From Macrostomum lignano (Eukaryota), in NCBI GenBank assembly GCA_002269645.1, contig NIVC01002466.1, positions 62,001-126,000 on the forward strand: 64,000 nucleotides of DNA, in the 5' to 3' direction. Below, piece by piece: positions 1 through 64,000 of the stretch. The notes beneath the pieces were generated by a model. That model saw only the letters and a program-made list of their open reading frames with translations, was not told the DNA's origin and ran no database searches. Positions within the stretch are counted from its first letter, which is position 1. The number at the start of each line of letters is the position of its first letter. The position numbers and the translations under genes were made by a program.

Positions 1-287
1 ACTCCGGCATCACGGATCCCCGCCTGGTGGACGCCTGCAAGCGGCTGAGCCTGCGCTACCACCAGCACATGACGGACACTCTGTTCTACCACTTCCCCTT
101 CGACTACGAGGAGAAGCTGCAGCTCACCTGCCGCCTGTTCAAATGGTCGGAGACTTTCGATTCCACTCTGGACAAGTTCATCCTGTACTGCCCGCTGCAG
201 ACTAGCGAGGACAACAACTGCATGGCTCTGCGCGAGCTGCGAGCCCGAGATCGGCAGTCTGCTGCTGAGAACGGCACTTCCGGCTAG
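1..287 (+). CDS. Terminal coding exon of an unidentified protein (5' part outside the window)
   Basis: Frame open from base 3 to TAG at 285-287 (SGITDPRLVDACKRLSLRYHQHMTDTLFYHFPFDYEEKLQLTCRLFKW...). Strong GC3 codon bias, followed by AT-rich UTR-like sequence. Family not recognised. Confidence 0.7.
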   Translation, partial: SGITDPRLVDACKRLSLRYHQHMTDTLFYHFPFDYEEKLQLTCRLFKWSETFDSTLDKFILYCPLQTSEDNNCMALRELRARDRQSAAENGTSG

Positions 288-795
288 CAACCGAAGGCTG
301 CTGGCTGCTGCCTGGCCATGACCAGCTGAGCCCCTGTCAGGCTTACTATTATTACTATTATTGATGTCGATAGTTTATCCCATTTATCGTTTGCTCTGCC
401 CGCACCCCAGCGGATACGCACTACATGTGGAGCTGCTGTTGACATGCAAATGCGGCTAATGTGTTGTCATCAATAGGCAGTTTTGGCTTTTCTGCATCGA
501 GTGTAATTATTATTATTATTTTAATTAGTATTGTTAAGCTTGGTTGTTTTCATCTCTAGGTGGCATCTATAGTATCTCGGGCCTGTTATTAATTTTTTTG
601 CCTTGTCCTCAATGCTGTCTGAATTGACTGTCCCTTTTAATTCATTTGTTAATTCACTTTTTTAGATATCGTGTGTTTTGAGCAGTCTACGTGTAAAGTT
701 AGACGGCTAACTTATAGTATCTACTAAAGGTGTGTTGTGCTTGGCATCATTTTGTTTATTTTTGTTCATTGGTCGGACCATCTGTTTCTATGGCA

Positions 796-1135
796 CCGGG
801 GGTCGGGCAAACTTTTTACCTTGAGGGTCTGATAGAGAACGTAGAGTATGGCTGCGGGCCGGAGGAGGGGAGAGAGGAGAGGGAATGAAGAAGAGAGAAG
901 GAAGATAAGAGAGAGGAGAGGCGAGAGAAGAGACGAGAGAGGAGATGAGGATAGAGGAGAGGAGATGGGGAGAGAAGACGAGAGGAGAGAGAAAATGATC
1001 GAGAGAAGAGAAGAAAGGAGAGAGGAGATGGAATGAAGAAGAGAGAAGGAAGATAAGAGAGAGGAGAGGAGAGAAGAAAAGGGAGAAAGACAGTAGCCCG
1101 TATGTGGACCGCGGGCCGGAGTTTGCCAATCCATG
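796..1135. mobile_element. Degenerate hAT-like non-autonomous element (MITE) with an internal GA-rich tract
   Basis: Left end CCGGGGGTCGGGCAAACT and right end GCGGGCCGGAGTTTGCCAATCCATG share an inverted GGCAAACT core, resembling hAT MITE ends. No 8-bp TSD found. Confidence 0.45.
860..1090. repeat. Polypurine (GA-rich) low-complexity tract
   Basis: Almost exclusively G/A on the + strand, with an internal repeat GAATGAAGAAGAGAGAAGGAAGATAAGAGAG. Confidence 0.9.
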
Positions 1136-1505
1136 TTCTCTAACATTTGTTTCCTTTAAGTCCAATCATTTTAAGCTGCGTCATTGATCCATTATTTGTA
1201 AAAAATTTGTGTTTGAATATCGCCAAAACTGCAAAACTTTAACAAAAAATTCTTGCCATATAAACAAACAGAATAATTCGGCGCTATTGTTGCTATGCAC
1301 AAATGCCACTCTTAGGCTGCCTCGGTAAAACTCAAAGCATTGGCCGTCGATTTTTTTATTCCCATTAACAGATGCTGCCCACCCACTCTTTGTTAATCTG
1401 TGAGCTGCGACCCTAATGCACCGATTTCATGATGGACTGTCCTAACTTAGCAGCAGCTACGAACCGTTCATAAAACCAAGAAAGAGCAGCCTGCTAACCC
1501 CCACC

Positions 1506-1880
1506 CCTTTAGCCATAGACATCGGTTCGGTACGCTCTCTTAGTAGACTGATATTCCCCCCGCCTTTGGCCATAGACATCGGTTCGGTACACTCTCTCAG
1601 TAGACTGATATCCCCCCCGCCTTTGGCCATAGACATCGGTTCGGTACACTCTCTCAGTAGACTGATATTCCCCCCGCCTTTGGCCATAGACATCGGTTCG
1701 GTACACTCTCTTAGTAGACTGATATTCCCCCCGCCTTTGGCCATAGACATCGGTTCGGTACACTCTCTCAGTAGACTGATATCCCCCCCCCGCCTTTGGC
1801 CATAGACATCGGTTCGGTACACTCTCTCAGTAGACTGATATTCCCCCCGCCTTTGGCCATAGACATCGGTTCGGTACACT
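1506..1880. repeat. 57-bp minisatellite, ~6.5 copies
   Basis: CCATAGACATCGG recurs at 1513, 1570, 1627, 1684, 1741, 1800 and 1857. Confidence 0.95.
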
Positions 1881-2949
1881 AGGACGACACTTCGTTTCTT
1901 GGAGGATTTATTGAAGGCTGATTTTCACGGAAAAAACGCACTAGAGAGATAGGAACTTTTCACTTTTTTCACTTTAAAATGGTGATAGTTTTTTATTGGA
2001 AGCAGATGCAGAGCTCTTCTTTTGATATAACTTACAAAACATGTTGCTTCGACGGATTTAATAAAGATTTTTTCATGAATAATTGATCTTGATTAGCAAT
2101 ATATCATTAAAAAACAGTTGGCTATAATTATATGCCCAATTCACTGCTTATTCATTTTTTTACAAAATTCGTTGAAGCAACATGTTTTATAAGTTATATC
2201 AAAAGAAGAGCTTTGTATCTGCTTCCAATAAAAAGCTATCACCATTTTGAAGTGAAAAGAATGAAAAGTTCCTATCTCGCTAGTGCATTTGTCCGTGAAA
2301 ATCAGCCTTTAATAAATTGTCCAAGAAACGAAGTGTCCCGTCCTTCTTCTAGTGGTCCTTGCTTTCAGACCGCAGTCTAATAAAGCACTTTTTGGAAGCT
2401 ATAGCCTGTTTGCAGTCCTTCATGAGATCGGTCCCTGGGGTGCAGCTCGCTATTGTGGTCAGTCTGCTCACATGTCATGTGTTATAATCGTTGACATCGT
2501 TGACATCGTTGAATCTACTACTTGCCGAATATATATATACATACATAATGATTAATTATCAATATTATTTCATTTTTCTTACCGCAGTCCGAAACAGAAC
2601 AGATGTGCGCAAGATTTATGTAGTTATATCGCGTTTAACTGTGTCCTCAAATAATACCAGCTTCTTGTGCACTGTCTGCTCCAAGTCTTAAACTTGTCGA
2701 TTTTTTCCTCCGCTTATCTCAAAAAACTACTCTGCGCCCTATTAAATTTAGTACGAACCGCCTGCGCCAAGGTGTTTTAAAAGAACTAGGAATTTTATTC
2801 TATATTAATTAGACCCAACTTTCAAGAGCAAGATAGCAGCGCTTGACTATTCTCTCTGCAGTGTCATTAACCTGGAGATGCCTTTGTCTTGCTCATTTCC
2901 TATTAACTATTTCTTAGGGAGTGCGATGTTGATTGGAATCCCTTTTTTA

Positions 2950-3470
2950 GGAAGGTGAGATTTCCAGGTTTGATTTTCAATCTGATAGCTTTTCCAGGTG
3001 AGATTTCTAATCCGATAGCTTTTCCAGGTAAGATTTCCAATCCGATAGCTTTTCCAGGTGAGATTTCCAAGTAAATAGCTTTTCCAGGTGAGATTTCCAA
3101 TCTTATAGCTTTTCCAAGTGGGATTTCCTATCCAGTATCTTTTTCCGGTGAGATTTCAATTTGATAGCTTTTCCAGGTGAGATTTTAATTTGATAGCTTT
3201 TCCAGGTGAGATTTCCAATCTTATAGCTTTTCCAAGTGGGATTTCCTATCCAGTATCTTTTTCCGGTGAGATTTCAATTTGATAGCTTTTCCAGGTGAGA
3301 TTTTAATTTGATAGCTTTTCCAGGTGAGATTTCCAATCTTATAGCTTTTCCAAGTGAGATTTCCTATCCAGTATCTTTTTCCGGTGAGATTTCAATTTGA
3401 TAGCTTTTCCAGGTGAGATTTCCAATCCAGTTGCTTTTCCAGGTGGGATTTCCAATCTAATCGCTTTCCT
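2950..3470. repeat. ~30-bp degenerate minisatellite with a 118-bp higher-order unit
   Basis: TTTCCAGGTGAGATTTCCAAT... monomers. The variant CCAATCTTATAGC recurs at 3097, 3215 and 3333. Confidence 0.9.
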
Positions 3471-4139
3471 AGATGGAGCTAAACTCACTGATAGTCTATG
3501 TATGACTTTTCAATATCAGCCTCGCTGATTGAGATAAAGCCATTAGCTCTTCAGACCTCCAGTTGATTGATACCACTAAGCATCCTAATCCCTGTTAAAA
3601 CAGGCCAGCACAGGTTGAATAATCCTAATCCCTCAGATCTGCAGCAATCCGTGGACTTCATTTTAGACTTCTACTAGAGCTCGCAGTTGATAAATTTCAC
3701 TCTCTGAATAGATGTAGTGATGAAGCTGCCTCAGTCCTGCTGCTGGGCCCTGTATTTTATTCATGACCGCTCCATGCTCAGTCTGTCTAACCGAGGGGTT
3801 CCGGAGATTCTAAACCGTGGCTTCAATCCCGCGTCAATAAGTCAGCTGGAAATGGAAATGGAAAAAGCTTTTTCTAAAAAAGTCACTTCATAATTCATGC
3901 ATTGCAAAGAGCTAGAAAATCCCTAGTGGCTTGCAAAAAGTGATAATTTTTGCTTGCGATTTTAAAGCATGTATGTTGTTATTGTCGGAGTTGTTCATCA
4001 TTGTTTCTGTACAACAATGGAAAAAAACTAATTTCCTCTGACAATGCCTTTGTGTTTTGTCAATTTCCTGACTCTGATCACTGAACCACATAAATCACCT
4101 GGCTAGAAGTTGTTTTAGCCCAAAGCTATATGGTTGCAC

Positions 4140-4468
4140 CCCCAGATCTTCAACTGAGAGCTGCAGCCCTCCCAGATCCCCAGTTGCTGAGAGCTGCAGC
4201 CCTCCCAGATCCCCAGTTGCTAATAGCTGCAGCCCTCCCAGATCCCCAGTTGCTGAGAGCTGCAGCCCTCCCAGATCCCCAGTTGCTAATAGCTGCAGCC
4301 CTCCCAGATCCCCAGTTGCTAATAGCTGCAGCCCTCCCAGATCCCCAGTTGCTGAGAGCTGCAGCCCTCCCAGATCCCCAGTTGCTGAGAGCTGCAGCCC
4401 TCCCAGATCCCCAGTTGCTGAGAGCTGCAGCCCTCCCAGATCCCCAGTTGCTAATAGTTGCAGCCCTC
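4140..4468. repeat. 33-bp minisatellite, ~10 copies
   Basis: Unit AGCTGCAGCCCTCCCAGATCCCCAGTTGCTGAG. Confidence 0.95.
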
Positions 4469-4841
4469 AGGGGTTATCTCAGTTTCTGGGCCGCTTAGCC
4501 ACCCTCTGATGTTCGCGGTGTCGAAGTGCACCAAGAGTTGTGTGCAGCACATCAACTGAAATTCCTATCCAGTCTCCTTTTGCTGGCCTAGCGATTCCCA
4601 AGCGACCTTTTTGTCTATAATTTCTCCCATAAGCTTTCGCCCATAGGCACAAGTTCGGGTTCGGTTTTCGTGTACTTTTATAGCGAACGATGCCCAGACT
4701 GGCTTAGTGTGAAAATTGTTTAGGAAATCCCCTCGCCAACTTTGCAGCCGGTTGTTTACAGGCGGTGGCACCCGGCTGAATTGTCGTTTAGGGACTCCTG
4801 CTAGCTGCCCTTTGCTAATGCAAAAGTTTAGAGAAAAAACT

Positions 4842-6437
4842 ATGGTAGGGAAGCAAGCTCCGAGTACGTCTCGTCTGGGACATTTCTTGCAGGCGATGTG
4901 CAGGTAGTCAGCCAGTGCTCCACACATATTCTCCGCTTCTCTCCCTTCTGTAGGCTGCCCTCCACTTCTTTAGGGTGCCCTCCACTTCTGTAGGCTGCCC
5001 TCCACTTCTGTAGGCTGCCCTCCACTTCTGTAGGCTGCCCTCCACTTCTGTAGGCTGCCCTCCACTTCTGTAGGCTGCCCTCCACTTCTGTAGGCTGCCC
5101 TCCACTTCTGTAGGCTGCCCTCCACTTCTGTAGGCTGCCCTCCACTTCTGTAGGCTGCCCTCCACTTCTGTAGGCTGCCCTCCACTTCTGTAGGCTGCCC
5201 TCCACTTCTGTAGGCTGCCCTCCACTTCTGTAGGCTGCTCCCACTGCCCTTTTGATTTCTGTAGGCTCATCCCCAGTCGGCCGAACTCCAATGAACAATG
5301 ACTCATTCAAACTCTGTTCCAGCCTGCCGCGGAGGACATCAAGGACCCGAAGGCGCCAGCCGTTCGGCCCCCTCTAGACGTGGCCTTCATCGGGCCGCCC
5401 GGCTCTGGCAAAGGCACTCAGGCTCGCCGCTTCGCCGATAAATTCGGCGTGTGCCACGTGGACATGGGCTCGATGCTGCGGTCCGCGGCTGCCAGAAATG
5501 AGCAGGTCTGCGTACTGTCCGATGCGGACACTGGAACAGCGCTGAACCACCCTCTCCAGAAATTTTCGCCCTTCCTCCAAAAAAAATCGCTCTCTCCAAA
5601 AAGAATCGCTCTCTCCAAGAAGAATCGCCCTCTCTTCAAAAAAAGAATCTCTTCAAAGAATTGCCCTCTTTAAAAAAACGCCCCTATCTAGAAAGAATCG
5701 CCTCTTGTCTAGAAAGAATCTCCCGTGTCTAGAAAGAATCGCCTCTTGTCTAGAAAGAATCGCCCTTGTCGAGAGAGAATCGCCTCTTGTCTAGAAAGAA
5801 TCGCCCTTGTCGAGAGAGAATCGCCTCTTGTCTAGAAAGAATCGCCTCTTGTCTAGAAAGAATCGCCCTTGTCAAGGGAGAATCGCCCTTGTGTAGATAA
5901 TCGCCCCAACCGCAATTCCCCCCCCCTCGAAAGTTCAAGGCCAGCATCAACCAGGGCCGGCTCATTGCGGACGATCCGGTGTGCGAGCTGGTGGCGCAGC
6001 AGCTGGACCGGCCAGAGTGCGACCCGGGCATCCTGCTGGACGGCTTTCCGCGCACTTCCGGCCAGGCCGCCAAGTTGGACCAGATGCTGTCCGAGCGGCG
6101 GCGCAGCTTGTCCGCGGTTGTCCAATTCGACATTCCGGATGACGTTGCGACGGACAGGATCACCGGCCGGCTGCACCACCCCGGCTCCGGCAGGGTGTAC
6201 CATCACAGCTTCCAGCCACCGCGCGTGCCCGGACGCGACGATGCAACGGGCGAGTCGCTGACGAAGCGGCCGGACGACTTCCCGGACGTGATGCCAAGGC
6301 GGCTGGCCGCCTACCGCGACCTCATCGGCCCGGTGCTGCAGCGGTACAGCCAGGCCGGCCTGTTGAAGCGTGTCGATGCCAGCAAGCCGGCTGACTCGGT
6401 CTGGAGCACCTTGCAGAGCCTGTTCAAGTCTGGCTGA
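4842..6437 (+). CDS. AK2: Adenylate kinase 2-like (long LID type), copy 1. Model join(4842..4844,5323..5505,5934..6437), ~229 aa
   Basis: P-loop [20 protein letters not shown] motif GRLHHPGSGRVYH...DDATGESLTKRPDD. An ATG|GTAGGG donor plus the TTCCAG acceptor at 5322 give MPAAEDIKD.... The first micro-exon and the intron 2 boundaries are uncertain. Confidence 0.85.
4935..5265. repeat. 20-bp minisatellite in AK copy 1 intron 1
   Basis: Near-perfect TAGGCTGCCCTCCACTTCTG units. Confidence 0.95.
5560..5905. repeat. 21-bp minisatellite in AK copy 1 intron 2
   Basis: AAGAATCGCCTCTTGTCTAGA units, degenerate on the left and homogeneous on the right. Confidence 0.9.
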
Positions 6438-6614
6438 GAGCTGTCCATGCATTGCACTGTTACACCACCAGCTGACTGGGTCATTGTGCTTTAGTATGTG
6501 ATTATACTCACTGCGGGCTTTCTGGCATGCCCGCTCAAGGATTTTGGCGCCTCATTTTTAAAGATCTGGAGTGTCCACTGCAATATCGGCGTTTCCTGGC
6601 CACTTAGGGATCGA

Positions 6615-9250
6615 GGCTGTCCACTGAAGCATGGGGTGTCCACTGAGGCATCAGGGTGTCCACTGAAGCATCAGGGTGTCCACTGAGGCATCAAAGTGTC
6701 CAATGAGGCGTGGGGGTTGTCCACAGAAGTATCGAGGTGTCCACAGAAGTATCGGGGTGTCCACTAAAGCATCGGGTTGTCCACAGAAGTATCGGGGTGT
6801 CCACTGAAGCATCGGGTTGTCCACAGAAGTATCGGGGTGTCCACTGAAGCATCGGGTGTCCACTAAGGCATCAGGGTGTCCACTAAAGTATCGGGTGTCC
6901 ACTGAAGCATCAGGGTGTCCACTGAAGCATCGGGTTGTCCACAATTATCGGGTGTCCACTGAAGCATCGGGTTGTCCACAGAAGTATCGAGGTGTCCACT
7001 GAAGCATCGGGTGTCCACTAAGGCATCAGGGTGTCCACTAAAGCATCGGGTGTCCACTGAAGCATCAGGGTGTCCACTGAAGCATCGGGTGTCCACTGAA
7101 GCATCGGGTGTCTACTGAAGCATCGGGTTGTCCACAATTATCGGGTGTCCACTGAAGCATCGGGTTGTCCACAGAAGTATCGAGGTGTCCACTGAAGCAT
7201 CGGGTTGTCCACAGAAGTATCGGAAGTCCACTGAAACATCGGGTGTCCACTGAAGCATCGGGTGTCCACTGAAGCATCGGGTGTCCACTGAAGCATCGGG
7301 TGTCCACTGAAGCATCGGGTGTCCACTGAAGCATCGGGTTGTCCACAGAAGTATCGGGTGTCCATTGAAGCATCGGGTGTCCACTGAAGCATCGGGTGTC
7401 CACTGAAGCATCGGGTGTCCACTAAAGCATCGGGTGTCCACTGAAGCATCGGGTGTCCACTGAAGCATCGGGTTGTCCACAGAAGTATCGGGGTGTCCAC
7501 TGAAGCATCGGGTTGTCCACAATTATCGGGTGTCCACTGAAGCATCGGGTTGTCCACAGAAGTATCGAGGTGTCCACTGAAGCATCGGGTTGTCCACAGA
7601 AGTATCGGAAGTCCACTGAAACATCGGGTGTCCACTGAAGCATCGGGTGTCCACTGAAGCATCGGGTGTCCACTGAAGCATCGGGTGTCCACTGAAGCAT
7701 CGGGTGTCCACTGAAGCATCGGGTTGTCCACAGAAGTATCGGGTGTCCATTGAAGCATCGGGTGTCCACTGAAGCATCGGGTGTCCACTGAAGCATCGGG
7801 TGTCCACTAAAGCATCGGGTGTCCACTGAAGCATCGGGTGTCCACTGAAGCATCGGGTTGTCCACAGAAGTATCGGGGTGTCCACTGAAGCATCGGGTTG
7901 TCCACAGAAGTATCGGGGTGTCCACTGAAGCATCGGGTTGTCCACAGAAGTATCGGGTGTCCACTGAAGCATCGGGTGTCCACTAAGGCATCAGGGTGTC
8001 CACTAAAGCATTGGGTGTCCACTGAAGCATCAGGGTGTCCACTGAAGCATCGGGTGTCCACTGAAGCATCGGGTTGTCCACAGAAGTATCGGGGTGTCCA
8101 CTAAAGCATCGGGTTGTCCACAGAAGTATCGGGGTGTCCACTGAAGCATCGGGTTGTCCACAGAAGTATCGGGGTGTCCACTGAAGCATCGGGTGTCCAC
8201 TAAGGCATCAGGGTGTCCACTAAAGCATCGGGTGTCCACTGAAGCATCAGGGTGTCCACTGAAGCATCGGGTGTCCACTGAAGCATCGGGTGTCTACTGA
8301 AGCATCGGGTTGTCCACAATTATCGGGTGTCCACTGAAGCATCGGGTTGTCCACAGAAGTATCGAGGTGTCCACTGAAGCATCGGGTTGTCCACAGAAGT
8401 ATCGGAAGTCCACTGAAACATCGGGTGTCCACTGAAGCATCGGGTGTCCACTGAAGCATCGGGTGTCCACTGAAGCATCGGGTGTCCACTAAGGCATCAG
8501 GGTGTCCACTAAAGCATCGGGTGTCCACTGAAGCATCGGGTGTCCACTGAAGCATCGGGTTGTCCACAGAAGTATCGAGGTGTCCACTGAAGCATCGGGT
8601 GTCCACTGAAGCATCGGGTGTCCACAGAAGTATCGGGGTGTCCACTGAAGCATCGGGTTGTCCACAGAAGTATCGAGGTGTCCACTGAAGCATCGGGTTG
8701 TCCACAGAAGTATCGTGGTGTCCACTGAAGCATCGGGTGTCCACTAAGGCATCAGGGTGTCCACTAAAGCATCGGGTGTCCACTGAAGCATCGGGTGTCC
8801 ACTGAGGCATCGAAGTGTCCAATGAGGCATGGGGGTTGTCCACAGAAGTATCGAGGTGTCCACTGAAGCATCGGGTGTCCACTGAAGCATCGGGTTGTCC
8901 ACAGAAGTATCGGGGTGTCCACTGAAGCATCGGGTTGTCTACAGAAGTATCGGGGTGTCCACTGAAGCATCGGGTGTCCACTGAAGCATCGGGTGTCCAC
9001 TAAGGCATCAGGGTGTCCACTAAAGCATCGGGTGTCCACTGAAGCATCAGGGTGTCCACTGAAGCATCGGGTGTCTACTGAAGCATCGGGTGTCTACTGA
9101 AGCATCGGGTTGTCCACAATTATCGGGTGTCCACTGAAGCATCGGGTTGTCCACAGAAGTATCGAGGTGTCCACTGAAGCATCGGGTTGTCCACAGAAGT
9201 ATCGGGTGTCCATGTCCGCTGAAGCATTGGAGTGTCCGCTGAAGCATTGG
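6615..9250. repeat. 19/20-bp minisatellite, ~2.6 kb, with higher-order blocks
   Basis: GTCCACTGAAGCATCGGGT monomers plus variants (CACAGAAGTATCGG, CACAATTATCGG) recurring in fixed order. Confidence 0.97.
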
Positions 9251-9821
9251 AGTACTATAGAGTAATTGTTAGCTAGATTATATATGACAAATAGATAAAT
9301 TTAATGTCTTTTAGTTAATTATTAACTGCTCTGCTAGAAGTAAAACTTTGTAACTATTGTGTGCGCAGTGTGATTTTACCTGTTTATTTGGCCCACATTA
9401 CTGCAGCTCTGTCTGCTTCTAGCTGTTTAGCCACCCGTTAGATATGGTATTAGATATCCTTATCGGAATTTTTTTTTCAGTTTTCAAGCGCTGTCTGTAG
9501 TAAATTTCTATTTTCCCTTAGGCCATTGATTGATTATTATGTAGTAGCATATTTATTGTGTTCAGTGTCATTATTAAATATTTATTACCAATTTGTCTCT
9601 GCTTCACCTTCAAAAATACCTTGTACTTAGCCGATTGTGTGCCGTCTGTTCGATTAGTTTTATCCGCACTTGTATTTGTGTTAGCTATTTATAGTTATAA
9701 ACAAATAGATTTTAATGGTCATACTTTTCTGCTTGAGCCGATGGACTGATCTACCTGGTTTTAATCATTTTAATGTCACATTTTACTGCCCTTTCTAATT
9801 GTAATTAGAAGCGAAGGTCGC

Positions 9822-11015
9822 TACTGACACCCTGCAGTCCATGCTGACACCCTGCAGTCCATGCTGACCCCTGCAGTCCATGCTGACACCCTACAGTCCA
9901 TGCTGACACCCTGCAGTCCATGCTGACACCCTACAGTCCATGCTGACCCCTTCAGTCCATGCTGGCACCCTGCAGTCCATGCTGACCCCTTCAGTCCATG
10001 CTGACACCCTACAGTCCATGCTGACACCCTGCAGTCCATGCTGACACCCTGCAGTCCATGCTGACACCCTACAGTCCATGCTGACCCCTTCAGTCCATGC
10101 TGGCACCCTGCAGTCCATGCTGACCCCTTCAGTCCATGCTGACACCCTACAGTCCATGCTGACACCCTGCAGTCCATGCTGACACCCTGCAGTCCATGCT
10201 GACACCCTACAGTCCATGCTGACACCCTACAGTCCATGCTGGCACCCTGCAGTCCATGCTGACCCCTTCAGTCCATGCTGACACCCTACAGTCCATGCTG
10301 ACACCCTGCAGTCCATGCTGACACCCTGCAGTCCATGCTGACACCCTACAGTCCATGCTGACACCCTGCAGTCCATGCTGACACCCTACAGTCCATGCTG
10401 ACACCCTGCAGTCCATGCTGACACCCTACAGTCCATGCTGACCCCTTCAGTCCATGCTGGCACCCTGCAGTGCAGTCCATGCTGACTCCCTACAGTCCAT
10501 GCTGACACCCTGCAGTCCATGCTGACACCCTGCCGTTCATGCTGACACCCTACAGTCCATGCTGACACCCTGCCGTTCATGCTGACACCCTTCAGTCCAT
10601 GCTGACACCCTACAGTCCATGCTGACCCCTGCAGTCCATGCTGACACCCTACAGTCCATGCTGACCCCTTCAGTCCATGCTGGCACCCTGCAGTGCAGTC
10701 CATGCTGACTCCCTACAGTCCATGCTGGCACCCTGCAGTGCAGTCCATGCTGACTCCCTACAGTCCATGCTGACACCCTGCAGTCCATGCTGACACCCTG
10801 CCGTTCATGCTGACACCCTACAGTCCATGCTGACACCCTGCCGTTCATGCTGACACCCTACAGTCCATGCTGACACCCTGCAGTCCATGCTGACACCCTG
10901 CAGTCCATGCTGACACCCTGCAGTCCATGCTGGCACCCTGCAGTGCAGTCCATGCTGACTCCCTACAGTCCATGCTGACACCCTGCAGTCCATGCTGACA
11001 CCCTGCAGTCCATGC
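9822..11015. repeat. 20-bp minisatellite, ~1.2 kb
   Basis: CAGTCCATGCTGACACCCTG/A units. Confidence 0.97.
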
Positions 11016-11639
11016 CAGCCCTTTTGACCTTGTTGCGTCCCCAGCTAGCGCACACAATCAAGGCCTGCCCAAGCCGCTATTGAGCTGATTCACTTTAATT
11101 CAAAAAGCTGCGCAATCGGTTGCGAAAAAAACTGTCCCAGTTCAAGCGAGCCCTTATCGAGCCCGTCTCTCGTGACGCGGCTTGTTTTCAACAATTCAGC
11201 CTTTTTTAAAAAAAAACATTGTTTTTGCAAATCTCGGCCGCTGCCGTCTCTTCCTGGAAATCGGGTTCTCAATTTGTCAGCGCCGCGCCGGCACCTGTTT
11301 GCTCACTGGATTTAGATTAGCTAGATTTGTACTTTTCCTTCGGTGCGGCCGACTGAAGGGATTAGCGGATTGCTTGATGTCCTCCCCTGTCTGTCTAAGC
11401 TCGTCTGATCTAGACAGAGTAACTAGCGGCCACTGCCCCTGCTTTTGTGTGCAGCTGGTGCAGAAATGCAGTCTTTATGTAGTCTGCTTTGGGGCGTTCT
11501 TATCCAACTTTTATTCACCCAACTTTTATGTCTTTGGGGGGATTAAGTTGTGCGCTTTCTGCGCTCTGGCGTAACTTTTCAACTTTTGCTCCCTGCAGAC
11601 ATAGTTATTTAGTACTGGCTCGCTCATGGTCTCGGTATC

Positions 11640-12100
11640 TCATTCATGAACTCATGACCTCACTCATGACCTCTACCTCACTCACGAAGTCATAACCTCA
11701 CTCATAAAGCCATGACATCGCTCACGAAGTCATGACATCATTCATTAACTTATGACCTCACTCATGTACTCATGATCTCACTCATAAACTCATGATATAA
11801 CTCACAAAGCTATGACATCACTCACGAAGTCATACAACACTCATGAACTCATGACGTCACCCATGATCTCATTACACACCCATGGACCTCACTCATGATC
11901 TCATTACCTCACCCATTGACCTCAACCATGATCTCATTACCTCACCCACTGACCTCAACCATAATCTCGTTACTCACCCAAGGACCTCACTAATGATCGC
12001 ATTAACTCACCCATGACTCACTCGTGATCTCATTACCTCACCCATGACTCACTCGTGATCTCATTACCTCACCCATGACTCACTCATCATCTCACTAACT
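11640..12100. repeat. Degenerate ~11/22-bp tandem repeat
   Basis: CTCACTCATGA / CTCATTACCTCACCCATGA motifs. Confidence 0.8.
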
Positions 12101-12484
12101 CCCCCCTCAAGAGTGCTTTTTCAAAGCAAATCCGGCCGCCAATCTCAATCCCAAAAACGCAGGCGCGTAAACGGTCTGTTAAAAATATCCAGAGCGGGTG
12201 GTATTTGTGGCATCAACAGTGATTTATTTTTCGGTTGTCTGCAGGTGTTTGTTTCAACTGGCCGGGAGGGGGGCAACTCGCCTGGGGGAGTTTTCTGTCA
12301 CAACTAATCTCCCACCTTGATTTCCGCCTTTGTGTCCGGCACATATTGCAATTAGTATTTGCACCTGCTACTGCTTAGACCGGCGACCGCAGCTGCCCTG
12401 CATAAATTGGGGATGAGAGTTTAGTCCTTTTCAATCCTAATTCTCTTGATAGGACTTTAAATCAGCTTTATGAAGCAATGTCAG

Positions 12485-14418
12485 CTTCACAGACAGGCAA
12501 TCACAGTCTCACAGACAGGCAATCACAGCCTCACAGACAGGCAATCACAGCCTCACAGACAGGCAATGTCACCCTCACAGACAGGCAATCACAGCCTCTA
12601 AGATAGGCAATGTCACCCTCACAGACAGGCAATCACAGCCTCACAGACAGGCAATCACAGCCTCACAGACAGGCAATCACAGCCTCACAGACAGGCAATG
12701 TCACCCTCACAGACAGGCAATCACAGCCTCTAAGATAGGCAATGTCACCCTCACAGACAGGCAATCACAGCCTCACAGACAGGCAATCACAGCCTCACAG
12801 ACAGGCAATCATAGACTCACAGACAGGCAATGTCACCCTCACAGACAGGCAATCATAGACTCACAGACAGGCAATGTCACCCTCACAGACAGGCAATCAC
12901 AGCCTCACAGACAGGCAATCACAGCCTCTAAGATAGGCAATGTCACCCTCACAGACAGGCAATCACAGCCTCACAGACAGGCAATCACAGCCTCACAGAC
13001 AGGCAATCATAGACTCACAGACAGGCAATGTCACCCTCACAGACAGGCAATCATAGACTCACAGACAGGCAATGTCACCCTCACAGACAGGCAATCACAG
13101 CCTCACAGACAGGCAATCACAGCCTCTAAGATAGGCAATGTCACCCTCACAGACAGGCAATCACAGCCTCACAGACAGGCAATCACAGCCTCACAGACAG
13201 GCAATCACAGCCTCACAGACAGGCAATCACAGACTCACAGACAGGCAATCACAGCCTCACAGACAGGCAATCGCAGCCTCACAGATAGGCAATTACAGCC
13301 TCACAGACAGGCAATTACAGCCTCACAGACAGGCAATCGCAGCCTCACAGATAGGCAATCACAGCCTCACAGACAGGCAATCACAGCCTCACAGACAGGG
13401 CAATGTCACCCTCACAGACAGGCAATCACAGCCTCACAGACAGGCAATCACAGCCTCACAGACAGGCAATCACAGACTCACAGACAGGCAATCACAGCCT
13501 CACAGACAGGCAATCGCAGCCTCACAGATAGGCAATCACAGCCTCACAGACAGGCAATCACAGCCTCACAGACAGGGCAATGTCACCCTCACAGACAGGC
13601 AATCACAGCCTCACAGACAGGCAATCACAGACTCACAGACAGGCAATCTCAGCCTCACAGACAGGCAATCTCAGCCTCACAGACAGGCAATCACAGACTC
13701 ACAGACAGGCAATGTCACCCTCACAGACAGGCAATCACAGCCTCACAGACAGGCAATCACAGCCTCACAGACAGGGCAATGTCACCCTCACAGACAGGCA
13801 ATCACAGCCTCACAGACAGGCAATCACAGCCTCTCAGATAGGCAATGTCACCCTCACAGACAGGCAATGTCAGCCTCACAGACAGGCAATCACAGCCTCT
13901 CAGATAGGCAATGTCACCCTCACAGACAGGCAATGTCAGCCTCACAGACAGGCAATCACAGCCTCTCAGATAGGCAATGTCACCCTCACAGACAGGCAAT
14001 GTCAGCCTCACAGACAGGCAATCACAGCCTCACAGACAGGCAATGTCAGCCTCACAGACAGGCAATCACAGCCTCTCAGATAGGCAATGTCACCCTCACA
14101 GACAGGCAATCACAGCCTCACAGACAGGCAATCACAGCCTCTCAGATAGGCAATGTCACCCTCACAGACAGGCAATCACAGCCTCACAGACAGGCAATCT
14201 CAGCCTCACAGACAGGCAATCACAGACTCACAGACAGGCAATCTCAGCCTCACAGACAGGCAATCTCAGCCTCACAGACAGGCAATCACAGACTCACAGA
14301 CAGGCAATCACAGCCTCACAGACAGGCAATCACAGCCTCACAGACAGGCAATCACAGCCTCACAGACAGGCAATCACAGCCTCACAGACAGGCAATCACA
14401 GCCTCACAGACAGGCAAT
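12485..14418. repeat. 22-bp minisatellite, ~1.9 kb, ending just upstream of the AK copy 2 splice acceptor
   Basis: CACAGACAGGCAATCACAGCCT units. The array stops ~30 nt before CCCGCAG/CCGCAG acceptors at 14446/14452. Confidence 0.97.
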
Positions 14419-14476
14419 CCAGCGCATTCCCACCCCATCCCGCAGCCGCAGTCTTAACTAATTTCGCTATCGCACA

Positions 14477-15943
14477 ATGGGCCAGTCCTGGGGCAAGCAG
14501 CAGCAGTCGGGCAACGTGAACGCCATGTTCCTCGGGCCGCCGGGCTCCGGCAAGGGCACCCAGTCGGAGCGATTCGTCCGCCACTTCGGTGTCTGCCATC
14601 TGGACGCCGGCACGATGCTCCGCGCCGTAGCCAAGGCGGAGTCGGAGCTCGGCAAGCGGGTGCGCGGTCTCATGAACGAAGGCCGCCTGGTTGACGACCA
14701 GACCATCTGCGAGATCATCGAGCAGAACCTGGACAAGCCCGAGTGCAAGAAGGGCTTCCTGCTGGACGGCTTCCCCCGCACCCAGGCCCAGGCCGAGCGG
14801 CTGGACGACATGCTGGGCCGCCGCCGGCAGCAGCTTAACGGCGTCGTTGAGTTCGCCATCGATGACCGCCTGCTGGAGGAGCGAATCGTCGGCCGCCTGA
14901 TGCACGTCCCCTCCGGCCGGGTCTACCATGAGAAGTTCCGGCCGCCCCAGGTGCCGGGTGAGCTCACGGGGAAGCAAATGGGGAATCTGATTGAGAATCT
15001 GATGGAGAATCTGATAGAGAATCGAATAGGGAATCGAATGGGGAATCTGATGGAGAATCTGATGGGGAATCTGATAGTGAATCGAATGGGGAATCTGATA
15101 AGGACTTGAATAGGGAATCTGATAGGGAATCGAATAGGGAATCGAATGGGGAATCTGATGGAGAATCTGATGGGAAATCTGATAGTGAATCGAATGGGGA
15201 ATCTCATAGGGAGTTGAATAGGGAATTTGATTCGGAAGAAAAACTGGGATAAAGCGGATGGAGAAGACAGACTGGGGAAAACAGATGGAAAAGAGAGACT
15301 GGGGAAAACAGATGGAGAAGAGAGACTGGGGAAAACAGATGGAGAAGACAGACTGGGGAAAACAGATGGAGAAGAGAGACTGGGGAAAACAGATGGAGAA
15401 GAGAGACTGGGGAAAACAGATGGAGAAGACAGACTGGGGAAAACAGATGGAGAAGAGAGACTGGGGAAAACAGATGGAGAAGAGAGACTGGGGGAAACAG
15501 ATGGAGAAGAGAGACTGGGGAAAACAGATGGAGAAGAGAGACTGGGGGAAACAGATGGAGAAGAGAGACTGGGATAAAGCGGATGGAGAAGAGAGACTGG
15601 GGGAAAACAGATGGAGAAGAGAGACTGGGGGAAAACAGATGGAGAAGAGAGACTGGGGGAAAACAGATGGAGAAAAGAGACTGGGGAAAACTTTCCGAGT
15701 TCCAAGCAGCGCCGGTGCCCCGATCCCTGCCGCGCAGGCAAAGACGACGTGACGGGGGAGCCGCTGACGCGGCGGTCGGACGACAACGCTGAGACGCTGC
15801 GCACCCGGCTGGCGCAGTACCACGAGAAGACGCGGCCCCTCACCGACTATTACGGCCGGCGCCACCTGATGCACCGGTTGGACGCGTCCCGGTCTCAGGA
15901 CCAGGTGTGGCAGGACCTGCTGCGCATCTTCAAGCAGGCCTAA
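14477..15943 (+). CDS. AK2: Adenylate kinase 2-like, copy 2. Model join(14477..14957,15738..15943), 228 aa
   Basis: [45 protein letters not shown]|[17 protein letters not shown] canonical phase-1 GTGAGC...GCGCAG intron restores the frame exactly. Confidence 0.93.
14978..15690. repeat. Two adjacent minisatellites (12-bp, then 27-bp) filling the AK copy 2 intron
   Basis: GGGAATCTGAT(G/A) units at ~14978-15235. GGGGAAAACAGATGGAGAAGAGAGACT units at ~15244-15690. Confidence 0.95.
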
Positions 15944-16101
15944 TTCAGTGTCATTTCATACCTGTTGATTCTATGAGTCGGCGTCAGTGCTGTTGCTGTA
16001 GTTTAGGTTCAAATTTTTACTGTCAACTTCTCTAGTTCAACCTATCTGTCTCCTCAGGCCGTAATGACTCGTAAAATTAACACTTCAAATTATTATAGCG
16101 A

Positions 16102-16390
16102 ATCTGATGCTACTAATTAGTAATATGCACACCTGGGGCCGGGTCTCCCATGGCAACTCTGATGCTACTAATTAGTAGTATGCACACCTGGGGCCGGATC
16201 TCCCATGGCAACTCTGATGCTACTAATTAGTAGTATGCACACCTGGGGCCGGATCTCCCATGGCAACTCTGATGCTACTAATTAGTAGTATGCACACCTG
16301 GGGCCGGATCTCCCATGGCAACTCTGATGCTACTAATTAGTAGTATGCACACCTGGGGCCGGATCTCCCATGGCAACTCTGATGCTACTA
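16102..16390. repeat. 55-bp minisatellite, ~5 copies
   Basis: Unit TCTGATGCTACTAATTAGTAGTATGCACACCTGGGGCCGGATCTCCCATGGCAAC. Confidence 0.95.
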
Positions 16391-17214
16391 TCAGTGCCCC
16401 TGGTGAATTATTGGCTCAATGCTTTGAAATAGAAGTTTCCATGCCAATATTAATAAGTTAATTAGTCGCCATTCCAATTATTATTTGAATCCGGAGAGCG
16501 CTATGTTTTAAATTTCTCTTCTCCCACTGTTTCGTTGATTTTTTTCACCCCTGTGTGTGGGGGTTTCTGACCTGATTCTTAATGCCGATACTGGTTTAGC
16601 AATAGTAATTATTATTATATTAATATTATTAGTTGAGAAATAGATCCGACTCGAACATCTCTGTGCAGCCATTCCGCCAGCCACCTTCTGCTGTCATTTG
16701 CATGGCAACCAGTGAATTATTGAATTCTGACAAATGGCTAACGCGAAGAGTCGGGCGCTTTGATTTTGACAGAGTGGTCTCAATTATTTTCACAGTCAGA
16801 CCTGCTGGCTGGAAACTGGCTCAGAAATTGTGCCGTGCGAGTTTTCTGAAATTCTTAAGAAAGTAAAAGTTTTATTTTTACTTTCCCAAGCCATAAGCCG
16901 GTTTAGAAGTGGTGCAAATGAAGCTAAGCATGCGATGTACTGAAACAGTATCCAACCGCCCCGCATGCTGCAAAAAAGTTTCATTTGAATCACACCAAGT
17001 TGCAATGGCGCAGTTGTCAGATTGCGCACCAATCGGCTAGCTTCGACTTCGGACTATTTGACCTACTTTTCGAATTGTTGAAAACTTGGGCCAAGGCGCA
17101 AGTTGTTTCTAGCCAAGGAGAACTTCATCAGTATCTGGAGTAAAAAATTAAATTGAAAAAAAAAATTTGTTTCGTTTATTAAAAATGTTTGTTTATGTAG
17201 CACATCTTCGAGAA

Positions 17215-17590
17215 GCACTTGGTTCAATGCTTTCAGTAGGTTTCACGACCCGCTGAGAATTTCTATGGTGAAACCTCACTTGGCTCAATGCTTTCAGTTG
17301 GCTTCACTGCCCGCTGAGTGTCTATGGTGAAACCTCACTTGGCTCAATGCTTTCAGTTGGCTTCACTGCCCGCTGAGTGTCTATGGTGAAACCTCACTTG
17401 GCTCAATGCTTTCAGTTGGCTTCACTGCCCGCTGAGTGTCTATGGTGAAACCTCACTTGGCTCAATGCTTTCAGTTGGCTTCACTGCCCGCTGAGTGTCT
17501 ATGGTGAAACCTCACTTGGCTCAATGCTTTCAGTTGGCTGCACTGCCCGCTAATGTCTATGGTAAAACCTCACTTGGCTTAATTCTTTCA
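17215..17590. repeat. 59-bp minisatellite, ~6 copies
   Basis: Unit GGTGAAACCTCACTTGGCTCAATGCTTTCAGTTGGCTTCACTGCCCGCTGAGTGTCTAT. Confidence 0.95.
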
Positions 17591-18039
17591 GTTTGATAAT
17601 GCCTATGAAGAAGCCGCAGTTACATGTACGCTCGCACCTTAAAAATGTTCTTAACAATTAGGCATGTACACTTGTACATTCATGGTTGTTTGTACATGTA
17701 CTCTTACAAGAAATTAATAGGCGGCCCACACGTGGATAGCAACTACATTCGTGACATTTTTACTGTATACATGTATCTGGCAGCTGGTCAATACAGCTCC
17801 AATTTAATGCACATCCAGCGATAGTTTATGGCCAGCCCCGCTGACCACGTAGGCAGGAATGGGTCTCTCAGGCGTCGTCGTGAATATTTCAAGGCTGTGC
17901 ATTTGCTCGAAGCTGACTTCCAGGGAAGCCCACCGGGGCAGCAGGCCCCCTTGATCTGGTGGGTTTCACAAACTCGAAATTTTACAGCGTCGAAACTCTA
18001 AAGCACCCTTCTTCATAACGTCGAAATTACACGCGACGT

Positions 18040-18320
18040 AGAAAAATCAAATAGCAGCCATTTCGACCATTGAAAAGGTCGAAATTTCACATTTAATTTA
18101 TGTTGTGAAAATTCGACCTTATGAGTACCTTGCTCGCTTTCGATGTGAAATTTCGACCTTGCGAGTCCCTTGCAAGCTTTTGGTGTGAAATTTCGACTTT
18201 ATGAATCCCTTTGCTAGCTTTCGGTGTAAAATTTCGACCTTATGAGTCTCCTTGCTAGCTTTCGATGTGAAACTTCGACCTTGGTAGCTTTCGGTGTGAA
18301 ATTGCGACCTTACGAAAGTA
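18040..18320. repeat. Degenerate ~38-bp tandem repeat
   Basis: Recurring GTGAAATTTCGACCTT core. Confidence 0.75.
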
Positions 18321-19882
18321 TACCCTATCTCCCCCCCCCCCTATCTCAATGCAAGAGGGGGGGCAGTAGTTGCCCCTTCTGAATCATTGTTCAAAGCTTT
18401 GATTTTTACTTCTTTTTGTCTTAAATTCAACAAAATGTGAACGACAAATATTTAAATTTGTGGCCCGCGAGCCGGAGTTCCCTGCTGCACATCCTGCAGG
18501 TCAAAGAGCGTCATAAAAAACTCAGACAACGCAGCAGCCTCTGCCTTCGGCAGATTTCCTCTGGCAAAAAGAAAAGGGCAAAGACCCAGCAGCGAGTCTT
18601 GGGAGACGGCTGCATAGACGGAGAAGGGAAGGTGTGGCATTGTTTGCACCTTGGCAGCTCAATTTATTATATAACAATTGTGGCAAACCGAATTGCGAAT
18701 TGTATAGGCTCGGAATTAGGGGAGCGATTTTATTAAAGCAAAACGAAAATAACAAATACAAAAGATATTCAGAAGCAACAGAAAATAATGAAGAGAAAAC
18801 GGAAAAATATGAGTTGTCAAAAATATGCGGTGATGATGTGAAATTGCAAAACTTGCCACTGGAGTTCGTTGAGTTTCTAGGAAAATGCGAGTCAGCCCTG
18901 TCTTAGCCTGCCTGCAAATCAGGACTCCAATAGTTACAGAGGCCGGGCCTCAATCGCTTACATGTGCCAGCTAGCTGGTGGGCAGGGGCGAGTATTCATT
19001 TTACGGATCAAGGTGGAAGACCTGCGCAAATCAAACAATATAAAAGCAATTAATAATCAATAATCGGAAGAGAAGTCAGGCAAAACCACAGATACTAAAA
19101 TAACTTGATGGGCCACTCAGGCGTACATACTTAGTAAAACAGCTTTCTACTTTCAGTTCAGTAGCAAAGAAGAATACATAAGCTATATTATTAAAATAAA
19201 GGCAGCTGAGATTACTTTGATAAGTTGCCCAAGCTTGCTAATTGGTTCAGCCATAATGTACATTGAAATGTACATGGCAGCTTTAGGCTGGAATTCCGAG
19301 GAAGGCAATAAAAACTAGGTGGCGGCCGGGTAGAGGTTCTATTTAGAGTTGGAGGGTTTAAGCCTTGTCTTTAAAAAATACATTAAAATGCTTCAGTTTA
19401 ACTTACTACTGAACTGAAAGTAGCTTACACGCAAATGTGCTGAGTGGCCCATTTAGTTATTCTGGTATCTGTGGGCAAAACCGAAGCAAAAACATCAAGA
19501 GAAGTGCGGGATGCTCTGCTATTACAGTATGATATTGCAAAAAGGCGGGGAGGAGCCTGGACATTCGCAGCGATGGCGCTGGTTGATAGGCATAGATATG
19601 TAAATCTCGTACAATTGGTTGAAAAAATAATGAAATATAAATCCAACAGCCTAAATATTAATAAATTTATGATAGAAATTTCTGTTTAAAAAATTGTAAA
19701 TCTCGCAGCACGCGGTTAGCAGAAAAAAAGCACAACTGAAAAAAAGCCCAGCTGTATGGGAAATGAATGCCACTGATATCAATAATAGATGTATAAATAT
19801 AGAGTGATGCAATGCAAATACGAGGCCGCGCAGCGAGAGCGCTACAGAAGCCAAGGAATATTAAAAGCAAAAGAAAACTTGT

Positions 19883-22800
19883 TCAGTGGTCGGTGCAGTA
19901 GCCGGACTCCGTGCTGTGCTGCGACCCCTGCCGCAGCGGCGTCTCCGTCACCATGGTGGCGCCGCTGCCATGACAGGCCGCTGTACAGCTGTGCGCTGAT
20001 TGGATGAGCGACAGCCAATGGGAGCGCTCGGCCGCGTTCTGCCCGAAAGACAGGCAGAGGCTGACAGCGGCCGTAGCCGCCGGAGGCTGCGGTTTCCAGC
20101 GCTGGCTGCTCGTCTGGTGACGCTTGCTGCAAGACAGGAAGATTATAGATTTCTTCCATTTTTCGATACATATCGGTGGAGGCAAATTATTTTTTGACTG
20201 AGTGGACTATTTTTACTTCGAACAGCTCGGGCAATATCTGTTCAATTGACTACGCTAGTTCGCTATGCAGTAAAGTTCTCTTTTTCTATTACATATCGAT
20301 ACATATCGGGACTCTTCCTTTAAATTCATCTCGGCTCCTTCCTTAAATACTTCAAGGAGACATGTGTATATTAACTGATTCGGTCTATAGAAAACAAGTA
20401 TTTTTCGATACATATCGGTACACCGCGACTCGGAACCTACCCGACAATGCCCCAATTGTTAGACTTTGACGCCAGCTGAACTCCGCGCAGATTCAGCTGG
20501 GCTACGCCGCTGGTGGAGGCGGACAGGCCGCAGAGCAGCAGCAGCTGTCGGCAGCGCAGATTCTCGTGCCCCACGGCAGCGGAGGCGGTCGCGGCGTCGC
20601 CCCGGCTGCTGGCGCCAGACGAGTGCGCCGACTCCTCCACCTTGGCAACAATCAGTAGGTCGGAGAAGAGCAGCAGCACGGCTGGCCCGCGTTTCGGCAT
20701 GACCTGCACCAGGCCTGGTGCGGTCTTTTCCAGCACGCGAGTCTGGCGCTGAAGAAGCCACCGCCACGGCTCCAGCAGGCCGGCAGGCAGACAGGCTTCG
20801 CTCAGCAGGAGCTTCTTGGCCAGACAGCGCCTGTCCTGCTCCCGCATGGCGCAGTCGATGGCGGTCAGCCGGGCCTGCACGATGTCGAAGGCCTGCCGAA
20901 CCCTGCCAGCCTCGGCGTCATTGTCCAGCGAGCTGAGGTAGCCGGCCAAGCGGCTCAGGATCAGCGGGTACCTGCGGCAGCGGGGGCGGGGATTTGGGAA
21001 GGCGGAGCTTAACTTGGGATTAAATATTGGGGGACAGAGATTCACAGATCAGATTAGCGGGATTAAATATTGGGGGACAGAGATTCACAGATCAGATTAG
21101 CGGGATTAAATATTGGGGGACAGAGTTTCACAGATCAGATTAGCGGGATTAAATATTGGGATCGGGGATCCCAGATTCACAGATCAGATTAGCGGGATTA
21201 AATATTGGGATCGGGGATCCCAGATTCACAGATCAGATAATTGGGATTAAATATTGGGATCGGGGATCCCAGATTCACAGATCAGATTAGCGGGATCAAA
21301 TATTGGGATTGAGGATCCCAGATTCACAGATCAGATTATTGGGATCGGGGATCCCTGATTCACAGATCAGATTAGCGGGATCAAATATTGGGATCGGGGA
21401 TCCCAGATTCACAGATCAGATTAGCGGGATTAAATATTGGGATCGGGGATCCCAGATTCACAGATCAGATAATTGGGATTAAATATTGGGATCGGGGATC
21501 CCAGATTCACAGATCAGATAAGTGGGATCAAATATTGGGATTGAGGATCCCAGATTCACAGATCAGATGTGGGATCAAATATTGGGATAGAGGATCCCAG
21601 ATTCACAGATCAGATAAGTGGGATCAAATATTGGGATTGAGGATCCCAGATTCACAGATCAGATAAGTGGGATCAAATATTGGGATTGAGGATCCCAGAT
21701 TCACAGATCAGATTAGTGGGATCAAATATTGGGATTAAGGATCCCAGATTCACATATCAGATAAGTGGGATCAAATATTGGGATTGAGCATCCCAGATTC
21801 ACAGATCAGATTAGTGGGATCAAATATTGGGATTGAGGATCCCAGATTCACAGATCAGATAAGTGGGATCAAATATTGGGATTGAGGATCCCAGATTCAC
21901 AGATCAGATAAGTGGGATTAAATATTGGGATTGGGGATCCCAGATTCACAGATCAGATAAGTGGGATTAAATATTGGGATTGGGGATCCCAGATTCACAG
22001 ATCAGATTAGTGGGATCAAATATTAGGGTTGAGGATCCCAGATTTACAGATCAGATAAGTGGGATCAAATATTCGGATTGAGGATCACAGACTCACAGAT
22101 CAGGCAATTGGGATCAAATATTAGAATAAGGAGTTCCCCGTGTGCTGTAAATCCCACTGCTGTTTGATACGAACTAGGTTGAACCCAAGCGTAAACAAAT
22201 GCTGGGAAGCAGTGTTAAAAATATCCTGTCGGATAATTAGAATCGCAGATACTAAAGGAAGATTCTCGAATTTAATTTCCCCAAAAAATGAAAGCCTTCA
22301 AAGGTACCAAAGGCTGAGGCTGGATCACGCGGCAGGCGCGTGCCGGCCTCCTTCACAGAGAAGTGCAGCCACAAGAACCGCGCCAATTAATTGAGCACAC
22401 ACCTGAGCAGCAGTAAACTTCAGGCACAATTTCCCTAGTGCACTACTTACATGCAGCTAGTGAGGGCACGCTACTGGTTTACTGCACGCTAATCAGTAAA
22501 GATATCGATAAGCATAATATGGATAGTATGGATTCAAGGACTGGGATCATTGGATTCGGGACTGGATCATTGGATTCGGGACTGGATCATTGGATTCGGG
22601 ACTGGATCATTGGATTCGGGACTGGATCATTGGATTCGGGACTGGATCATTGGATTCGGGACTGGATCATTGGATTCGGGACTGGATCATTGGATTCGGG
22701 ACTGGGATCATTGGATTCGGGACTGGATCATTGGATTCGGGACTGGGATCATTGGATTCGGGACTGGATCATTGGATTCGGGACTGGGATCATTGGATTC

Positions 22801-25124
22801 GGGACTGGATCATTGGATTCGGGACTGGATCATTGGCTTCAGGGACTGGGATCATTGGATTCAGGGACTGGGATCATTGGATTCGGGACGTGATCATTGT
22901 CTTCAGGGACTGGGATCATTGGATTCGGGACTGGATCATTGTCTTCGGGGACTGGGATCATTGGATTCGGGACTGGATCATTGTCTTCGGGGACTGGGAT
23001 CATTGGATTCGGGACTGGATCATTGTCTTCAGGGACTGGGATCATTGGATTCAGGACTGGATCATTGTCTTCGGGGACTGGGATCATTGGATTCGGGACT
23101 GGGATCATTGGATTCAGGGACAGGGATCATTGGATTCAGAGACTGGGATCATTGGATTCGGGACTGGGATCATTGGATTCAGGACTGGGATCATTGGATT
23201 CAGGGACTGGGATCATTGGATTCAGGACTGGATCATTGTCTTCGGGGACTGGGATCATTGGATTCGGGACTGGGATCATTGGATTCAGGGACAGGGATCA
23301 TTGGATTCAGAGACTGGGATCATTGGATTCGGGACTGGGATCATTGGATTCAGGACTGGGATCATTGGATTCAGGGACTGGGATCATTGGATTCAGGACT
23401 GGGATCATTTGATTCGGGACGGGGATCATGGATTTTGGATCCTATAAAAAGGCATTCAAAGCAGGCCAGTATGAATTCCCACCTGGCCATATGAGACTTC
23501 GGCTCGTGCAGGTGGCTCCACAAATCGAGGCCTTCCAACGAGCGCCGGACTGTCAGGCAGCGCTGAATGAAATCGCGAAACTTCGTCCGCCTACGCAGCC
23601 GATCGTAGGCCTGGCGCGACTGGTCCAGGTGAGTGCAGTAGGCCACCAGGCGGCCCAGCGAGCCGTCCTCGGCCGACTCCTCGGTGGCCCATTCGAGCAG
23701 AGCGGAGCCGCAGCCGCTGCGGGCGTTCAAACGAGAAGGAATTGGTTAGTTTGGATTTACCGATACACTGCTGTACATCGTGAACGGACCGCGAGCATGT
23801 AGGCTTGTGTCATCTCTTGTAGCAGCAGCGGGGTGGCCAAGAGGGGCTCTCAGCGTCTTGGGGAATGCCAGTTCATATAACAGGCCCCATTGCATTTGAA
23901 GGGGCGCCATGGCATCTGAGGGGGCGCCATTGCATCTGAGGGGGCGCCATGGCATCTGAGGGGGCGCCATGGCATCTGAGGGGGCACAGTTGCATCTGAG
24001 GGGACGCCATTGCATCTGAGGGGGCACAGTTGCATCTGAGGGGGCACAGTTGCATCTGAGGGGACGCCATTGCATCTGAGGGGCGCCATTGCATCTGAGG
24101 GGGCACCGTTGCATCTGAGGGGACGCCATTGCATCTGAGGGGCGCCATTGCATCTGAGGGGGCACCGTTGCATCTGAGGGGACGCCATTGCATCTGAGGG
24201 GCGCCATTGCATCTGAGGGGGCACCGTTGCATCTGAGGCGGCGCTAATGTATTTAATGGGGCGCCATTGCATCTGTGCCAAATGGGACTCAGATTGTGGT
24301 GAAATTCATTCGAAATAAAGTTCTGGCATTATGAGTGTTCAATGCAGCTCACCCAGCATCCCAACAAGCTTCATCATCATCGCAGCCGCCTCTGCCGCAG
24401 CGCATTCGCTGCAGGCACGGCCTCAGCCGGTTAACAAGCCGGGCGGGGCCGCGCCAAGCCAGGCTAGGCAGGGTGTGGAACATCTCGCGAACGTCCGCCT
24501 CCGGTATGCCAGAGGTCTGCAGCAGCGGCTCGTAGTACACCCGCAGTGCGCACTCCAGCCGCTGGTAGAAGCGGGACTCCAAGTCCAGCAGCTCCTGCAG
24601 GCAGGCGCGGACGTCCAGCTGCCGACGGCTCAAGCAACCGCCGGCTGGGGCGGCAGCGGCGGCGTCAGCCGAGTCTGCAGCGACTTCGCCGGCTCCTCCG
24701 ACGCTGCCATCAACGCCAACGGCGGCTTCCGGCGGCGGGCTCTCGCAGACAACTGGCGCATTCCGGCGGCCAGGCAGCAGGCTGATCAGGGAGGCCAGCC
24801 GCGACAGTCCGCGGTGCCCGCCGCCGCCGCCGCTGCCACCGACGCTGGCGCGATTTCTCCTCAGGCCGATAGCGGTGGCTGCCGAGGTGGCCGAAGTTGC
24901 CGTCGTGGCCATGGAGTGCACGCTGCGCCTGGAGGCCATGGAGTGCAGGGACCAGGCATCGGCATCGGACTCGCTGCCGCTTGGCTGGCGATGAATGCGG
25001 GTCAGCTGCGGGGCGGTGAAAGCTCTCATGTGAATCTCAGACGGTGACATAAGTGCGAACAGACAGGACAGCTTACCCTTTTGAATACCAGCAGGTCCTC
25101 GGGAAAATCATCTTCATTGGACAT
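19883..25124 (-). CDS. NET1: Dbl-family RhoGEF (DH-PH), NET1/ARHGEF3-like. Model complement(join(19883..20126,20441..20971,23483..23716,24353..25035,25077..25124)), 579 aa
   Basis: DH motifs ACLQELLDLESRF...YYEPL, FRDFIQRC and LDLWSHLHEPKSHMAR|YPLIL (cf. NET1/ARHGEF3 LDLWNFLDIPRSRLVKYPLLL). PH C-terminal helix AAERSHWLSLIQSA. All four introns are GT-AG with consistent phases. NET1 versus ARHGEF3 orthology is not resolved. Confidence 0.88.
21010..22130. repeat. 49-bp (43-bp at left end) minisatellite in RhoGEF intron 3
   Basis: Unit GGGATCCCAGATTCACAGATCAGATTAGCGGGATTAAATATTGGGATCG. Confidence 0.95.
22528..23430. repeat. 20/21-bp minisatellite in RhoGEF intron 3
   Basis: GGACT(G)GGATCATTGGATTC(G/A) units. 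Confidence 0.95.
23885..24280. repeat. 21/22-bp minisatellite in RhoGEF intron 2
   Basis: GCATCTGAGGGGGCGCCATT-type units. Confidence 0.93.
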
Positions 25125-27040
25125 TGCAATTGCTGGTTGAAGGCTGTGTTTTTTAAGGACCCAGCAAAAAAAACAATTGAAAGTGTTTTACAGTCTAGGC
25201 TTTTAATCTTTATATGTCATTTTTGAAGTAAAAAAATGAGAGAAGCGAAGGTGCAGAGAGAGCTACTATAAGTATATATATTTCAATATAAAAAGTAGAA
25301 AGTTGGGGATGACTTCTCCCAAAGCCTACAATTTCAAGATGAGTCTACTTTATAAATAATAATAACCTATCAAATATAACTTCCCATTCTTTGCAGGGCT
25401 CTGAGTACCTTGGTGCAATGCCTTTTGGAATATTGCTCTATAACCAATATAGAAAAGTTTTGCTTATTCCACTGATTAATGAGCATATATACAATGCAAG
25501 CATATTTAAGATACTATAAGCAGGCATGCAGGATGCAAGAGTCAAAGCTAGCTATCTATAAAGAATTCTTTGTATCCAAGGATGCTTGCTATCTGGGAGA
25601 TGCTTGCTATCTGGGGTCTTTGTTACTTGTACAGAGCAGAAATTCTATCCAGATGTCCCCATTGGGGGCGAAGATTGCTAGTCATCAGTTATACTAAAAA
25701 TGAAAATCTTATTATCAATCATCAAATATACAAAAAATGAAAATAGATTTCTGGATGCTGGCAAACAGCCTACCCTAGGCCTGGCTAGTCTTATTGACTA
25801 AAAACAGAAAAGCAAAATTGCTAATAAGATATGAGTAATAATAAACTAATTTGCAATTGCAAATAAAAATCTAGAATTTTCTTTAATATATGAATTTAAA
25901 GGTTACAAAAATATATTACTAAGTAGGCTTAGACTTGTTTAAGTCCTTGTGTATAAAAAGTTCCAATTTTAATAAGATTATAATCTTGGTCTCTTTATGG
26001 TTTTTAAAAATGCTACTTTTAAACTTTAACTTTATTTTTAATTTAGCTTTAAACTATTCATTTAGGTATGAGGGTTTAAGAATAGAGAAATTTTCATAGG
26101 GTCAAAAGTGATTTCATATATCTATTCCTTAATAAAAGCATAGAGCCCAATTGATATTTAGATATATTAATAAGGGTATTAAATATATTAATCGTTGCTT
26201 TGGAGACCACCTAGATATTAATATTAAAACCTATTATTAGGCCTAAGTTAATATATGCAATCACTATAAAAATATTTAAAATCATATATAAGCCAAAACT
26301 ATACCAAAACCAAAGCCCCAAAGGCAATTTTATTATTTTTTAATTTGTCTTAGATTAGATAAGCCCTACCTAATTAACCTCTAGCAAGTTTGATAAAATT
26401 AAGAAAATCAAAAATATTTTTATTTTAATTTTAAGAAGTCTATATCCATTTGCTAAAACCAAGTGAGTATATTATTAAAACACTCTTATACTGAATGCAC
26501 TTTTATCAAACAATAAAAATCTTTTATAATAAACAAAAATTCATTTTGTTCCTAGTAGATCTAGACATAGTAGATTAATAAAAACTTATAAAAACAAAAA
26601 TAATACTTATAGAATTGTGAACAGACACTCTAGTGCAATACTCTTGATTAAAATGGCATAGCAGGCCCCTATCTATCATAGCTAGCAATATAGCAGTTTA
26701 AAATGATCTTGAATTAATAATTGATACAATAAAATTGATATATATTTGGTTGATAATTTTATTAATGATTGTCACTGACAGTGTCAGGCATCAGCATATA
26801 TCAGCATACTCCTTGACTTTAGACTGTTGGGTTATGAGCAAATTACATGACAAATGGAAACCTCTATCTATTTTTGTGCACAAGAGCCAGATTAATATGG
26901 CCATGACAATATTTTGAATTTCAACACAATATAATAGTAAATTTATATTATTAAGCAGTAAATTTAACAGCTTCTACTACTTTCTAGGCTTCTAGCATCT
27001 AGATTCATTCATGGTTCAAGAATTAAATTTGATTCATGAT

Positions 27041-27260
27041 CGCCGCGATTCGCCAGATATTAAATACAAAGCATCGACCACTCATAATCGAACATACGCT
27101 CGTAATAATTACTTCATTCACTATAGATACCGTCTGGCAAGTATGAACCTTACCGAGCCGTTCTAGCCGGTCACAAACATCTAGCTCCGTCAGGCAAAGG
27201 GCACAAAAGCGCGGGTGCTAAGTGCAAGGACTTAAGGGATTAATTTCAAATTCGTGCACC
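27041..27260. promoter_or_regulatory. CpG-rich patch, candidate bidirectional promoter between RhoGEF (-) and PX-SH3 gene (+)
   Basis: Abrupt CpG-dense stretch between divergent genes. A minus-strand GTAAGG donor at 27153 could pair with the acceptor at 25144. Confidence 0.35.
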
Positions 27261-27483
27261 TACTGTAAGTTCGCAGAATTCTATAACAAACTCTAGCGTA
27301 GTCCAAAAGCAATACTTTCTAATTGCTGCTGAAAAGGTGCCTTTTACTTTTTTGCTGAGAAAAGACCTAAAATTGCCTATTCTCATGTAGATAGGAAAAA
27401 CTTTAGTGGCTTTATCGAGTGGTTTTAAACATCGGATTTTCTTAGAAATGATTTTTCTTATTTGATGTTTAACCAGGAAAAAA

Positions 27484-29456
27484 ATTCTTGGATTCGATAA
27501 GGAAATGCATTGTTCGATTCCTTTTTTCCACAAGGTTTATAAGAATCATGAAAAATATTATGTAAGTATATTAACTCATGTTTGAGCAGCGTAAATATCA
27601 AGTAGCACCTTGAAAGGCTGGATTTAATGTGGTCCTTATTATTTAATTTCTGAATTTACCTCATTTTTGCTAGAAGGTATCTAATAAAGTTATCAGTTCA
27701 GGCAAAGGCAGTATAGTAAGTTTAAACAGTATTGTCATAATTAAAAAACCGATTAAACTACGACAGCCCAAATTATGAAAAAAAACTAAAATGCTATCAA
27801 TGTGATAGTGAATCCACTTTGGCATGTGAAATGGTCATAAATTATTTTTTATTTGAAATTAATGAGAAGGCATTGTAACTACAGCTTTATTTCTGACTCT
27901 CTGTACTTAGGAGTTCGTTATCAACATTCGCAACGAAGAGGGATGCTGCAAAATTATACACCGGCGCTACAATCAGTTTTTTAATTTTCAGGTAGCTATA
28001 GTTTGCATATATTTTTCTGTGTTCAATGTTTTGATATGTTTAACAAATACAGTGTAAATATAACTTAATTTCATAATTGCTCAATTTTTCAGCATCAAAT
28101 AATGGAACTTTTCCCAAAAGAGGCTGGTTGTAAACACCCAGAGGAGCGATTGATCCCAGTGCTGCCAGGAAAAGTTTTAATCCGTACAAAAAAGGAGCGC
28201 GAGGTAGCAGCTAAAAGGCGACCATTACTGGAGGAATACTGCAATGTAAGTATGGCTAATACTGCACTTAGCTAAAACTTTAGAAGTGCAATTTTACTAA
28301 GCTCAAACTTTTTCCTCTCTTACCAGAGCATTTTTCAGCTACCAGATTTCATTCAGCGGCACCGACACGTCATTCAGTTCTTTTCCTGCTCCGAGGACGA
28401 CGCTAGAAAATCTTCTCAGAAAGAGTGAGCGTGCACTTTTATTTAGCAAGCTTTCTAGTATGAGAATCAGACGGTCTACTCTTGTCAAAAAGAAGCTGCC
28501 CCTTTCAGGCAAAACCATGCATGCTTGCCAACTTCAGGCGGCCGCAGGCAACTCCGGCAGACATTTCAACTCCGGCGGTTGCGCCGCTCTATTTAGTGAC
28601 TCGCGGCCACTCCTGTCGCGACGCTCACGGTGTTGAATTCGGCGCTGAGGCCGGCGACGCGGCGTCGGTGCTGCGACGGGCCGACACCGGCTACTGGCTT
28701 GTGGAGGTCGGCGGCCGGGTCGGCTGGTTCCCCACGCAGTTCCTCACGCCAGCGACGCGAGCCGACTCGCCGAGCTCACCGTCCGAGCCGGTGTCGGACT
28801 CCACCGATGCGTTCGTCGTCTGTGTCAGCAACTGCGCAACGTCGGATTCGGAGCGGCTGACGCAGCCGGCGCTCGGCGATTTGGTGGTGGCCGAGTCGCG
28901 CTCGGAGTCCGGCTGGTGGACGGTGCGCTGGGGCCACCAGCGGCTAACTGTGGCCGCCGTCGGCCTGCGCCCAGTTGCCGAGCAGCTGCTGGACCGCGGT
29001 CTCCTTGGTGGACAGCTTCGTCCCGCTGATCGAGCTGCGGCGGCGCCTCCTCCGAGACCGCCCCCACCGCCGGCAAAGCCGACGCTTCCGACGCCACCGC
29101 CGCTGCCACCGCCGCCGCCTCCAGTAAAATCGCCTCATCCGCCACCGCCAATGCCGCCTCTTCCGATGCAGATTCGAGAACAGACTGCAGTAACAGCGGT
29201 AAGAGCTCTTGGATACAACTGCTGTGCTTCTCAGAAGCTGCCGTTTCTGACGGTCAGTTATGACCATAGAGGGCCATTCAACCGTCAGCTGCAGACATCT
29301 GACCTCCTCCTTCAAATCTGCTCCAGCCATCGCCATCGGCAGCTCCTCTGCCTCCGAAAGCGGCTCCCAGGTGGCCTGCCCGAGGCGATTCGGCGGCGTC
29401 GTCAGCTGCTCTGCCTCATCCGGCGACAGCGTCCGAGGCTGGACAGGCCGGTATAG
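27484..29456 (+). CDS. PX-SH3-SH3-proline-rich protein (p47phox/NOXO1/Tks family). Exons ~27484or27535..27561, 27911..27991, 28093..28245, 28327..28424, 28538..29456; start not defined
   Basis: Spliced PX domain ILGFDK..KYY|EFVINI..IHRRYNQFFNFQ|HQIMELFPKEAG..ERLIPVLPGK..LEEYCN|SIFQLP matches p47phox/Tks5 PX motifs (RRY, FP.EAG, IIP.LPGK, EYC). SH3 motifs GYWLVEVGGRVGWFPTQFL and SGWWTVRW, then poly-Pro. Phases are consistent. Confidence 0.85.
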
Positions 29457-29689
29457 CCAAGACAGGACAAGAAAGCCAGCAGCTTCATCGTCCGTCAGGC
29501 CGGGTCAAATCCATGGCAAGCAGATTTGAGGGGGTCATCTGATTTGACTTCCTAAAGCAACTCTACTGAATCAGAGGTGAAGGAGTGAACAAAATCGTAT
29601 GTGAACTTGAGAGACCCCGTTTGCTAGCCAGATTTTTGTTCTATGGTGCAATTTCTGAATAACTCACTGGCTAGACAGCAACACATCCG

Positions 29690-30228
29690 GCTAGTAACAC
29701 ATCCGGCTAGTAACACATCCGGCTAGCAACACATCCGGCTAGCAACACATCTGGCTAGCAACACATCTGGCTAGCAACACATCTGACTAGCAACACATCC
29801 GGTTAGCAACACATCTGACTAGAAACACATCCGGCTATTAACACATCCGGCTAGCAACACATCTGACTAGCAACACATCTGACTAGCAACACATCCGGCT
29901 AGCAACACATCTGACTAACACACATCTGACTAGAAACACATCCGGCTATTAACACATCCGGCTAGCAACACATCTGACTAGAAACACATCCGGCTAGTAA
30001 CACATCCGGCTAGCAACACATCTGACTAAAAACACATCCGGCTAGTAACACATCCGGCTAGCAACACATCCGGCTAGCAACACATCCGGCTAGCAACACA
30101 TCTGACTAGAAACACATCCGGCTAGTAACACATCCGGCTAGCAACACATCCGGCTAGCAACACATCCGGCTAGCAACACATCTGACTAGAAACACATCCG
30201 GCTAGCAACACATCCGGCTAGCAGCACA
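29690..30228. repeat. 16-bp minisatellite (duplicated at 44370-44790)
   Basis: CAACACATCCGGCTAG / CAACACATCTGACTAG units. Confidence 0.95.
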
Positions 30229-30825
30229 ACCAAGAGCAAATGTCATAGACCCATTTATCTGCACAGTTAAATCAAAATGATTTATCACTTTTTTCAATCG
30301 ATTGCTGTCGCAAAAAAAGTTGAATTTAACTGATATTTTTTTATCTTTCAATGAGTCAACCTAGTATGTTATTCGATCGAATGAAATACACTCCAAATGT
30401 TGTCTATCGCTGCCTTCTTTTGCTTGTTTTGTAGGCGCCATATTCCGAAAAAGTAAGAAAAAAATGTCAGGACGCATCGCTGTTTCTGTGCTCTGAATTT
30501 CCGTGCTTCAATTGTCGTGCACAGTCTCTCACCCCTCATCTCAATGTAGCTCCTGTTGTGTTTGACTTGAGCTCCGATAATTTGCTAGTAAAAAGCTGCG
30601 ATTTGAGCTGCTCGCGATTTGCTATATATTTATGCTAGCGTACTGCACTTTAACAAGTTAAATATCCGTTGAAACCGCGCACGAGAGAAACAACCAAATA
30701 CTGTACGATGAGCGATGAGTCTGTGGATGACGCAATTTAGACCGAGAGTAAACGACAATGGGTGACGCATAGCGTACTTTAAACTAACCCCCAAGCACAG
30801 GTATGCGTCCGCCATAACAGCTCCC

Positions 30826-31015
30826 TTCATCTCACTTACTTCCCTCCCCTCATCTCACTTACTTCCCTCCCTTCATCTCACTTACTTCTCTCCCTTCATC
30901 TCACTTACTTCCCTCTCTTCATCTCACTCTTACTTCCCTCCCTTCATCTCACTCTTACTTCCCTCCCTTCATTTCACTCTTACTTCCCTCCCTTCATCTC
31001 ACTCTTACTTCCCTC
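30826..31015. repeat. Pyrimidine-rich 23-25-bp minisatellite (expanded at 45388-45772)
   Basis: CTTCCCTCCCTTCATCTCACT(CT)TA units. Confidence 0.9.
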
Positions 31016-31494
31016 CGCAAATTTGCACCTCCCTACCCCCTGCTCCTTCGCTCAACCCACTAAGAGGTCTCGCCTCATCTGCTGCGCCTGCAGTCTTTAA
31101 GCTCCCTCTATCCCTCCCTCTTACTATTCTTTTTCTGCATTCAAATTTTCTATTTTCTACTATTGGCAATAAATATATTCAATACCTTTGCTCCTCTTTT
31201 CCATTAGGCACATGCGCCTCATCTTTTGTTGATAAAAAAACGAAATAATAATGATGTGTCGCCATCCTGGCGCAACGCCTTCGGTGAAATCGTCTCACAA
31301 GCAGCAGTAAAGCAGTTCTGCTCATTTCGCTGCTGACGAAAAATGCCACGACGAATGTTTTTGTCACAAGCTCGAAATGAAAATGTGGCGGCTCCCGGAA
31401 TCGAACCAAAATTCGTGACTGTAAGGTCTAGGTTTGCGTGCTGAAAAAAAGGTGATTCAATATATACTCTTATATCTGTCAGTCATATTGGGGT

Positions 31495-31900
31495 CATGCT
31501 GTCCGAGGCCCTGTCTGACCGCCAGAGGGCAGACCTTTAGAGTACCGAGACATGGATTCCAACAGGGTTGCACTCAAGTAGAAAGAAAATGCCGCTTACA
31601 CTACGCATTCGAGATTGGGGACGAGCGAGGCATTTACATAACACTTCATTGCCGGCCCGTCCAAGCGACCTGTTGCGCCGTCGGCGACTCCAGCTGGATG
31701 GCCACATCATCCATTTGTTCTGGCCAGAGTTTATTTAGGAGGTGCGGCTGCTTTCGCCGGTGAAGGTAGCCTATGAAGGCGCGAACAGGTGGGCCATGGA
31801 TTCTACCTGAGGCCCCATATCGAGTGCCAAGTGACGCTGTTTTGAGGGACCTTCTGGGACAACTCGTATTGTTATTTTGCGTTGACAGACAATTGCTGCA
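31495..31900 (+). mobile_element. Decayed 3' fragment of an RTE-like non-LTR retrotransposon (also ~46250-46660)
   Basis: Across stops and frameshifts: ETW, RLHYAF and LPARPSDLLRRRRLQLDGHI, resembling the RT C-terminal RRRRL..GH motif of RTE-type LINEs. Confidence 0.5.
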
Positions 31901-32168
31901 ATAAGAATTAATGGACTGCATCTAGAATAAGAAAGTGTTTAGCTCAGACTGAATCGGAGACACGCTCAAGGGTCAATCAAGGATCAAGGGTCAATATATT
32001 ATCCTTGATGTAATTCTTGTCTGCATCAAGACACTCGATATTCCAAAATTGTGAACCATATCAAAAAGGTCTCTTCATACGAGCGTGTGTATAGTGTGTT
32101 CTTCAGGTTTAGTGTGTCCACACAAGTTGCTTGGAGCAGTAATATTTTCCTATTCGGTTATCCCAAAA

Positions 32169-33874
32169 CTAAACCAACTCCATAATCTGCTCAACAGTGA
32201 GCATTTCTTTGAAGATGCCGAGTACTTTGATTCGGCCGTACAAAAACTTTGTTGGCGCATTATGCCAGTTGAAGCCAAGGTAGAGGCAGCCGATTCGCTC
32301 GGGATCCGTGCCGTACGTGCTGGCGGAGGTGTAGAAGGTGGTGTCCAGCTTCACACCGTTCACCACAAAGTAGCCGGATGTCGGGCCGATGGCCATGGCA
32401 AAGTGGATTACAGAGCCGCTGGGATAGGTGTAAGTCGATCCAGCAGCGACGGACGTTGCAACCTGCCAATCGCCAGTCAGGGAGTTCAGGAACCAGCCTT
32501 CGTTTCCAACGGACTGTTCGTTGATGGCACCGTTGTGGTTGTTGTTGTTGGAGCAGCTGGCGAACATGGCGAGCTCGGTTCGATCTTTTACAGTGCCCCG
32601 AACGAAAGTGACAAAGAAGGTGAATTGCGTCCCAGCCCTGAAAGGTGTCGGTGGGATGCTTTTAGATTAGAAGTGGAGGGTCAGTGAAAAATTGAAATTC
32701 AAATTCAAAATACAAAAACAAAAAACGAACCTGACGAGCGAGTCGAAGCCAATGTGCGACAGGTTGAGCCTCACGAACTGCGATATGCTCAACGGAATCT
32801 GGACGCCGTCGGGTCCGATGTCGATCGGTGTGTTGTTGACGGCCGGCATGACGGTCGGGTTGGCGAGGTTTAGCATGCTCGAGTTGAAGGTGTAGAAGGC
32901 GAGCATTGATGAGGCCCAGGTGCGCGCTTTGTGCCACATGCTGCAGCCTTGGACGCCGTGGAGGCGGCTGTTCAGGTAGAGGCTGAGCGATCCCTCAAAG
33001 CAGCCGGACGCGTTGAAGACGAAGAACTCGCAGGTCGGACGCGACGCGCAGGCGTGGGCGCAAACGTCCAGGTGATGCGGCTGCGACCAAGCGAGGTGGA
33101 GCACAGGCGGGACATTGGCGGCCGCAGTGTGGGTGCACCAGGTCTCGCTGGAGAAGTGGCTTCGCCAACGGACCGACACGGCGAGAGGCGAGAAGTCGGC
33201 GGCTGGGTAGTCGGCGGCAGCGATGTGGGCGAAGTAGGCGGAGGCGTTGAACGACACGCAGCGGACGGCGGGTCCGGCGGCTTTGGGGGCAGCGGCTGCG
33301 GCGTCGAGAATCGGCGCAAACAGGGAGCCGTCCGCCGCCAGCCGCGTGCACCATCGGAAGCAGAGGAGCTCGGCCAGGTTTTCAGCCACGCTCGTAGAAT
33401 TAAGGACCAGAAACAGCGCTTCGAGTGTTTTGTTGTCTTCGCAATTCTCTAAAAGCAAATTTTTTTATTCGAAACGCGGTTCTTTGGGTTCCTGCTTAGC
33501 ACTAAATTTGTGTTTTGAATAAATAAAAATATGTTACCCAGAGCAGTGTCCATCTTGGCGATCAGTTTGCAACTTCCGGGCGTCAGCTGAGCCGACCGGT
33601 TTCGCAGAAGCCGCCACTTATTGTTGGAAAGCGACTCGTTGCCGTGGCAGGCGATGCAGCCGCTGGTCCTGGCGCAGTGCGCTGCGCATTCGATTTTACT
33701 CGCCGCTTCCGAGGCTTCAGCAAGCGACTCCTCAGTGCTGCAGAGCCCGTTAGTCACCGAGAAGTGAGCTGTGGCCGCCTGATCCACAGTTGCCGAGGCT
33801 GCACTGAGCGCCAGGAGAGTCAGAAGAAACGGCTGCACCAAGAGGTGCTGTCTGTCACAGTGAAATGTTTTCAT
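32169..33874 (-). CDS. Secreted PAN/apple-like repeat + concanavalin A/LamG-like protein, copy A. Model complement(join(32169..32658,32731..33448,33538..33874)), 514 aa
   Basis: Hydrophobic signal (FLLTLLALSAASA). PAN-like CAAHC..C, CFRWC and CAHACASRPTCEFFVF motifs. Beta-rich C-terminus ending LYLG...YGRIKVLGIFKEMLTVEQIMEL (LamG-like). GT-AG introns with consistent phases. Confidence 0.8.
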
Positions 33875-35449
33875 AGATATTGGAAATGTTTTGCTTGAGA
33901 CTTCGAATTTATTGCAAATGGAGAGCGCCACTGAAAGCTGGGAACTTTTTCTGCTGTCGATTCCCCTCAACTCTTCGCGGATGCGTCGGATAAATACTCG
34001 TCCAGACAACAGCAATCAACTTGAGTACCTATCAGTGCATTTGTCCGTAATTACCGTGTCTACTGATTTGGTGGAAGTCTGGCTTGATTGTTCCTTGCGG
34101 CTGAGCAATTCAGTTTTTCATTCAATTTATGATTGAATCAATTTTTATTTCTGTCTTGGTTTTGCTATATTTTAGCTTTTACTTGACAACCAACGTTAAT
34201 AGTTGATGGCGACTGAACAGTCCATGAGCACTGTGTTTATAATTTAATTTTTTTGCCATCTTGCCCTAGGTTCTGAAAACTTCCGTTCACTTTAAGTCAT
34301 GTTCCTGGACAAAATGGCTTAGCTGAGAGATCTTCGCTCGTTGACGAGTTTTTCAAATCGTCTCATTCGACTGAGCCTGGACACGCACATGGATCTCACG
34401 CATTCGACAGTGCAATAGCTCGTTAAACTCTGAGCAGTTCTCCCCCCGGAGTCCGTTGCGGGCGAGAGCGGGCAGGCTCCTGCCACAATTGCACTAAACA
34501 GAAATGAAAAATTTGAACTACCGCTTGAACTTTGAACTACTGTTTTGCTACCGCAGCACGTTTATTTTCTGAGCAAAAACTCGCGCATTTCCCGGTGAAC
34601 CCGTCAGACTCCGGTCTGGCGGTGGTTAGCTGCAGAAAACTGCAGATGGAATTTGTCCCGTCATGCACTGTCGTTCTACTTCCCTGATCAGTAGTGTGAA
34701 TCGCATCCAACCTGCAAGTTTCTATCCTATCTCCCTTTTAGCTTGTCTCCCTTCCCTTCTCCTTACCCTCCCCCATTGACAGTCACCACGGTGTCCTGCA
34801 GCATGCGACTTCGATTTCATAGTGGTTAACGCAAGCAAGAGTGACAGCCTCAACCCCAAGTATGTTGCTATATTTGACCTGCTACAGTGGATTCTACAAG
34901 CTATGCAGTTGCACAGAATCTTGCATATCCGATTCAAATGTTAAGAATCTCAAGTGAGCATCGTAGCTTGCGGCTATCATAGCCAGCTGTACTTTAGAAA
35001 CTCGAGTGTACCTCCGCACGATCGGTACACACAATCCAGCCGTTTCTGGACAGCACAAGAAAAAGATGCGCGCTAAGATTTGTGAGGCCCCCACCCCCGA
35101 CGGCACAAACCACGCGCAAACAAAACAAAAGGAAAACAACAAAAAGTGTTCATGCAACGTGCAAAAGTCCTAACCAAACAGCGGACAGAAAGTTCGTCAT
35201 CAGGTGGCCGTGTAAAAATCCCGCGGCCGTGCCACAGAAGGACGGGAAACCAAGTATCTTGGAAAAGAGGATGTGAACTTAAGAGTCAAAATGGAGCCCG
35301 AAAATGGAGCCCCGGTCCCGATTTCTCTACGCCAAGCTTAATTGACGAGAATGCCAAGATAAACGCTCTTTTTACAAGCGTATATGTTTGTAGGAAGATT
35401 CTCTTTCACCTTCATCATCAACAGCAGCTGAACTCCGATACTCATGCTG

Positions 35450-38400
35450 AGGTTTGGTCCAGCGGTCGTCAAAGAATCGGCGATGGTGGCTAGCCTGGCC
35501 AAGCCAGCGGACTGCAAGGACCGTCACCTGCCAAAGCAGCTGCAGCTCAAGAGCATCCTGGCAGGCTTCAGCGACCGCTTGCAAGTCATCGGATGCGTCA
35601 AGGGAGTCAGCGTTACCATCAAGCTGAGGCCAGATGCCAACCAAGTCTGCCATCGGCCTCCTGCGACTGCGCCGTCTCTGCATGGGCTACACGTCCGCCT
35701 CGGAGATCCTCCAGCATTTGATGACCTCCGTCCTGAGCGGTCTCCCGGGCGTGCATGACGACATCCTGGTGTACGCAAAGGACATCAAGGAGCACATCCA
35801 GCGTCTTCGAGACTGCCTTGCTCGACTGAAGGAGAGCAACATCACACTGAACATCAAGAAGTGTCGGTTCGCCCAGGGGGAGGTCGACTTCCTTGCCATG
35901 CGACTCACGGCCGCCGGCATCCACCCAAGCAAGGAGAAGGTGGAGGCCTTCCGCAGCTTCAAGCGGCCGACCAACGCGACCGAGGTCCGCTCCTTCCTGG
36001 GTCTCGTCACCTTCGTGGCCAGCTTCATCAGCAACCTGTCCGATAGGGCCTGGCCGTTACGGGAGCTGACGAAGCGAGCCGCCGAGTGGACCTGAGGCGA
36101 GCAGCAGGAAGCGGCCTTCAACGACATCCAGCAGCCAGGCGCTGGCATTCGTCAACAGCGAACTGCAGATCCAGCTGATCGTGGACGCCAGCCCAACCGG
36201 CGTCGGCGCCATCCTTGCCCAGGTACAGCCGGACGGATCGACACGGCCGGTGGCCTACGCCAGCTGCAGTCTGAGCCCGACGGAGCAGCGCTACTCCCAG
36301 ACGGAGCGCGAGGCCCTGGCAGTGAAGTACGGTGGCCTGAAATTCCGGGATCTCGGCCACCGCCACGGATCGAGCGAATGACATTGCGACTGCAAGACCT
36401 CGTGTTCCAGGTGGTGTACCAGCCCGTCCTACGTTTCGAGCCAGCGACAACGCCGCACCAAAAGAACGACTCGCTTCGCCTATCAGAAAGCCAACTGGGA
36501 TCTTTTCCGCCAGGTCATCGAATCCGAGCTAAAACACTGGACAAAGCGCCCACCCCGGACCGCCTCAGGGGCGGCTGCCAAGCTCACTAACACCACACTC
36601 GCTAACGCAAGGGTTGCCCCCTGGCTTCCCACCCTCGTTTAACAACAACACCACACTCCGCGCGGCGAACAAGGCAATCCCCAAAGGCGCTCAGCGCGCC
36701 CCGATCGGCTGGTGGTGCCCCGAAGTCAAATCTGCCTGCAACGCCCGACGCGAAACACTGGAGAAGCTCAGGGCGGACCTAAACAACGAGACGCTTGCTA
36801 CGGATTTCCAGACTGCGGCGGCCGCCGCCAACGAGGCCATCCGCAAAGCCAAAGAATCCCTGTGGCAAGAGTTCGTCAGCGACTACCAGGCAGAACTGAA
36901 GTCGGCGGACCTCTGGGGAATCATCCGCACCCTCGACGGCATATCACCAGCCTGCGGGCCGTCCGTTGCGATCAAAACCCCAACTGGACGCGTAGCCACC
37001 ACAGACCGCCAAAAGGCTGACCTCTTCTGTAAAGAGTACGCAACAGTCAGCCACCAGCGGCGCGACAAAGCTATCGCCATTGAAGCCAGAGCAGCCCTGG
37101 CGGCCCCCTGTAAGCTGCCTTGGTGAACCTTACCGCTGACTATCGCCCGATATGCCTTCTTTCCTGCGTTGCTAAGGTCGCTGAAAGGATGATCAACAAA
37201 CGCCTCACCCAAGTGGAATGAGGATCAGCTGAATCAGCTGGAGTGAGGATCAATCCAGCCCAGGCCGGCTTTCGCAGGTACCGCTCCACTGAGGAGCAAA
37301 TCACTGCCGTCACGCACTACATCATAGATGGCTAAGAAGCCAGCAAAGCGCTCAGCTCTCCTCGGAGATTCTTCGAGAGCCTACAAAATGCCCAAACCGT
37401 CAAACTGCACCGCAAGAGGGTCCCCACCTGCATGAACCGATGGCTCAGAAGGTTCCTCTCGGACAGACGCGCCCGCGTCACCTGGAACGGAACCAGTAGC
37501 TGGATCCTCACCTTCTCCGATGGCCTCCCGCAAGGATCGGTCCTCGCCCCGACCCTATGGATCGTCTACATGGACGACCTCCTGGATGGCGCGCCTGAGG
37601 ACGTCCTGACTATAGCTTACGCCGACGACAGCAATCTTTGGAGCTCAGGGCGCGACTGTCCGGGAGTGCGAGCAAACCCAGCAACGCGCGACCGATTGGC
37701 TCCTGTTGTGGTCCCAAAACTGGAAAGTGGACCTCAGCAGGACCAAGTCGGTCGTTGCGTACTTCTCTCTCGACCTGCGTGAGACAAACGGAAAGGTGCA
37801 GCCACGCATCATGCTCGGCGTCTCCCAGGCCCCTTCGAACTGCACCCAAAACTGCTCGGCGTTTACCTGGATCCACAGCTTACTTTCCGCCACCAAGCCT
37901 CACTCCAACGCAGGAACCTGCAAAAACGCACCGGCGTCCTGAGGTGCCTCACCGGCCGTGATTGGGGTCAGGACTCGCACATCCTCTCACGCCTGTATCG
38001 CACCTACGCCGAATCTGCCGTCCTTCATGGCGCTGCAGCCTGGCTGAACTTCGCTTCGGACTCGTGCCGCCCTCGACATCCTGCCATGGCCGGGCAGCGG
38101 CGAGCTCCGCTGGGCCACAGACTCGCAGTCCCTGCTCCGGAGCCTCCTCGCTGGCCCATTACCGCGCCTTTCGCCATGCTGCAGGGACATCTGGGCTCTG
38201 CTCAGAAGAGTACCGTTGGGCCACCACGTCACCATCCAGTGGGTCCCCGGACACTGCAACCTGCGGCTCAACGACCTATAGCGGACAACACAGCGCGCGG
38301 CACGGCTCGGCTCCCCCAATCAGACGCTCCACTGGACCTCCGCAGCACCCGCTCGGCCATTGCTGTGCTAGTAGCCTCGGACCTCCACCAGGCCTACGCC

Positions 38401-40222
38401 AATGACCAGCACTGCGCGACGCATCGCTCTGCCACTCACGGAAGGCCACCGAAACGCCTACCGCCGGGCTCCGGGCGCAAAGCCCATGTGACCTTGGCCC
38501 AGCTCCGCACCGCGGCCACTGCCTCCGCCTCCGCAAATATCGCAACCGCATCGGCCTGGAACCATCCGCGACCTGCCCAGCATGCGGCAAAGCTCAGGAG
38601 GACCTCGAACACCTCATGATCCAGTGCCCGGTACACGCAGACATCCGGGCGGAGGTCCTCGGACCAAACGCGTCGCTGACGGTCATCGCAGACGACGGCC
38701 CCGCGTGCTCGAGTATCTCCAGAGGATAGGGGCGCAGACGCGCCCCCCCCCGGACTAGCTCTGGCCAAGAAACCATCACCACCACCACGTTTTGAGCCGC
38801 CAGCCGCTGCCGATGCCGCCTAACAACGTTGGTGAGCAAGAAGACGTAATCTACGTGGTCACGGCAGTTTAAGCAGCAACGCCGGTGTCCATCAGCCTGG
38901 CGACCATCAAAGCGGCATCCAACCAAGATGCCACAGTCCAAGCCGCGCCTCACGGCATCCGCAGTGTCAGGTTCGGGACAAGAGCAACCTGAACCCGAAG
39001 CGTGAAGGCTGCACACCGTCCCCCACGAGTTGTCTAAGCTCGACGGCCTGCTGCTACGTCTGGGCCAGATCTTCATGCCTACAGCACTGCGCTACCGGTG
39101 CCTGCAGCTGGCGCACCAAAGTCACCAGGGAATTAGAGAGACAAGGTGTGCAAGCCAAGGTGTGGTGGCCCAGCATGCGAGCATCAGTACAGGCGCACGA
39201 GGTGGCCTGCCTGAGCTGTCAGATCTGTACCCGCGAGACCACGCCAAAGGCGACGCCGCTCAAGCCGACCAAACTACCGGCGGCGCCCTGGCTGGAGCTC
39301 GGCATGGACATCTTCGGGCCCGTCAACGTCAAGTCGCTGCTCGTCTGCACGGACCACTTCTCGCGCATCCCACTGGTCGAGGTCATGTCGAGCACCACCG
39401 CCGCGGCAGTCATCCGCATGCTGCGGAATTGGTTCAGCATCTTCGGGCAGCCCATGAAAGTGACGACCGGCAACGGCCCGTCCTTCGCGTCGGCTGAGTT
39501 TAGCAGTTTCTTGGTGGACCAAGGCTCCAGGCACCACCGGATCACTCCGCTGTACCCACAGGGCAACGGCGCTACGGAAAGGTGCAACCAGAGACTCAAC
39601 AAGGCCATCGTACGGCCGTGGCCGAAGGCAGGGACTGGACGGCAGCAATCGATGAGTACCTGGCTGCGTACAGACGCACTCCGCACAGCGCTACTGGGAT
39701 CGCGCCCGCCAGCGTTCCGTTCGGGCGGAAGATCACCGACACGATCCACAACCTCCAGCACTCGCAGCCGGTGGACGCAACGAGAGCAGCCATCAAGGAC
39801 AAGGACCAGCTGTCCAAGGAGAAGATGAAGCGCTACGCCGACCAAAGGGCCAAGGCAGCAGACCACTACATTCGGCCAGGAGACCGCGTCCTGCGATGGC
39901 TGCAGTCCAGACAAAAGGCCGGCGCCTTCTACGACTCAACGCCGTGGGACGTGTCCAAAGTGCTCGAAGACTCGCTGATCACGCAGCGCGACGACACCAC
40001 CTGCTGCTGGCACGCCACGCAGGTCAAGCGGCTGCCAGAAGCGCCAGACCAGCCAGCCGGGCCGGCGCCGCAGCCGCCTGGCATGCCAGGAAGCTTGGAC
40101 AAAGCGGAGCCACCGATCGCGGCTCGGCCGCACCTGCGGCAGGCCAAAGGCAGAGACAAGATCTACAAAGAAGTTGATTCGATCAGCTTCGATTACCAAT
40201 TTTATTCCACCTGGGGGAGAAT
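35450..40222 (+). mobile_element. Internally deleted Ty3/Gypsy pol (RT, RNase H, integrase), copy A, interrupted by a LINE
   Basis: RT LCMGYTSASEILQ..HDDILVY; RH DASPTGVGAIL..RYSQTEREALAV; integrase HQ.HQG..C..C, DIFGP, TGNGP (catalytic D lost), ATERCN. Stops and frameshifts present. No gag or 5' LTR seen. Confidence 0.9.
36427..38748 (+). mobile_element. 5'-truncated, internally deleted RNase H-containing LINE nested in the Gypsy RNase H, copy A
   Basis: YQKANWDLFR, YRPICLLSCVAKVAERMI, QAGFR, GLPQGSVLAP, YADD, VTIQWVPGH (RNase H), CPACG..EDLEHLMIQC knuckle. Apparent CCCG TSD at 36423-26 / 38749-52. Confidence 0.9.
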
Positions 40223-40480
40223 TGTCACGCCGCAGCCCTGTACTCACTTGTTGTTAAACGGGGTGCCTAGCGGTGCGAGGTGCTCACTCACTGTACTCTT
40301 TTACTGAAATCTGCACCCCCAACTTACCTCTCCCCTTTTTATGCCTTTTATACCAACGTGGCCGCACCTGATTGGCTGAGGCCTGAAGGCTCAAATATAT
40401 AGGGCCAAGCGTTTTAGCGCCGCAAAATCAATACTGACTCCAGAGTCATGATATTTAGAAGGCAGGTTTCACCGAAAAAT
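40223..40480 (+). mobile_element. Probable 3' LTR start of the Gypsy element (right end not defined); also from 54885
   Basis: Polypurine tract GGGGGAGAAT immediately followed by TGTCACG. ATTGG and TATATA promoter-like motifs downstream. Confidence 0.55.
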
Positions 40481-41777
40481 ACATTGCGGAGATCGGAAGT
40501 TTTCATTTTCCAGTAGAAAATTGTTTTTGTTCTTAATATAGAATACAGAGTCAATGTCCTTTTTTTCTATTTTTGCCTTTCTGAAATCAATCACTTATGG
40601 GAATATGAAGACAAGCCAGTTTTAGTATATAGGATATATGTTACGAATAGTTTTGCGTTCATGTCCCATGCCTAGCAATCATTAAAAATGGCAACAATTC
40701 CACTCCATTGGTTTTATGAATCTATTCATATTTCATCATTCTCTACACATTTTGTTACACAGTCATTAAGTTATAAATGATTGTGACATGATTCATGAAA
40801 TTAATGAGCCGAGCTGTGCCATTCTTTGGATTTTCATGCACAAGACATGCACGATTCTACGTGGGATATAAAAATGAACTCAGCATCAAAAGATGAACAC
40901 TGGGTCTGCCTTCTATCAAAAGTAATAACAATTTTTGTGCTGAAAGAATGAAAACCTCCTATCTCCGTAACGCATTTTTCGGCAAAACTTGAAACTTTCC
41001 AAGAAACGTAGTTTTCCATTCTTCTACTTGAGTAGTCTTTCGCTCAGGTACACATTCGATAGTGCGATAGTCGAGAATGGGGGCGAGCGTGCAGGAGCTC
41101 GACCTGCTTCTCAAAGCTCCAAGGTGGCTCTATCCCAAGGCCTCAGTCACATCTTCATCTTCTCATGCTTGGCGATTCAAGGGAGGAATTGGTCCGGCAT
41201 CCAATCTGAATTCAATATGCTCTGCTTCTTAACCCTTCTCCATCCCAGTCACCGGTGTCCTGCAGCATGCGACTTCGGTTTCATAGTGTCTGAGGCAAGC
41301 AAAGGCGACAGCCTCAACCCCCAAGTATGTTACTATGTGTGCCATTTTATGCCACTCAGCAAAATCCTATTCAAATTTTAAGAATCTCCTGTGAACTTTG
41401 AGTTTGCAGGAAATTTTACAGTTTAAAATTTTTTTTACTCTCCTTAATTGTTTAATCCCATCTGAGCTCAACAAGCAGCGAATGTATGCGTTTAGCAGTG
41501 CAGAACTCATGCAGCTCAAACTGGAAAATGATGGAAATGCTTTGTTTAAGAGAGCCCAACCGTGCGCAAGCAGCAAGCAGTTTAGGGACGAATGCAGCTG
41601 AATTCTTTCATAAAAATTGCCATCCGTCTGTACGGCTGCTCCAGCCAATCCTACATTGAATGCGAAGAAAAACGAAAAATCCCGGACAATGGGTGCTGCA
41701 GATATGATATATGCGGAGAAATCTTTCATTTCCCGACAATTCTGCCTCCCAAACAGCTTCACTGGTGCAGCATCAGG

Positions 41778-43565
41778 ATGAGACAGTGTCCTGTTAATCT
41801 GGTCTTCTGGCTGGCGGTAGCGCTGCTGCTGACTGATACCTGTGCCTCTCAGTAAGTTCCCCGCTATGTCCATGCAGATTAATTTTCCCATGTTTCCCAT
41901 ATCTTTCTAAGCATCTTCGCTCCGCACTTCAGAGACAGTGCGGTGCCAGTGTGTTCAAGGGAGACGTTTTCTCTGGAATCGGAGACAAGGACGCAAACGA
42001 TGTTTACAAGGGTATCAACTGAAACCGTTGCTAGCATTCTTGACTGCGCAATGCTCTGCACCAAGCGCCCCGACTGTCTGTCGTTTGGATTCTCTGTCGA
42101 GGCGTTCGAGTGCCGAATGTCGAATGAAAATGCCGGAATTCCGGACTCGCGGTTCGTATTTTATCGCAGAAATTTGGGTGAGCGGATTTTTTTCGTTTTC
42201 CGGAACAAAAATCTAGCGATAGATTTTTACTGAAATAAGATTGAAATAAATATGATTCATTTCACGCTTTCCTGCATGCAGATTCGACATCATCGTGCAA
42301 AAACACTGTCTCGGCAACTGATGACGGCCGCTTGTGGTGTCCCATCCAGCAGCGAGTGAGCGACTCCGTCAGCTTTGAGCAGAGTTGGAGCAGCTACGAG
42401 ACTGGGTTCGGCAACGAACTTAACTTCTGGATCGGTCTGTTGCTTTTTGTGATTTAAAAAGCTTGTTTAGCACCAGAAAGAGTTCCAATCATGGACTGCT
42501 AAAGTACAAGGATGCTAAGACTCGCAATTCGTGCGAATTCCGCTTGAGGTGGTTTCTCGCTGAAAAAAGCATTAGGCTAGTCAGTTGGGTACTTTTCAGC
42601 TGTCTTGTTCAAGATGCGCTCACAAGTTTGTCGAGAAAAAGTTTGAAAATTTATTTTTGAACTTCTGGTCTTAAGGGCCCGTTCTATAAAGCCAGCGTAA
42701 GATACGATCGTTCTTAGCTCCTATCTCCGCAGTGTAAAAGTTCCGACGTGCGATCGAACTTACGCTACGACAGCTTTATAGTACGACCCCTTAATGCTAA
42801 TTCTTCAGCGAAAATTGGCCTACTTTAGTGTTGTTCGTTCGTCTACTTTAATTTGTTTCCAATGTATAAAGGGCCAGAGTATACTCGCGCGCCGCGACCC
42901 CTTGGTTCGATTCCGTTGCGCGGCCGCATTCATTTGGGGTTTGTTGTGCAATTCACAACCATGAGACCCAAGCCCCAGGGCACAGGGAGTGTACATGCCT
43001 GATGATTATAAAGTCTGGGCTGCTGTTCACCCTGTGTGAGCGAGTGCATGATTGTGTGCCTGCGTACAGCATCGGTTAGGACGGCTGGGTGTCCGCAACC
43101 CACCTAAAGTTGTCCACGTTCAAAACATTACCAGGCCTGCTGGACATTCACGAGCTCAGCTCGGTACTGGATGATGGTGTCACTCTGCTGGTTGAAATTT
43201 TCTCCTGGCACGAGGAGAAGCTGTTTCAAGAGTACTCCAACTTTCGAGTTCAAGACGCCAGATCGAAATATAACATGACTGTGGGACGCTTGGAGCGGAC
43301 TCGCTCGAACTTTTTTTACAACAACCTCGGCTATCACAGTGGAATGCGGTTCTCCACGATGGAACAAGACAATGACCTACTGGGTGGCTCCTGCTCTACA
43401 TATTTCCACGGCAACTCCGGCTGGTGGTTCAAGTCCTGCGCTCAAGCAAACCCCAACGGCCTGTACTCCAATTCGGAGGTCAACAGCCCAAGTGCGATTT
43501 GCTGGATGCGGAACGGCAGCTGGACTTCGGTCAAAGCAACTCGACTGTCGCTAAACATACCTTGA
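41778..43565 (+). CDS. Secreted PAN/apple + fibrinogen-related domain (FReD) protein, copy A. Model join(41778..41851,41933..42177,42282..42434,43135..43565), 300 aa
   Basis: Signal peptide MRQCPVNLVFWLAVALLLTDTCAS. PAN motif DCAMLCTKRPDCLSFGF..C. FReD motifs IQQRVSDSVSFEQSWSSYETGFG..FWIG|LLDIHEL, HSGMRFSTMEQDND, GWWFKSC..ANPNG. Phases are consistent. Confidence 0.92.
42675..42790. mobile_element. 116-bp MITE with TTAA flanks in FReD intron 3 (also 57346-57461)
   Basis: Imperfect ~40-bp TIRs (GGGCCCGTTCTATAAAGC..AGCGTAAGATACGATCG versus CGATCGAACTTACGCT..GCTTTATAGTACGACCCC), with TTAA on both sides. Confidence 0.8.
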
Positions 43566-43750
43566 GCGACGACACCTCTGAGGCTCTAATCAAGTAATGA
43601 TTGGGATGCTTGGGGTTCAACTGCACTCCTGCAGCCAGCTGTACCCTGTGCAACCTGCCACCGAGCACTGTGTAGTAACAGAACTTGGAAGTCAACAATC
43701 GCTCGATTCAGTTCACGCATGTAAATCCAATAGTTTAGAGCTAAAATAAA

Positions 43751-44148
43751 CAAAGCCGACGCTTCCGATGCCACCGCCGCCGCCACCGCCGCCGCCACCG
43801 CCGCCGCCGCCTCCAGTAAAATCGCCTCATCCGCCACCGCCAATGCCGCCTCTTCCGATGCAGATTCGAGAACAGACTGCAGTAACAGCGGTAAGAGGTC
43901 TTGGATACAACTGCTGTGCTTCTCAGAAGCTGCCGTTTCTGACGGTCAGTTATGACCATAGAGGGCCATACAACCGTCAGCTGCAGACATCTGACCTCCT
44001 CCTTCAAATCTGCTCCAGCCATCGCCATCGGCAGCTCCTCTGCCTCCGAAAGCGGCTCCCAGGTGGCCTGCCCGAGGCGATTCGGCGGCGTCGTCAGCTG
44101 CTCTGCCTCATCCGGCGACAGCGTCCGAGGCTGGACAGGCCGGTATAG
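43751..44148 (+). pseudogene. Truncated duplicate of the proline-rich 3' end of the PX-SH3 gene
   Basis: Matches 29074-29456 but lacks the PX and SH3 exons. Confidence 0.85.
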
Positions 44149-46924
44149 CCAAGACAGGACAAGAAAGCCAGCAGCTTCATCGTCCGTCAGGCCGGGTCAA
44201 ATCCATGGCAAGCAGATTTGAGGGGGTCATCTGATTTGATCTCCTAAAGCAACTCTACTGAATCAGAGGTGAAGGAGTGAACAAAATCGTATGTGAACTT
44301 GAAAGACCCCGTTTGCTAGCCAGATTTTTGTTCTATGGTGCAATGTCTGAATAACTCACTGGCTAGACAGTAACACATCCGGCTAGCAACACATCCGGCT
44401 AGCAACACATCCGGCTAGCAACACATCCGGCTAGCAACACATCTGACTAGCAGTACATCCGGCTAGCAACACATCTGACTAGAAACACATCCGGCTAGTA
44501 ACACATCCGGCTAGCAACACATCCGGCTAGCAACACATCTGGCTAGCAACACATCTGACTAGCAGTACATCCGGCTAGCAACACATCTGACTAGCAGTAC
44601 ATCCGGCTAGCAACACATCTGACTAGCAACACATCTGACTAGCAGTACATCCGGCTAGCAACACATCTGGCTAGCAACACATCTGGCTAGTAACACATCC
44701 GGCTAGCAACACATCCGGCTAGCAACACATCCGGCTAGCAACACATCTGACTAGAAACACATCCGGCTAGCAACACATCCGGCTAGCAGCACAACCAAGA
44801 GCAAATGTCATAGACCCATTTATCTGCACAGTTAAATCAAAATGATTTATCACTTTTTTTACTCGATTGCTGTCGCAAAAAAAGTTGAATTTAACTGATA
44901 TTTTTTTATCTTTCAATGAGTCAACCTGGTATGTTACTCGATCGAATGAAATACACTCCAAATGCTGTCTATCGCTGCCTTCTTTTGCTTGTTTTGTGGG
45001 CGCCATATTCCGAAAAAGTAAGAAAAAAATGTCAGGACGCATCGCTGTTTCTGTGCTCTGAATTTCGGTGCTTCAATTGTCGTGCACACTATCTCACCCC
45101 TCATCTCAATGTAGCTCCTGTTGTGTTTGACTTGAGCTCCGATTATTTGCTAGTAGAAAGCTGCGATTTGAGCTGCTCGCGATTTGCTATATATTTATGC
45201 TAGCGTACTGCACTTTAACAAGTTAAATATCCGTTGAAACCGCGCACGAGAGAAACAACCAAATACTGTACGATGAGCGATGAGTCTGTGGATGACGCAA
45301 TTTAGACCGAGAGTAAACGACAATGGGTGACGCATAGCGTACTTTAAACTAACCCCCAAGCACAGGTATGCGTCCGCCATAACAGCTCCCTTCATCTCAC
45401 TTACTTCCCTCCCCTCATCTCACTTACTTCCCTCCCTTCATCTCACTTACTTCTCTCCCTTCATCTCACTTACTTCCCTCCCCTCATCTCACTTGCTTCC
45501 TCCCTTTATCTCACTCTTACTTCCCTCCCTTCATCTCACTTACTTCCCTCTCTTCATCTCACTCTTACTTCCCTCCCTTCATCTCACTCTTACTTCCCTC
45601 CCTTCATTTCACTTACTTCCCTCCCTTCATCTCACTCTTACTTCCCTCTCTTCATCTCACTCTTACTTCCCTCCCTTCATCTCACTCTTACTTCCCTCCC
45701 TTCATTTCACTTACTTCCCTCCCTTCATCTCACTCTTACCTTCCTCCCTTCATCTCACTCTTACTTCCCTCCGCAAATTTGCACCTCCCTACCCCCTGCT
45801 CCTTCGCTCAACCCACTAAGAGGTCTCGCCTCATCTGCTGCGCCTGCAGTCTTTAAGCTCCCTCTATCCCTCCCTCTTACTATTCTTTTTCTGCATTCAA
45901 ATTTTCTATTTTCTACTATTGGCAATAAATATATTCAATACCTTTGCTCCTCTTTTCCATTAGGCACATGCGCCTCATCTTTTGTTGATAAAAAAACGAA
46001 ATAATAATGATGTGTCGCCATCCTGGCGCAACGCCTTCGGTGAAATCGTCTCACAAGCAGCAGTAAAGCAGTTCTGCTCATTTCGCTGCTGACGAAAAAT
46101 GCCACGACGAATGTTTTTGTCACAAGCTCGAAATGAAAATGTGGCGGCTCCCGGAATCGAACCAAAATTCGTGACTGTAAGGTCTAGGTTTGCGTGCTGA
46201 AAAAAAGGTGATTCAATATATACTCTTATATCTGTCAGTCATATTGGGGTCATGCTGTCCGAGGCCCTGTCTGACCGCCAGAGGGCAGACCTTTAGAGTA
46301 CCGAGACATGGATTCCAACAGGGTTGCACTCAAGTAGAAAGAAAATGCCGCTTACACTACGCATTCGAGATTGGGGACGAGCGAGGCATTTACATAACAC
46401 TTCATTGCCGGCCCGTCCAAGCGACCTGTTGCGCCGTCGGCGACTCCAGCTGGATGGCCACATCATCCATTTGTTCTGGCCAGAGTTTATTTAGGAGGTG
46501 CGGCTGCTTTCGCCGGTGAAGGTAGCCTATAAAGGCGCGAACAGGTGGGCCATGGATTCTACCTGAGGCCCCATATCGAGCGCCAAGTGACGCTGTTTTG
46601 AGGGACCTTCTGGGACAACGCGTATTGTTATTTTGCGTTGACAGACAATTGCTGCAATAAGAATTAATGGACTGCATGTAGAATAAGAAAGTGTTTAGCT
46701 CAGGCTGAATCGGAGACACGCTCAAGGGTCAATCAAGGATCAAGGGTCAATATATTATCCTTGATGTAATTCTTGTCTGCATCAAGACACTCGATATTCA
46801 AAAACTGTGAACCATTTCAAAAATGTCTCTTCATACGAGCGTGTGTATAGTGTGTTCTTCAGGTTTAGTGTGTCCACACAAGTTGCTTGGAGCAGTAATA
46901 TTTTCCCATTTCCGTATCCCAAAA

Positions 46925-48630
46925 CTAAACCAACTCCATAATCTGCTCAACAGTGAGCATTTCTTTGAAGATGCCGAGTACTTTGATTCGGCCGTACAAA
47001 AACTTTGTTGGCGCATTATGCCAGTTGAAGCCAAGGTAGAGGCAGCCGATTCGCTCGGGATCCGTGCCGTACGTGCTGGCGGAGGTGTAGAAGGTGGTGT
47101 CCAGCTTCACACCGTTCACCACAAAGTAGCCGGATGTCGGGCCGATGGCCATGGCAAAGTGGATTGCAGAGCCGCTGGGATAGGTGTAAGTCGATCCAGC
47201 AGCGACGGACGTTGCAACCTGCCAATCGCCAGTCAGGGAGTTCAGGAACCAGCCTTCGTTGCCAACGGACTGTTCGTTGATGGCACCGTTGTGGTTGTTG
47301 TTGTTGGAGCAGCTGGCGAACATTGCGAGCTCGGTTCGATACTTTACAGTGCCCCGAACGAAAGTGACAAAGAAGGTGAATTGCGTCCCAGCCCTGAAAG
47401 GTGTCGGTGGGATGCTTTTAGATGAGAAAAGGAGGGTCAGTGAAAAAGTTAAATTTAAATTCAAAATACAAAAAGAAAAAACGAACCTGACAAGCGAGTC
47501 GAAGCCAATGTGCGACAGGTTGAGCCTCACGAACTGCGATATGCTCAACGGAATCTGGACGCCGTCGGGTCCGATGTCGATCGGTGTGTTGTTGACGGCC
47601 GGCATGACGGTCGGGTTGGCGAGGTTCAGCATGCTCGAGTTGAAGGTGTAGAAGGCGAGCATTGATGAGGCCCAGGTGCGCGCTTTGTGCCACATGCTGC
47701 AGCCTTGGACGCCGTGGAGGCGGCTGTTCAGGTAGAGGCTGAGCGATCCCTCAAAGCAGCCGGACGCGTTGAAGACGAAGAACTCGCAGGTCGGACGCGA
47801 CGCGCAGGCGTGGGCGCAAACGTCCAGGTGATGCGGCTGCGACCAAGCGAGGTGGAGCACAGGCGGGACATTGGCGGCCGCAGTGTGGGTGCACCAGGTC
47901 TCGCTGGAGAAGTGGCTTCGCCAACGGACCGACACGGCGAGAGGCGAGAAGTCGTCGGCTGGGTAGTCGGCGGCAGCGATGTGGGCGAAGTAGGCGGAGG
48001 CATTGAACGACACGCAGCGGACGGCGGGTCCGGCGGCTTTGGGGGCAGCGGCTGCGGCGTCGAGAATCGGCGCAAACAGGGAGCCGTCCGCCGCCAGCCG
48101 CGTGCACCATCGGAAGCAGAGGAGCTCGGCCAGGTTTTCAGCCACACTCGTAGAATTAAGGACCAGAAACGGCGCTTCGAGTGTTTTGTTGTCTTCGCAA
48201 TTCTCTAAAAGCAAATTTTTTTATTCGAAACGCGGTTCTTTGGGTTCCTGCTTAGCACTAAATTTGTGTTTTGAATAAATAAAAATATGTTACCCAGAGC
48301 AGTGTCCATCTTGGCGATCAGTTTGCAACTTCCGGGCGTCAGCTGAGCCGACCGGTTTCGCAGAAGCCGCCACTTATTGTTGGAAAGCGACTCGTTGCCG
48401 TGGCAGGCGATGCAGCCGCTGGTCCTGGCGCAGTGCGCTGCGCATTCGATTTTACTCGCCGCTTCCGAGGCTTCAGCAAGCGACTCCTCAGTGCTGCAGA
48501 GCCCGTTAGTCACCGAGAAGTGAGCTGTGGCCGCCTGATCCACAGTTGCCGAGGCTGCACTGAGCGCCAGGAGAGTCAGAAGAAACGGCTGCACCAAGAG
48601 GTGCTGTCTGTCACAGTGAAATGTTTTCAT
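46925..48630 (-). CDS. Secreted PAN + LamG-like protein, copy B. Model complement(join(46925..47414,47487..48204,48294..48630))
   Basis: Constant +14756 offset from copy A. ORF and splice sites intact, with few amino-acid changes. Confidence 0.8.
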
Positions 48631-50445
48631 AGATATTGGAAATGTTTTGCTTGAGACTTCGAATTTATTGCAAATGGAGAGCGCCACTGGAAGCTGGGAA
48701 CTTTTTCTGCTGTCGATTCGCCTCAACTTTTCGCGGATGCGTCGGATAAATACTCGTCCAGACAACAGCAATCAACTTGAGTGCCGATGAGGGCATTTGT
48801 CCGTAATTACCGTGTCTACTGATTTGGTGGAAGTCTGGCTTGATTGTTCCTTGCGGCTGAGCAATTCAGTTTTTCATTCAATTTATGATTGAATCAATTT
48901 TTATTTCTGTTTTGGTTTTGCTATATTCTAGCTTTTACTTGACAACCAACGTTAATAGTTGATGGCGACTGAACAGTCCATGAGCACTGTGTTTATAATT
49001 TAATTTTTTTGCCATCTTGCCCTAGGTTCTGAAAACTTCCGTTCACTTTAAGTCATGTTCCTGGACAAAATGGCTTAGCTGAGAGATCTTCGCTCGCTGA
49101 CGAGTTTTTCAATTGTCTCAAGTGACGCTCATTCGACTGAGCCTGGGCACGCACATGGATCTCACGCATTCGACAGTGCAATAGCGCGTTAACCTTAGCG
49201 CGTTAAGGCTCCTGCCACAATTGCACTAAACAGAAATGAAAAATTTGAACTACCGCTTGAACTTTGAACTACTGTTTTGCTACCGCAGCACGTTTATTTT
49301 CTGAGCAAAAACTCGCGCATTTCCCGGTGAACCCGTCAGACTCCGGTCTGGCGGTGGTTAGCTGCAGAAAACTGCAGATGGAATTTGTCCCGTCATGCAC
49401 TGTCGTTCTACTTCCCTGATCAGTAGTGTGAATCGCATCCAACCTGCAAGTTTCTATCCTATCTCCCTTTTAGCTTGTCTCCCTTCCCTTCTCCTTACCC
49501 TCCCCATTGACAGTCACCACGGTGTCCTGCAGCATGCGACTTCGATTTCATAGTGGTTAACGCAAGCAAGAGTGACAGCCTCAACCCCAAGTATGTTGCT
49601 ATATTTGACCTGCTACAGTGGATTCTACGAGCTATGCAGTTGCACAGAATCTTGCATATCCGATTCAAATGTTAAGAATCTCAAGTGAGCATCGTAGCTT
49701 GCGGCTATCATAGCCTGCTGAACTTTAGAAACTCGAGTGTACCTCCGCACGATCAGTACACACAATCCAGCCGTTTCTGGACAGCACAAGAAAAAGATGC
49801 GCGCTAAGCTTTGTGAGGGCCTCTTTTGCCGGTCGCCGGCATGGGTTATAGGGCTCCAGCCTGTCAACACCACCAATAAATCTGTTGTACGACACGATCC
49901 TGTCTAAATTGTGTAGCTCGTGAGAGCAGAGAATTTAGAGGAAAAAATCGCAAAATATATTTTGGCATGCACGACAACTGCGGAGCGATGATATAGCCAG
50001 CGATGGAAAAGTTAAAATGACTCACCCATCTGGAGTGGCGGCATGCACAGACTACAGCGAGATGAAAGTAATAAGAGAGCAGCCCCCACCCCCGACGGCA
50101 CAAACCACGCGCAACCAAAACAAAAGGAAAACAACAAAAAAGTGTTCATGCAACGTGCAAAAGTCCTAACCAAACAGCGGACAGAAAGTTCGTCATCAGG
50201 TGGCCGTGTAAAAATCCGGCGGCCGTGCTACAGAAGGACGGGAAACCAAGTTTCCTGGAAAAGAGGATGTGAACTTAAGAGTCAAAATGGAGCCCGAAAA
50301 TGGAGCCCCGGTCCCGATTTCTCTACGCCAAGCTTAATTGACGAGAATGCCAAGATAAACGCTCTTTTTACAAGCGTATAAGTTTGTAGGAAGATTCTCT
50401 TTCACCTTCATCATCAACAGCAGCTGAACTCCGATACTCATGCTG

Positions 50446-53400
50446 AGGTTTGGTCCAGCGGTCGTCAAAGAATCGGCGATGGTGGCTAGCCTGGCCAAGC
50501 CAGCGGACTGCAAGGACCGTCACCTGCCCAAGCAGCTGCAGCTCAAGAGCATCCTGGCAGGCTTCAGCGACCGCTTGCAAGTCATCGGATGCGTCAAGGG
50601 AGTCAGCGTTACCATCAAGCTGAGGCCAGATGCCAACCAAGTCTGCCATCGGCCTCCTGCGACTGCGCCGTCTCTGCATGGGCTACACGTCCGCCTCGGA
50701 GATCCTCCAGCATTTGATGACCTCCGTCCTGAGCGGTCTCCCGGGCGTGCATGACGACGTCCTGGTGTACGCAAAGGACATCAAGGAGCACATCCAGCGT
50801 CTTCGAGACTGCCTTGCTCGACTGAAGGAGAGCAACATCACACTGAACATCAAGAAGTGTCGGTTCGCCCAGGGGGAGGTCGACTTCCTTGCCATGCGAC
50901 TCACGGCCGCCGGCATCCACCCAAGCAAGGAGAAGGTGGAGGCCTTCCGCAGCTTCAAGCGGCCGACCAACGCGACCGAGGTCCGCTCCTTCCTGGGTCT
51001 CGTCACCTTCGTGGCCAGCTTCATCAGCAACCTGTCCGATAGGGCCTGGCCGTTACGGGAGCTGACGAAGCGAGCCGCCGAGTGGACCTGAGGCGAGCAG
51101 CAGGAAGCGGCCTTCAACGACATCCAGCAGCCAGGCGCTGGTATTCGTCAACAGCGAACTGCAGATCCAGCTGATCGTGGACGCCAGCCCAACCGGCGTC
51201 GGCGCCATCCTTGCCCAGGTACAGCCGGACGGATCGACACGGCCGGTGGCCTACGCCAGCTGCAGTCTGAGCCCGACGGAGCAGCGCTACTCCCAGACGG
51301 AGCGCGAGGCCCTGGCAGTGAAGTACGGTGGCCTGAAATTCCGGGATCTCGGCCACCGCCACGGATCGAGCGAATGACATTGCGACTGCAAGACCTCGTG
51401 TTCCAGGTGGTGTACCAGCCCGTCCTACGTTTCGAGCCAGCGACAACGCCGCACCAAAAGAACGACTCGCTTCGCCTATCAGAAAGCCAACTGGGATCTT
51501 TTCCGCCAGGTCATCGAATCCGAGCTAAAACACTGGACAAAGCGCCCACCCCGGACCGCCTCAGGGGCGGCTGCCAAGCTCGCTAACACCACACTCGCTA
51601 ACACAAGGGTTGCCCCCTGGCTTCCCACCCTCGTTTAACAACAACACCACACTCCGCGCGGCGAACAAGGCAATCCCCAAAGGCGCCCGGCGCGCCCCGA
51701 TCGGCTGGTGGTGCCCCGAAGTCGAATCTGCCTGCAACGCCCGACGCGAAACACTGGAGAAGCTCAGGGCGGACCTAAACAACGAGACGCTTGCTACGGA
51801 TTTCCAGACTGCGGCGGCCGCTGCCACCGAGGCCATCCGCAAAGCCAAAGAATCCCTGTGGCAAGAGTTCGTCAGCGACTACCAGGCAGAACTGAAGTCG
51901 GCGGACCTCTGGGGAATCATCCGCACCCTCGACGGCATATCACCAGCCTGCGGGCCGTCCGTTGCGATCAAAACCCCAACTGGATGCGTAGCCACCACAG
52001 ACCGCCAAAAGGCTGACCTCTTCTGTAAAGAGTACGCAACAGTCAGCCACCTGCTGCCCAAGGACAAGCAGCGCGACAAAGCTATCGCCATTGAAGCCAG
52101 AGCAGCCCTGGCGGCCCCCTGTAAGCTGCCTTGGTGAACCTTACCGCTGACTATCGCCCGATATGCCTTCTTTCCTGCGTTGCTAAGGTCGCTGAAAGGA
52201 TGATCAACGAACGCCTCACCCAAGTGGAATGAGGATCAGCTGAATCAGCTGGAGTGAGGATCAATCCAGCCCAGGCCGGCTTTCGCAGGTACCGCTCCAC
52301 TGAGGAGCAAATCACTGCCGTCACGCACTACATCATCGATGGCTAAGAAGCCAGCAAAGCGCTCAGCTCTCCTCGGAGATTCTTCGAGAGCCTACAAAAT
52401 GCCCAAACCGTCAAACTGCACCGCAAGAGGGTCCCCACCTGCATGAACCGATGGCTCAGAAGGTTCCTCTCGGACAGACGCGCCCGCGTCACCTGGAACG
52501 GAACCAGTAGCTGGATCCTCACCTTCTCCGATGGCCTCCCGCAAGGATCGGTCCTCGCCCCGACCCTATGGATCGTCTACATGGACGACCTCCTGGATGG
52601 CGCGCCTGAGGACGTCCTGACTATAGCTTACGCCGACGACAGCAATCTTTGGAGCTCAGGGCGCAACTGTCCGGGAGTGCGAGCAAACCCAACAACGCGC
52701 GACCAATTGGCTCCTGTTGTGGTCCCAAAACTGGAAAGTGGACCTCAGCAGGACCAAGTCGGTCGTTGCGTACTTCTCTCTCGACCTGCGTGAGACAAAC
52801 GGAAAGGTGCAGCCACGCATCATGCTCGGCGTCTCCCAGGCCCCTTCGAACTGCACCCAAAACTGCTCGGCGTTTACCTGGATCCACAGCTTACTTTCCG
52901 CCACCAAGCCTCACTCCAACGCAGGAACCTGCAAAAACGCACCAGCGTCCAGCGGCTCGGCTCCCCCAAGCAGACGCTCCACTGGACCTCCGCAGCACCC
53001 GCTCAGCCATTGCTGTGCTAGTAGCCTCGGACCTCCACCAGGCCTACGCCAATGACCAGCACTGCGCGACGCATCGCTCTGCCACTCACGGAAGGCCACC
53101 GAAACGCCTACCGCCGGGCTCCGGGCGCAAAGCCCATGTGACCCTGGCCCAGCTCCGCCTCCGCAAATATCGCGACCGCATCGGCCTGGAACCATCCGCG
53201 ACCTGCCCAGCATGCGGCAAAGCTGAGGAGGACCTCGAACACCTCATGATCCAGTGCCCGGTACACGCAGACATCCGGGCGAAGGTCCTCGGACCAAACG
53301 CGTCGCTGACGGTCATCGCAGACGACGGCCCCGCGTGCTCGAGTATCTCCAGAGGATAGGGGCGCAGACGTGCCCCCCCCCCCGGACTAGCTCTGGCCAA

Positions 53401-54884
53401 GAAACCATCACCACCACCACGTTTTGAGCCGCCAGCCACTGCCGATGCCGCCTAACAACGTTGGTTAGCAAGAAGACGTAATCTACGTGGCCACGGCAGT
53501 CCAAGCAGCAACGCCGGTGTCCATCAGCCTGGCGACCATCAAAGCGGCCTCCAACCAAGATGCCACAGTCCAAGCCGCGCCTCACGGCATCCGCAGTGTC
53601 AGGTTCGGGACAGGAGCAACCTGAACCCGAAGCGTGAAGGCTGCACACCGTCCCCCATGAGTTGTCTAAGCTCGACGGCCTGCTGCTACGTCTGGGCCAG
53701 ATCTTCATGCCTACAGCACTGCGCTACCGGCGCCTGCAGCTGGCGCACCAAGGTCACCAGGGCATTAGAGAGACAAGGTGTGCAAGCCAAGATGTGGTGG
53801 CCCAGCATGCGAGCATCAGTACAGGCGCACGAGGTGGCCTGCCTGAGCTGCCAGATCTGCACCCGCGAGACCACGCCAAAGGCGACGCCGCTCAAGCCGA
53901 CCAAACTACCTGCGGCGCCCTGGCTGGAGCTTGGCATGGACATCATCGGGCCCGTCAACGGCAAGTCGCTGCTCGTCTGCACGGATCACTTCTCGCGCAT
54001 CCCACTGGTCGAGGTCATGTCGAGCACCACCGCCGCGGCAGTCATCCGCATGCTGCGGAATTGGTTCAGCATCTTCGGGCAGCCCATGAAAGTGACGACC
54101 GGCAACGGCCCGTCCTTCGCGTCGGCTGAGTTTAGCAGCTTCTTGGTGGACCAAGGCTCCAGGCACCACCGGATCACTCCGCTGTACCCACAGGCCAACG
54201 GCGCTACGGAAAGGTGCAACCAGAGACTCAACAAGGCCATCCGTACGGCCGTGGCCGAAGGCAGGGACTGGACGGCAGCAATCGACGAGTACCTGGCTGC
54301 GTACAGACGCACTCCGCACAGCGCTACTGGGATCGCGCCCGCCAGCGTTCTGTTCGGGCGGCAGATCCCCGACACGATCCCCAACCTCCAGCACTCGCAG
54401 CCGGTGGACGCAACGAGAGCAGCCATCAAGGACAAGGACCAGCTGTCCAAGGAGAAGATGAAGCGCTACGCCGACCAAAGGGCCAAGGCAGCAGACCACT
54501 ACATTCGGCCAGGAGACCGCGTCCTGCGATGGCTGCAGTCCAGACAAAAGGCCGGCGCCTTCTACGACTCAACGCCGTGGGTCGTGTCCAAAGTGCTCGA
54601 AGACTCGCTGATCACGCAGCGCGACGACACCACCTGCTGCTGGCACGCCACGCAGGTCAAGCGGCTGCCAGAAGCGCCAGACCAGCCAGCCGGGCCGGCG
54701 CCGCAGCCGCCTGGCATGCCAGGAAGCTTGGACAAACCGGAGCCACCGATCGCGGCTCGGCCGCACCTGCGGCAGGCCAAAGGCGGAGACAAGATCTACA
54801 AAGAAGTTGATTCGATCAGCTTCGATTCCCAATTCCCAATCATTGGTTCGATTCCCAATCATTTTTATTCCACTCGGGGAGAAT
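50446..54884 (+). mobile_element. Internally deleted Ty3/Gypsy pol, copy B, with nested LINE
   Basis: Same RT/RH/integrase motifs as copy A. The integrase frame (53657-54919 ORF) is less disrupted. Confidence 0.9.
51423..53380 (+). mobile_element. Nested LINE, copy B (RNase H segment deleted)
   Basis: Matches 36427-38748 but lacks the ~37938-38305 equivalent. Confidence 0.9.
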
Positions 54885-56447
54885 TGTCATGCCGCAGCCC
54901 TGTACTCACTTGTTGTTAAACGGGGTGCCTAGCGGTGCGAGGTGCTCACTCACTGTACTCTTTTACTGAAATCTGCACCCCCAACTTACCTCTCCCCTTT
55001 TTATGCCTTTTATACCAACGTGGCCGCACCTGATTGGCTGAGGCCTGAAGGCTCAAATATATAGGGCCAAGCGTTTTTGCGCCGCAAAATCAATACTGAC
55101 TCCAGAGTCATGATATTTAGAAGGCAGGTTTCACCGAAAAATACATTGCGGAGATCGGAAGTTTTCATTTTCCAGTAGAAAAATTGTTTTTGTTCTTAAT
55201 ATAGAATACAGAGTCAATGTCCTTTTTTTCTATTTTTGCCTTTCTGAAATCAATCACGTATGGGCATATGGAGACAAGCCAGTTTTAGTATATAGGATAT
55301 ATGTTACGAATAGTTTTGCGTTCATGTCCCATTCCTAGCAATCATTAAAAATGGCAACAATTCCACTCCATTGGTTTTATGAATCTATTCATATTTCATC
55401 ATTCTGTTACACATTTTGTTACACAGTCATTAAGTTTTGAATGATTGTGACATGATTCATGAAATTAATGAGCCGAGCTGTGCCATTCTTTGGATTTTCA
55501 TGCACAAGACATGCACGATTCTACGTAAGATATAAAAATAAACTCAGCATCAAAAGATGAACACTGGGTCTGCCTTCTATCAAAAGTAATAACAATTTTT
55601 GTGCTGAAAGAATGAAAACCTCCTATCTCCGTAACGCATTTTTCGGCAAAACTTGAAACTTTCCAAGAAACGTAGTTTTCCATTCTTCTACTTGAGTAGT
55701 CTTTGGCTCAGGTATACACATTCGATAGTGCGATAGTCGGGAATGGGGGCGAGCGTGCAGGAGCTCGACCTGCTTCTCAAAGCTCCAAGGTGGCTCTATC
55801 CCAAGGCCTCAGTCACATCTTCATCTTCTCATGCTTGGCGATTCAAGGGTAGAATTGGTCCGGCATCCAATCTGGATTCAATATGCTCTGCTTCTTAACC
55901 CTTCTCCATCCCAGTCATCGGTGTCCTGCAGCATGCGACTTCGGTTTCATAGTGTCTGAGGCAAGCAAAGGCGACAGCCTCAACCCCCAAGTATGTTACT
56001 ATGTGTGCCATTTTATGCCACACAGCAAAATCCTACTCAATTTTTAAGAATCTCCTGTGAAGTTTGAGTTTGCAGGAAATTTTACAGTTTAAATTTTTAT
56101 TATTTTACTCTCCTTAATTGTTTAATCCCATCTGAGCTCAACAAGCAGCGAATGTATGCGTTTAGCAGTGCAGAACTCATGCAGCTCAAACTGGAAAATG
56201 ATGGAAATGCTTTGTTTAAGAGAGCCCAACCGTGCGCAAGCAGCAAGCAGTTTAGGGACGAATGCAGCTGAATTCTTTCATAAAAATTGCCATCCGTCTG
56301 TACGGCTGCTCCAGCCAATTCTACATTGAATGCGAAGAAAAACGAAAAATCCCGGACAATGGGTGCTGCAGATATGATATATGCGGAGAAATCTTTCATT
56401 TCCCAACAATTCTGCCTCCCAAACAGCTTCACTGGTGCAGCATCAGG

Positions 56448-58241
56448 ATGAGACAGTGTCCTGTTAATCTGGTCTTCTGGCTGGCGGTAGCGCTGCTGCT
56501 GACTGATACCTGTGCCTCTCAGTAAGTTCCCCGCTATCTCCATGTAGATTAATTTTCCCATGTTTCCCATATCTTTCTAAGCATATTCGCTCCGCACTTC
56601 AGAGACAGTGCGGTGCCAGTGTGTTCAAGGGAGACATTTTCTCTGGAATCGGAGACAAGGACGCCAACGATGTTTACAAGGGTATTAACTGAAACCGTTG
56701 CTAGCATTCTTGACTGCGCAATGCTCTGCACCAAGCGCCCCGACTGTCTGTCGTTTGGATTCTCTGTCGAGGCGTTCGAGTGCCGAATGTCGAATGAAAA
56801 TGCCGGAATTCCGGACTCGCGGTTCGTATTTTATCGCAGAAATTTTTGTGAGCGGATTTTTTTTCGTTTTCCGGAACAAAAATCTAGCGTTAGATTTTTA
56901 CTGAAATAAGATTGAAATAAATATGATTCATATCACGCTTTCCTACATGCAGATTCGACATCATCGTGCAAAAACACCGTCTCGGCAACTGATGACGGCC
57001 GCTTGTGGTGTCCCATCCAGCAGCGAGTGAGCGACTCTGTCAGCTTCGAGCAGAGTTGGAGCAGCTACGAGACTGGGTTCGGCAACGAACTTAACTTCTG
57101 GATCGGTCTGTTGCTTTTTGTGATTTAAAAAGCTTGTTTAGCACCAGAAAGAGTTCCAATCATGGACTGCTAAAGTACAAGGATGCTAAGACTCGCAATT
57201 CGTGCGAATTCCGCTTGAGGTCGTTTCTCGCTGAAAAAAGCATTAGGCTAGTCAGTTGGGTACTTTTCAGCTGTCTTGTTCAAGATGCGCTCACAAGTGT
57301 GTCGAGAAAAAGTTTGAAAATTTATTTTTGAACTTCTGATCTTAAGGGCCCGTTCTATAAAGCCATCGTAAGATACGATCGTTCTTAGCTCCTATCTCCG
57401 TAGTGTAAAAGTTCCGACGTACGATCGAACTTACGCTACGACAGCTTTATAGTACGACCCCTTAATGCTAATTCTTCAGCGAAAATTGGCCTACTTTAGT
57501 GTTGTTCGTTCGTCTACTTTAATTTGTTTCCAATGTATAAAGGCCCAGGAGTATACTCGCGCGCCGCGACCCCTTGGTTCGATTCCGTTGCGCGGCCGCA
57601 TTCATTTGGGGTTTGTTGTGCAATTCACAACCATGAGACCCAAGCCCCAGGGCACAGAGAGTGTACATGCATGCCTGATGATTATAAAGTCTGGGCTGCT
57701 GTTCACCCTGTGTGAGCGAGTGCATGATTGTGTGCCTGCGTACAGCATCGGTTGGGACGGCTGGGTGTCCGCAACCCACCTAAAGTTGTCCACGTTCAAA
57801 ACATTACCAGGCCTGCTGGACATTCACGAGCTCAGCTCGGTACTGGATGATGGTGTGACTCTGCTGGTTGAAATTTTCTCCTGGCACGAAGAGAAGCTGT
57901 TTCAAGAGTACTCCAACTTTCGAGTTCAAGACGCCAGATCGAAATATAATATGACTGTGGGACGCTTGGAGAGGACTCGCTCGAACTTTTTCTACAACAA
58001 TCTCGGCTATCACAGTGGAATGCGGTTCTCCACGATGGAACAAGACAATGACCTACTGGGTGGCTCCTGCTCTACATATTTCCACGGCAACTCCGGCTGG
58101 TGGTTCAAGTCCTGCGCTCGAGCAAACCCCAACGGCCTGTACTCCAATTCGGAGGTCAACAGCCCAAGTGCGATTTGCTGGATGCGGAACGGCAGCTGGA
58201 CTTCGGTCAAAGCAACTCGACTGTCGCTAAACATACCTTGA
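56448..58241 (+). CDS. Secreted PAN + FReD protein, copy B. Model join(56448..56521,56603..56847,56953..57105,57811..58241)
   Basis: Same exon lengths, intact GT-AG sites and open frame as copy A. Confidence 0.92.
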
Positions 58242-58789
58242 GCGACGTCACCTCTGAGGCTCTAATCAAGTAATGATTGGGATGCTTGGGGTTCAACTGC
58301 ACTCCTGCAGCCAGCTGTACCCTGGGCAACCTGCGACCGAGCACTGTGTGGTAGCAGAACTTGAAAGTCAACAATCGCTCGATTCAGTTCACGCATGTAA
58401 ATCCAATAGTTTAGAGCTAAAATAAACAAACTAAATTTAAGCTCGATCTGAATACGATCGAGCTCCTGCTGAGGGAAACTGTCCACTGCGCATTAATTGT
58501 GTGTGTCCAGCTGTGTATGTCTCTCACACGTTCGAATGCATGCGTTTCTAGGGGTCTTTGCCGATGCCTTCCGGATCTCTTAAATGTAGCATGGGTATTA
58601 GCATGTAACTAGCAATCTAGTGCGGCCCCCCTTCGGGGCGCCCAATAAGAAAGGAGCAAAAATAGTTCACGGAAAACAATAAAAAAGCACATTTTCTTAA
58701 ACACCAATTCCTTCTTCACTTTTAAAAATCACCTTAGCTTGTATTCGGGTAAAATTGTCACGGACAAAGATGTTTAAAGGACGGGGCTC

Positions 58790-60475
58790 ACAACACTATG
58801 TTCACCAGCCACCAAAACTGGAGGATCGAACCGCTCTCCCTCTATGGCAAACCCGTTGCCATGGAGAAACAAACCAGATGTCTGGGTGTCACGCTCAACC
58901 ACAGGTTGAGTTGGATCCCGCACATCCAAACCAAAGCCCGCAAAGCTCTCGCGACTCTCGCGCAGATCCGCAGAGCTTTCGGCGCTACCTGGGGCCTCAC
59001 CCCGCCGCCTCTGGTGGATCTACACTGCCATTGTTAGACCGGCCATCTCGTTCGCCGGCTTCATTTGGAACAGTGCCCTAGAGGTGAAAGGGGTTCTTGG
59101 TTCTAAATAGGGTGCAAGGCCGCGCTTGTCGAGCTATCATGAGCGCGGCTGCCTCTACGCCCTTCGCTGGCATGAACTCCTTCCTGGCATTCCCCCCCTC
59201 GACCTCTTTGTCAGAGGAGAGGCAATGAAGACCACCCGCCGTCTGCTTAACGCGGGTGTCCAAATCCAGAAGCAGTTCACCTTCAGAAAGCGGAACCTCC
59301 GGCCGTACGGCGACCTCAGCCTGCGAGACCTGGAACCAGCGGGAGGCCTGCTGATCCTCTCGGACGGAATCCCGTCCACGCTCTGCCCTCCGCTCAAATT
59401 CAAAACCAGCATTCCACCACGTCATGAAGCAAGGGACGATTGGAAATCCCGTGAAATCGCTTCACTGACGGGTCCCAAATCAACTCCGCCTCTGGCTACG
59501 GCTATTGCATCGTGTCTGGAGGGAGAACTGTGGCGACCTTCTCCCAACACACCGGCACCTGCTCCACCGTCTTCCAGAACGAAGTTCTCGCCATTAGCTC
59601 CTGCGCCATGGAGCTGTACAATCAGCGCGTCTGGGGGAAGGAGATTACCCTCCACTCGGACAGTCAAGCGGCGATTCACGCCCTTGAGCACACCACCACC
59701 TGCTCGCGTACAGTCCTCGAGTGCATCGGGCAGCTCAACCGCTTAGGCGCCTCCAACAAGGTGTCCCTAAGGTGGATCCCCGGGCACTCGGGCCGCCCCG
59801 GCAACGAGTTGGCCGATCGCATGGCCAAGGCTGGCTTGACCGGTTCTTTTACTGGTCCCCTGCCCGTGGCCCCACCCCCATCGCCGTTGTCACCACTCAG
59901 ATCAACCAGTGGGTGGCTTCAAAGCACAGGGAGAGGTGGGCTAACGCCCCCGACTGCCGGCAATCCCGTGCAGCTGTCCCCTGTCCCTCCTCCGCCCTGC
60001 GCAAGGCCCTGCTTGGACTCAACCGCAGGGACATCAGGGCGGTGACCATGGCCCTCTCGGGTCATGGCTGTTTTGCCAGGCATCGCTACCTCCAGGAAAA
60101 AATCCGCAGTGAGGAATGCCCTTTCTGCCTCTCCGGTGTCGAGAATGCGGAGCACTTCATCTGTGAATGCCCCGCCTTTACTCAGGACAGGCTCACCTAC
60201 CTCGGCCCAAACCCGGACCTCTCCGACGTTTTCAGGCCCGAGAATCTCTGCCAGCTCGTCCGCTACCTAAGGGCTACCGGGCGAGCGACAATCCACCTCC
60301 TGGACTCTCTGGAGGGGACCGCGCTGCGGACACCGGCACCACCGGAACTCCCTGCGCAACACCGCAGCACCAGCTGCCCGTGGTCGCCAGGGCTTAGCGA
60401 AATGGGCGGCAACGCCTCCTCGCTGCTTCCGGACGCAGGGAGCCCCTGCAGCTAAGTCAAGTAAGTCAAGTCAAG
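58790..60475 (+). mobile_element. 5'-truncated non-LTR retrotransposon with RNase H (LOA/R1/I-like), frameshifted
   Basis: RCLGVTLNHRLSWIPHI (RT C-terminus). RNase [57 protein letters not shown] knuckle. 3' tail TAAGTCAAG TAAGTCAAG TCAAG. Confidence 0.92.
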
Positions 60476-63400
60476 GCCACTGATTGTCACACCACAAGCT
60501 GCGCATTATCAACAGCTTAGGTTGGCCAGCCGGTTGCGCTTGATCTGGGCGCTTCGCAGTCGGCCATGCACCGTGTCGAAGGCGCTCTGCAGATTCTGAG
60601 TCCGCCGCAGGAAGCCATGATGTCCACCGTCGGCTGCCGGCCGGTCGCCGCTTATCAGCCAGCTGTCGAGAGCCAGCCTCGGTGGCCAGCCGTGGAGGAC
60701 CTGGTACGGACTGAGGCCGGTGGTGTTGTGCACGGAGGTGTTGTAGGCCCAGGTCACATACGGCAGCTTGCTGTCCCAGTCCTGCTGGTTCTCGGCCACC
60801 GTCGTCGCCAGCATGTCGTCGAGCGTCTGGTTGCCTCGCTCGACGATTCCGTTGCCGCTCGGATGAAACGGCGACGAGGGCGTCTTCTCGACGCCCAGCT
60901 GCTCGCAGAGCCGGCCGAACACCTCGCTCTCGAATTGCCGTCCCTGGTCACTGTGCAGCACCTGAGGAGCGCCGTGACGCAGAACCACCGACTTGAGCAG
61001 CGCATCCGCCACCGTAACCGCACCAACGGTTACCGCACCGGCAGCCTCAGTACCGGAGCCGTCGTCAGCCGGTCCGTCAACTTGCGGAACGCTCGCTCGC
61101 AGTCGCTGCTCCACGCGAAGTCCCTCGATTACACGCTGACATCGTGCAGGACCCTCGCCGTCTGGCTGATGCCTGGGATGAACCGGCGGTAGAACCCCAG
61201 CATTCCGAGAAACCGCTTCACCTCCTCGGTCGTCGTTAGGCTAGGCATGCTGCGAATGGCCTCGACCTTGACGGGATCCGGTGCGATGCCCTGCTCGCTG
61301 ATCAGGTGTCCCAGGTACAGCACCCGGCGATGGCTGAACGCGCTCTTGGCCTTGTGCAGCTTGAGTCCTGCGTCTCGCAACCACTTAAAAACTTCCGCCA
61401 GCCTCTCTAAGTGCTCGTCGAACGTCCTGCTGAAGACAATGATGTCGTCGATGTAAGTCAGCACGGACTGCCAGGACAGACCGAACATCGCCAGCTTCAT
61501 GAGCCACTGGAATGTCGCCAGGGCGTTGCACATCCCGAAGCCCATCTTGCAGAATTGCATCAGGCCGCACGTCAAATAGAAGGCCGTCTTGTACCGGTCC
61601 TCCTCCGCCACCTCCACCTGGTGGTAGCCCTGCCGGCAGTCGATGGTGGAGAACCAAGAGCATCCGACAAGCGCTGCAGGTGCGGTAGCGGGTACGCGTC
61701 CGTGACGGTGCAGGCGTTGAGCTTCCGCCAGTCCGTGCACAGTCTGATGTCGCCGTTCTTCTTGCGTACCACCAGCAGGTTGCTGGCCCATGGCGATGTC
61801 GACGGCTCGATGATTCCGCTGTCCAGCATCTGGCTGATCTTCTTGTCCACCTGGTCTCGCACAGACAGCGGCAGCCGGCGCGGAACCTGCCGGTGTGGCC
61901 GCTCTCCCGGCTCCAGCTCGATCTGGTGCTGCAGCAACGCCGTCGTGCCCAGGTCGTACTCGTGCCTGGCGAACAGGTCCTCGTTGCGCTCCAGCAGCTG
62001 TCGCAGCCTCGCAGCATCCGGTTCAGGCAGCTCCGGGTTGATGTTCCAACCGATGGGGGTCTCCTGGGCCGCCTCCTGGCGACCGTCCCCGTCTGTCATC
62101 GCTCCTTCGAACGTGCCGACCGCCTTGTTGGAGTACAGCAGCACGGGCTACTCTGCCAGGTTGCACATTTTCACCGGGATGCGGCAGCCGTCTGAGACCG
62201 CCAGCACGCAGGCCGGCAGGACGGCGGTGGACTTCACGAAGTCCTCAGACGGCTCAAAGACTCCCTGCTCGTCGCTGGAATCCACCTTGAGCCACACCAG
62301 CTTCTCGCGACAGTCTGCTCGAGCCGGCTCGCTGCTGAAAGGCACAGCTGTGCTGTCGAACTTGACGACGCCTTCTTTAATGTCGATGGTCATCGCCTGC
62401 GACACCTCGCCGATGAAGTTCATGCCGGTGATCAGGCTGGGCTGGATGCCGTCCACGACTGTGAAGCGATGGCACACGCGGATAGTCTGGCCGATCGAAA
62501 CATCCGCTGCTGACAGGCCAAGGCAGCGCAGCCGGGATTCGTCGACAGCCATCGGCAGCGCACCGATGTTGGTGGAGTCTATCTTGTACGCCAATCTGTC
62601 GAACAGCAACTTGTCCATCAACGAAACTTGCGCGCCGGTGTCGAGCAGAGCAGGCGCTGACACGCTGCCAAAGTGCACCTTCACGAAGACTGAAGGCGCT
62701 GATCTGAGGGCTTCTTTTGAGCGGGTCGGTGCTGGCCCCAGGCTGCCGACCCTCGGAAGTTTCCCTGCGGCTGTCTAGTTGGTGTCGGGCACACCGCGGC
62801 GGAATGACCCTTGCCTGAGCACCGGCTGCAGCGGCTGTCGATCGTCTTTGGGCACCGCCTAGCGATGTGACCCGGCTCGCCGCAGCTGAAGCACTTAATG
62901 GGTCCCTTCTGACGCCTGTCTCTTCCGTGTGGTCCCGTTCGCACGCTGGCTGCCAGCTGCTGCATCTGCTGCTCCAGCTTTCGTCGTCCGGGACGGAGTC
63001 GTCCGGGCGGGCCCGAGGGTGGAGAAGCTTCAGGCTGTAGTCGAGCTCCCTCAGCGACTCGTTGGGCTGTCGCTTTCGCTCTTCAAACTCCTCCATTGCT
63101 CTGTAGCAGCTCAGACCTTTGCCAAAACACTCGATCAGCTTCTCCTTCAGCTTTTCATAGCTGACTGACACGTCTGCCGGCTGCTCCCAGACGAAGATTT
63201 GCTCTTCTCCTGTCACCAGCAGTCTCAGCTTCTTTGCCTTCTTCTTGTCGTCCCATTCGCAGTCGTCGGCGAAGTCTTCAAACGTGCTGAGCCACATTCT
63301 CACGGAGTCGCCGCTAAACTTTGAAGGCAATAAACTGGCTTGCTCTGATTTGGCCATGCTGAGACCGCTGCCACCAGTGTAAGACCGTGGGTTAAGTTGC

Positions 63401-63641
63401 AGTGAATAACAAAACGTGAGGAGACCTCACTGGCTCACGCCAATATATTTATTGCCAAAGTTGGGGTGGGTGCAACCACCCTAAGCACACACGCTGCAGC
63501 GCAAAACCCAACCCCAAGACAAGCCAGACGTGCACATCCAAGTGCCAGACTACACTACAGTGCATATATCGATTTTATACACCTTTCTACTCTGCTTATC
63601 CTACTGTGGGTACATGTACACGATATTGCAGAAGTCACACA
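60476..63641 (-). mobile_element. Second Ty3/Gypsy element, degenerate: 5' LTR, PBS, gag, protease, RT, partial integrase; RNase H and 3' LTR missing
   Basis: gag from ATG 63357 with two CCHC knuckles (CFSCGEPGHIARRC, CSRCSGKGHSAAVC). Protease LLDTGAQVSL. RT LTYIDDIIVF. Integrase HSDQGRQFES..GNGIVERGN. LTR ends ...CTTACA at 63378 and contains AATAAA; its outer boundary is uncertain. Confidence 0.9.
63364..63376 (-). promoter_or_regulatory. Primer-binding site complementary to the tRNA-Leu 3' end
   Basis: TGGTGGCAGCGGT one base after the LTR-terminal CA; complementary to ...ACCGCTGCCACCA of eukaryotic tRNA-Leu. Confidence 0.8.
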
Positions 63642-64000
63642 AGCGCTGCAAGAAATATTTCAATTGTTAAAAATAGACAGTAACTACCTAAAGTTAAACA
63701 TGTACAATTATGCGCATGAGCTTGTGTACATGTGTACAAGCGTACATTATGTAAATGTATGTGGCGCTTTCATCAATAAGACCTTTTCATTGCAAAACAA
63801 AACTATATTTCTCAGTTTTCGCACAAGCACATCCCAATTGTCACCTAGCTTCTCTTTGTCGTGCTATGATAAAAATGGCACAAATCAACACTATGATAAA
63901 AAAGAGAAAAGAACACAGATAATCTGATTTAAAAACATTTCCACAAGATTTAGCAACAGTCGCAAAAACTAACCTAACAACTGAACACCTACAAGCCAAT

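Follow-up and report, generated by a model that had tools for sequence, protein, structure and literature searches.

Position, boundaries and possible origin of the cis intron in a short AK2 paralog of Macrostomum lignano

How did an adenylate kinase gene of Macrostomum lignano come to be interrupted by an intron at a point where its protein is also shorter than its relatives? The initial annotation of this gene, AK copy 1, held that the intron was a recent insertion, intronised through cryptic splice sites in former coding sequence at the cost of a few residues, or else that it ended in a non-canonical 3' splice site. The gene lies in a stretch of 64,000 nucleotides (the window), whose DNA is that of M. 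lignano, contig NIVC01002466.1; the locus in assembly GCA_002269645.1 (L003) is identical to it. In this study, we examined the boundaries of the intron, compared the gene with its paralogs and with AK2 genes of other animals, and weighed the histories that could have joined an intron to a loss of length. The features are collected in Table 1.

Table 1. Features of the two AK genes in the window (positions are those of the window)
Feature	Position	Strand	Details
Likely spliced-leader trans-splice acceptor	5317..5322	+	TTCCAG; TTCCAG/CCT at 5322/5323
Copy 1 coding exon 1	5323..5505	+	ends SAAARNEQ, CAG
Copy 1 cis intron	5506..5933	+	428 nt, phase 0, GTCTGC...CGAAAG, GT-AG
Second in-frame GT	5512..5517	+	TGC/GTACTG; possible minor alternative donor, would add Val-Cys
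19-nt minisatellite	5550..5644	+	about 5 copies, unit CTCCAAAAAGAATCGCTCT; within intron
20/21-nt minisatellite	5672..5897	+	about 11 copies, unit AGAAAGAATCGCC[C/TC]TTGTCT; L004, the second genomic copy, has a different number
Terminal degenerate unit	5893..5927	+	TAGATAATCGCCCCAACCGCAATT + C9T; polypyrimidine tract of 3' splice site
Intron 3' end	5928..5933	+	CGAAAG with the used AG; initially taken as former codons Arg-Lys
Copy 1 coding exon 2	5934..6437	+	FKASINQGRL...SLFKSG, stop 6435-6437
AK copy 2 (P0122), canonical-length AK2	14477..15943	+	exons 14477-14957, 15738-15943

Identity of AK copy 1 and its 5' end

AK copy 1, a paralog of the mitochondrial-type adenylate kinase AK2, evolves fast and is specific to Macrostomum. 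In a protein search it best matches M. lignano proteins (98% identity), its closest solved structures are those of AK2 (1AK2 and 2C9Y, E about 1e-56), and precomputed Pfam matches assign it PF00406 and PF05191 (ADK and ADK_lid). In common with these AK2 structures, its translation carries the P-loop GxPGxGKG, DGFPR, the LID motif GRxxHxxSGRxYH and RxDD. In contrast to AK2, it is four residues shorter where the second helix of the NMP-binding domain starts, and it has R-N-E before the gap in place of the usually conserved S-G-S. The spliced coding sequence of 684 nt (228 codons) encodes a full adenylate kinase, and AlphaFold gives a confident adenylate kinase model for this short form (mean pLDDT 92.8), in which a helix at residues 53-63 is followed by a break and then by a helix at 65-72 that runs across the junction Q66/F67. 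The closest paralog of copy 1 is P0003, an intronless gene (720 nt for 239 amino acids) at another, unlinked locus. Indirect support for a putative catalytic activity comes from a dN/dS of about 0.1-0.3 and from the confident model. The second AK gene of the window, copy 2, has its own intron (14958-15737, GTGAGC..CGCAG) at a position other than that of copy 1. In a haplotype with a duplicated upstream satellite block (L005), no copy 1 was found within 10 kb of copy 2.

Trans-splicing in M. lignano uses an acceptor motif [T/C]TNCAG and a spliced leader ending in ATG (PMC8629364), and the TTCCAG ahead of exon 1 fits this motif. The mature copy 1 mRNA would therefore likely begin at 5323, with the terminal ATG of the spliced leader in frame with CCT GCC GCG. 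Upstream, the reading frame is closed by a stop at 5299-5301 and offers no ATG ahead of 5380; at the twin locus, GenBank gives a 5'-partial CDS that begins 3 nt past the corresponding trans-acceptor AG. On the basis of this acceptor and of the 5'-partial CDSs there, copy 1 probably has no cis intron other than 5506-5933, and the label "intron 2" that it first received is probably a misnomer. A search for a spliced-leader gene in the 64-kb window gave none.

An ordinary GT-AG intron with a minisatellite body

The sequence features from which the initial annotation argued were all found. The stretch GAG CAG/GTC TGC/GTA offers a GT at 5506 and another at 5512, CGA AAG/TTC offers an AG at 5932-5933, a C9 run at 5918-5926 is followed by T at 5927, and the segment 5512-5927 has 416 nt, starting with GT and ending with CT. 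The splice junction is nonetheless that of a canonical intron. It reads NEQ/FKAS in all six gene models (P0001, P0002, P0362 on two contigs, P0363 and P0364), three of which are transcript-derived, on three GenBank contigs, and three from WormBase. The GenBank annotation of M. lignano was built solely from RNA-seq and de novo transcripts (PMC5730564). Copy 1 of the window is itself unannotated; its annotated twin is 99.3% identical, and the length of the twin-locus model accounts for exactly one intron with these ends. If the intron were retained, the frame would stop at 5671-5673 (retention ORF 5380-5673), whereas splicing gives one ORF. A pyrimidine tract, TTC9TC, lies 6 nt upstream of the AG and is present, at different lengths, in both genomic copies. 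Thus, 5506-5933 is an ordinary U2-type GT-AG intron, spliced as CAG/GT...AAG/TT to SAAARNEQ/FKASINQGRL according to the transcript-derived models, and the short form is the predicted product of copy 1. The proposed cost in residues is supported, since this splicing leaves the protein 4 residues below the near-invariant length of AK2.

Both splice sites are weak. Cis introns of M. lignano have the consensus donor GT[GA]AG and acceptor CAG (PMC8629364). The copy 1 intron departs from it at both ends (GTCTG and AAG), whereas that of copy 2 follows it (GTGAG and CAG). A consensus match measures the strength of a splice site and is no requirement for membership of the U2 type. Against CAG/GTAAGT, the donor at 5506 matches at 6/9 positions and that at 5512 at 3/9, and the latter is used by none of the six gene models.

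About three quarters of the intron length is minisatellite. A second genomic copy of the gene (L004, NIVC01004001.1) has the same intron boundaries with GT and AG ends and an intron of 581 nt vs 428 nt; the two copies are 94% identical over aligned intron columns and show 5 differences in 687 exon bases (dN 0.002, dS 0.024). Searched by short-word BLAST in the window and in five loci, 5506-5933 matched the orthologous site only. Neither a target-site duplication nor terminal inverted repeats were found at 5506/5933 or 5512/5927. A search for RNA families within the intron gave none, the single match being at chance level and in exon 2.

The idea of former coding sequence at the intron ends came from joining 5511 to 5928, which gives ...NEQVCRKFKASINQGRL and aligns without a gap to copy 2 (14528-14980). 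When the short form is aligned with bovine AK2 (1AK2), a 4-residue gap opens at this spot. The gapless alignment does exist, but it arises by construction, because the canonical length is restored by whichever four in-frame codons without a stop are taken from the two intron ends. In a profile of AK2 columns 31-34 from 204 homologs (L in 189/204, G in 203/204, K/R, and E/R/K), VCRK scores -5.2 bits; its R and K fit columns 33-34, and its Cys takes the place of the Gly that 203/204 homologs have. Of tetrapeptides drawn at random from the six frames of the window, 6.7% reach this score or a better one, and this is per split, with 5 splits possible. At the DNA level, GTC TGC CGA AAG and CTC GGC AAG CGG of copy 2 are identical at 5/12 positions. 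Moreover, neutral sequence could not have kept such a resemblance over a dS above 1, the distance of copy 1 from its closest paralog, and the reading of VCRK as former coding sequence is not supported. On these comparisons GTCTGC and CGAAAG should be regarded as plain intron ends, and their reading as Val-Cys and Arg-Lys as chance. The lesson is that a gapless fit read into both ends of an intron needs a profile-based control and a paralog check.

Age of the shortening and competing histories

The intron site is empty in copy 2, P0003, Diadema, Rhodnius and C. elegans. Outgroup AK2 genes carry introns at GKGTQ/, QAEK/LD and KDD/xTGEP and none at the copy 1 site, and both copy 1 and P0003 are without those ancestral introns. 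The absence of the position from all AK2 genes compared indicates a lineage-specific gain, and the loss of the ancestral introns from copy 1 and P0003 fits a history with cDNA-mediated steps. The proposed birth of an intron is therefore supported by its unique position; that it was recent is not supported, given a dS of 1.16 between copy 1 and P0003, which is short as well, vs 0.024 between the two genomic copies of copy 1.

The distance of DGFPR from the P-loop is 69 residues in 204 of 208 homologs and is shorter only in the copy 1 models (65) and in P0003 (64). The intron adjoins the edge of the shortened zone of copy 1, with the HMMER gap two residues upstream of it; because the gap can be placed at various points within about 7 columns, "the same spot" can mean anywhere within that zone. 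P0003, although intronless, is without 5 residues at the intron site and matches the spliced copy 1, whereas copy 2, more distant than P0003, keeps the residues that both have lost. In the tree, copy 1 and P0003 form a clade with 100% bootstrap support inside a Macrostomum AK2 clade also at 100%. An intronless sister that is already short, in such a clade and at a dS of about 1.2, implies that the shortening is old and the resemblance of the flanks fortuitous. The initial annotation had itself named the comparison with intronless relatives as decisive for that resemblance, and its outcome goes largely against the proposal. As P0003 is 5 residues short and copy 1 is 4, one extra codon indel is needed. 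The same loop is also shortened in two unrelated kinases (P0294 and P0351) among about 160 domains, from a representative search that returned mainly multi-domain kinases, so an independent deletion is possible. Orthologs of copy 1 or P0003 from other species, including other Macrostomum, were not found in a large protein collection.

On balance we lean towards a history in which the ancestor shared by copy 1 and P0003 acquired the intron along with the shortening of 4-5 codons; the intron of copy 1 is canonical today, and that of P0003 would have been lost through cDNA. The event was likely an insertion into coding sequence or the repair of a break, with imprecise excision or with a few codons deleted outright. 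P0003 would then have lost the intron by reverse-transcriptase-mediated loss or by retroposition of a spliced mRNA, which would have frozen the spliced junction in its DNA, while the intron of copy 1 would have kept changing by expansion and contraction of its minisatellites. Besides the extra codon indel, the ambiguous gap placement and the shortened loop of the two unrelated kinases, two observations speak against this history: P0003 is without the hallmarks of a retrocopy, and the intron and the flanks of P0003 have a satellite family in common that simple retroposition does not predict.

The order of events could also have been reversed, with a short intronless ancestor and a GT...AG minisatellite piece inserted much later at CAG/TTC of copy 1 and precisely spliced, at no cost in residues. 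P0003 is both intronless and short, as this would require; the intron could supply GT and AG from its own ends next to a proto-splice-site-like CAG; its length is still changing fast between genomic copies (428 vs 581 nt); both splice sites are weak; and other kinases tolerate a shortened loop. We nevertheless regard this order as unlikely, because it makes the location a coincidence (a random site would fall in the gap zone of 7-8 codons in a CDS of 228 codons in about 3% of cases, or in about 1 in 40 if only sites after AG are counted), and because target-site duplication, terminal inverted repeats and other copies of the insert were not found in the window and five loci. Less probable again is the history first proposed, a recent 416-nt insertion at 5512-5927 in which cryptic exonic sites at 5506 and 5933 cost VCRK, P0003 having been shortened independently. 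Adding back 5506-5511 and 5928-5933 does give a spacing of exactly 69, R and K suit their columns, both splice sites are non-consensus and the position is novel. However, the poor profile score with Cys on the Gly column, the chance rate per split and the low DNA identity to copy 2 all count against it, as does the need for both sister genes to have been shortened independently at the same place, within a segment of invariant length in 204/208, and for a frame-compatible GT and AG to have pre-existed within 6 nt on either side of the insertion.

The remaining explanations concern the splicing and the assembly. It is very improbable that the main product is full-length or two residues longer through GT...CT splicing (5512-5927) or the 5512 donor. 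A full-length join would restore the canonical spacing, and the GT at 5512 is in frame with the acceptor at 5933, but neither junction occurs in any gene model (all six are GT-AG), the cis-intron consensus of the species is different, the 5512 donor is poor, and the short form is encoded directly by the intronless P0003 and modelled with confidence. Hardly any weight can be given to an artefact of the PacBio-based assembly, in which an error in the C9 homopolymer at the boundary hides an AG before 5928 or shifts the boundary, or in which the intron is a misassembled repeat. The independently assembled NIVC01004001.1 has the same 5' end and reads ...C9TCCT/CGAAAG, with CT and again no AG ahead of CGA, which makes such an error unlikely, and there are transcript-based models on three contigs.

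Satellite link and comparison with known systems

In the window, minisatellites with a AGAATCGCC core occur only inside the copy 1 intron; they are also present at the P0003 locus, where the arrays adjoin the gene on both sides in the same orientation. In both places the arrays start with 19-nt-type units and finish with the C9-bearing unit, and the terminal unit of the intron resembles the repeat unit directly downstream of P0003; in the window and the five loci, only the 9-12-nt satellite core of the intron recurs, around P0003. A search for decayed AK exon remnants outside the P0003-flanking arrays (tblastn, E <= 50), as a test for a nested retrocopy, returned none. That the intron DNA and these arrays are of one satellite lineage seems rather doubtful to us. 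If they are, P0003 may be a processed copy of the spliced mRNA that inserted into a duplicate of the intron of its parent gene, or break repair from satellites that flanked the ancestral gene may have seeded the intron. In either case, minisatellite units rich in pyrimidines and ending in AG would have served the M. lignano genome as raw material for a new intron.

The mechanisms of intron gain, including insertion of foreign or repetitive DNA and double-strand-break repair, have been reviewed (PMC3443670); well-documented gains in animals are few and their mechanisms disputed. The copy 1 intron resembles such gains in its novel position in a paralog, in its body of non-coding repetitive DNA unrelated to the gene, in its weak splice sites and in the small change of coding length at the insertion point. 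It differs in being without short direct repeats, a target-site duplication or terminal inverted repeats, and in that a donor element was not found in the window and five loci. After an event this old (dS > 1), any diagnostic scars would be expected to have disappeared. The first proposal, in which a few former coding bases at each end are removed with the intron, corresponds to the intronization of exonic sequence by way of latent splice sites (Irimia et al. 2008, cited in PMC3443670). In copy 1, however, at most 12/428 nt could be formerly coding, their resemblance is at chance level, and they are absent from P0003.

P0003 is comparable to a processed retrogene or a product of reverse-transcriptase-mediated loss in being intronless, at another locus, matched to the spliced copy 1 and devoid of the ancestral AK2 introns, but it differs in being one codon shorter than the spliced copy 1. 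An A-tract after the 3' UTR, poly(A) and a target-site duplication were looked for at P0003 and are all absent; over a dS above 1, such marks are expected to be erased. The candidate spliced-leader remnant upstream of P0003, a CGGTCT 34 nt ahead of an in-frame ATG, has a local score of 8, which is not significant against the background (mean 5.7, 99th percentile 9).

The intron is canonical and already annotated, so nothing fundamental is changed by these results. What the copy 1 intron combines is a new position with a clade-specific change of length, its spliced junction being preserved in an intronless sister. Copy 1 and P0003 may thus offer a modest natural example of an intron gained in an "imprecise" way and later lost through cDNA, and one that is testable, because M. 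lignano has transgenesis and sequenced relatives.

The intron of copy 1 and its junction

The segment 5506-5933 is a real, canonical and already annotated intron of copy 1, the upstream of two AK2-type adenylate kinase genes. What the initial annotation reported of the sequence holds throughout: donor GTs at 5506 and 5512 (GAG CAG|GTC TGC|GTA), an AG ending at 5933 (CGA AAG|TTC), a C9 run at 5918-5926 followed by T, and a 416-nt segment, 5512-5927, that starts with GT and ends with CT. Its option of a non-canonical 3' splice site gives way to the GT-AG intron 5506-5933, as all six transcript-derived or WormBase gene models read ...SAAARNEQ|FKASINQ.... They comprise three WormBase/UniProt models (P0001, P0002 and P0364) and the GenBank models P0362 (on two contigs) and P0363; GenBank annotation of this genome was built from RNA-seq and de novo transcripts only, with StringTie, TACO, TBONE and TransDecoder (PMC5730564). 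The gene copy in the window itself carries no annotation. The joined protein has M. lignano matches at 98% and 87% identity, and sequence from contig NIVC01002466.1 of GCA_002269645.1 agrees with the window at 100% of the 1,201 bases compared.

A second genomic copy of copy 1 (L004, NIVC01004001.1) differs at 5 of 687 exon bases (dN 0.002, dS 0.024). Its GenBank gene is 1,265 nt long and encodes 227 aa; the remainder, exactly 581 nt, equals the distance from CAG|GT to AAG| there. The added length comes from additional repeat units, with 94% identity over the aligned intron columns. The 3' end of this intron reads ...C9TCCT|CGAAAG, where CGA likewise lacks a preceding AG, and because L004 was assembled independently, an assembly error masking an AG is unlikely. 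The species consensus is GT[G/A]AG for donors and CAG for acceptors (PMC8629364); both GTCTG and AAG depart from it, so the splice sites of copy 1 are weak. Against CAG|GTAAGT, the donor at 5506 matches at 6 of 9 positions and that at 5512 at 3 of 9.

Joining 5511 to 5928 does give a gapless alignment to copy 2, and alignment of the short form with bovine AK2 (1AK2) opens a four-residue gap at the junction. The gapless fit is nevertheless no evidence for former coding sequence, since four residues are missing from the spliced protein and any four in-frame, stop-free codons from the intron ends would restore its length. In a profile of 204 AK2 homologs whose P-loop and DGFPR are the canonical 69 residues apart, the four columns hold L (189/204), G (203/204), K/R/Q and E/R/K. 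VCRK scores -5.2 bits, equalled or bettered by 6.7% of random tetrapeptides from a six-frame translation of the window, before allowing for the five ways of dividing four codons between the intron ends. At the DNA level, 5 of the 12 intron-end bases are identical in copy 2. The resemblance of the flanks to AK2 was accurately observed, but its statistical weight is nil and it is due to chance.

The short protein itself is plausible. An AlphaFold model from a 40-sequence alignment (mean pLDDT 92.8, pTM 0.84) has a helix at 53-63, a one-residue break and a helix at 65-72 that spans the junction Q66|F67, and the catalytic motifs are intact in translation. Estimates of dN/dS, about 0.08 for the pair of genomic copies (from few substitutions) and about 0.3 against the intronless paralog P0003, suggest purifying selection on copy 1.

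Spliced leader and surroundings of the two genes

In the reading frame of copy 1, a stop codon occupies 5299-5301 and no ATG precedes the P-loop. The trans-splice acceptor motif [T/C]TNCAG of the species, whose 35-nt spliced leader ends in ATG (PMC8629364), is matched by TTCCAG|CCT at 5322/5323. That ATG is in frame with CCT GCC GCG, and the GenBank CDSs of copy 1 are 5'-partial and begin at this acceptor. 5506-5933 is therefore probably the only cis intron of the gene rather than its "intron 2". P0003 has the same 5' layout, with a TTTCAG|CCA acceptor. Neither ORF has an ATG of its own at the 5' end, and the spliced-leader ATG, in frame in both, probably supplies the start codon. Partial likeness to the 3' half of the leader, e.g. 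GAGACTTCGAATTTATTGCAAATG (local score 13 of 35), occurs elsewhere in the window; these stretches are no spliced-leader genes and may be chance matches.

About 8 kb separates copies 1 and 2, which are encoded on one strand and share 52% identity over 153 residues (tblastn) or 47% over the whole CDS. The WormBase model P0364 (567 aa) fuses the two, suggesting that transcription reads through or is polycistronic and is resolved by spliced-leader trans-splicing. In copy 2 the site of the copy 1 intron is uninterrupted. The single intron of copy 2 (14958-15737, GTGAGC..CGCAG) splits the Gly codon of VPG|KDD in phase 1 and precedes the conserved metazoan AK2 intron KDD|xTGEP by 11 nt, an offset that could reflect intron sliding or replacement, and it too is filled with minisatellites (14969-15691). 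In a third haplotype or homeolog (L005, NIVC01001616.1, 1-10000), the 10 kb preceding copy 2 contain no copy 1, which may be further off or absent; the satellite block matching 11.0-14.4 kb of the window is present there twice.

Minisatellites with units of roughly 16-60 nt are dense in the region (56 Tandem Repeats Finder rows), in line with the 15% of the M. lignano genome in tandem and simple repeats (PMC5730564). Many array units on the gene strand look acceptor-like, with AG after a pyrimidine run (e.g. CCCTCCACTTCTGTAG, CACCCTGCAG, CCTCACAGACAG). Arrays and a 13-nt repeat at 29677-31016 and 35288-35312 recur about 14.7-15 kb further on, at 44372-45772 and 50284-50308, which indicates a tandem segmental duplication within the window. 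A 420-aa ORF at 53657-54919 (+), where no gene is called on record, carries an integrase core domain (rve, E 7e-10) and is probably a retroelement or transposon remnant. The Fibrinogen_C, SH3 and Laminin_G_3 ORFs are likely exons of other genes.

Coordinates of genes, arrays and sites in the window and at the two P0003 loci (L001, L002)
Feature	Sequence	Position	Strand	Remark
AK copy 1	window	5323-6437	+	
AK copy 2	window	14477-15943	+	
Fibrinogen_C ORF	window	57465-58241	+	E 3e-22
SH3 ORF	window	28482-29456	+	
Laminin_G_3 ORF	window	46925-48214	-	weak match
[T/C]TNCAG acceptor directly before ORF, copy 1	window	5317-5323		
[T/C]TNCAG acceptor directly before ORF, P0003	L001	5995-6001		
Arrays with acceptor-like units	window	4154-5238; 9824-11015; 12475-14423		
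Spliced-leader-like stretches	window	~33890-33920 (+); 48640-48680 (+); 19800-19850 (-)		
Copy 1 intron, in order	window	5550-5644 (19-nt array); 5672-5897 (20/21-nt array)		~45 unique bases first; terminal degenerate unit ending C9T last
AGAATCGCC-core arrays	window	5550-5927		
AGAATCGCC-core arrays	L001	5255-5903; 6861-7111; 10037-11368		
AGAATCGCC-core arrays	L002	5045-5902; 6853-7463; 10417-12433		

Age and origin of the intron

Exon mapping placed AK2 introns at GKGAQ|, QAEK|LD and KDD|ITGEP in Diadema, at these three sites, MDAG|Q and one site close to the C-terminus in Rhodnius, and at HLATG|D, QAEK|LD and two C-terminal sites in C. elegans. As the copy 1 position was found in none of these, nor in copy 2 or P0003, its intron is, judged from gene structures, a lineage-specific gain; no ancestral AK2 intron is kept in copy 1 or P0003.

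The gain had been taken as recent, at the cost of VCRK. The closest relative of copy 1, P0003 (BOX15_Mlig031169g3; 58% identity, another locus), speaks against recency: it is coded by 720 uninterrupted bases, and five residues are already missing from its genomic DNA at this point (...LRGMSNNGS|VKLQTEQGRL...), AAT GGC AGC|GTG AAA aligning codon by codon with spliced AAT GAG CAG|TTC AAG. The initial annotation had itself named intronless orthologs without VCRK as its refutation, and P0003 is largely such a case. Spacing from P-loop to DGFPR is 69 in 204 of 208 AK2 homologs and shorter only in the copy 1 models (65) and P0003 (64). By neighbour-joining, copy 1 and P0003 form a clade in 100% of 50 bootstraps, within a 100% Macrostomum clade and with copy 2 as sister; dS between them is 1.16, against 0.024 for the two copies of copy 1. 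The shortening therefore either preceded their split or occurred twice at one spot. If it preceded the split, no coding signal could have survived in neutral intron ends over dS > 1; if it happened twice, that signal is still not statistically visible. The event is old. Of the proposed birth through cryptic exonic sites, the lineage-specific gain tied to a small loss of coding length stands, whereas recency and flank homology do not.

A possible further link to P0003 lies in the repeats. All 10 occurrences of the core AGAATCGCC in the window fall in this intron (about 0.7 expected by chance window-wide), and the two P0003 loci contain 71 and 107, in three arrays flanking the gene in the same orientation. 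When 23 window arrays were compared with the 9 arrays of each P0003 locus, at least three recurrent 9-mers were common only to the intron array and the three flanking arrays, at both loci; all other pairs had at most one. The last intron unit and the one directly following P0003 agree in 26 of 34 columns. This link may be coincidence, and the decayed exon remnants predicted by a retrocopy nested in a parental intron were not found. Nor did the intron yield a target-site duplication, a terminal inverted repeat, an Rfam family or a second copy elsewhere in the DNA searched.

The main rival holds that the deletion came first and an insertion later hit the same place by coincidence. The position of the gap is ambiguous over about 7 columns, HMMER setting it two residues before the junction, and the chance that a randomly placed intron falls in such a zone is only about 3%. 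The initial model of recent insertion is possible only with an independent deletion in P0003; two unrelated kinases among about 160 domains also have this loop shortened, but such a double event is unparsimonious. We infer that the most economical account is a joint gain, in which the common ancestor of copy 1 and P0003 would have acquired the intron and at the same time lost four to five codons, by an insertion imprecisely excised or by break repair with deletion and filler DNA. P0003 would later have lost the intron through a cDNA intermediate. This joint origin requires one extra codon indel, and no retrocopy marks survive at P0003. Both imprecise excision of insertions and break repair are discussed as routes of intron gain, and intron loss is accepted to proceed mainly through a cDNA intermediate (PMC3443670).
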